DNA of 45,252 nucleotides, counting the filler, from Jimgerdemannia flammicorona (taxonomy: Eukaryota), in assembly GCA_003990765.1 (NCBI GenBank). It is 2 parts of 2 records of this genome, joined end to end, with 100 filler letters (N's around TTAATTAATTAA, not from the genome) between each part and the next. Parts side by side here need not be neighbours in the genome. Positions count along the whole stretch, not along the records: positions 1 to 22,579 come from RBNJ01001244.1; 1 more part is not named here. The stretch is one strand, 5' to 3'. The notes under the pieces are model-generated. The model worked only from the letters and a program-made list of their open reading frames with translations. It did not search any database and was not told the origin of the DNA. Made by a program: the position numbers and the translations under genes. This document shows positions 1-45,252 of the stretch, in pieces. Numbering within the stretch: the first letter of the stretch is position 1; each line of letters starts with the position of its first letter.

Positions 1-99
1 TTCTACTTCTACCCAATCTCTCTGGAGGGTCTATCTCTTATCTCTTTATAATTAAAGATCATCAGACCATTAACTATCACTCTTTCTACTACTATATAT

Positions 100-1660
100 T
101 ATTACATAGTAGTCACTGAGTTCTTCAAATACATCAGATTCTCTTCAAGATATATCTCTTAGACTAACTCAAGTTTGTTATAAGCAAGTTCTTATTGGAG
201 TTCCTTCTCAAGATCTTATAGTCCTCAAACTTCTTATCTTTAAACTATCTTGTTATCTCTTTAGATTGTTTGCAAAGAATTGTATATATTATACTAAGTA
301 GACTAACTTTATTTCAGAGGAAATAAGAGGAGTATTTATACAAAATATAATTCAATGGTTGCTAAGATATAAAGCTAAATATAAATTTCAATAACTAAAA
401 TAAAATGATAGGACACAGAAAACTGCTAAGTTTCAGTGTCAGTACTGATGGTTGTATAGGTTCAGGATACTGGTATAATTTTGGTGATACAGAAAAATGG
501 TGCTGGAATAATTCAGTGTCACATCAAAATATCAGTGGAGGAATAGCTGTTATATAGGGAAAGAGTGCCAGCATAATTCAATATAACTAAGAGACTTTAG
601 AGCAGAATGTTCAGGACTATAGAGGCTTCATCCTTGTCCAAGGTCAGGATGTCTTCAAAGGAAATAAGGTCCACAAATGTTTCATCCATCTTATTATCAC
701 ATAGGTCACACATTTCATGTATGTTACATGGAATGATATCATTGCTAATAATGTTATCATGTTCAGTAAGAAAATTGGGGGCTCTCCAATCTATAAGATT
801 CTCTTCCATAAAATAGGAAACAAATGTAGAGTTTTGGAGAGGTCTAACCTGAATGCTTGGGCCTTGGAATACTGAGATCAATTCTTGCAGAAATTGGTCT
901 GGGTTGTCCTGGAGGATGGGATATCAGAAGTCTTCTACTTTATCACTATTGAGGGTAATAGTGGACTGGGCTTCTATAGCCACCCTGGCTTCTAGTGTAT
1001 TAATATGGTAGGCTGACAGGTCTCTGAAGTCTGAGACTCTAATATACTCCAAGTTGGGGATCAATTATAGTACATGCCTGAAGATCTGATGGATCTTCTT
1101 AGCTGTTCTTGTTTTGCATATATCCATGAGAGTGGTATCTTGTAACTCTTGAGGGCTGACCTGTAGAAACTCCTGGCAGAGAAAGTTTCCTATTTCATAC
1201 TTCTGTCATATTTGGAGGTATTCAGTAGCAATGGTGATCCTTGTTTCCATTTCACAGTAGTAGAGGATAAAGTGATAAGAATCCACAGTACCCAGGTTGA
1301 CACTAGGAGTTCTTCTTGTATGGGTCCTTATGGCTCTTCTGATATCTTAGAACATTCTTTCTATGACTGAGGTGCCTTGGTAGTTCCTTGACCTTGAGAT
1401 TTGGCAAGTAGCAGGCATTTCATTTGTAGTAAGTCTTGAGCTATTTTGGGATTAGTGGGTCTTGTTGAGTTACTACTACTATAGTTCCTTAATCCTTCTT
1501 TTATATTTCTCAAGATATCTATACTGTAGTCATAATGACTCATGGTTGGTCATAATTGCTCATCTTGTATGCTATATGATCTTCTTGTACTCTAATCTGG
1601 TGGCTTGCAAGGAAAAGCTGTCTCCTGTATTGATGTTATCATTCTAAGATCACTATTATA
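100..1660 (-). repeat. 3' LTR of element A (about 1560 bp)
   Basis: Aligns to 7337-7926 plus 9137-10108, with differences that are almost all transitions. Minus-strand TATAAA at about 340 is followed by AATAAA at about 312. PPT is adjacent. Confidence 0.93.
597..1418 (-). pseudogene. LTR(U3)-encoded accessory ORF, 273 aa, unknown function; disrupted only by transition-type stops
   Basis: One frame from ATG 1418 (MPATCQISRSRNYQGTSVIERMF) to TAA 597 (...SIVLNILL). The four internal stops are TAA/TGA; both TGA codons read TGG in the other LTR copy. Confidence 0.75.
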
Positions 1661-1670
1661 TCTTCCTCCT
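1661..1670 (-). other. Polypurine tract of element A
   Basis: AGGAGGAAGA on the minus strand immediately before the 3' LTR. Confidence 0.75.
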
Positions 1671-2029
1671 GAATAAGAATCTTCTTGAATATCCTTATTC
1701 ATTAGTCCAGTTCTGAAAAATTTACTGATCTCATAACCTCTGGCAAGAGGTCAAAAAGTGGTGTTTATGGGCTGGCATCTTCTCTATGTATTTTGGCATG
1801 ATGGTGAAGAGTTGCTCTCTTTATATAAAGCAAGGGCCTGATTCTGATCTTGACCAATCAGTTGATGGTTTGAACTCCTCTGGCTTCAAAAGTCTCATGA
1901 ATGAGTAGTTGCTGGTACCATATCTCTTAGAGAATGATCCAGACAGATAGCCTGCTGGTCATGAGATATGCTATTATGATTTGCAGACTAGAACCTCACA
2001 GGCAGTCATTATGTTTTACTTCTCTTATA

Positions 2030-5000
2030 TAGGTTTATGGTACTTCTTGAGTCTATTCCTGTATACTATAGTAGGCAGTATGGTCCCTGAAATTTTTCTA
2101 AGCCAGAAGGTAGTTCTCTTGATATCTTATATATAGAAGAGTCCTTACCATTTGAACTCCAGTTTTTGCAACCATGAAGCTTCTACTATATTTCAATACA
2201 GTAGGACCTTTTCTCTAATTTGGATGGGTTCTAGGGTCTTGTGATTCTTTTCTGCATTCTGTCTTATTAGTACTTGTAACTTGATAATATAATCTTCAGC
2301 CCTCTTTCTGATTTGGTGTAGTCTCTGGATTTCCAAGTCAACCCATCTCTAAGTTAGGTCTAGATTTGAGGCTGAGGTTCTATCAGAATCTTCTTCTCTG
2401 AAGAGTAGTTCTCTTGGGGTAAAGTGTGTACTCTATAACTATATGTCTCATAGGACAGAAAGGGCAGTTGGGAGGTAGTTATCCCAATTCTCATATATCT
2501 CTGAGATCTTCACCAGGATGTTCTTAAGGGTCTTGTTGGTTCTCTCTGTCTGTCTATTTCCTTGAGAGTGATATGCAGTGGTCTTGATATGCTGGATCTT
2601 ATATTTCTGATACATTATCTCATGGAATTTATTGATAAATTCTGTGCTGCAGTCTGTTGTAATTTGCTTTGGTTTCTTATAGTGACAGATGATTTCTTGG
2701 TACAGGAAGTCAGCTATAGAGAGAGCATTGGCTTCTTGTAATGCTCCTACTTCTATCCATTTCATAAAAAGGTCTACAATAACTATAATATAGCAGTTTC
2801 CTGATAGTGTTACTGGTAGTGGTCCAATGATATCTATTGCAATGTAGTGGAAGGGGATAGACTCAATTCTTGATGACTCAGGTATCTGGTCTTACTGATC
2901 TTATTTCTGTTTTTGGTACTTGTCACACCCTTTGACAAATTGGCACAGGTCTTCTTCTATCTTGGACCACTATATGGTTCTTCTTGCCTTATTATATATG
3001 TTGATTCCTCTTAGATATCCTTACTCATATACTTTCTTCATTACTTGATACTTCTTGTGTTCAGATATTACAAGCTTTTCTCCTTTTCTAAGTGTGGTGT
3101 TGTCTAGTTCAAACTGTTTCCAAGTCTGGTTAATAATGGTGATTGTTCAGAGTTTGAGATGGTTGAGCATCTTCTACTGCCCAAGATAGCTGATTAATCC
3201 ATAGTATAACTCCTTATTCATGTTGAATAGTCTTGATGGGGATGTTTTGGGGTATCCTTGAGAGTGTATCAGCATTGGTATTGATTCCTTCTGAGTGGTG
3301 CTTGACAGTATAGTCATACTCTTATAGCCTGTAGATCCATCTGGCTTATATTTCTTTGAAGTTCAGAGTGTGTAATAGCTAGGCAAGAGTGGAATGATCT
3401 GTTTGAATAGTGAAGTATTTTCTGGCTAGATAGTAGTGGAACTTGTCTACTGTCCAAACTACTGCTAAGCATTCAAGCTTGCATGACTTATAGTTCTGTT
3501 CTGCTTTATAGATACCTTGGCTTGCATAAGAGATGATATATTCATATCCATCTTTCTTCTGAGCTAGGACTGCTCCAAGTTCTATAGTACTTGCATCTGT
3601 CTGCAGAATGAATTCTAGGTTCCAATCTAGTTTTCTGAGGATGGGTGTTTGGGTCAATCTGGTCTTGAGTTCATTGAAGATTTCTTGGCATTTCTTAGTT
3701 CATTCGAATTTGGTCTCCTTCTTCAGTAGCTCATAGATAGGTGCTGTAATGTTAGAGTATCCTTTGATAAATCTTCTATAGTAGCTAGTCAGTCCAAGGA
3801 AGGCATGGACTTCTGTGGTTGTTCTGAGTCTTGAGTAGGCTGCAACAGCCTCAATCTTCATAGGTCTGTGTGGATTCTGGTCTGGTTGATGAGGTGTCCT
3901 AGATAGGTAATTTCCTGAGCTACAAACTTGCATTTCTTGGCTTGATATAGAGGCCATACTCTTTGAGCTTCTTGAGGGCTAACTATATGTGATTGATATG
4001 TTCCCATGCAGTATTGCTGAAGATGATTATATCATCAATATAAACAAAGAGCCATTTTCCAATCTCATTACTGAAGACTCTGTTTATCATTCACTTAAAA
4101 CTTGCTAGGGTATTGCACATTTCAAATGGTATTTGCAAGTAGATATAGGTGGCATCAGATGTGATGAAGACTGATTCCTCACTAGCATCTTGAGTGAGAC
4201 CAATCTGATAGAAGTCTGAGAACAGATCCAAGGTGATATAGTATTTGGCTTCACTTCTAAGGATGGTAAGGATTTCTTGAATATTTGGCAAGGGCTGCCT
4301 ATCCTTCTTGGTAATTGTATTGAGCTTCCTGTAGTCAATGCAGAGTCTTGGTACAAACTCTCCAGGCTTGCTTCCTTTCTTTGGAGTGAGGATAATGGGT
4401 GAAGCCCAGAGACTGATAGCTTGCTTGATGATTCTGACTTCTTCCATTTATTCTATGTAGGCAGGTAGTATAGGTCTGGCTTTCTGGTAAATGGGCTTGG
4501 TATCACCAGTGTCAACTTCATGATAATACTTGGGTTCTTGATTGTAGATATTCCTGAAGTCTGTAGCAAGTACTCCTTTATTCTGGTGCAAGATCTTGAG
4601 AAGTTGTTCTTCCAGAGAAAAGTTTTCTCTAATGGTATATGTGTGCTTGTTCTTGTCCTTGTCTTTCTTGTGCTCAAGTTTGGTAATCTTAGTGGTGGTA
4701 TAGGCTCCTCTTCTAGTAGATCTAATGCCTTGTTCTTCTCTCTTGATCTTGATGAGTTTAATGGCTTCAGTGATCTTAGGCTTCTTAATTTCATGGATCA
4801 GCATCTGGCCAATCCTGTCATGCTTCTTGACTTTGAATAGGGTGGTGGGATTGTGATTCCTGACTATAAAGAAGATCTTGCCAGTGTAATCAGGGTCAAT
4901 TACTCCTCCTTCAACTGAGATTTCACTTTTGACCAGACTGCTCCTGGTCTTGATAATTCTGACATAGTTCTCTAGCAGCTTGACTCCAATTCTAGTGCCA

Positions 5001-5830
5001 AGTAGGGTGGTGGTCTGTGGTTCAATGATAGCATCTTGAATGCTGGCAAGGTTCATTCCTATGGCTCCTTTAGTATTGTATTCTGGGATCTTGGCTTCAG
5101 GGTGAAACTTCTTGATGTTGAGGGTGATGTCTGATTCTTGTTTCTCCTCATCATCACTGTTAGCTTGAAGCTCTGGGGGCTGGTCATCTTCTTCAGCTTT
5201 CCTTTTTGTTTCAGCAGCTTCTTGCTCATACTTCTGTTGGTGGATTTTTCTGACTTCACTGATATAGAACCAGTAGTCATTTAGGTATTTAGAACAGTAT
5301 ATCCTAGTGCTATGGGGGCATCTTCCTTGAGGAGTATAGCCATTGATGATCTTATTATACCACTGCTCATCTTTGAGCTTAGGTGTCTTGTTCTTGTTCT
5401 TGTTCACCAAGTGCATGAAGACTTCTGTGTCCTCTTTATCTCCTTCCTCTATATCTGGTAGAACTCCTTTGTGGACATTGATAGAGACTCATATCTTTCT
5501 TCCTCTATATTTGATCTACATCTTCTGGGCATTGAGATCAATGATGGCCTTGGCCTTGTGAAGCCATTAGTTGCTAATGAAGATATCATAGTTAGTGGTA
5601 CTTGTAAAAATCACATCTACTGAGATAGTAGCTCCTCCTATCTTGATGGGGACTTCTCAGATTTTGTCAAGAGGGGTAGCTCATGTACCATCTGCTGTGA
5701 CATAGACTATCTTGGTGGACTCTTCAATATCCCAGCCTAGGTGGTCAATTGTCTTCTTGCTTATGAGGCATCCTCCAGTACTAGTATCAATGATGGCATC
5801 AAAGATATAATCTTCGATCTGACATAGGAT
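2030..5830 (-). pseudogene. pol: pol of element A: aspartic protease, dUTPase, reverse transcriptase, RNase H, integrase with GPY/F-like tail
   Basis: PR AIIDT(S/G) at about 5790. RT SLWASPIIL...RLCIDYRKLN...LDLFSDFYQI (4091-4447). RH FILQTDAS...ECLAVVW...TDH (3379-3657). IN ITTDCSTEF...TTAYHSQGNRQTERTN (2448-2765). Many stops. Confidence 0.93.
4712..5125 (-). pseudogene. Trimeric dUTPase domain within pol of element A
   Basis: Degraded motifs I-V: GAIGMNL, TRSSL, VEGGVIDPDYTGKI, DRIGQM, REEQGIRST, inside ORF 4448-5416. Confidence 0.92.
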
Positions 5831-7300
5831 GTAGGCTGATGTTTTGCACTGGTCTTCAGATTCTTTGCCTGAGTCTTCAGATTCTTCTTATACATTATGG
5901 ACTTCTACAATCTTATACTCTTAATTCTTGGCAATAGTTGCAAGTTCTGCTCTCAACTGCTATCAAGGCAGAGACTTCAGCTAGTTATCCAAAAGTAACA
6001 TTGACCTTCTATTCCTTGAGGTCCTTATAGATATCATACTGATGGATCTTGGTCTTGCACAGCTTCTGTTTCTTCTTGCTTTTGCTTTCTCCTAAGACTG
6101 AAGTAGTGTCTCCAATGATTTGGTGAGCAGCTTTATCTAACTCTATGTCTTGATCAATCTCCTCAGGCTGGGTCTTGCTCTGAATGGTGATAGCTGGGGT
6201 TTTCTTTGGTCTTCCAACTAGCTTACTATTGCTCTTCTTATCATAGAGCTTGGACCAGATTCTGGTACCTTCAGTAGCAGGGTAGAATTCAAGCTCCTTA
6301 TAGTATTCTTCATCATCAGAGTCACCAATCTCCTCAATGACTACTGCATTGGTTTATTCTCTGGTTTTGCTAGTATTGCTTGGTTGAGCTTTGTATCTTG
6401 TTTTGATTATACAGCTCTTTGCATAGTGGCCTTCTTCTTCATATCTGAAGTATGTGATATTGCATTCTTCTGTAGCAGCTGCAAATCTCTATACTGGTCT
6501 CCTGTTGGCACTTTGGACTTCTCTAACAATATCACCAAGGTGTACAGTTATCTCAGCAAACTGCTTGGTGAGTTCCTCCACTGAGTCAACTTTGGTTACT
6601 TTGGGGATAGGTGGGAATGATTATCTGTTTACAACTGTAGTGAGTATGATACTAGTTAGCTTTGATGGCTCTATTTTGATGCTAGATTTTCTCCATTGAG
6701 TATTTGGTAGGGTGTCTGATAGTCCAATATCTCTGTACAAAGACCACTTTCTGATCAAGGGTCAGTGTAGCTGGGATAGACTGGATTGCTAGGGCAATTT
6801 CAGAGTAAACTCCTTTGAGGAAGGTTTAATCTGCTATTTGTTCCTTGAGGACATTATCATAGTTAGCCAAGACAATCTAGTGGCAGATTCAGGTATAGAA
6901 TGAATTAGGATCTTTACTAAGTCTCTGGTAGATAGTATTGAGTTGATTCTTAAGAGCTTGCTTGATCTCTTTAGTATAGTATATTGTTCTGAGGAAGGCC
7001 TTCATGTTGGCAAGTTTGGCTACACTATTATCAGTAATAGTAGCTATATTGAACTTATCTCTGGCAGATCCTCTGAGGCTGACTAGTACATAGAAGGGCC
7101 AATTGTGCATCTACACTGAGAGCTCATATAGCAGCAAATTGTTCAAAGTCTTCAATGAAGGTCAGGATTAACTCTTCAGTAGTATATCTATAGAATGTGA
7201 GGGGATACATTTCTATCTTATCTTGAATTTTTGCAGGGGTGACTCTTGTAGTCAGAGTAGTTGTTATGGTAGTTATTTGTTTTTCAGCTTGAAAGTGAGA
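5830..7300 (-). pseudogene. gag: gag of element A with mutated CCHC zinc knuckle
   Basis: TYFRYEEEGHYAKSC at about 6410-6460 equals CX2CX4HX4C with TGC/TGT>TAC/TAT. It lies between PBS and protease. Boundaries approximate. Confidence 0.8.
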
Positions 7301-7309
7301 GATTCATCT

Positions 7310-7336
7310 TGAATCACCAGCCAATAGGTATCAAGT
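7310..7336 (-). other. Probable primer-binding site of element A
   Basis: Minus strand after the LTR end reads act-TGATACCTATTGGCTGG (TGG mutated). A homologous sequence sits next to another LTR at 13460-13488. tRNA not assignable. Confidence 0.55.
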
Positions 7337-7922
7337 TGTCACATAGTGATCACTGAGTCCTTTAAATATATCAGATTCTCTTCAAGATATATCTCTTAGA
7401 CTAACTTAAGTTTGTTATAAGTAAGTTCTTATTAGAGTGCCTTCCCAAGATCTTATAGTCCTCAAACTTCTTATCTTTAAACTGTCTTGTTATCTCTTTA
7501 GATTGCTTGTAAGGAATTGTATATATTATACTGAGTAGACTGACTTTATTTTAGAAGAAATAAGAGGAGTATTTATACAAAATATAATTCATTGGTTGCT
7601 AAGATATAAAGCTAAATATAAATTCCAATAACTAAAATAAAATACCAGAATATGGAAAACTGCTAAGTTCCAGTATTAGTACTGATAGTTACACAGGTTC
7701 AGGATGCTGGAATAATTTTGATGATACAGAAAAATAGTACTGGAATAATTCAGTATCATATCAGAATACTGGTGGAGGAACAGCTGTTACATAGGAAAAG
7801 AGTGCTGGCATAATTCAGTGTAACTAAGGGACTTTAGAGCAGAATGTTCAGAACCATAGGGGCTTCATTCTTGTCCAAGGTCAGGATGTCTTCAAAGGAG
7901 ATGAGGTCTATAAATATTTCAT

Positions 7923-7962
<40 letters not shown>

Positions 7963-10108
7963 GGACTCAATGTCCTGCAGATTTTTATTGGAAGGGAACC
8001 TAGACTATATAGGTCAAAACCCTCCCCAACCACCCATCAAGCACTGCCCCCCCATTAACCTAGGCTAGCTATTGTCCAGCAGCTCAATCATGCCAGGCGC
8101 AGCAGGGCCAATGGCAGCCTACACCTCATTATGCACACTATGCTCTTCCTACCACCAGGGGAAGCCCAACCATATGCCAACAACCAAAAGCGTATGCCCG
8201 AGAACCCAATGTATGTATAAGGCTATACCCGAGCCAAATAGAATAGCCCCTACCATCTCAAAGAGAATGATAGACAAAGAAAAAACCCTCATCAAAGTAC
8301 AACATAGTGGGTAGGGCCTGGTTCTCCCAGTCAAGGTGAGTAAAGGACTTATATATGAGGCAGGAGGAGACTCCCAATACCCCACTACTCAAGTCTGCGG
8401 GCCTTGATCACATTGCCATATCAGCTCCTGGTTTCAGTTGAGTACAGCCAAGATATCTGAAATGGGTAGCCTCAGGCCCCCTGATGACCAGGACCTAACC
8501 CACCAACCTGCCAAAAGAAGCCAAGAGTGTCACCTACCACCTAACCACACTACATCAATCAAAAGGCTCTACTAAAGTAGCACTCACCCCAGCTCTGATG
8601 ACTGCCCCCAGCCTGGTACTCCACTGGTTTACCATTATTGCCCTTCCTCCTATCTGTGATGGCCATCTCCCCTCTCATCCTGACATCACCTGAAAAGCAG
8701 TCACCTATGCCAAAACCACACTCGCCAAGAAGCTCGCCAAAGCCAGAGGGCCCTACCACAGGTACCGAGGACCTACAGGTAACCTATACTGAGTACTTGA
8801 TGCCCAAGGTTGGCCAACTCCCTATATAGCCTGAGACATACTGAGACACCACCTTGTTGGTGATGGCAAAAGGAAGAAGGCACTGTACCAAAACAGATGC
8901 ACTCTAGATACAGCTGAAGGCACCAGACACCACAAAAAAGTGGAGAAGACACCAATCTGACACCAATAAAGGGGCAACTCATTACTATTACCCTCCTTCC
9001 ACCATATCCATGTAGGCACAGCAAACCAACCTGAGATAGAGGGGGTAATAATAGGAGAAAGGGGACTCGAAAGATTGCCTACCAAACCTTATGACTGATA
9101 AGGTAGCAGAGAAAGGAGTGTAAATGTTTCATCTATCTTATCATTACATAGATCATATATTTCACATATATCATATGAGATGACATCATCACCAATAATG
9201 TCATCATGTTCAGTGGGAAAATTAGGAGCTCTCCAATCTATGAGGTTCTCTTCCATAAAATAGAGAACAAATGTAGGGTCTTGGAGAGGTCCAACCTGGA
9301 TACTTGGGCCTTAGAATACTGAGATCAATTCTTGTAGGAATTGGTCTGGGTTATCCTAGAGGATGGAATGCCAGAAGTCTTCTACTTTATCACAATTGAG
9401 AGTAATAGTAGACTGGGCTTCTGTAGCCACCTTGGCTTCTAGTATATTGATATGGTGGACTGACAGGTCTCTGAAGTCTGAGACTCTAATATACTCTAAG
9501 TTGGAGACTAACTATAGTGTATGCCTGAAGATCTGATGGGTCTTCTTAGCTGTCCTTGTTTTGCATATATCTATAGGAGTGGCATCTTGTAACTCTTGAG
9601 GACTGGCCTATGGAAACTCCCAGTAGAGAAGGTTTCTTATTTTGTACTCCTGCCATATTTGGAGATATTCAATAGTAATAGTGATCCTTGTTTCCATTTC
9701 ACAGTGGTAGAGAATAAAGTGATAAGAATCCACAGTACTCAGGTTGACACTAGGAGTTTTTCTTGTGTAAGTCCTCATGGCTCTTTTAATATCTTAGAAC
9801 ATTCTTTCTTCAACTGAGGTGCCTTGGTGGTTCCTTGACCTTGAGGTTTGGTGAGCAGCAGGCATTTCATTTATGGTAAGTCTTTGAGCTATTTTGAGAT
9901 TAGTGGGTCTTGTTGAGTTATTGCTACTGTAGTTTCTTGATCCTTCTTTTATATTTCTCAAGATGCCTATACTGTGGTCATAATGACTCATAGTTGGTCA
10001 TAATTACTCATCTTGTATACTGTATAATCTTCTTGTACTTCAATCTGGTGGCTTACAAGGAAAGGCTGTCTTCTGTGCTGATGTCATTATTCTGAGATCA
10101 CCATTACA
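7337..10108 (-). repeat. 5' LTR of element A, interrupted by a LINE at 7927-9120
   Basis: Homologous to 100-1660; TGTCAC...CATTACA termini. Confidence 0.93.
7927..9120 (-). mobile_element. 5'-truncated non-LTR retrotransposon (LINE 3' end) with poly(A) tail
   Basis: Poly(T) 7926-7959. TSD of about 16 bp: TAAATATTTCATCCAT (7911-7926) / TAAATGTTTCATCTAT (9121-9136). The insert is absent from the sister LTR and homologous to 11321-12414. Confidence 0.88.
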
Positions 10109-10162
10109 ATATATAAATTTCCTCTAGAAATCTCATCCCAACTATTAACCAGTCATAATATT

Positions 10163-10163
<1 letters not shown>

Positions 10164-10194
<31 letters not shown>

Positions 10195-10196
10195 GG
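10164..10196 (-). mobile_element. Extremely truncated LINE insertion (poly(A) plus about 5 nt)
   Basis: T-run then AATGG, the same terminal bases as the LINE at 7927. Flanked by an 18-bp duplication CCAGTCATAATATTCTTT (10149-10166) / TCAGTCATGATATTCTTT (10197-10214). Confidence 0.8.
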
Positions 10197-10235
10197 TCAG
10201 TCATGATATTCTTTATCAATCTCTCACATCTCACC

Positions 10236-10552
10236 TAGTGCTCCCAACAAATCGAATCAAGGGTCCAATTTGATTTGATTCAAATCTTAATTTTCAAAAT
10301 GTAATAACTCGACGAAAACTCATCCAAATTTAATGTATTTTAGCTTGTTAGATTCACTGTATTAATGTAATTCTAACAAGCTAAAGTATGTTAGATTTGG
10401 ATGAGTTTACGCTGAGTTATTGCATTTTGAAATTTAGGGTTCGAATTAGACCCTTAATTCAATTTGACTTTTGATTTGATTCAAATTGATTCAAATTGAA
10501 AAATCCCCAATTCGATTTGATTCGAATTGATTTGACTCATTTGAGAGCACTA
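10236..10552. mobile_element. hAT-type MITE (317 bp) with internal foldback
   Basis: TIRs TAGTGCTCCCAA / TTGAGAGCACTA. Perfect 8-bp TSD ATCTCACC (10228-10235, 10553-10560). Subterminal TTTGATTC(G/A)AA repeats and a long inner palindrome. Confidence 0.9.
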
Positions 10553-10696
10553 ATCTCACCAACTACTTCTCCTAGCTTATCTATCTTTCCTCCTTAAATA
10601 TATATAGCCAATGGCCAGCCAGACTCTTATTTTTAATATAGTTTACTACTATAAATATAGCTCTTATTATATAAGAGGGTTACTTGTTAAGATAAC

Positions 10697-13250
10697 TGTT
10701 ACATAGTTCTGAAAGAGTTTTCTGGAAGTTCTGGATATTCTGGAAGACCATTTTCTTAAGGTCAAGATCAATTTCATATGGAGTACATTCTCTATACTTA
10801 TTGATTTCAAGTTTAGATTGATATCTCAACCAAAGTCCTTATTTGGACTAGTTCTGGATGTTCAGAATTTTCCATATTTCAGGAAGTTCAAAAAACTAAG
10901 ACCAGTTTAGTTGAATTGGTATATCACTGCAGACAATACCCAATTAGGAAATTTCATGATAGAGTTAGGAGTGAGACCTAATGAGGAGCAGATTTACTTA
11001 AGAGTAGTTTGTGGAATATTAAATAGGTTTATTCACTATTCATAATATTACTATGTATACTAGAAGTAGTTGTGTGAAGGGATATTGTGGGAAAGTGTTC
11101 AGAAATGTTCTTATGTGTTTGAGTCTATTCAAGTCTAAGATTCTGAGGTCTGGAGAAGAGGATATTTATACTAATAAGAGACTATCTAGATAATGCTGAA
11201 TATAGATGTAGTACTTAGTATCTTGCTGAGTTGAAATGTAGTTACATAGTATAAGGCTAATCTAACTATGCTATGACTGCTAAGCTATTTATAGATTTAG
11301 ATACTGTCTGGTTAGTCTTTTTTTTTTTTTTTTAATAGACTCATAGTCTTGCAGATTTTTATTAAAAGGGAATCTAGACTATATAGGCCAAAACCCTCCC
11401 TCAAACAATATCCTCTCATTAACCTAGGCTACTAAACTGTCCAGTAGTCTCACCACTCTAGCTATATCTGTCAAACACCAGCTACATTGACCCCCATGAT
11501 ATAGACTAAACTTATCTACTTGCCAGGACTGAATCATTATTTACATATAAGAGCACACCTATGTATTAGATCTAGCAGTGCTGGGACTGAATAAAGAATA
11601 GCCTTCTGAACCCCAAAAGAAAGCTTGAGGCAAAGAAAAAACCCCCCAATCAACCAACAGAGAGCAAAGTAGATTCAAAGTAGGTGAGTAAAGGACTTAT
11701 ATGTAAAACCTTCTACAAAGGACTTACATATGGGCTAGGGTCAGAAAAGACCTCACTCCCACTCTCTGAGCCTGTGGGCCTCAATCATGTTGCTGTGTTA
11801 GCTCCCAGTTCTAGTCAGATACAGCCAAATGAGAAAGGCCCCACTCCCCAAACCTGTGGACCTTGATCATGTTACTATATCAGCTCCTGGTTCCAGTTAG
11901 GTATAGTCAGGATACCAGCCCCTGCACCACCCTACTCCTTACTAGCCAATTGAAAGGCTCTACTGAAATATTATCCACCCCAGCCCCAATGACTGCCCCC
12001 AACCTAGCACTCCACTAGTCTACCATTATTGTCCTTCCTCCTATCTGTGATGGTCATCTCTTCTCCTATTCTGACACTATCTGAAAAACAGTTACCTATA
12101 CTAGAACCATACTCACTGAGAAGCTTGCCAAAGCCAGAGGGCCCCACCATAGATACTGAGAACCTACAGATAATATATACTGAGCACTTGATGTCCAAGA
12201 TTGGCTGACTCCCTATGTAATCTATAATATACCAAGACAATACCTTATTGATAATAGTAAAAGAAAGAAGGTACCATACTAAAATAAATATACTCTAGAT
12301 ATAGTTGAAGGTACTAGAAACTGCAAAAAAGTAGAGAAAATATCAATCTGATACTGATAAAGGGGCAACTTATTATCATTGCTCTTCTCCCACTATGCCC
12401 ATGTAGACACAGCATATCTGGTTAGTCTTTGATAACATCACTATTGATGACATTATCTCTGGCAAAGTCTGAGCAGTTTTCTGACTTCTGATATCATCAG
12501 TTTCAAAGGTATCATCATCTCTATCTTTTATAAGATTAAGGCTATCCTTGGTGATAGTAGTTGTATAAGGATAACAGATCTTGGTTCTCTTTTTTTTTGG
12601 ACTACTGGTGTATTTGCAAGAACTGGCCATTCTTGTCTAGGGTGAGAGCTCTCAATGTTATGGCTGGAGATTTGAACCTCTCAGAAATGATATTTTCTAT
12701 AATCTGAGGTAATTTCTAATAGTAATATCTGTTATATGGATGGGCTTGATATTGGTTTTGACAATGTCAGCTTTCTTGAGTTCAGATGAAGCATCTGTCA
12801 TTCTCTAATAGAGGTGACACAGATAGAGTAAATAGGGTTGTTTAAATATATTTTGCTTCTATTAAGTAATGAGGTCTTTATATATTGCAGTATATCTCAG
12901 TCTTGAGTTAATAAGTACAGTTTATAAACCTTTGGTAGATAAGAGAGGTTCTTCTCATCTCGGTTTGAGTTTGGTACTTTTGGTTTCCTTTTATAATAGT
13001 ACAATATACCAAACTAGTTGTAGAGGTTCAGGGTTAGTCTTATAGTTATAGTACTTCTTCTGGTATTCTTATATCTTGGCAGTAGATTCTCATGCTTGTT
13101 GGTATATTTTGTATAACTAGATAATCTCTTTAGTAACTTATTTTATAATCTCATATGTAGTTTCCAAATTGGTTCTGAGGATGATATGTAATTTTGGTGG
13201 CTTGGAGGTTGTGTACTTATATATTAGGTCTTAAAGACTAAAGAGCATGA
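10697..13250 (-). mobile_element. 3' remnant of another Ty3/Gypsy element (integrase tail plus probable 3' LTR 10697-12452)
   Basis: Minus-strand STKLKPR*EEP at about 12950-12980 resembles the integrase KL.P.W.GP motif. TGTCATC (12452, minus) ... TGTAACA (10697) bound an LTR-like segment with a TATA at about 11165. Limits uncertain. Confidence 0.55.
11321..12414 (-). mobile_element. 5'-truncated LINE 3' end with poly(A), related to 7927-9120
   Basis: Poly(T) to 11333. 16-bp TSD TGTCTGGTTAGTCTTT (11305-11320) / TATCTGGTTAGTCTTT (12415-12430). 11950-12414 aligns with 8560-9022. Confidence 0.88.
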
Positions 13251-13435
13251 GAACTACTTGTTTTTATATAGTTAAAGTACTTATAGTAGTATATATATTG
13301 CTTGAAGTTCTCAGAAAAGATGATGATCAATTTATTAGAGATATATTAAAGAATATTAGTAGTCTTATATCTATTTTATTTAGATATCTTAAGTTAGTTT
13401 GAATAGGTGTTCAGAGAGTAGCAGTTATTTATTAT

Positions 13436-13790
13436 TTAGCTTAAAAGTGTGAAATTTATCTAAAATCATTAGCTAATAAGTACTAAGTTATAATATAGTA
13501 AATATTAAGCTAGAAAATATAGTAGATTTATTTATCTTAAATACTTGATTTTTTTTTTAATTTCTCAGAGTTCTTTAGTTATAAGAATAATGAGATTGAA
13601 ATATATATATCTATCTATAAGTTTACTAGTTCCTTTATCTCTTTACTTTTAGACTATTTTGATCTGAGATTTATTTACTCTAAATATTGAAATATTTATA
13701 CAAATTTTTTTGCTATATAGTAACTAAGTTATGACTTATTTTTGCAGTATATAGATTTCTTTATACTGTATAAATTAAGTAACTACTAAC
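13436..13790 (-). mobile_element. Heavily mutated PBS/leader plus 5' LTR relic (LTR edge about 13489)
   Basis: 13436-13498 aligns to 7284-7346 of element A. 13489-13750 is the reverse complement homolog of 39545-39804. Confidence 0.65.
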
Positions 13791-15337
13791 TATATATTTA
13801 TACTGAATTTGAGAATTGGATTTATATATTATAATTAAATATTTATCTTCTAATTCTTATTTATAATTCAGATCAACTATTATAGTAGAAATAAAAAAAT
13901 ATAAAATTTTCTTTTACTTATATTTTTATAATTTTAGATTATATCATATTGAGTAGAATTATTAATAAAAATATTATTAATTTTATATTATTAATAATTT
14001 CTAATATATATAAATATATAACTAAAGTAATAATAAAAACAATCTCTATTTTTTATAAACACTTCAGTATTATGATACTTCTTCAATAGTAGATTTAATA
14101 TGTATTAAATAAATTATTTAAATATAAAAAATAGTAAGATAATAATATATATCTATATTTATAATTATAAGTTAAAGAAAGAGAACTTTATTAATAAATA
14201 TTTATAAATATTTTTTTCAAAATATCTTAATTCCTCTATATAAATAGTTTTAATAAATATTATTTAATATTTAACTCTAAAATACATATACAGATGGAAC
14301 TTTGTTATATTTAATATTTTGGAATAATATTGAATAAGAGCCACTAGCCATCAGTAAGATTCATAGAGTATCTGTATTCAGTAATATTTTACTGAATCTT
14401 ACAGTGTATTATTAATATTTTTCCTTTTGGATCTCTGCAGTCTGGCACGCGAAGAATTGTCCTCTTCCAATAGCTCAAACGATCCCGGCCACCAAATGAT
14501 ACCACGGTGTACGCCATTCCCGAGTTCGATCATGTTGGAGATCCAGGAGAGCTCGATCTCGCTGCGCTCAACATTTGATTTATACGAGGCTCAATGTTTT
14601 AGAACAGCAACCACTCAAAGCTTTATCCACCCTACCTATGTCTTGCAAAATGAAGCACCTTTTACAAAGAAATGTATATTGGGCAGTTTGGTACCTGCAA
14701 AAGCGCAAAATGGCAATCCTCGAAGAGAATATCAACCTACCTACAATACAAGTAAAATGAGAAAATATATACGTGATTTGAGCGGCAAGAAGTGAAAGGA
14801 TCTTTGAACCTGGCTAATTGTTACGTAATCAAGAAGACGCGCGAATGTGGCTGGTGTATATAGGAGAAAAATATAGCTAGCGTGTTCAACCAAGAAAAAC
14901 GTATTCAAATATTTCCAGAGCAGCGACAACGGGTTTGCATTCCCATGTGCTTCATCGGTTGCGAAGGTTCCAATCATGGCCCACGACAGGATTCGCAAGC
15001 GTTTCAAAGCATTGGATTAACTATGCAATAAACTTCTCGGTGAGTGATTATATAATCTGGCGTGCCCACCACATTATCGGCTGCGTTACACTGGTCTTTC
15101 AGCTGGTTGCAGGTCCGATTTTGGAAATGAGAAAACGTTCCATTTTGGGGATGTATTGGTAGGACAAATAAATATCTCCGAGTTCTTTTATCAGCATCTG
15201 AATGAAAAAGAAAAGAAACAACTATTTTGGCGAATGGCCGACAAGGTACGATCGGGAGCTTAGTTCTTTATTCAATTGCACTACATTTCACCTCTTTGAC
15301 TCAGAGGTATTTCCTATCCCTTTTGCCACTGGCTCTA

Positions 15338-15850
15338 CTATCTGCCCCCCCTCCGGGACCTCCCCCCCCTTCTCTTCCCCCCCTTCCCTCCCCTGCGGCC
15401 TGTGGTGCCAAGCCTACTCTCGAACCCACCACCCAACACTTCATCTCCATCGTCAAAGTCGCAAGAACAGTCGCATGGGGGGCAGTAGTCAATATTGCCG
15501 ATATTGATATCATCCAAAGTTCTCACGCCTCCTCTGGTTCTGCCTCCGCCTCTGGTCCTGCCCCCGCCTCCGATCCTGCCCTTGTTCCTTCCCCCCCCAC
15601 GCCTTGCCTGGGTTTCGTAATCTTCAGCATCGGTCAAGTAATCGTCCTTGGAAGCGTAGGTCCCGTCGGCGGCAGCGTAATCGTAGGCCTGGACACCATA
15701 GCTGTCCATGGGGATCATGACGGCATGGTAGCGATTTGGGTCATTGGCCGGAGCGACGTCTTGAGGTCTTGATGGGTCAGCAGCTTCATAGGTGGCGAGG
15801 GCGGGGAAGAGGGCCGAGAAAACGAGGAGGGCAAGGACAAAGCAGATCAT
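15338..15850 (-). CDS. Small secreted protein (170 aa) with acidic segments, RGG/Gly-Arg repeats and a CPPCDCSC motif
   Basis: Intact single-exon ORF with a hydrophobic N-terminus (MICFVLALLVFSALFPALA) resembling a signal peptide. CpG is retained, and an upstream TATAAAA and C-rich leader are present. Confidence 0.8.
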   Translation of the reverse strand: MICFVLALLVFSALFPALATYEAADPSRPQDVAPANDPNRYHAVMIPMDSYGVQAYDYAAADGTYASKDDYLTDAEDYETQARRGGGRNKGRIGGGGRTRGGGRTRGGVRTLDDINIGNIDYCPPCDCSCDFDDGDEVLGGGFESRLGTTGRRGGKGGKRRGGRSRRGGR

Positions 15851-15994
15851 TTATTTGGTTTGAATAAGTGGGTTGAGAAGGATTGAGGAGCTGGGTGCTG
15901 TTTGTGGCAAGGGAGTTAGTAGGGTTTGTTGGTTGAGTTTTTGAGGGGGGGGGGAGAAGATATTGTGGTGGTTGAGAGATGTGGACAGGGTGTC

Positions 15995-16001
15995 TTTTAT
16001 A
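15995..16001 (-). promoter_or_regulatory. Putative TATA box of the secreted-protein gene
   Basis: TATAAAA on the minus strand about 145 nt upstream of ATG 15850. Confidence 0.5.
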
Positions 16002-19000
16002 CGTTCATCCCTTGAATCCCCGCGGTCCAACGTTTGCGTTGATTATTTCAGCACAGAACTCGGATGGTATCAGTCATAGATTTTCCTTGCTCTACATTTC
16101 CCTTATCTTGCAAAGAACTCTCATACACATCCATTAATTCTGATGCCAGATAATAAATAATTTAATATGGAACTGGATGTGATCGTGATGGCTTGATGAT
16201 ATTTCGAAGAAGAAAAAGGAAATACGGAAAAAAAGAACCTCTCCCCCTCTCCGCGCTCTTTTCGTTTGTTTCAATGAAATATGATTGTGGAACCAATAAT
16301 GATTTCGCCTTCGAGCGTCCGAACCGCTTTAGTAATCCCAATTCTCGTATAACGATGCGCGATACGGCTCTACGGGGAACAAGTGCAATGGATTCGTTCC
16401 TGTACCATCGACTCGTACACATTTAGGCGACATTTCTGAGCTAAAAATCATATATCGTCCTGCAAAACATCTGATGTGTCTTCATGGGAAAAAAAAAAAA
16501 ATCCAATATGGGGCATCATTGACACGCGTGATCCACAAATTCGCGGAACTGCTGGCTCGGGATGCACCGAGGAGTAATGCTGGCCTCCGGAATGGGTCGC
16601 AACTGGCTTAGACGGAGGTCGACGACGAGAGAATTGTAGTCTAATTCAAACTTCGCTATGTTGTGTCATTGTTTTATTTTGATTACACAACATTAAAATC
16701 TAATACTATCATCGAATGTAGCTATTTTTCAAGAGATAGTAAATTTTGAACGAAGATATTTGAAGGGAACTTCGGGAGGAGTTCTGCTTTCAGACTCCAC
16801 CAACAATACAGCATGCGTCGATGGTTACGATGTAAGTCTCTGGACCTATCGTCCAAACTACAAACTGAAATGGAAAAATGCTCCGGGCAACAAAGTTTAA
16901 GGTCACGCTTTCCAATCTAGCTAGACGGTTAGTGTAGCCCATGGAATGCTTCTCAGTCATAGGAATTGCCGGCTACCCAACTGAAGGTGTAAGGGCGCAC
17001 TTTCGTTGTTACTTTTGTTGCAGTCACTCGATCCAGAACAGATGACATTGGTTTTTTTCCTTTTGACTCAAATATACTGAGGTATTCTATGTAAACCATA
17101 CTTCCACGGACGCTAGAGTCCCATTTGAGAGAAAAACCCGCCCCCAAGGATATAATCTCCTAATATTGTATTTAGTCATCATTCTGTTGTATGAAGATGA
17201 ATATAAATATATTCAACATCTAAAGCATACCCCAAACCGTGGAATTTATTCTTCTCTTTCTCCCAACTCAAGCATGGACATCTCGACGCAGGATCCACTC
17301 TTGGATGAAAGTGCGTTCGCTAACGCGCAAATGCCATCCGTTAGTGTTTATGAACCCTTCCAACGACAATTCACATGTACTACGATTTTGGGAGAGTGTC
17401 GGGGCTCGCCTTCTCTCCCGAATTTACCCAGTACGAGCTTGGTATTGATTCGGAAAGTATGATCACATTTGAGGCCGAACTACATCGTGGTATGGGCAAG
17501 CAATACGCGGATGGAACAGGGTGACATTGGAGGGCGTTTACATTATGGTTGAGCCCGAATACATTTTGTTGCTGCTGAAGTTCGCTTTACAGCTTGCTAT
17601 CTGTGTGATTCCTTTTTTACAAGCCTAGATGAATACTTGGCAACAACATTAGAAATATGCGATTGAAATTACGATAGGTTAGATAACTGATATGCAGGCT
17701 ATTTCTTCTATGCCCTTGGGTAATGGTAATCAGCCATCTACTCTTTGCCCAACTTTTACCTTCTTTTCACCACCGTATGTGTACATTTTTATGAAAATCA
17801 ATACAACTTCACGCCATTTTAACTATATTATTTCACAGATTGTGTTATACTTTTGCGTTTTTTTAACCTTAGCCTCCTGTGTTCGCGGGTCTTTGTCGTC
17901 CCGTCTCGTCATTCCAACTGATGAGTTCTCGAGCATGTACAAGTTGTATGTAGTCATGCATATGCTGTGTCCAATCATTATTGCACCGTAATAGAATATG
18001 TAATAAAAATAAAAACCTCTCGTTGTCTCGCAAATTACAAACGTCTCTGCCAAGTTTCTGAGCATGAATATATGTATCGATAAATTCGCCGTTTTATACA
18101 CTGCCCAACTTCATCCCCCTCCGCTTTGTCCGCTTTGGGTCTAAAGAAAGCGCTATATTATCGTCGATGAGGATGTGAATGGCTACCGAGATTGGAGGTA
18201 ACTCTCCTAATGATCTAATGATTAGAATCGGGGTTTCATTCCGTTCGTATCACTCTACTTTAAGGCACCAATTCCGATATTCTCTGCACCATACATTTGA
18301 TGGAACGGGTCGTAATGGGAAAGATGTGGCATCTAAATGCCGTGAGGATGAAATTGCTTCAACTGTAGTTCAATTACCTTTTGGCCGAGCTGCGAACTTA
18401 GTATCGTGCTGAACAAGGGCTGAAAAAACGGTACCATCTTTCAAAGCTCTTCATCAGGAGGATCTTTTTTTTATTTGTATAATGGCAAAGTTAAACTCTG
18501 AGGGCTAATATGGAAATCACTTGCATATATCACTTAAGGTAGTTCATCTTCGCGAACTCTCTGCTAACTCACGTATCGTTTTGTGTCCAGGGTTCGCTAC
18601 ACATCCCAGTTGGTGCATGGACCTCGAATGTAGAGCGGCCTCAAACCCCTAAGAAGCTCTTGCAGAACATGTTGGTGACGAAGTTGATGAGTGTGTCGCA
18701 GTGAAAAGAGTTTATACTTGGGTATGGTGTGTTTTTGTGTGTTGAGGGCGCGACGTCGAACGGGAGGTGTTATCGTCAATGATGACGAAGGGATGGAAAC
18801 GCGACTTTCGACAACGCCCTAGAGGAAGGGTGCCGCCGGGAACTTCCCTAGACTGACTGCCAGGAATTCTTTGCTGCTTCGTGACTCTGCACAGGCCAGC
18901 TGTCGTTCTATTATAAAATGTTCTACTGTCACCTCCGCACACTTGTCATAGTTCGGTATTGTTTTTATTTTGTAAAAAAAATATTTACAAAGCTATGGGG

Positions 19001-20434
19001 TAGCATACCAATGATCTAGACCAGTTTTACCCTTGCTCAAAGGGTTCATCAGTTGGCATAAAAAGCAACCAAGACTAATGACATCACTCAGGTCAAAATT
19101 GGTAATTGAATTTTGAATATATGAGAGAACTTATTCTGTCAACTAAGTCTGTTGATCATGTTGTGTTACAATTAGCGTGATGGGCATGTAGCATTTAATT
19201 CAACCCATCATTAAAATCCCATCCAGCGCACTGGATGGTTACAAGACCTAGGTTTTTTTTTTGGGGGGGGGGGGGGGGGGAGGTTAGCTGTATTAAATAT
19301 CTGTGAGTGTAATGACTTCGTGGGAACAAATCAAGGCGGGAATTGCACACACCCGGTTTCAAGAGGGCCAGTCAAAGTAATTAGATAGAGGATTTAAGAG
19401 AAAAGTGACGGTGAAAAAACACACGGCTCCGATTACCCAACGACGGTCATGGCCGGCCGAGGTATGAGTTGATGAGTGAGCAGACAAGGTAATAGCATTA
19501 CTCAATTCTTTGGCAGTCAATCTCGTAGTAAGGGAAAGGAGGCCGTCTATAACAAATGTTCTGTGAACATGTAGTTGGATGGAAAATCTGCACGATTTTC
19601 GTCCTTTATTGTTTTATTCAGGTCTGAGCACTTGATGTTCGCTTTATTGTGATTTTACTCACGTTGATAGCACGCGGACTCCGCACATGTTAATCGACAT
19701 AATTCTCGCATTTGAACAATCCGGCCTAATCGGCCGTCCCTTGCCGCAAAAACGATTCCGTGGTTTGTGCGTCGAGGTAATGGCGGCGGTGAGTCGTATC
19801 TGTTTCTTCGTGCATTGGTCGAGGACTGGCGGCGTGGGACGATGGCATGGCAACGGGGGGCAGGAGTCTCAATCCTTGATCGCAAATACCTGCCGTTGTG
19901 AGGGGTGTTGAAAGGGTCGATTGTGGTGTCGATTAACAAATACACAATTATCGAGTGACTGTATATACCATTTAAGCGTTGTTCTCACCGCCGAGTGTGA
20001 CGTGGTTAGTTTGGAAGAACAGAATGCGGAATTAATCGACAGGGAGCTCCGCCTCCGGAAAGGAGAGAGTTCAATTTTTTTTTTTTTAGCAGGGGGGTTC
20101 TGCGAGTGGATGACGTCACTTGCAGTGAAATTAATCCAACAAATGGGAACATCTGCTATAGCACACGAATAACTCGAGTAACTCGAGATGACGTTATAAC
20201 AGAAGATCAAATTACATAGACAACAATGCTGAGCGGCCAAAACAAATACAGATAAATCGGGTAATGTCAAGTACAATAATATGGAAATACATCGCTTCTA
20301 CCGCATTTTGAGAAGCTGGCTGACAAACAGGTGAGCCAACCTCTTCCCACATTTCGAATTCTTGGACTGGCAACAGACGCAACGCACATCCGTCAACATC
20401 AAACAAATGGAATTAACGTTTTACCATTCCCGCA

Positions 20435-22443
20435 TCAATACTCGCCCTGCTGCACCTCCTCCTCCAATATCTCCGCTACCACCGAGCGCGTTTCTGTCAT
20501 ATGCCCGAGTTCTTCCTTTGTAAGCACCGCCTTCACCACATTCTCATCGACCTTCTTCTCCTGAGTCTCAACAACATCCGCCCTGGCGACCACGGCGGGG
20601 TCGTTATTGCTTATCCCCATCTTGTCGAATTGTCCAAATTCCGACCCGAAACTTGACCAAGTCACCTCCTTCGACTCCCCGCTGACAAAGCTGCCAAACA
20701 ATTCCTCGTCCAAAATGTCCTCCACACCAGCACCATTTGCTCCATCGGCGGACTTGGATTTCTCGTTGCTGACAAACCTACCAAATCCATCGTCCCCGCC
20801 CTCGTCAGCCACACTCGAGGCCGCCAGGAATGCGTCGCCGCTCCGGTCCGCGAAGGCGTCGTCGTCCTCGTCGTCATCATCAAAGGAGGTTCGCTGCTCC
20901 CTTATCGAAGTCGTCGACGGCCATGCTGGTACGTTGGCATTCGCATCCGTCGCTGCTGCTGTTGATGCTGCAGTTGTCTGTGGGAAACCTGACGTCCAAT
21001 CAGCATTTTTGTTGGCCGATTCCTGTTTCATCCGAATTTAGAAGGATATAGGGTTTGAAAGAAGACGTGTGAATAAAGTGCATGAATTCCTCCAAAGATG
21101 CAAACCGAAAATTGCGCGTGTGTCAATCCTTTCCCTTTCTCGAAAAGCGACACAAAGGAACCTGAACCATTCCTAATGAATTTATAATCTCTCGTATACT
21201 CCGCAATTCGTACAGGCTACGAACACAAGCTTACCTCGTCATCACTATCCACGCCATCAAAATCTCCGTCCTGTGTATTGCAAAAGGGATCGCCCTCCAC
21301 AGCATTCGTGTTCGTAAATGCACCGTGGATGTCGAAATTCGCTTCTCTGTCAAAGTCGCTACAATATAATTGTATTCGAGTTGGATAAGTTAATATAAAC
21401 GTTCACTGATGAACAAACGTAAATAAGCTCGAGGGATAAAATGATACAAACCCCATCCACGCTCCATCGTCTTCTTCTTCCTCGTCTGATAGAGGATCAT
21501 CTGTATCTGCAATTTGCTTGTTGAGGTACCTTTTGAACTGATTTTGGGAAAGACAATTGTCATTTAGAAATTCACGATCCTAGCAATATAACCTGCACAA
21601 CTTCCCCCTGGATAAACATACTTGCTCGTTGGCCAATTCTCCGTCCGCCACTCCTTCCATTCCATCCTCATCCTCATCCTCTTCGCTCTCCCCATGGGTC
21701 TGATCCATGCCATCGTGGCCCGCTGGCCGAGCTCCCCCAAGAGGGACTCGATCTCGTTCCTTCGTCTCCCGCAAACCTTTGGCGACGTACTCACTCCAAG
21801 TGTCTAGATCAACGGCGCCTTTGATGGCCGTGACAATCTCTTGTGGATAGCGTTCAAAAAGTTTGACGACCTCGTCCGAGATGAAGGTTAAATGTCCCAT
21901 GTAGCCGAGACGGACGCCTTTCGGTTTCGCACTGGCGGGGTAGGCAGAAAAGAAAGATATATTTGAAGGCAGCTTGGGGATGATTGGATCAATTGACCCA
22001 GTGAATTTTCGGACACCACAAAGATGAAATGTCATTCAGAAGAACAGGAAGGTACGACTGGGAGAAAACTCGGAGTGGTGGAAGATAGGAGATCAACGGA
22101 TCAAAATGAAATACTCACGCCTCGGCGTCATTATGTGCTTGAGCGTCCACGATTCTCTTGGTTAGCTGTCCGTCTATGAATACCTTGAATGTCATGTTTG
22201 AATAGTGTATGCGTAAATTGGTCCTGGCGTTTATTTATCCATGTTCCCTCTCCAGTTCGCATGAAGCATCTTTTCGCGACCTTTCTAATGTCAAGCACAA
22301 CATAATACCGACGGTGATATATTTACCGAATTTACAAGCTCCCGGTTGTAACCGACATCCATGCGGCCGTTGAACATTTGGTGAAGCATGTCGTAAACGA
22401 CGTAGTGCAAGAAATTGTTCCATGGAAAGTTGAAAAATAGATC
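20435..22443 (-). CDS. SIT4/PP6 phosphatase-associated protein (SAPS family, SAP155/185/190-Ekc1-like), 3' six exons; 5' part lost at the gap
   Basis: GT-AG exons 22443-22327, 22183-22119, 21931-21622, 21537-21452, 21358-21235 and 21022-20435 join in frame. They give DLFFNFPWNNFLHYVVYDMLHQ...RLGYMGHLTFISDEVVK...WSEYV...LRETKERD (SAPS motifs) and an acidic tail. Confidence 0.92.
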
Positions 22444-22579
22444 CTACAAAATAGCGAGGAGGGATAAGAATGTGATGATAAAAACTAAAGTCAGCATGGT
22501 TCACTTTCCAGCTTTCGCGAATGGCATGTGATTAACTTTTCCTCCCCCAGCACCCTTCTATTTTTTTTTTTTTTTTTTT

Positions 22580-22679
22580 NNNNNNNNNNNNNNNNNNNNN
22601 NNNNNNNNNNNNNNNNNNNNNNNTTAATTAATTAANNNNNNNNNNNNNNNNNNNNNNNNNNNNNNNNNNNNNNNNNNNN
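22580..22679. other. Assembly gap with artificial TTAATTAATTAA linker
   Basis: N runs flank a 12-mer carrying stops in all six frames. Adjacency across the gap is not guaranteed. Confidence 0.9.
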
Positions 22680-25600
22680 AATTCGACGGGAGCTGCTATT
22701 ATTGCGGCAAGTATGGACACCGTGCGAATGAATGCATGAAAAAGGAAAAGGACAAGGGTGGAAAGAAAGGAAAGAGTGGCAAGCAAGCGAATAGCGCAGA
22801 TTCTAACGCCAATAAGGGAGGATTGTTCTTCGCCGATGTAGATTCGGACCCTTTTGGACCAGTGAAAAATGTGCAAGCCACCCTGACATCTACGAGATCT
22901 AGTTCTACATCCACCAGCGCCAGTTCTACCTGCAAATGCGCTTGCTCGACATCTACGGAACCCGACATTCGGAATACTTTTCAAGGTGCGAAAAGTGGCG
23001 GTGACGTAAACAGCATGTGCGCCAGTGCCAGAGACGAGTATACACCGAGCGCTAACATTGCATGCGATGAAGAGGACATCTGGCTCCTAGATTCAGGCGC
23101 ATCCCAGCATATGACTTCACACCGCGAGTGGTTCTCTACGTACGAACCCTTTGACAACCCCGTGCATATCAGATTGGGTGATAATAAGGTTATATACGCT
23201 CAGGGGAAGGGCAATGTCAGCATGTATTTGCATGGAAACGTTAAGGAACCCTACGCGACCTTTATGGACGTACTGTACGCTCCAGGGATAGGAAAGAACC
23301 TCTTCTCGATGGGTCAAACGCTAGCACGAGGGGATAAGCGAATCTCAGGAACGTGCGATGGTGTGAAGATATACGATCTCGACGGCAAAGAAGCATTAAC
23401 GACCAGGAAGCATGGATACTTATGTATACGCAATAAATGGAACGCCGAGTGGCGCAGCTGCGGCGAATGCAGCGTGGTCTGGAACAACCAGCGTAGCGTA
23501 TACCTGGCACCGGAGACTCGGACATATCAGCCCGACAAGCCTCGAACATATGATAAGGAACGGTTCGGTGAGCGGACTCCCGGACAACTTATGCCCGGAC
23601 CATATGCTATGTGATGATTGCACGATGAACAAGGCCTGTTAACAACCCTTCCAGGAACGGACGAAACGAGCCTCAGGGATACTCGATTTGGTACACTCAG
23701 ACGTATGGGGACCTGCGAGAAATAAATCACACTCCGGGAAGAAGTATTTTATTACGTTCATCGACGACTATACGCGCAAGGTCTATGTATACCTTATGGT
23801 GGCGAAGAGCGAAGCTTTGGAAAAATTCGGAGAATACAAGGCTATCGTCGAAAACGAGACCGGACGTAAAATTCGAGCACTACGCTCAGATAACGGCAAG
23901 GAGTACGTTAATAATCAGTTCAAGAACTTCTTGACGAGACACGGGATAAAACACCAAACGACGGCTCCCTATACGCCTCAGCAGAATGGCGTAGTGGAGC
24001 GTTTTAACCGAATGGTAGTGGAGATGGCCCGTACAATGCTCAACGCGGCCGATCTATCGAAGCCCTTTTGGGCCGAAGCGGTGAATACGGCGGTGTATAT
24101 ACACAATAGGTGTATTTCTCAAGCTCTAAGCAAGGATGCTTGTGGCAACGATCAGCAATCCAGGAACGAGGATAATGCTACGCCACATCAGCTATAGAGT
24201 GGAAATCGGCCCGATATCTCACATCTACGCATATTCGGAAGCGAAGCCTACATTCTAGATAAAAGCGGAAATAAGGATAAGTTTGATCCAAAGGCTACTA
24301 AGCATGTGTTCCTCGGGTATAGCAATGGTTGCAAAGCATATAGGCTGTGGAATCCAAGGAAGCGGAGAATTGTTAACTCCCGTGACGTTACATTCAAGGA
24401 ACCCGGCGTACAGGATTCACACGTGAATATCGAGAAGACAACTACGATTACACATACGCTTCCGGGAACGCCCCCGGCAATCAACCTTACGCCTCCAGTG
24501 GCCAGTACTACGCCTCCGGTGAGTCCTCCGGTCACACCCCTGAAGACACCCCCGAAAATGTCACCTATCCCGGCGAGGATTCCTTCGCCACCTCCTGGAC
24601 CGAGGATAACTGAGATAAGGGATAGCGATGACGAGACTAGTGAAGCGGAGACGATTCTCCCATCTACGAAAGGTAAACAAAAGCGCAAATCCAGGACATT
24701 GGATACAGATCTAGGAGACTATTGGAATGTTCCGAAGACCCGACGCAAGCATCACGTGAACTACGCTTGCGAGTGCGCATACTTGACAATGGTGGATCCA
24801 TGATCATATGACGAAGCCGTATCCTCCCCTGATAGCAAGGAGTGGAAGCGAGCGATGGATGAAAAGTATAATTCGCTCATCAGCAACGGTACTTGGGATC
24901 TAGTACCTCTTCTGAGGGATCGTCAAGCTATAGGATCTCGTTGGGTATATAAAGTTAAGCGTCAAAGTGATGGAAGCGTAGAGCGGTACAAGGCATGCTT
25001 CGTTGCTAAGGGATATTCACAGGATTACGGCGTAGACTATAACAAGACGTTCTCTCCCGTATTTAAGCTCACTTCTCTACGCATACTACTGGCTATCGGT
25101 GCTGAGTACGATTACGAAATACAGCAGATGGACGTTAAGACTGCGTTCCTGAACGGTGACGTAGATACGGAACTATACGTCCAACAGCCGCAAGGATACG
25201 AACTATACGACGGGCGGAAAGAGCTCATATGCAAACTACGTAAAGGGTTATACGGAATCAAGCAAGCGGTGAGACTATGGAATCGGAAGATCGATCAATA
25301 TCTGCTTGACAACAGATTTCGGCGGTGCGAAGCGGATCCATGCATATATACGCGACATACATCCTCAGAAACGGTATACTTGGGGATATGGGTCGATGAC
25401 ATCATAATCGTTGGCAAGAGGAGCCAAGTTAACGAAGTAAAAGCTACGCTATGCCAGGAATTTGAGATGACGGACTTAGGCGACGCGTCCTTCTTATTGG
25501 GGATAGCGATTACACGTGACAGAAATGAGCATGCTATACACCTATCCCAAGCCACCTATGCTAAGCAAGTACTTGAACGATTCAGGATGAGCGATTGTAA

Positions 25601-26396
25601 GCCAGTGGCGATGCCAATGGAAACTACGACGAGGCTAAGGAAAAGTGACCCTACGCCCGACAAGAACATCCCCTATAGACAAGCGGTGGGATTCCTTATG
25701 TATCTTATGCAAGGAACGTGACCAGACATCTCCTATGCAGTAAACAAAGTGGCGCAGTACGCCTCATGCTATGACAACTCGCATTGGACGGCAATTAAGC
25801 GCATATTCAGGTACATCAAAGGAACAGCAGATTATATGCTCAGTTTGGGCGGTGATAAAGGACAAAGCGGGAGTCACGTGTGTGTCTCCGGAGCTTGCGA
25901 CGCCGATTGGGCCGGCGACCTCGACGACCAGCGCTCTACGACCGGATATCTCTTCCATATCGGCAAAGGGGTTATCTCGTGGCAAACACGTAAGCAATCA
26001 TCAGTGGCCACATCCTCTATGCAAGCGGAATATCAAGCGTTGTCCACAGCAACTAAGGAAGCTGTATGGCTATGGGAATTACTAAAGGAATTAGGGTATA
26101 CTCAGGAACGAGACTCTACGCTGATCTTACAGGATAATCAATCTACGATTGCATTAGCAAAGAACCCTATACATCATGCAAGAACTAAGCATATCGACAT
26201 TCAACATCATTATATACGCGAATGCGTGGAAAACGGTACTATACGCCTGGAATATACGCCAACGGAGTCTATGACAGCAGATTCTCTTACGAAGGCCCTT
26301 CCGAGGCCAAAATTTGAACACTGCGTGCAAGGGATGTGTCTTACGAGCAACCCTACGCTACGGCCAGGATTCAGGGACCACCAACAACAACAATAA
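22680..26396 (+). pseudogene. Copia gag-pol polyprotein with one frameshift (about 23420) and four premature stops
   Basis: CYYCGKYGHRANEC knuckle, WLLDSGASQHM, WHRRLGH..CDDC, VHSDVWGP..RSDNGKEY..NGVVER, QMDVKTAFLNG, WVDDI, CDADWAGD, RTKHIDI. Stops at 23640, 24195, 24801 and 25719 are each consistent with C>T/G>A change. Confidence 0.95.
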
Positions 26397-26735
26397 TCGA
26401 CGCAAATCACGAGACTTTCCTAACGGCGAAAAGCCTCCAACATATACATCTTACATCCCCTATGAACATTGCACATCCGTACTGCATTTCTATTTACAAG
26501 TAAGCAAGCAAACATTTCAAGCGGACATCCATTTCGGACATTCGGACTGTTTATCAGTTCCTAGCACACCCTTTCTACTACGTATTCTACCTATTTTAGT
26601 GCTTATAAGCAGGGAATTCGGACATTTTTTAGGTTGATAGATAGCACCCATTCTACCTATCGTTTCCTGCATTGCATTCATTAGTTAGTTAGCATGCATT
26701 TCTGCAGTTTGAGCGCATATCTCATTGAGTGGGAG

Positions 26736-26901
26736 TGTTGAGATTTCTAGCTAATCAACTCGGTATGTAGCTCACGTGAAGGTGGCGCAGCTCACGTGTG
26801 AGGACGTCATCAGTGGAAACGTCATCAACGCGTAAATACGTGCTTCGCGCATATCAATAAAGGTTGCTCCTTTATCCCTCAAATTCCAGTATTTCACAAC
26901 A
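26736..26901 (+). repeat. Copia 3' LTR (166 bp)
   Basis: TGTTG/CAACA inverted termini, directly after the PPT, with an internal AATAAA. Confidence 0.88.
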
Positions 26902-27744
26902 GCCAAGTACCAACACTATTTACAAAGATGTCCTGGAGGTCTATAGGAAGGAGCATAACAATCTCTACCAGATACTTTAGGTAAAATAAATAAATAAGGG
27001 CAGCACTATGATCTTTGCAAGCTGAATTATATATATATATTTATAAAGAGCTCACCAATTTAATCTCACATTCAATAAGCAGAATTCAGTAGACAAAATT
27101 TTATTTATGATCAATATATGGATATCTCCCAATATAATTTCATTTCTAGATGTTACTAGTCATTGAATTGACCTTAATTAGTAGCTTAAATCTCTCACTC
27201 TTGACTTTGTCAAACTTGCTGACCCTTATTCTGGAGACAACATTATAGATACTTTTATTAATTATATCTGAGAGCTTGGGATCACAATCAAGGTAAAAAA
27301 AGAGGACTTACCATCAGGTTAGTATTTTGAGAGAGATTCTAAAATAAAACAGATTTTATTAGTTATTTATTTTTGTATAAATCTGCTGACCAAATATTTC
27401 AAGTACAGATTTTGGTCATTATGATAGACAATGCTACAAACAACTTAACATTTTTCCAAGTTTTAGCAGCTAGCCTTAAACAGGAAAATATAGCCTTCAG
27501 TATAGAAAGCTACTATGTATAATATCAGATCTATGTACTGAACCTTGCTATTCAGAACTATCTTATGCATGTAGCCAAAATATCTGAGAGAAGAGAGGCT
27601 CTGAGTATAGTTTCCAAGCTATACAAACTGATTGTATCAGTCTGATCATCTCTATAATAATAAGACAAATTTGCTGTACAGTATAGAGTAATAAGTTTAG
27701 CTCCAAAAGAGCTTATATTAGACATCTGTATATATTGGAACTCA
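26902..27744 (+). pseudogene. hAT (Ac-like) transposase relic with two introns
   Basis: Translations KILFMINIWISPN..FLDVTSH*ID..LDF, YSGDNI, IMIDNATNN, YVLNLAIQ and ELILDICIYWNS. These match hAT motifs D.WTS, HSG.NI, TDNA.N, C..H.LNL and TRWNS after reversing transitions. GT-AG introns at 26981-27082 and 27293-27408. Confidence 0.85.
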
Positions 27745-28783
27745 GCAGAACTCAAGGAAATGGAAGAAGCTGGAATCATTAAGCAAGCTATTAGTCTCTG
27801 GGCTTTACTCATTGTCCTTGCCCCAAAGAAAAGAAGTAAGCCTGGAGAGTTTACTCCAAAACCCTGTATTGACTACAGAAAGCTCAATACAATTACCAAG
27901 AAGAATAGGTAGCTCTTGCCAAATATTCAAGAAATCCTTACCATCTTTAGAAGTGAAGCCAAATACTATACTATCTTGGATCTGTTCTCAGGCTTTCATT
28001 AGGTTGGTCTCACTCAAGATATCAGTGAGAAATCAGCCTTCATCACACCTAATGCTACCTATATCTACCTGTGAATGCTATTTAGAATGTGTGATGCCTC
28101 AGTAAGTTTTCAGTAAATGATAAACAGAGTCTTCAGCAATGAGATCAGAAAATAGCTCTTTATCTATATTGATGATGTGATCATCTTCAGTAATACTGTA
28201 CAGAAATATGTCAACCATATATAGCTAGCCCTCAAGAATCTCAAAGAGTATGGCCTCTACATCAAGCCCAAGAAGTGTAAGTTTGCAGCTCAGAAAATTG
28301 CCTACCTAGAACACCTTATCAACCAGATCAGAATCCACATAGACCCCATGAAAATCAAGGCTGTTGCAGCCTACCCAAGACCCAGAACAACTATAGAAGT
28401 CTATGTCTTCCTTGGACTGGCCTCTTACTATAGAAGATTCATCAAAGGATATTCCAATATTACAGCACCTATCTATGAGCTACTGAAAAAGGAGACTAAA
28501 TTTGAATAGACCAAGAAATGTCAAAAAACCTTCAATGAACTCAAGATCAGGTTGATCCAAGCACCCATCCTCAGAAGACCAGATTGGAACCTAGAGTTCA
28601 TCCTACAGATAGATATAAGTACTATAGAACTTAGAGCAGTCCAAGCTCTGAAGAAAGATGGATATAAATATGTTATCTCCTATGCAAGCTGAGGTACCTG
28701 TAGAGCAGAATAGAACTATGAGTCATGTAAGCTCAAATACCTACTAGTAGTTTGAGCAGTAGACAAGTTTTACTACTACCTAG
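27745..28783 (+). mobile_element. RT-RNase H fragment of a second family-A Gypsy copy
   Basis: Reverse complement homolog of 3426-4447; includes YIDDV at about 28165. Confidence 0.92.
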
Positions 28784-30177
28784 TGTGACAAACCAGGACA
28801 TACCACCTGAATTATACCTTAGCCAGATGATGTGAACATATAGCATAGTAACCAGCAACTATTGCTATGGAAACTGTATAAATAGCTAGACTACCAGATA
28901 AGGTATATCTGTGCAGGACCTGTACACCTGTGCCAGACCTACACACTTGTACTGGACCTGCACAACTTGCCATAGATAGCAAATCTATAGTTAGCCACAT
29001 AGCAACCAGATAGCAACCACAATATATAAATTACCCCAGAGACAAGAGTGAATAAACCTCAGTCTGAAATACAAACACCAAAGAAGCCTCTAAAGATTGA
29101 GCATTGGTCCCCTTTCCACTCCAGTCCACTTTCTAATATAAAGAAGAGTTTGTTACATTTTTTGGTTTGCTTGCCAGATAAGCCTGAAGATTTGCTGCCT
29201 AAGTTCAAGGAGAACTTTGCTGCCTTTCGAGTAATCCACTGTTTAAGGAATAAGCTGCCATTTCCAAGTTATCCACATTCCCAGAGAAAGCCACCTTGTA
29301 CAAGCCAGTTTCTGATGCAAATTCACAGTGATCTGTTATGTAAATGAAGCCAGTCTTTAATGCAACTTTGCCAAGAGACCCTTTCTAAGCCATCAGTTAT
29401 ATTTCCCAAAGAATTCACCGCCTGTTGTTCATATTCCCAGTTGAAGCTGATTTGGGAAGAACCCATGCCATCCGAGTTAATTCCCAGTTAAGCCATCATT
29501 TTCAAGAAGTCCGTCGATTCAGGAAGAATCCATATCATCCGCCATTTCCAAGTTAACTGCCATATTCCCAGAAGAACCTGATTTGGAAGAACTCGCACCA
29601 TTCAAGTAGTATTCCCAGTTGTAGTTATCTGTTGTTCCCAGTGAGCCCAAGTTATCAAGTTACTCACTGCCAGTACAATTCCCAGAAGAAGAATCCACGC
29701 CATATAATTCCCAGTGAGCCAAATCGAGCTATCTGCCAAATTATCAGAACGTCTGCATAAGGAATCCATCATGCTTACACAGAGATCGTCACACAGAAAA
29801 TTGCATAAGGAGAACCACTAAATTGCCAGACCGTCACACCCAGAAGATCGTTGCACTACACAAGATCGCTACACCCAGAAATCGCATACTTTTGGAGATT
29901 GCCTCACTACACAAAATTGTGGCATTCCCAGTTGACCCAAGAAGAAAATATATTTACACACAAATTGCCACTACACCCAGAGAACTGTTCCAATTAGGAA
30001 ATCGACACACAAATCACTCACAGATATCCAGCTTTTGACTATTATACCACTAAACACCAAAGACCTCAAGAATCTCAGAACATTTTGTTGCTTTTTGACA
30101 AAGTAACTGGGGGCTCAAGCCAAACTACATCAATCCCCAACCTTGTAATTTGCCTCCATTGAGCCAGGCACATTACA
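28784..30177 (+). repeat. 5' LTR of family B (about 1.39 kb)
   Basis: TGTGACA...CATTACA. Homologous in reverse to 41026-42425. TATA at about 29024, AATAAA at 29051. Confidence 0.88.
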
Positions 30178-30179
30178 TT

Positions 30180-30197
30180 TGGGGGCTCAACTGGAAA
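30180..30197 (+). other. Primer-binding site, probably tRNA-Pro
   Basis: TGGGGGCTCAACTGGAA two nt after the LTR resembles the canonical tRNA-Pro PBS TGGGGGCTCGTCCGGGA. Confidence 0.7.
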
Positions 30198-33100
30198 GAT
30201 TTTAAAATCAATGTGACTTTTCAGCTCACAAGAACTCACAGTCAAACTGGATACATTTGATACAACACTAATCTCTGCTACTACAGGAGAACCAGTTATT
30301 ACCAGCATCTAGACAGGAAGAGAAGTAATCACTTCAAGACTTACCAATTACCCAACATCAGAAGGATCCCAACCAGAACCAGAAGACAGTATAGCCCGAA
30401 ATCTCCAACCAGATCAACCAGACAATACAGGCAGCCCTGCTAGAGATTTTGGAGAACTCACACAAGAACTAGAAGACCTTATCACATGGACCCAATACTT
30501 TACAGCCAGACACCCTATACCAGTCCCACCAATCTCACTAACCAAACCCCTACCACAAACTCTTGTAGAACCAGAAGTAGCTCCTACAAGAATACCTAGG
30601 CCTATTCTGCTTTGTCCAAGATCCAGAACACCATCCTCAGGATACCCAAGCATCCCCATCTCTAGTGATAGTTCAGAAAGTAAATCAGAATCAGAATCCA
30701 AACTTAAACCAGAATTAGAAGAAAGTGATAACAAAATGGCCACCTCATTGCCAACCTTTGCAGGATATCCAGAGGAAGACCCCAGAGAATTCCTTGATGG
30801 AATTGAAGGAATTGCAGCCTTGAGAAATCTCTCAGATGAAAGAAAAATCACCATCTACAAAGCTCAGATCAGAGAACCAACCAGAGGAATTTTCCATTAA
30901 ACAGAAAACAACCAAGATTCAGAACTAGCAAGACAGATACAAGCAGCAATGTCTGATGAGCTAGAATATGAAGCCATGGTCCACTGGCTCATCGAAAAAT
31001 ATGCAGAAAATGAAACCTGCCATAAGGCTCAGGAATCCATCATAGGAATGAAGATAAATCTTAGAGAATCACCCAGAGCCTTCTTTACAAGAATCCAGAA
31101 GAGAATGCATTCTGCTGGGTTCAATGCCACCAACCAAGACATCATAGGTCCAATGACCTTCATGAATGGAATTTCTCCAAATATTGCCTAGTATGTCCAC
31201 ACCCTAAGCATCAGAAGGTCTGAAGAGCAAGTAGATACAGCTCAAGGATTCTTTGATATCAGGCAAGGAACTACCTGGAGTGATCATGACAAGAAGGAAG
31301 ATAAAGAAGATATCCTGGTCAAAGCCCTGCAAGGACTTCTTCAAGAACAAGAAAGATCCAAGGAAAGAAGGCCAGCCAAGGAAGGAAAGAAGGACAGAAG
31401 CGAAATCCAAGACCTCAGCTCCAAGTTAGACCGATTGGTTAGACAGATTGAAAAACTCACCACATATGAAAATTGGGACTACCAAAACAACAGAGGGTAC
31501 CCACCATAGAGGAGCCAAGGTTATCCACCAAGAGATAATAGGAATTACCAGCAAGAAGAAAGAAGGTACCCTGTCCAAGACAGAGCCCAAGTCCAATACT
31601 TTCACTGTGGACAATTTGGACACTATGCCACTGAATGTGATAATAAAAGAAGTGACTGAAGGAACTCAAAATCAGCAAACCAAAGAAATGACACTCAGTA
31701 CAAGAAGACTGAAGCCCATCCTGTTGAAGATTTTGAAGAAACAAGCAACAGTGAAGACTACAGTGACCTAGACTTGTACCCAACTAAGGTTACAATCCAG
31801 AAAACAGTCTATCCAGTAGAGAAAAGAAAGAGACCTATAGGAAGATCATCCAGGAACATCAGCAGAAGAATTATCCAAGAAGAGGATGAAGAATATGAGG
31901 AGGAACAAGTAGAAACACCTCCCCAAACCCTCTCACCTTTTGTCCCTAAGATAAATGAGTTACCACTAAAAGATGAAGAAATAGAACAAGAAGAATGGGA
32001 ACCTGCTGCTCCAAAGCCTAAGAAGAAGTACACTCTGAAGACCATGCTTAGAGATATTTACAATGAAGCCTGGCAGAAGATTCAAAAGCTAAGATGGAAG
32101 TCCCTCTCCTGCAGTTCTTGCAACTGATATCAGCTGGAGTTCGAAACAAATTGCTGAGAACCACCAGGTCTAGCACTGGCCAAGTTCCAATCCCACAGTA
32201 AGAACCAGCCTCCATCTCTGTCCAAGCAGCCAAAAGACATATCAGCACCTATCTATATGGAGATATTGGAGGACAAAAAGCGAAAATCCTCATAGATACA
32301 GAAGCAGCTGTCTGTGTCATTGCCAAATAATTCTTGGACACTCTCCAATGGCCCATTGATGGACTGTCCAACCTCAGCATCATAGTAGCAGATGGAGCCC
32401 AAACTCAACCCCTTGGAGAAGTATGAAATATCACCATCTCTCTTGGACACATTCAGTTCTCCATCCCCAAAGCTATTGTCACTGAAGCTGTCACCTATGA
32501 TATAATTCTTGGCACCAACTGGATGAAGGAAATGAATGCAGTTATTTATATCAGCCAATAAGTACTTAAGTTTGACTACTGAGGCAAGAAGTACAGAGTT
32601 AAGGTGATCAGCTATGAGCAATCGAAGAAGAAGAAGAAGATCACTATTCAGGAAGAGTATGCCAGCAGTGAAGAATCCATCACAGAAGAAGAGGAAGAAT
32701 CTGAAGATGGAAATGATCTCAGACTCAATCCCTGAATCAATCTGGTGGATGACTGACTAGAAGATAATGTTTGGGCCAAGAACACTATCCCTATTACCAT
32801 TGGAGCTATTGCAGGAGAAGCCAAAGGATGCCCCACATGCCTCAAGAGACACAAGTGTCCCGAGGACTCCTCCAAGATCATGGGAACAAGGAAATCGCCT
32901 GGCACAGCCTGTCCAGAGTGCAGAAGGAAGAAGAAGAAATACAGATATGTTTCAGAAACACCTGCAACTGAAGCTGCGAAAGTACAAGCAATTTGGGGTC
33001 AAGAATCATCTGAGGAAGAAGAAACTTCTGACCAAGAAGTTCCTGAACAAGAAGCACCTGATGAGGAAGAGGTCCCTGAACTCATTCCCTGGGATAACCC

Positions 33101-33926
33101 TCACTGGACACCACCTGAAGACAATGACCCTTGGAATACAGAAGAAGGACCCAGTATAATCATGATTATCTCCAAGAAAGAAACCCACCAAGAGAAAGCT
33201 TTTTGGCTAAGAAGATGTCCACACCAAATGATTTTCCACTCTCCCCAAGACTACTGCTATCAGTGTCATCTGTTGGACCAATAAGAAAGACAGAGACCCC
33301 AGAGACCAGAACCCCCAACTACCCTTGTACAGTCCACCACCTTTCAAGAAGTCACCACAAGATTACAAAGTTGATTTAGGGGACAAGACTTCTTCACCCA
33401 AACAGAAATATACCCCTTATCTACCCTTCCCCCAACCTATGATTAAGATGGGTACCAATTCCCAAGACAATAAGAGATAAATAGTTGGGAATATCATTTT
33501 TGGGCAATGGGATATTGCAACCATGGGAGACACCCTGACTGCTGAGACTGCAGACATTAGAAGATTCACCTCAGTCATGATGTTGCAGTACACACTTTGA
33601 AGAAAGGAGATAACCGAAGCCAGATCCAAAAAAGCCAGATTCGAAAAAGCCAAACCAAGAAGCCTGGAAAAAGAATTCTCAAGATCTATAATCTGGGAGA
33701 AGACATCCTAGCTCTCATCAGACATGCAACTCACTAAGGATAGGCAGAAGATGCCACCAACTTCATGGAAGCCCTTGACCCTACAGGAAGGAGGGGAATC
33801 AACTATCTCCGAGACCCCTCTACTGGAGCCAGATGGCCACACCTCAACCTTAGAGCTTGGAGGCTTTCTGCTAGTAGAGCTTCAGCTTTAGAAAAACCCA
33901 AACTCAGTAAGGATATTGCCCAGTAT

Positions 33927-34325
33927 GCCCTGCTGTACCCCAAGGTCAAACCCCTGACCAAAGCCCACCCAGAGGATGTAGGATATGATCTTCACAGCCT
34001 GGAGAATGAATCTATCAAGCCTGGAAAAACCTTCATAGTCAGAACCGGATTAGCCATGCAGCCATCCCAAGGAGCTTATATTCCACTGATCTCAAGGTCT
34101 GGACTTGCCAGACAAGGGATAACCATAGAAGGAGGAACCATTGACCCTAGATATATAGGTGAAATCAAGGTTATCCTACACAACAGCAGTGCAGAATAGC
34201 ACCAAATAATTAGGGGACAGAAGATTGCACAAGCAGTCTTCATGAAGGTCAAGACCCCACAGTTACAGAAAGTCTCTGAACTAACTGAAGGAACAAGACA
34301 AGCCAAGAGATTTGGAAGTTCAGGC
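33927..34325 (+). pseudogene. Trimeric dUTPase domain within pol of family B
   Basis: DVGYDL, SRSGLA, IEGGTIDPRYIGEIKV, KIAQ, RQAKRFGSSG, with one internal TAG. Confidence 0.93.
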
Positions 34326-35837
34326 AGGAAGGAGGTATATCTCCTTCAAGTCAACCATCTCAAGAGGAATGTTCCCCAGCAAGTGTACTGGCAACCAGTC
34401 AGACTGTACAAGAATCTCATCCTGGAGCCCGTAGAACAAACTACCTTTGAAATCTTTGCACCACCCGACCCCAGAAACCTTTTCTTTGAACCCAAGGAAG
34501 ATATCCCATACCTGGACATAGAAGGACACACATTCTCTGACAAAATGAACCCAGTACACTCCTGAGAAACTAACCAAAGTTGGGAGACCATTATCTTGCT
34601 GAAAGGAACCATCATAGGACATCTGGTGCCCTTTCTCAACTGAACTCATAGGGAAGTTTATGAACTAAACCTATCAGGAAATGGCAAAAGGTCCCAGAAG
34701 AAAGAAAAGGCCCCTCTGTGATCGAGGAAATAGTAAAGCTTTCCACCAATATTGGAGAAGAATTGACACTCCAACAACAGCAACAACTAGTAGAACTTCT
34801 CAACAAATATCAAGATATCTTCACTACCGATTATGGCAATCTGCCATACAATCTATCATACCACCACAGCATAAATACAGGAAATGCAACACCCATCTGG
34901 CAGAAACCCTATAGAATACCCCATTACTTAAAAATATTCGAAAAAGAGCACATCCAGGAACTCCTAGACAATGGAGTCATCTGACTCTCTACCAGCCCCT
35001 GGGCCAGCCCTATACTTATTGTACCAAAGAAAGAAGGATGGAGACTCTGCATGGATTACAGAAAACTCAATTCAGTCACTGAAAAGGATTCCTATCCTCT
35101 ACCCAGAATCAATGACCTCTTAGATCAGTTACAAGATACTAGATACTTCAGCAGTATGGACCTCTTTGCAGAATTCTATAAGATCCCCATGGACCCCAAG
35201 GACATTAAAAAGACAGCCTTTCTTGCTTTAGGAAAACTGTTTGAATACCTCTGAATACCCTTTGGACTCTGCAATACACCCCCTACCTTTCAGAGGATGA
35301 TGAATTCAGTCTATGCCCCCTTGATCCACTACTACCTGATTGTATATATGGACAATTCCAACATCTATTCAGCAAATTTCAAAGAATACCTACACCACCT
35401 AGAGGAATTCTTCAAGCTCACCCACAAGAATTACTTGAGATTGAATGCAAAGAAATACTACTTTGGGAAACAGAAACTCGAATTTCTGGGATTCATGGTT
35501 TCAAAAGAAGGAACTCATGCAGACCCAAAGGAAACTGAGAAGATCAACAATTGGCCAGTACCCAAGACTCCAAAAGAAACACTATCATTCCTGATACTAG
35601 TATCTTACTACAGAAGGTTCATTAAGGATTTTGCCCAAATTACTGCTCCAATCTGAATCCTTCTCAAGTAAGGAATGCCGTTCAAATGGACAGAATCACA
35701 GGAAAAAGCCTTCAGAAAACTCAAGAACCACATGATTACAGCACCAATCCTTGTGTGCCCCAATCTTCATCTTATATACAGATGCTTCCAAAGATGACCT
35801 AGGAGCAGTCCTAGCCCAAGAAGGATCTGACCATCCA

Positions 35838-38800
35838 CATCTCTCTCTAGTACCTCTTGGGTTACACAACTTTTGGAAAGCAACTACAACATCATTTTTG
35901 GAGAAAAGAGACTAGTAACTTGGCAACTGACAGGTAATCTGAGGTGTATACTGGGTAGGGTGGCCCAAGTGCATTCGACTGGCAGTATGTGGGGAGAGGC
36001 CCTGGCCTGGGGAGAGGTATGAGGGGGCTGCTGGCAGGTGGATGTGGAAGGGAAGGAGGCAGTGGTGGAGGACAGAGATCTGGGAGGGCAAGCTTTGCTG
36101 AGATGGTGAAGGGGAGAAGGCAGATATTGGGGCTGGAGGGTTGGTTGAGGAAAGGCAAGGAAATGGAGAAGGCGACAGTATATGGGGGAGTAGCCCTTGG
36201 TAGAGAGAGCAGTAGGGTTGGTGGTATAGGGGCTGGGGGGGGTGTAATGGCTGATGGAGGCAGGACTGCTAATCTGGAAAAAAATTCAGATGTGACTGTA
36301 GATGGTACGGCTGAGCAACTGGGGTCTGGGAGACAAGGAGATTTGGCAGATGGTGTGATGGGCCTGACAGTGGCACCATTACTCAAGAAATTGATCTTGG
36401 CATTTGCAGTGACACTGTGCTTCTGGGGCCTAGCAGTGATGGTGAAAATAGTACTGGGGCTGATTGCTAAGCAGGTGGCTGGAGCAGTGTCCATAAAGTT
36501 TTTAAAGAGACTGGAGGGAGTGGAGGTGGGCTTTGAGGAGGCTGAGCCTTTGGAGGAAGCATTGAAGATTGGTTTGATAGTTGGGGAGGTGTGTGTTCTG
36601 ATGGCATGATGCCTGAAATGGGATCCCAGAGTGGTCCAACTGCTGGTGAAAGGGGTGCCCACAGTGATGGCAATGGAGACAAGAAAGAGAGTTGAGGAGG
36701 TCATGGCAGAGTATGGAGAAGTAGTGGATATTGGATTCAGGGTCTGGGAGAGGACCTCACTCAGGACTGGAGATGTGGACATGAGGATCTAGCTGACAGG
36801 GAAGGAGGCCACCAGGAAGACAAGGAACTGGCCTTCCAGTATAGTCTGAGGGGTGATCATGTGCAAGGTAATGAGGGTGAAGGGGAGTGAGGAGGAGGAA
36901 GAGGACCTATTAGAGGTGCTGGAAGAGTTGAGTGGTGTGGTGGAATAGTGGGCAAAGGCTTGGAGGGCCTTTGAGGAGGCAATGCACTTAGAGGTGGTGG
37001 ATGGAAAGCAGATTCGAGTGAGCAAGGAGCAGTGGGAATGAGATCAGAGACATAAGAGATAGAGAGAACTGCTGGTGAAGATGAAGGGTGGACCTCAAGA
37101 GAATATGAACAGGATGGTGGACATGGGGGGGACCAAAGTGAGTGTCTGGGCAGGCAAGGAAAGTGGGAGTACTAGGAAGGAGACTGGTGAGGACAGGGAG
37201 GTGACTGGCAAGAATCCATATGCGGATGGTATGCTGGAGGTTTGGGATGAGACATGGGAGGACTCCCCTACCCCTACTCCCCTTATCAGGCAGGGCCCAG
37301 CTTCCCAAAGTAGAGTGGTGGAGGATGTGCCAATGCAGGGGGCCCAGAAAGTGCAATTTGGAGTCCCAGAGGTGGTGAAAGGGGGACAAGTGGTGGTGGT
37401 CAGTGAGGAGGAACTGGTGGATGTCCCAGAGGAGTGAGATGAGGCTGTGAGTGCTGGGGCTGATACTACAATGCTAGATGGTGAGAGGCCAGTGACTCCT
37501 GGAGGAAAGGAGGTGGGGAACCTCCTTTGGATGTGTAGGATGATGAACAACCTAGTGGCTGAGGAGCTGGGAGAGGTAGATTTGAGGGTTATAAGCAACA
37601 AGCATTGGGCAAGAATTCTGCAGGGGGAGGGGGTGGTGATGGCTTTGAAGGTGGAAATTCTTGCAGTGTATTTGGAGGAGGAGGGTTATGAGGTAGATAA
37701 GGAGTGGGAGGCAGAGATGGTGGGAGTCACAGAAGAGAGGGCTGAATACTGCTGGACCAAGTGTTATGGACTGCAGCTCTGGCAGGAAGCCTGCCTAGAG
37801 TACTGCAAGGAATTCAAGAAGAAGGCAGATGGGGAGATGAATGAGCTGTTGGCTGGACTGGAGGCTCAGAGGGCTGAAGAGGAGGCAGTGACTGTGGAAC
37901 ACAATCTGGACTTGGCACAGGAGGAGATGAACATGAAGCAGTAGAGAGAGCTTGATAACACACCATTTTTTACTATGAATAGTACAACCAACATTTTTTC
38001 TTTGAACATGAATGGGTTATGGGGTGCTTATTGATATAAGAACATTTTTACTTGGCTGAAGGGATTGGAGGCTGATCTTTTCCTCTTGCAGGATGTCAGG
38101 TGTGAGGATGACTTGAATAGACTGGAATGGACAAAGGAGTGGGGAGGTGAGGCAGTCTGGAAGAGCAAGGTTGGGATTCTGGTGTAGAAAAGCAGAGGAG
38201 AGATAAGGAATATGTAGAGCTGGGGGGATAGATTGGTCTGGGGAGAGTGGATATGCAAAGGTTGGGAGTCAGTAATGGTGAGCTCTTGTTACTGCCCTGC
38301 AGTACAGGGTGAGCATATGAATTGGGTGAAGGGCCTACAGAAGAGTGGAATTCTTGCAGAGATTGGAGTGGATATGCTTGGTGGGGACTTCAATATGGTC
38401 TGAGACATATTGAGGGATAGAACTGATGGGAGGAAGTGGAAAGACTGAGTGCTCTGGTGGATGTGGGTAGAGAATGTTGGGGGGATAGAAGGGTGTATAT
38501 GCACTGGGCTGGAGGCCTGGGGATGAGGATTGATTGGATTCTGACAGCCAGCTGCTGGGGCTTGGATGTTTGGAAGTCACTGGAGGTGGAATGGTGTCCT
38601 TGGTCGGATCATTGGGGGCTTTTAGGGCAGGGGCATTTTGGGGGGAGTGGGGATGGGCCTGGACATTGGTATCTCAATTTCTCCTTACTAGATGATAGGA
38701 TCTGGTGGGATGAGTGGGCTGAAGACATTCAACTGCAAGTGGAGTGCTGGAGACAGGAGGGTGCCCCAGTTGGTATCCAGTAGATGAGGATGAAGGAGAT

Positions 38801-39300
38801 GGCCAGGACCTTCTGGAGTGAGGCTGGTAAGGAGGCTGGGAAACAGAGGAGACAGCAGGTGTGGTGGGCTTCTAGTAGACTATCTAGGCTCTTAGAGGAC
38901 TGGGCAAGATTGGTGACATTGGAGGGGGAGGAGGATTGGAGATTGATAAGAGTAAGAATAGAGGTGGTTGAACTACAACAGGTGCTGTGGAATGAGAAAG
39001 AGGTAAGAGTCCAAGGTCTGGTAGTGTGGCTTCATTGGCAGAGGTTGGAGGAAGGAGAGAGGCCCTCAAAGTTTCTCACAAGAGCCCTTCAGGTGAGAAG
39101 GGTGCAATAAAGGTGGAAGGGGGTGCTTAATGCTAATGGTATACTGGTGTATGGCATACAAGATATTCTTGGATCATTAAAGGAGCATTGGAGTGAATTA
39201 TAGAGTGAGGAGGAGGGTGAGGCAGATACTGAAGACATTGACCGAGTGTTGGAGGATTGGTACTCTACACAAGCTGATGGACTGGGTGACTTAGGTTCAA
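35838..39300 (+). mobile_element. L1/Tx1-like LINE, 5' part (ORF1 about 35920-37955; ORF2 APE from 37975), truncated before RT
   Basis: ORF1 has RRM-like VQLLVKGVP..VMAEYGEVVDI..RTGD. ORF2 has IFSLNMNGL, DLFLLQD, GGDFN, RIDWIL, SDH and EGERPSKF. It starts CATCTCTCTC like the copy at 44937. Confidence 0.9.
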
Positions 39301-39544
39301 GTGAATAAAATGTTTTAAAGATAAATTACCTATTTAGGAGGAAGTTGTGATGGTTGATCCAAATTAAGAATATAAATTAGAGGAATAAACATTTAATTAT
39401 AGTATCTAAATCTGATTTCCAAATATAGTATAGTCTTATAAATAGCAGTCATTTTACAAATATAGAAACTTTAACAAATGTTAGAATTTTATAAATATTG
39501 AGATTTAACAGATATCAAGGATCTATACTTATAAAGAGTAATTT

Positions 39545-39804
39545 ATAGAAAATATAGTCATAACTTAGTCATATTATAGCTAGCAAATATGTATAAATAT
39601 CTCTAGTATTTAGAGTGAATAAACCTCAGATTGAAATAGTTCAATATAAAGAGAAAGAAAGAAAATTATTAAGCCTACAGACAGCTATACTTCAAACTCA
39701 CTCATACTCTTATACTTTAAGAACTCTGTAGAGTTAAAGAAGATCAAGTTTTCAAGATACAGAAATCTGATGTACTTGTATAGTTATACATCTACTATAT
39801 TATA
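39545..39804 (+). repeat. LTR relic (possibly solo) related to 13489-13750
   Basis: GTCATAACTTAG..GTATAAATA..GAATAAACCTCAGA..ACTATATTATA is shared with the 13.5-kb relic. True left end not determined. Confidence 0.6.
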
Positions 39805-40149
39805 ATATCTAGAAAAATATAGCTCTATAATTATTATAATATAGCAGTTGTCTAATCTCAGAAGTATGGTAGATTGTGAAATTTATATAAAAGAAGAAAG
39901 AGTATATAAAGAAGACTTTTTTTTGAGAATTAAACTAACTGAGGTTTATTTACTCTAAAATACTGAGTTATTTATATAGATTTGTATACTATAATCAAAT
40001 ATCTATTTCCTGTTTCTATTTCATTCTATATATTATATCTTCTCTTTAAATAGATTATTTTTAATATAAAAATATCTATTCAAATTCCTATATTGTAATG
40101 TTTATATATTTATTCCCTCTATATAAACTTGTTATCAGTATCAGAATGT

Positions 40150-41020
40150 TTTTTGAGATCTCATAGTCTTCAAATAATTAATTCATGATATTATTAAAAG
40201 TTAGATAATAATTTATATTCAAAATTCAGATAATGATATCTTCAAAAATTAGTTTCAAAAATTGGATGACAGCTCATCTTCAAAAGTCAGATAATGGTAT
40301 CTTCTATTCTCCAGAGTGGTTTATTTATATATTATCTAAAGTCAGATAACAGTATCTTCAAAGATAGAGCAGATGATAGTATCTTTAATTCTCATTTATA
40401 TATTGTATAAAGTTAGACAATAGTTCATATATAATATCTTTTAATTCTCTATAGTAGTCCATTTGTATATCAGGCAGTATTCTATATAATTAACTCAGAC
40501 AGTTTATAGATAATATCTTCAGTAGAGCAGCAGTTTATATAATAGTTAATATTTATATCTTCAAAAGTCAGGTAATATTCTTCAAATAATTAACTTAGAT
40601 AATAGTTTGTATGTTATCAAAATTGATTAATTCTTATAATATTATTTTTCAAACTAAGGAGCAATCTAGCTATTAACTTAACAATATATCTTTCTAGAGT
40701 ATATTTTGTTTAATACTGATGATTTATAGAAATAAGACTGACAACTAGAACAACTAATTAATAACAAATGATATAGACAAAACAATGTCTTCAAAAGTCA
40801 GATGAATGGTCTATATAAGGGTCTGTTTGATATAGTGATTTGTTCAGTATTTTTTGATAATTAATTTTTATAATATTATTCTTTAAACTAAGGAGTGACC
40901 TGGCTATTAACTCAATGATACAGTCCTTTGCAGAATATCTATTATTCAATACTAATGGTTTATAGCAATGAGACTAATAACTAAAATAACCAATTAACAG
41001 CATATGATATAAAGATAAAC
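40150..41020. repeat. Degenerate short-repeat array plus about 155-bp direct duplication
   Basis: Recurrent AAA(G)TCAGATAA..TATCTTC units at 40195-40580 and 40790; 40631-40782 resembles 40865-41020. Confidence 0.65.
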
Positions 41021-41025
41021 ACTAT

Positions 41026-42425
41026 TGTAATATACCTGGCTCAATGGAGGCAATTTACAAGGTTAAGGGTTAGTATAGTTTGGCTTGAGCACCCAGTTAC
41101 TTTGTTAAAAGCAATAAAATACTCTTAGTGTTTAGTGGTATAATAGTCAAAACTGGATATCTATGAGAAATTTCCTTATTGAGATGGGTTCTCTGAGTGT
41201 AGCAGCAATTTGTAAATGGGTTTCTTTCTTGAGTCAACTGGGAATTAGTGGAATTTCATATATAGTGTAATAGTTTCCTTCTTGAGTGACAGCAATCTCC
41301 AAAAGTAGATGATTTCTGGGTGACAATTTCTATGTAGTGTAATGATCTCTGTATAGCATAGTAGATTCCTAAAATGGCAGCTTACTGGAAATTATACTGG
41401 CAGTAGGTTCTCCAAATTGAGCTCACTGGAAACAGATGAACAACTTGGCAGCAGATAACTCAGATAACTCAGATAACTCAGATATCATAGAAGGTGAATA
41501 ATTCAATAACTCAGATAACTCAGATGTTACAGATTCTTTCTGAATTAGCAGGCTTCTGGGAATAATAACTCAGAGAGTATGGATAATTTGAATAACTTAG
41601 GTATTGTAGATTCTTCCTGAATCAGCAGGGTTCTCTGAGAATGTAGATAACTTGAAAATAGTAGCTTCAACTGGGAAAGGATCTCTTGGTAAAGTTATAT
41701 TAAAGACTGGCTTTGTTTATATGATAGATCACTGCAAAGTTACATCAGAAACTAGCTTGAGCAAGGCAGCTTTCTCTTAGATAGTGGAAACTTGGGCTCT
41801 TCAGGCTTATCTGGCAAGCATACCAAAAGCATTGCAGCTTATTCCTTAAGCAACAGATTTCTCAAATGGTGGTGAAGTTCTTCCTTGAATATGGCAGCAA
41901 ACTTGGATTCTTCAGGCTTAGTCTGGCAAGTATATCAATTAATCTTTGTATTGGAAAGTGGACCAGAGTGGGAAAGGGGCAAAGCTTACAATCTCCTAGT
42001 GGTAGCTATAGAGCAGACATTTCTCCTAAATATTGCAATCCTTCCTGGATTAAGTGGCTTTTGGCAGGCATATCTCTTGAAGTATAGTGAGCAGACTTGT
42101 CTTTTGCTCTGTATTTCAGAACTGAGGTTTATTCACTCTTGTCTCTGGGGTATTTTATATAGTTATGGTTACTATCTGGTTACTATGTTACTAACTATAG
42201 ATTGCTAACTATGGCAAGTATTCTTTGAGGGTACAGTATATCTTGAGGGTATAGTATACCTTAAGGGTATGGTATATCTGAAGGGTATAGGTAAATATAC
42301 TGTTTCTGGTATCTCTGGCTAATTATACAAGTTGGTACAGTAAAGCAGTCTTGGTTGCTTAGTGCTCTAGATATAGTATGTGGCTAATTTATGATTTTGG
42401 CAGTACAATTCTATTGCTCATCACA
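41026..42425 (-). repeat. 3' LTR of family B copy (1400 bp)
   Basis: TGTGATG...TATTACA on the minus strand; homologous to 28784-30177. Confidence 0.88.
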
Positions 42426-42465
42426 TCAGCCCCCACTAAAGAATGGTCTGTCCTTAGACAATCCT

Positions 42466-42978
42466 TTAGTCATCATTCCAATATGCATAGGCATCTTCAG
42501 CATCAATACCTGAACTGGTATCTTCATTTGAATCAGAGTTACTCTACTTGACAGATTCATCTTCCTCCTCTGAAAACAGAATTTCAATATGGTTGATAAT
42601 ACTCCAGTAGGTGGCAGAGTTCATATTCTGAATATCATTCAGCAAGAATTGTGCTTGTGTCAATGCTGGGATATTTCATTTGTAGATTGTATATAATCTG
42701 TCTGCAGCAGTGGTATTTTTCTGAGTGAGGCTAGTGGAGTTTCTGATGTAGGTCAGGTCTGCTGCTGGGAGGTTCTACAACTGTTCTCTAATTATATAGT
42801 AGGCCTGCAGCTAGTGGACTTATAGTAAATGTTTGGCCAAAGTGAGGTTCTCTTGATGAGTCTGAATTTGCTGAAGTGGGTTTTCATTGGCTTGTTGGAA
42901 TTATAGAAGAGAAACTGGGAGTGATTGGAATGAACTCAGAACAAGAGTCTGGAGGCACTAGTCAATTATCTGGTTTAT
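42466..42978 (-). pseudogene. Extra ORF (about 170 aa) between integrase and 3' LTR, unknown function
   Basis: One frame from ATA (probably ATG) 42978 to TAA 42466. Internal stops are TAG/TAA/TGA revertible to CAG/CAA/CGA. Acidic tail. Motif shared with 597-1418. Confidence 0.7.
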
Positions 42979-44936
42979 AATGAGAGAGGTATATCTTGAG
43001 GTGGTTGATGTATACTGGTGTCCTGAGGGTCTGTCTATCTATACTTTTTAAATAGATACTAGTTCCTCAAATATTATATACAAGATAAGGTCCTTCCCAT
43101 TTGGGCTTCAATTTGGTGGCAAAATTCATTTCAATTATACTTCTCCAAACTAGTACTTGATCTCCAATCTTGATCTCCTGATCCTTCTGTTTCTGGTTAT
43201 AGTACTTTTTTTTTCTTTCTTGGGCCTTGATAATCTGGGCTTGGGCTTAATTACATAGCTGTTCTGCCTTCTTGAGGAGGTCTCTGAGATTCTCATGATT
43301 AGCAGTTCTGGTTTTCTTAGCAAACATTATTTCAAATGGCTTTTGTTTGATGGAGGTAGTAGGGGTATTCCAAATCTCCCATAAGATCTCAGGTAAGCAG
43401 AGGTCCCAGTTAGTAGGATTGACTTGGACAAGTCCTTTCTTAATGGTCTGATTCATTCTTTCTGTCATGCCATTGGTCTGGGAGTAGTATGATATAGTCT
43501 GTTTGAGGTAAATCTTGTGAATTTGGACATAACTTATGATTATGTTATTGATGAATTCTGTGCCTCAGTCAGAGATGAGTTCTTCTGAGAGTTCATATCT
43601 GAGTGTGAGTCTATAGAGAAGGCCTATAATGGTTAAGGCATCTGCGATTTCTATTGGAAAAGTCTTGGGCCATTTGGTTAGATATTCCACAAATACTAAA
43701 ATGTACTTGTTTCTTCTTAGTATAACTGGTAAGGGTCCAATTACATCTACTCCCCATCTCTGAAAGATATTGTCTGGTGGTATGATTGGTTGCAGTAGTG
43801 CTTGGTAGTTCTTCCTTCCTTAGTACTTCTGGCAGATATCACATTTCTTGAGTATATCCCAAACTTATGTTCTGAGATTGGACCAATACTGGTATGTTGT
43901 TTACAACTTTTCTTCTATGTTTGCTTGTCCTTAGTGGACTTTCTGATGTTCTTTTCAGATGAGATCTTCTTGTGTCTTGATGGTCTGAGGAACTTCCTTT
44001 GAGATGTAGTTCCTCAGGACACCCTTCTTCTAGTTCATTGGGACTGACAGGAAAGTATATCAATATTCTTGTAAGCTTTCCCTGCTTTGTGGATGATGGT
44101 GATTTTGTAATTCTGAAGGATAAGGATCCAGTGGGCCAGAATTCCAGTAGATTTCTTGTGGTTGAATAACCATTTGAGGGCTACATGATCTGTGATCAGG
44201 GTGAATCTTTTTCTAATAAGATAATACTTTAACAGGGTGACTGCCCATATGACTGCAAGGCATTCCAATTTGGTGCTGCCATAGTTTATCTGCTGTTGAT
44301 TGGTAGCTCAGCTTGCATAAGCTATCATATGATGTTGTTGGTCAGATCCTTCCTGGGCTAGAACTGCTCCTATGCTATCTTTAAAAGTACCTATATATAA
44401 GATGAATGGCTTCTATAGATTGAGGTATACAAGGATTGATACTATAGTCATGCAGTTCTTGAGTTCTTTGAAGGCTTTTTCTTGTGATTCTGTCTATTTG
44501 AATGGCACTCCTTTCTTGAGAAGGACTTGAATTGGGGCAGCAATTTGGGCAAAATCCTTGATAAATCTTCTGTAGTAGGATACTAGCATCAGAAATGATA
44601 ATGTTTCCTTTGGGGTCTTGGGTACTGGCCAATTGTTAATCTTTTTGGTTTTCTTTGGGTCTGTATGAGTTCCCTCTTTTGAAACTATAAATCTAAGGAA
44701 TTTAAGTTTCTGTTTTCTGAAGTAGCATTTCTTGGCATTGAGTCTCAGGTGATTCTTGTGGGTGAGTTTGAAGAATTCCTCCAGATGGTATAGATGTTCT
44801 TCAAAGTTGGTTGAATAGATATTGGAATCATCCATATATACAATCAGGCAGTGGTAGATCAAGAGGGTATAGACTGAATTCATTATCCTCTGAAAGGTGG
44901 GTAGAGTATTGTAAAGTTCAAAGGACATTCAGAGGT

Positions 44937-45252
44937 CATCTCTCTCCACTACAATTCACGTTACACACACTTTTCGACACACTTTCGAAGCTTTTATTGG
45001 AGAAAGATACTAAGGCAATGTCAACCAGCAAGCAAGCCGACACGCGTACTAGGTCGGGTGGACCTGGGGCCTTCGACTGGCAGACTGTCGGGAGAGGGTA
45101 TGGATTGGGGATGGGGTCCTTCGGTGGCTCGAGTGGGCAGGGTGGCTCCGGCAGTGGAAGTGGCACTGGAGGGGGGGCTGGAGAGAAGCAGGGGAGGAGC
45201 TTTGCGGACACACTGAGGGGTGGGGGCTGGCCATTGGGCACTCGTGGTGGAC
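44937..45252 (+). mobile_element. 5' end of a younger L1/Tx1-like LINE; ORF1 starts at 45018 and runs off the window
   Basis: MSTSKQADTRTRSGGPGAFDWQTVGRG...RSFADTLRG matches GGPSAFDWQYVGRG...RASFAEMVKG of the 35.9-kb copy. CpG is retained. It interrupts the Gypsy RT. Confidence 0.85.

Follow-up and report, generated by a model that had tools for sequence, protein, structure and literature searches.

Can the LTR of a retrotransposon harbor a protein gene of its own? Retrotransposon LTRs are treated as non-coding and are masked by annotation pipelines, so that a conserved protein family residing in them would be missed. This question is raised by a stretch of Jimgerdemannia flammicorona DNA of 45,252 nucleotides (the window), composed of two parts joined by 100 filler letters, in which the initial annotation had proposed a selected accessory gene of 273 codons within the LTR of a Gypsy element.

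The element in question is one complete LTR retrotransposon, lying on the minus strand within positions 1-10,108. With pol read through in three frames, Pfam gave the domain order RVP_2, dUTPase, RVT_1, RT_RNaseH, Integrase_H2C2 and rve, with a CCHC gag ahead. It is a Ty3/Gypsy element with a dUTPase between protease and reverse transcriptase (RT), the arrangement also given in the text of PMC2864245 that concerns PosPlaTy3-5 of Postia placenta, and env is absent. The internal region (1671..7336, minus strand), comprising gag (CCHC), protease, dUTPase, RT, RNase H and integrase as assigned by Pfam, is interrupted by numerous stops and frame changes. A polypurine tract, AGGAGGAAGA (1661..1670, minus strand), adjoins the 3' LTR, which is 1,561 nt long (100..1660, minus strand) and pairs with 7337-7932 plus 9122-10108. 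Aligned in this way, the whole 5' LTR, with an insertion, covers 7337-10108 on the same strand. The two LTRs are 88% identical and differ by 180 transitions and 8 transversions. The 3' LTR starts with TATAATAGTG and ends in ...GTAATA, versus TGTAATGGTG and ...GTGACA in its sister; thus the termini are TG...CA in the 5' LTR and, through transitions, TA...TA in the 3' LTR. The element is flanked by (AT)n, with ...TATATAT preceding the 5' LTR and ATATAT... trailing the 3' LTR. A target duplication of 4-6 nt is compatible with these flanks, a fit that proves little because the sequence is of low complexity. The CpG observed/expected ratio was 0.01-0.05 in the transposon parts of the window and normal (0.93-1.15) in the 15-25 kb stretch.

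Inside the 3' LTR, one frame on the minus strand runs from an ATG at 1418 to a terminal TAA at 599-597 (597..1418; 273 codons plus the TAA), with in-frame stops at codons 24 (TAA), 71 (TGA), 118 (TAA) and 165 (TGA). The frame, its four stops and the 1.56-kb LTR around it were therefore as the initial annotation had described them; we consider this frame to be a decayed LTR gene on the basis of frame analysis, homologues and a decay test. The ORF falls entirely within 100-1660, and likewise within the sister LTR. Its ATG sits 243 nt into the repeat, with the polypurine tract and the LTR start upstream, and what the two LTRs have in common includes the ORF together with the approximately 240 nt preceding it, the outer flanks being unlike. 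Beyond the ORF, 29 of 245 codons in the same frame are stops; the remaining two sense frames of the LTR have 25 and 46 stops in 518 and 517 codons, respectively. The four stops, and an ORF list which (as had been noted) gives nothing but fragments here, would suit a frame left open by chance, with no gene involved, where the sequence is rich in A and poor in stops. Against this, when the LTR was shuffled with its dinucleotides preserved and all six frames were considered, 1 of 2000 shuffles reached a 273-codon window with at most four stops.

We then turned to relatives of the encoded protein. Of 207 candidates from a word-indexed search across 5.8 billion protein clusters, 4 proteins had E ≤ 0.01. 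Exhaustive scanning of 1.84 billion representatives with HMMER yielded 5 at E ≤ 0.001, a profile search gave 9, and a cluster look-up added two further near-identical members. In total, 13 proteins and one metagenome ORF were found, 87-342 aa long and 27-71% identical to the window copy; all are stop-free, the database proteins being ascertained as open since gene callers report open frames only. The metagenome ORF is an open frame of 291 codons on a contig of 1,535 nt (L001). Full-length open frames are present in P0002 (271 aa), P0010 (342 aa), P0012 (325 aa) and L001 (291 aa), whose identity to the window copy is 27-65%. It may be that the relatives derive from the same sample or organism; their contigs measure 600-4,848 nt, and it is in this window alone that the LTR context of the gene is seen.

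The relatives align along the full length of the window frame and have Q, W, W and W at its four stops, which bears out the claim that these stops are of the transition type. The 47-codon spacing of the stops arises because the protein has tryptophans at 71, 118 and 165 and a glutamine at 24; an internal 47-residue repeat, considered as an account of this spacing, was rejected (hhalign probabilities 0.1-0.2%). Shared motifs include W[HQ]EYEI, AKK[IV]HQ[IV]FRH, LS...LEA.VA, NP[IL]LQDNPDQ[FW]LQ and F[QE]GP.I, and the core motifs are common to relatives down to 27% identity. Constraint is unequal along the protein: among close relatives, identity reaches 83% over residues 98-215, against 47% for the tail. 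No longer or fused homologue was found among proteins of 600-2000 aa, which is weak evidence, and no relative was found in the viral contigs and prokaryote genome contigs searched. Kinship with a second accessory ORF of the window (42978-42466) was not supported (hhalign probability 0.4%, profile E 1.3).

How the window copy departs from these proteins was assessed at 132 conserved columns, defined as those in which three or more of five close relatives are represented and have one and the same residue. The window copy matches at 106 of these columns and differs at 26. All 26 differences can be accounted for by C>T/G>A changes alone, and none by changes in the reverse direction; the window copy thus represents a conserved protein in degraded form. 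These results demonstrate that the gene family is real and that this copy was eroded by C>T/G>A hypermutation. A chance open frame is refuted by this directional decay together with the full-length intact homologues, and we consider it next to impossible.

Other copies of the element were compared in a DNA run labelled as soil metagenome, made up of contigs and possibly of the same source as the window. This run contained 4,838 contigs of the element family at an identity of at least 80%. They differ from the window at 510 places, 480 of which are transitions; at place 1206, 22 contigs have a C, which makes codon 71 TGG. Indels among the contigs measure 3 and 90 nt within the ORF, and 1, 1, 5, 1, 1 and 1 nt elsewhere in the LTR; the numbers are small, and the sizes fit the direction that coding predicts. 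Retention of stops or frameshifts in other copies, the outcome that the initial annotation had named as refuting a selected gene, was not observed. The proposal of a selected accessory gene thus gains support from the intact relatives, the shared core motifs, the 26 directional differences and the in-frame indels. We conclude that a real, formerly selected protein gene very probably lies inside this LTR. The frame is best explained as a decayed copy, now a pseudogene, of an authentic accessory gene in the LTR of a dUTPase-bearing Ty3/Gypsy family. Since the gene belongs to the LTR, every element has two copies of it.

The gene copy of the 5' LTR had been claimed to be present as well. The frame is indeed found there, but it is split at codons 244-248 by an insertion of 1,195 nt. 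The upstream part of this LTR (9122..10108, minus strand) holds codons 1-248 (9865-9122), and the downstream part (7337..7926, minus strand) holds codons 244-273 (7926-7837) and the stop codon. The insertion itself (7927..9121, minus strand), which is not part of the gene, is related to 11318-12414; it ends in poly(A), seen as poly(T) on the plus strand at its left end, and is bounded by a 15-nt target duplication (7912-7926 and 9122-9136). The poly(A) end and the target duplication identify it as a non-LTR retroposon. The 5' copy has five stops, at codons 24, 86, 118, 170 and 185. Codons 71 and 165, for which sister-LTR tryptophans had been reported, are TGG in this copy, which shares with the 3' copy the stops at 24 and 118. 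Conserved columns altered in both LTRs numbered 15 of 132, versus 5.5 expected under independent mutation; the stop at 118 is among these 15, and the shared stop at 24 lies outside the 132 columns. This shared damage reflects either hypermutable sites or a source copy that was broken before transposition. The shared stops and the excess of shared changes thus mean that the source copy may have moved with its gene already broken. In that case transposition would have been possible with no working gene in cis, which may argue against a need for one there. By codon position, the LTR-LTR differences in the ORF are distributed 40/22/42; they arose after insertion, and the split is for this reason uninformative on selection.

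Where does the gene stand relative to the signals of the LTR? The initial annotation had placed it in U3, upstream of the LTR TATA. This placement proved not to be secure: the TATATAA at 556-550 is TATGTAA in the sister LTR and is for that reason probably a decay product. Being private to one LTR, it does not discriminate between U3 and R/U5. Two TATAAA motifs are retained in both LTRs, one upstream of the ORF (1505-1500) and one downstream (340-335). The upstream one is contained in TATAAAAG (1498..1505, minus strand; 1505 and 9953 in the two LTRs), 87 nt upstream of the ATG, a candidate promoter of the LTR gene. The downstream one is contained in TATAAATA (333..340, minus strand; 340 and 7577), a candidate promoter of the genomic RNA, situated 27 nt upstream of the AATAAA (308..313, minus strand; 313 and 7550) that is the sole canonical poly(A) signal of the LTR and is likewise present in both. 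In L001, CTATAAAAG occurs 80 nt upstream of the ATG, with no other TATAAA in the 1,535 nt and no ATG between the TATA and the start codon. The 20 nt preceding the ATG are similar in L001 and the window. A splice acceptor ahead of the ATG, suggested by ...CAAAG|ATG in L001, was not supported, as the window copies have no AG there.

From this arrangement we infer that the LTR gene may be a self-contained transcription unit, with its own TATAAAAG approximately 80-87 nt before the ATG and a transcript that would end at the single AATAAA (313-308). Genomic RNA would then start from the second TATA (340-333), just ahead of the AATAAA, giving a short R, an arrangement known in MMTV and RSV. A start at the 340-333 TATA would place the gene in U3, and expression would be possible from either LTR as well as from a solo LTR. 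Alternatively, the gene could be just as real and lie in R/U5, with the TATAAAAG at 1505-1498 as the only promoter of the LTR. The ORF would then come first among the cistrons of the genomic RNA and recur at its 3' end, and gag-pol would need splicing or reinitiation. Of the TATA motifs, the upstream one alone is common to the window and L001, and the TATATAA that would have served as a downstream start is private to one LTR, both of which favor this arrangement. It would, however, put an 822-nt ORF and then approximately 490 nt before gag on the genomic RNA, and with the AATAAA at 313-308 approximately 1.16 kb from the start, transcripts would be expected to end within the 5' LTR. The retention in both LTRs of a second TATA, 27 nt ahead of the AATAAA, also speaks against it. 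We find placement in R/U5 rather improbable, and less economical than placement in U3 with a separate promoter.

What kind of protein does the gene encode? The family is acidic overall (pI 4.1-5.9). In P0002, residues 1-45 are basic (10 K/R, pI 12), and the tail (216-271) is acidic, with 17 D/E among its 56 residues; between them, residues 46-215 form the conserved core. The tail has many in-frame indels and keeps the motifs DLISFED and VLNFLL. AlphaFold2 models showed helices in the core and disorder in the tail; their mean pLDDT was 46 for the window copy query and 55 for P0002, with residues 100-160 at 72-90. The protein is thus modeled as approximately 270-340 residues with a basic N-terminus, a helical core (approximately 46-215) and an acidic disordered tail. 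The highest Kyte-Doolittle mean over 19 residues was 0.73, with no hydrophobic segment, in agreement with the claim that signal peptide and transmembrane segment are lacking.

Searches for known families gave no match above noise. Pfam assigned no family to the window protein, and with 15 members at E ≤ 1 it returned two chance-level rows only: ATG5_HBR (3 members, best E 0.088) and T4_y05I_C (1 member, E 0.079). PHROGs gave a single row at noise level (E 0.093), and a profile search of PDB sequences gave none at E ≤ 1. Structural comparisons were similar: the best Foldseek match in the PDB had an E of 0.88 (noise level, with weak models), VIA-align against 48,161 chains gave a best Z of 4.7 and none of at least 5, the best BFVD match had an E of 0.15 (noise level, with a model of pLDDT 55), and the ESM Atlas gave a best feature score of 0.83 and a best TM of 0.33, again noise level. 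For the dUTPase ORF of the element, the Atlas returned nothing beyond a dUTPase cluster at 0.83. Because the models are weak (pLDDT 46 and 55), these misses are uninformative on fold novelty. By sequence, the family appears to be an orphan; a new fold is not implied.

The layout of the protein nevertheless suggests a function. In foamy viruses, Tas has a DNA-binding front and an acidic activating tail, and is expressed from its own internal promoter. The present gene would resemble it in having a candidate TATA of its own and an acidic tail. From layout alone (the N-terminus basic, the core helical, and short hydrophobic motifs within an acidic tail), we tentatively favor a regulator that would act in trans, in the nucleus, on the LTRs of its family, an activator or anti-silencing factor that would be Tas-like in layout; this could well be wrong. 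The fuller form of this proposal is possible, if doubtful: the LTR would be a complete gene with promoter, 270-codon ORF and poly(A) signal, each insertion would bring two copies of the regulator, a solo LTR would still be expressible, and the Tas-like activator or anti-silencing product would keep the LTRs active against cytosine methylation and hypermutation by the host.

Two other roles were weighed against a regulator. The protein, from an equally real gene, could be a cytoplasmic adaptor that makes Nef-like use of host trafficking or aids particle assembly. The tail motif DLISFED matches the clathrin-box pattern L-hydrophobic-x-hydrophobic-[DE], and the acidic tail is disordered in the models, as would suit an adaptor; activation domains, however, just as typically contain short motifs of this acidic-hydrophobic kind, and we regard an adaptor as unlikely. 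Quite unlikely, in our judgment, is a passenger, meaning a gene of the host, or a small gene bringing its own promoter, that the LTR captured in a single lineage and that contributes nothing to the life cycle of the element. That the gene has its own TATA, and that the stops common to both LTRs suggest movement with the gene broken, would both be expected of a passenger. Against it, lineages only 27-38% identical keep the same motifs, and L001 keeps the TATA-to-ATG spacing. Furthermore, coverage in one run was 550-998 in the ORF bins (736-1470), versus 209-677 in the internal bins. The search for a cellular or longer homologue, which found none, and the lack of a Pfam family also point away from a passenger, the former being weak evidence.

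Genes inside or overlapping U3 occur in some retroviruses, namely MMTV sag, HIV/SIV nef and foamy-virus bel2/bet. The superantigen ORF sag lies in U3 of a betaretrovirus LTR, and its product is a type II membrane glycoprotein. Like sag, the present frame is a sense-strand protein gene of approximately 300 codons within the LTR, and so is found in both LTRs; unlike Sag, its product has no hydrophobic segment and no Pfam family, and the element, which lacks env, has a non-vertebrate host. With foamy-virus Tas/Bel1 and bel2/bet and with HIV/SIV nef it would share, if placement in U3 holds, the character of an accessory gene at the 3' end that reaches U3. It differs from these in lying wholly inside the LTR, and no match of sequence or fold to them was found in Pfam or in BFVD (E 0.15, weak model).

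Among retrotransposons, near counterparts are the aORFs. As presented in PMC7264820, these are additional ORFs of LTR retrotransposons, sense env-like or antisense, that occupy the internal region, either ahead of gag or between pol and the 3' LTR. As in our case, they are conserved extra genes that have no assigned function, occur in the majority of copies of a family and lack cellular homologues; they differ in their location in the internal region, and the env-like ones have transmembrane segments. The window ORF lies outside the stretch between pol and the 3' LTR that defines an aORF-3S, and a word search of the main text of PMC7264820 returned no ORF described within an LTR. For some fungal elements, a figure legend in PMC2864245 mentions an 'additional ORF with unknown function', to which the passages on these elements assign no position. 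Full-text listings on ORFs in retrotransposon LTRs yielded no such report. The layout thus appears to be one known from a few retroviruses, with none that we found described for retrotransposons.

The copy in the window is dead, and its value lies in fixing the place of the gene within a complete, well-bounded element. The family to which it belongs is nearly absent from protein databases, with about a dozen relatives among 5.8 billion clusters. If the product is a regulator with its own promoter, retrotransposons without env would possess a regulation like that of complex retroviruses, and solo LTRs would be potential genes. Such a regulator would also be a concrete candidate for what allows the family to amplify in genomes that methylate and hypermutate.

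The four stops in the LTR gene (597-1418) fall at codons 24, 71, 118 and 165, that is, at intervals of exactly 47 codons. Four places taken at random would show such even spacing with an estimated probability of about 5e-5. At these codons the relatives of the gene product carry Q, W, W and W, respectively, with a further W at codon 211. An internal repeat that could account for the 47-codon spacing was sought in the protein of the LTR gene, and none was found. We treat the spacing as a coincidence. In L001, the metagenome contig that carries an open relative of this gene, the 12-mer GTCAGGCGGAAC (E 0.11) occurs twice, near each end (170-181 and 1481-1492); it could lie at the edges of a repeat, or the match could be due to chance.

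Another Gypsy family with a dUTPase is represented twice in the window, at 28965-35841 on the plus strand and at 41026-45252 on the minus strand. These oppositely oriented copies are 82.5% alike in their RT parts and have a repeat in common, in which 28965-30177 matches 42219-41026. An accessory ORF (42978-42466) lies a short way ahead of this shared repeat and therefore seems to be placed between pol and the LTR, not within the LTR. A 1-kb fragment from the family of the element studied here lies at 27758-28783, 85% identical to 3426-4449 and in opposite orientation. A Ty1/Copia element with few stops occupies 22628-26396 on the plus strand (zf-CCHC, Pol_BBD, rve, SH3_retrovirus and RVT_2), with two runs of N ahead of it, at 22580-22623 and 22636-22679. 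At 36001-39000 lies a 3-kb stretch whose GC content is about 0.50-0.53 and whose GC skew is very strong (+0.44 to +0.54); no Pfam family was found for its long frames.

The 5' LTR of the element studied is interrupted by a 1,195-nt insertion (7927-9121) that has a poly(A) end, seen as poly(T) on the plus strand, and is flanked by a target duplication of 15 nt (7912-7926 and 9122-9136). The longest of its open frames has 101 codons, and 11318-12414 is about 79% like the insertion. The insertion looks like a member of a non-LTR retroposon or SINE family.

Between the two LTRs (100-1660 and 7337-10108) we counted 180 transitions and 8 transversions. The base 3' of the C/T differences was A 54 times, C 25 times and T 8 times. 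Because these differences precede A far more often than T, although CA and CT are equally frequent (37% each), the decay of the LTRs has a CpA-biased component besides the loss of CpG, which is total. The CpA bias is reminiscent of RIP.

Follow-up and report, generated by a model that had tools for sequence, protein, structure and literature searches.

The window, the whole stretch of 45,252 nucleotides of Jimgerdemannia flammicorona DNA that was analysed, holds Ty3/Gypsy LTR retrotransposons of two families, A and B, each with a dUTPase domain. The two families are distinct, as the original prediction had it: their pol regions are only 33-46% identical. The dUTPase of a second, plus-strand copy of family B, B(+), is 26% identical to that of family A. 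Each family carries a small additional reading frame after pol. In family B this frame, 42978-42466 on the minus strand, is what decay has left of a genuine third gene (ORF3) belonging to a Ty3/Gypsy element with dUTPase, in the following setting:

42466-42978, minus strand: family B ORF3, a decayed copy of 170 codons plus stop, with six in-frame stops and ATA for the start codon
42962-44056, minus strand: family B integrase with a GPY-type C-terminus; the integrase of the metagenome contig L001 aligns over 44056-42971 at 72% identity
42428-42440, minus strand: polypurine-like tract TTTAGTGGGGGC, read from the sequence, that separates the ORF3 stop from the LTR
41026-42427, minus strand: family B 3′ LTR (TG...CA), by alignment with the 5′ LTR (28828-30177) of the B(+) copy
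33744-34562, plus strand: dUTPase domain of the second B copy, Pfam PF00692 at E 7e-17 and 2e-4 in two ORF pieces

Translation of 42978-42469 on the minus strand gives ...LQAYYIIREQL(stop)-x24-ADRLYTIYK(stop)NIPALTQAQFLLNDIQNMN..., followed by an acidic tail ...GIDAEDAYAYWNDD. The intact proteins P0009, P0010 and P0011 cover this whole interval in tblastn at 49-63% identity (E 1e-62 to 5e-47), and ATA stands at the site of the relatives' ATG, the start codon having been lost. The pol stop lies at 42964-42962, and ORF3 opens in a different frame 17 nt before pol ends, its first codon being 42978-42976. At its other end, ORF3 finishes 39 nt short of the LTR. The G-rich tract in between probably represents the polypurine tract (PPT), since the TG of the LTR follows directly on its 3′ side, and the gene lies between integrase and PPT as originally described, that is, between the pol stop and the tract at 42440-42428. 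The 5′ boundary of the LTR at 42427 was set by eye from a common TGATGTGA start, with BLAST-level similarity only from 42219. In the B(+) copy, a PBS-like TTTGGGGGCTCAAC directly follows the 5′ LTR (28828-30177), and the RT is cut at 35841.

The additional ORF of family A lies within the LTRs of a single element:

597-1418, minus strand: family A ORF, 3′-LTR copy, 273 codons plus stop, with four in-frame stops
104-1658, minus strand: family A 3′ LTR, with the purine tract AGGAGGAAGA ahead of it at 1670-1661
9107-9865, minus strand: main part of the 5′-LTR copy of the family A ORF, by tblastn
7341-10106, minus strand: family A 5′ LTR, broken by an insertion at 7933-9121
4679-5128, minus strand: dUTPase domain of family A, located between protease and RT, Pfam PF00692 at E 4e-18

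Read from 1418 to 600 on the minus strand, the 3′-LTR copy gives QI(stop)QKYEIGNFL-x25-AKKIHQIFRHVL(stop)LIPNLEYIRVSDFRDLS, and P0004 covers 1418-624 in tblastn at 64% identity (E 2e-104). The last 30 codons of the 5′-LTR copy are found at 7923-7837, past the 1.2 kb insertion, within an HMM match at 7837-7941. The LTR boundaries come from the PPT and the LTR-LTR alignment, and the LTR placement of the ORF is known from one element. The frame begins 240 nt inside the LTR and stops about 500 nt before its end; lying wholly inside the LTR, it is present in two copies per element. Two stops are common to both copies, which may mean that the element inserted with an ORF no longer intact, or that hypermutation struck these sites twice. 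The family A ORF is a real gene, present as a relic in the window, and by their tblastn E values both ORFs go well beyond what chance would give. Both translations had been read correctly in the original prediction, including, on counting, the motif spacings of 24 residues in B and 25 in A. Its placement of the A gene inside U3 stands as far as the LTR is concerned (1418-600 of 1658-104), and we infer that this part of the LTR is U3.

Two small protein families

Intact homologues of the family B protein, 171-183 amino acids long, were found among 3 of 16 candidates (E 4e-57 to 2e-40). An exhaustive search with the B profile over 1.84 billion representatives recovered five further family B proteins and no A-type protein at E ≤ 0.001. 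Scanning metagenomes with the family B alignment yielded one locus, L001, from 263 pattern matches, while none of 242 viral contig candidates was confirmed. In this independent contig the order is dUTPase-RT-RNaseH-IN-ORF3, with ORF3 overlapping the end of IN as in the window; ORF3 after IN therefore recurs in related elements. The frames of P0011 and P0013 extend into the end of IN, and the N-terminal extension of P0013 is the IN C-terminus read in an alternative frame. Start and stop are conserved among family B members down to 49% identity. Comparison of the window copy with L001 over 83 codons gives identities of 0.59, 0.82 and 0.41 at codon positions 1, 2 and 3; this order (2 > 1 > 3) shows protein-level selection on family B ORF3.

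For family A, 5 of 179 candidates were intact homologues of 215-271 amino acids (E 1e-98 to 6e-29), and a profile search retained 6 of 6463. The protein recurs in both LTRs of one element and in six database proteins. Scans with the family A alignment confirmed none of 488 pattern matches in metagenomes and none of 172 in viral contigs.

Searches against catalogued families gave best E values of 0.06-0.36 in Pfam, below the family cut-offs, and 0.083 among PDB sequences. In the ESM Atlas, the best scores were 0.87 for B and 0.83 for A, under the lead level of 0.9, and the Atlas model of P0004 has a pLDDT of 0.35, with all its structural matches at TM < 0.5. The original statement that no known family could be named holds across Pfam, PDB sequences and Atlas clusters, and by sequence search the A and B ORFs are each a small protein family without described relatives.

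Both proteins are predicted to be all-helical with acidic C-termini, and the acidic tails noticed originally carry a charge of -4 to -9 per 20 C-terminal residues. All six intact members examined have a pI of 4.1-4.7 and a longest hydrophobic run of 3-5 residues. By this hydrophobic-run count, an env-like ORF3 was rejected. A duplicate of gag was likewise rejected, since the A and B HMMs match solely their own ORFs in the six-frame window, both gag regions included. The family B alignment has invariant C-terminal columns and a conserved motif at the end of the tail; the tail is predicted to be disordered, with a net charge of about -20, and to end in GIDAE(D/E)AYxxW(D/N)DD.

AlphaFold2 (AF2) models reach a pLDDT of 50.8 for B and 37.1 for A, values too poor for fold comparison, so that helix boundaries alone were compared. 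Complex prediction with two copies of P0009 scores 0.61 against 0.35 for the best control; agreement between runs is 91% of contacts or better, with a partner pLDDT of 76 or more. The mark used to call a dimer was passed by 21 of 30 microbial proteins solved as one-chain pairs and none of 23 solved as single chains, and in eukaryotes by 17 of 29 and none of 30, respectively; a pass expresses the model's own confidence, and its calibration is mostly on microbes and includes no disordered chains. The family B protein is accordingly predicted, at the level of the model, to form an antiparallel helical homodimer through the long helix of residues 30-84.

Relationship of the two proteins and competing explanations

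A blastn self-comparison is empty between the two ORFs, in keeping with the original remark that they share no DNA similarity. Profile comparison of the proteins gives more. In hmmsearch (Z=1), the A HMM matches P0011 at E 4.2e-5, and the B HMM matches P0006 at E 2.6e-5 and P0005 at E 6.5e-5. These reciprocal HMM-to-sequence matches amount to 9-10 bits, all in one register, with reversed controls at E 0.018 or worse, and the real scores are reached by 0, 1, 0, 0, 1 and 0 of 5000 shuffles. Aligning A against B with hhalign yields the same register at P 0.0088, which 1 of 90 column permutations reaches, and a probability of 1.3-5%; P rises to 0.02-0.039 once more B sequences are included. This one register is common to Smith-Waterman, hhalign and HMMER. 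Under the alignment, helices predicted separately for B (34-69 and 86-101) and A (47-83 and 100-114) agree within one residue.

Other comparisons behave differently. BLASTP of intact P0005 against P0011 returns E 0.94 in a different register, and a second weak, non-collinear match joins B residues 2-19 to A's DQFLQGLISVFQG (domain E 0.014-0.02), which indicates that Q/L-rich helices can match by chance. Neither HMM gives a cross-match above noise between the A and B copies in the six-frame window. The alignment made by eye in the original prediction fares unevenly: with the window copies, the Smith-Waterman score is reached by 3 of 1000 shuffles for the 5′-LTR copy of A but by 128 of 1000 for the 3′-LTR copy, and at the third motif the hhalign extension departs from the by-eye register (IPALTQAQF.. 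against IPNLEYIRV..) and pairs FSLYDIQRMN of B with FWNPILQDN of A. Of the ancient helical family that it proposed, the predicted helicity stands; the HMM-HMM comparison it called for (hhalign P 0.009-0.04, probability 1-5%) and the HMM-to-sequence matches (9-10 bits, 0-1 of 5000 shuffles) leave the one-family part unsettled, and the word "ancient" derives from pol divergence alone.

Homology between A and B is thus suggested by sequence comparison, short of being shown. It is reasonably probable, in our estimate, that the two proteins are remote homologues with a helix-loop-helix core of ~55-70 residues, stemming from one ancestral accessory gene. The shared core would follow the pattern Y-x-I-G-x-x-L ... 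A-x-[KR]-[IL]-[HY]-x-[IL]-[FY]-[RK] and would occupy the same region as the predicted dimer interface. The ancestral gene would have been kept while pol fell to 33-46% identity, and the LTR of lineage A would have come to start upstream of it. If this homology is true, the gene dates back to the divergence of two lineages that now share only about 35-45% identity in their polymerases.

It is also quite possible, if somewhat short of an even chance, that the two ORFs are unrelated: each family would have its own post-pol gene, and the likeness of motifs would reflect chance or convergence of Q/L-rich amphipathic helices with acidic tails. The hhalign probability of 1.3-5%, a BLASTP comparison with no in-register match, window copies that do not cross-match (one copy's score being reached by 128 of 1000 shuffles) and the presence of a non-collinear match of similar kind are all expected under such independent origins. 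So are the unlike placement, before the PPT in B and inside the LTR in A, and the unlike length, 172 residues against 247-271. In the available portions of two published accounts, dUTPase is seen as gained more than once in fungal elements (PMC2864245), and ORF3s are freely swapped among bdelloid elements (PMC5408684). Independent origins do not readily account for reciprocal one-register HMM matches that 0-1 of 5000 shuffles reach, for the same register emerging from three alignment methods, or for helix boundaries that coincide within one residue. Moreover, at 33-46% pol identity, a fast-evolving accessory protein is expected to lie near the detection limit.

Two further explanations deny the ORFs a role as element genes. 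Capture of host-gene fragments by transduction, leaving short-lived passengers with no function in the element, is known for LTR elements (PMC7264820, as far as its available text goes) and could be read into the position of A's ORF in the LTR, a region tolerant of foreign inserts, and into the two stops common to both window LTR copies. It is nevertheless improbable, since searches across 5.8 billion and 1.84 billion proteins yielded solely small unnamed proteins without Pfam domains, on contigs of 0.8-1.6 kb, and, within their limits on length, brought up no cellular gene of greater length with either domain. Furthermore, elements with 72% identical IN have kept B ORF3 in one position, across the pol stop, its codon-position pattern is that of selection, and start and stop persist in members down to 49% identity. 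That the ORFs are not genes at all, being chance open frames or traces of DNA-level constraint such as LTR promoter sequence, is very improbable, and for family B it is already contradicted. The six stops in 170 codons of the B window copy are near the AT-rich non-coding expectation, and A's ORF overlaps LTR DNA possibly constrained as a promoter; however, full-length intact ORFs occur in three (B) and at least two (A) independent database sequences diverged to 49-79% identity, and identity by codon position falls in the order 2 > 1 > 3, as shown for B. The explanation that we favour, a genuine ORF3 of dUTPase-Gypsy elements combined with A-B homology and the regulatory proposal set out below, has as a whole slightly better than an even chance of being right.

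Known third genes and a possible function

LTR retrotransposons are commonly viewed as gag-pol machines, and to our knowledge few of their third genes are experimentally understood, namely errantiviral env and the CERV gene of Cer1. The sense additional ORFs that separate pol from the 3′ LTR (aORF-3S) are described as mostly env-like, with transmembrane segments (PMC7264820, in its available part). Family B ORF3 at 42978-42466 has the placement of this class: it shares the orientation of gag-pol, lies 3′ of the integrase between the pol stop at 42962 and the LTR start at 42427, recurs in related elements and has no assigned function. The A and B proteins differ from most of the class in being acidic and helical, with a longest hydrophobic run of 3-5 residues. 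Family A is not strictly an aORF-3S, because its ORF lies inside the LTR (1418-597 of 1658-104) and not between pol and the LTR. The A and B ORFs belong to the known "additional ORF" kind, and the protein families themselves are newly defined.

Among fungal elements, Gypsy elements with dUTPase from basidiomycetes and Tuber (PosPlaTy3-3/-4/-5, Phanerochaete, Tmt1) place this domain between PR and RT (PMC2864245), as do families A, B and L001. They differ in that the available portion of that article mentions no conserved protein downstream of integrase. An "add. ORF" of unknown function, which also falls among the additional ORFs, is drawn there for fungal Gypsy elements (PMC2864245); it may be the same protein as here, which would bear on novelty, although the accessible literature on fungal dUTPase-Gypsy elements describes no conserved post-integrase protein. 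Bdelloid rotifer LTR elements combine dUTPase between PR and RT with a variable ORF3 after pol, which is env-like, a GDSL esterase or a DEDDy exonuclease and is argued to be shared between element lineages (PMC5408684, in the part available). The combination of dUTPase and a third ORF after pol resembles that of the window, whereas no small acidic helical protein figures among those bdelloid ORF3s and the host kingdom differs, the window being taken as fungal.

Retroviral genes located in or overlapping U3 include MMTV sag, foamy-virus tas/bet and lentiviral nef, and the foamy-virus transactivator Tas possesses an acidic activation domain. The family A ORF is similar to these in lying wholly within the LTR and being duplicated with it; sag, tas and nef encode vertebrate retrovirus proteins with no sequence relation to A, whose assignment to U3 is itself inferred. 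In Cer1, a C. elegans Ty3/Gypsy element, the CERV gene lies 3′ of pol. For a third gene with a regulatory role in elements of this class, CERV offers the best experimental precedent. It is a novel non-env protein that Cer1 encodes besides gag and pol; it acts in trans on Cer1's own genomic RNA, is made from a spliced mRNA and requires phosphorylation (PMC10309623, in its available portion). The A and B proteins share with it the standing of a non-env third gene, whereas a spliced mRNA and phosphorylation are features of CERV, the A and B proteins being known through their sequences.

By analogy, we tentatively propose, as a rather doubtful reading, that the ORF3 protein is produced from a subgenomic RNA and, as a dimer working in trans, regulates the expression of its own element or serves as an adaptor in it. 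The RNA would be spliced or internally initiated. Nucleic acid or a protein of the element would be the binding partner of the helical dimer, and the acidic-aromatic tail would bring in a host factor in the manner of acidic activation domains or export adaptors. A more far-reaching version, which we regard as unlikely, holds that fungal dUTPase-Ty3/Gypsy elements possess an ancestral retrovirus-style regulatory gene, kept since the A/B split and taken into U3 in lineage A, whose product is a helical dimer with an acidic-aromatic tail for recruitment. Uptake into U3 would then place a copy of the gene in every LTR, solo LTRs included, and the protein would play in fungi the part of Tas, Rev or CERV, possibly countering host silencing.

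If fungal dUTPase-Gypsy elements carry a conserved, selected, non-env third gene, this would suggest that such elements regulate themselves in trans, and the LTR-embedded version in family A would mean that coding capacity is possible in solo LTRs. The two protein families, at present "hypothetical" and without a Pfam entry, could serve as annotation markers for the dUTPase-Gypsy group.

Two Gypsy families and the placement of their third gene

Self-comparison and Pfam scans show the 45-kb window to be a field of decayed eukaryotic transposable elements. Two families of dUTPase-carrying Ty3/Gypsy retrotransposons, A and B, are laid out in it as follows.

Elements and additional ORFs of families A and B
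1658-104, minus: 3′ LTR of element A (self-comparison)
1418-600, minus: family A ORF in the 3′ LTR, four stops
5128-4679, minus: dUTPase of element A pol, whose order is PR, dUTPase, RT, RNase H, IN; pol similarity stops near 2031
10106-7341, minus: 5′ LTR of element A (self-comparison)
9865-9107: second copy of the family A ORF, in the 5′ LTR; its final 30 codons lie at 7923-7837, past the insertion
7933-9121: 1.2-kb insertion splitting the 5′ LTR of element A
44928-42962, minus: RT-RNase H-IN of a partial element B, followed by ORF3 and the 3′ LTR
42978-42469, minus: family B ORF (ORF3), six in-frame stops, acidic end
28828-30177, plus: 5′ LTR of a second partial element B, followed by gag, dUTPase (33744-34562, Pfam E 7e-17) and RT

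Amino-acid identity between A and B is 36% in RT, 46% in RNase H and 33% in both IN and dUTPase, with the nearly intact B-type metagenome contig L001 as the B reference; this range of 33-46% across the pol domains bears out the original prediction of two distinct dUTPase-Gypsy families.

The frame of ORF3 agrees with the earlier reading as written, and so does its proposed placement between IN and the polypurine tract. Minus-strand B pol finishes in an integrase C-terminus of GPY type, its TGA lying at 42964-42962. The first ORF3 codon (ATA, where relatives have ATG) lies at 42978-42976, which puts the start of ORF3 17 nt upstream of the pol end, in a different frame. About 25 nt beyond its stop (42468-42466) comes TTTAGTGGGGGC and then TGATGTGA, with which the plus-strand copy also opens its 5′ LTR at 28828. 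The last bases of the family B LTR are ...TTACA, and in the plus copy a PBS-like TTTGGGGGCTCAAC comes next. The 5′ part of this LTR carries copy-specific short tandem repeats at 42220-42300 (minus) and 28900-28964 (plus), one copy having ~21-nt units of ATACCCTCAAGATATACTGT type and the other CCTGTRCA type. Because each copy has its own repeats, BLAST similarity between the B LTRs begins only at 42219/28965.

The same arrangement is found beyond the window. L001 (4101 nt), the sole confirmed contig among 263 pattern matches in a metagenome scan, encodes in order dUTPase (E 1.6e-15), RVT_1, RNase H, an integrase with zinc finger and core, and ORF3 as far as codon 83. For family B, the expected position of the ORF 3′ of a Gypsy integrase and its co-occurrence with dUTPase are therefore both seen in L001. 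Its ORF3 frame stays open upstream into the integrase C-terminus, and the N-terminal extensions of two family B database proteins (P0013, P0011) are the integrase end read in an alternative frame. Scans of metagenome and viral contigs found no context for the family A ORF outside the window.

The 3′ LTR of A starts at 1658, downstream of the purine tract AGGAGGAAGA. Its first 240 nt lie ahead of the ORF, which stops ~500 nt short of the LTR end. Its location inside the LTR (1658-104) is observed, and the original assignment to U3 is inferential. The placement recalls the LTR-embedded arrangement of MMTV sag, foamy-virus tas/bet and nef. The stops MF*DI and VL*LIP are common to both A LTR copies and the remaining stops are private; either the ORF was broken before insertion or the same C-to-T hot spots were struck twice, the counts being too small to choose. 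Between the end of A pol similarity and the polypurine tract, ~360 nt (2020-1659, minus) contain a ~75-codon stretch with one stop and no recognised domain.

Several neighbouring features were also noted. A third family A fragment (RT-RNase H, 27758-28783, plus), reversed relative to 3426-4449 and 85% identical to element A, borders the plus-strand B copy at its 5′ LTR, which suggests nested insertions. The 5′-LTR copy of the family A ORF is interrupted by the insertion at 7933-9121, which is ~79% similar to 11318-12414, 3.4 kb off; the two form another repeat family. A Ty1/Copia-type element lies at 23640-26400 (plus; rve 23643-24194, SH3_retrovirus 24198-24800, RVT_2 24804-25718, E 1e-74). 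An ORF at 21583-22035 (minus), probably a host-gene fragment amid the transposons, matches a SAPS (SIT4 phosphatase-associated protein) domain in its C-terminal part (E 1.8e-14); two N runs lie nearby at 22580-22679. The plus-strand B copy is interrupted inside RT at 35841 by a block (35900-39100, plus) of 50-53% GC with strong G skew. A stretch resembling the beginning of this block lies at ~45000 (45000-45252, plus), beside the minus-strand B copy, and has in common with it the Gly-rich frame GGP.AFDWQ.VGRG. Six ORFs of at least 100 aa from these stretches (five in the main block plus 44772-45251) gave no Pfam match at E ≤ 0.001; the GC-rich block may be a non-LTR element.

Homologues, selection and decay

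Intact relatives exist for both ORFs. For family B, a word-indexed search yielded three homologues among 16 candidates (E 4e-57 to 2e-40), namely P0009 (172 aa), P0010 (171 aa) and P0011 (183 aa), and an exhaustive profile search of 1.84 billion representatives added five more proteins, mostly partial, each at E ≤ 1e-21. For family A, five of 179 candidates were homologues (E 1e-98 to 6e-29), including the intact P0004 (271 aa) and P0005 (247 aa), and a profile search gave six of 6463. Start, stop and many columns are kept across members differing at up to half of their residues. Over 83 aligned codons, the window B copy and L001 are identical at 0.59, 0.82 and 0.41 of first, second and third codon positions, as expected of a protein-coding frame under purifying selection. 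Judged from these comparisons, the ORFs of A and B are real, unnamed, element-borne genes.

The window copies themselves are dead. Between the two A LTRs (104-1658 vs 7341-10106) there are 180 transitions and only 7 transversions, mostly CpA<->TpA and TpG<->TpA. All four element blocks tested have a CpG observed/expected of 0.01-0.12. Such a RIP-like or methyl-cytosine deamination signature, noted also for 28828-35841, 41026-44936 and 35900-39100, accounts for the abundance of TAG, TAA and TGA codons.

As anticipated, the proteins match no described family in the resources searched. Pfam gave nothing near threshold for three window translations and six intact members; PDB sequence searches with a single sequence and both profiles reached at best E 0.083; and the best ESM Atlas scores (0.87 and 0.83) were under the lead-level cut-off. 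A gag duplicate was rejected, since the A and B HMMs match nothing else in the six-frame window, both gag regions included. An env-like protein was likewise rejected: all six members lack a hydrophobic segment (longest hydrophobic run 3-5 residues), with pI 4.1-4.7.

Relationship between the A and B proteins

The original prediction joined the two ORFs as one ancient family through motifs aligned by eye. The register of the first two motifs was recovered by Smith-Waterman, hhalign and HMMER; that of the third is unstable. In the common register, B LQAYYAIGEQL...AADRLYTLYK pairs with A WQEYEIGNLL...AKKIHQIFR, and the more divergent B subfamily looks closer to A (ATKRIHALYR in P0014; YNIGQLL...AAKRIYTLFKR in P0011). 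Reciprocal hmmsearch matches (Z=1) connect the A HMM to P0011 (9.0 bits, E 4.2e-5) and the B HMM to two family A proteins, P0006 (10.1 bits, 2.6e-5) and P0005 (8.8 bits, 6.5e-5), with a best E of 0.018 among 12 reversed-sequence controls. Across six shuffle sets (5000 each, randomised globally or inside 20-residue windows), the real HMM score was reached 0, 1, 0, 0, 1 and 0 times; correction for best-of-7 and best-of-5 sequence choice leaves roughly 1e-3. Helices predicted independently for the two proteins (B 34-69 and 86-101; A 47-83 and 100-114) have boundaries that coincide within one residue under the sequence alignment (offset 13-14).

Other comparisons tell against kinship. hhalign of A vs B gave P 0.0088 with a probability of 4.6%, weakening to P 0.02-0.039 with enlarged alignments (1 of 90 column permutations reached the real score). 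BLASTP of intact members found no match in register (E 0.94 in another), and the exhaustive B search retrieved no A protein. On the window, HMM cross-matches were not above noise, and the real Smith-Waterman score was reached by 128/1000 shuffles for the 3′ LTR copy and 3/1000 for the 5′ LTR copy. A weaker, non-collinear match of B N-terminal DHRLQTLILSSFQS with A DQFLQGLISVFQG indicates that such helices can look alike by chance. With pol only 33-46% identical, a fast-evolving accessory protein is expected at just this level of similarity. We lean towards a homologous core of ~55-70 residues; a single ancient family is plausible and not demonstrated.

Predicted build and possible role

AF2 monomer models were poor (pLDDT 50.8 for B, 37.1 for A), both all-helical. 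Two copies of P0009 were predicted to pair, scoring 0.61 vs 0.35 for the best of three controls, with at least 91% of contacts agreeing between runs and a partner pLDDT of at least 76. The mark used for pairing was reached by 21 of 30 microbial proteins solved as one-chain pairs and 0 of 23 solved as single chains, and by 17/29 and 0/30, respectively, in eukaryotes, but only 1/7 where an older solved relative is lacking. The predicted interface spans residues 30-84 in antiparallel fashion (52 with 52, 45 with 56, 38 with 63) and includes the Y-x-I-G-x-x-L motif common to A. The pairing score expresses the model's own confidence and is no measurement. The B protein is predicted to be a helical homodimer with a disordered acidic-aromatic tail.

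Over the final 40-50 residues the net charge is about -20. The family B C-terminus, GIDAE(D/E)AYxxW(D/N)DD, is invariant in all four full-length sequences and resembles a short linear motif that would engage a partner. In family A the N-terminus is Arg-rich (+5 to +6 in one 20-residue bin) and the tail ends DLISFEDI...DEDEAP..LN(F/I)LL.

The sequences show a selected third gene, which adjoins or overlaps the pol end in B and sits in the LTR in A. Because it comes last on a long gag-pol RNA, ORF3 probably needs a subgenomic RNA, either spliced or internally started; the family A ORF could use the 240-nt LTR segment ahead of it as its own promoter. The spliced route would resemble that of CERV of Cer1 (PMC10309623). 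A dimeric helical body with an acidic tail dotted with aromatic residues is a build seen in adaptors and activators, which favours, tentatively and by analogy, a regulator acting in trans on how the element is transcribed or its RNA handled; alternatively, the protein may be a counter-defence factor or a structural cofactor.

Gypsy elements in which dUTPase lies between PR and RT have been described from fungi (PMC2864245), and a figure legend there notes an "add. ORF" of unknown function in fungal elements. The portions available of the literature on fungal dUTPase-Gypsy elements and additional ORFs yielded no description of the ORF3 protein. Bdelloid dUTPase-bearing elements have varied ORF3s of types other than those here (PMC5408684). 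Sense-strand ORFs added between pol and the 3′ LTR are an already-known kind (PMC7264820).
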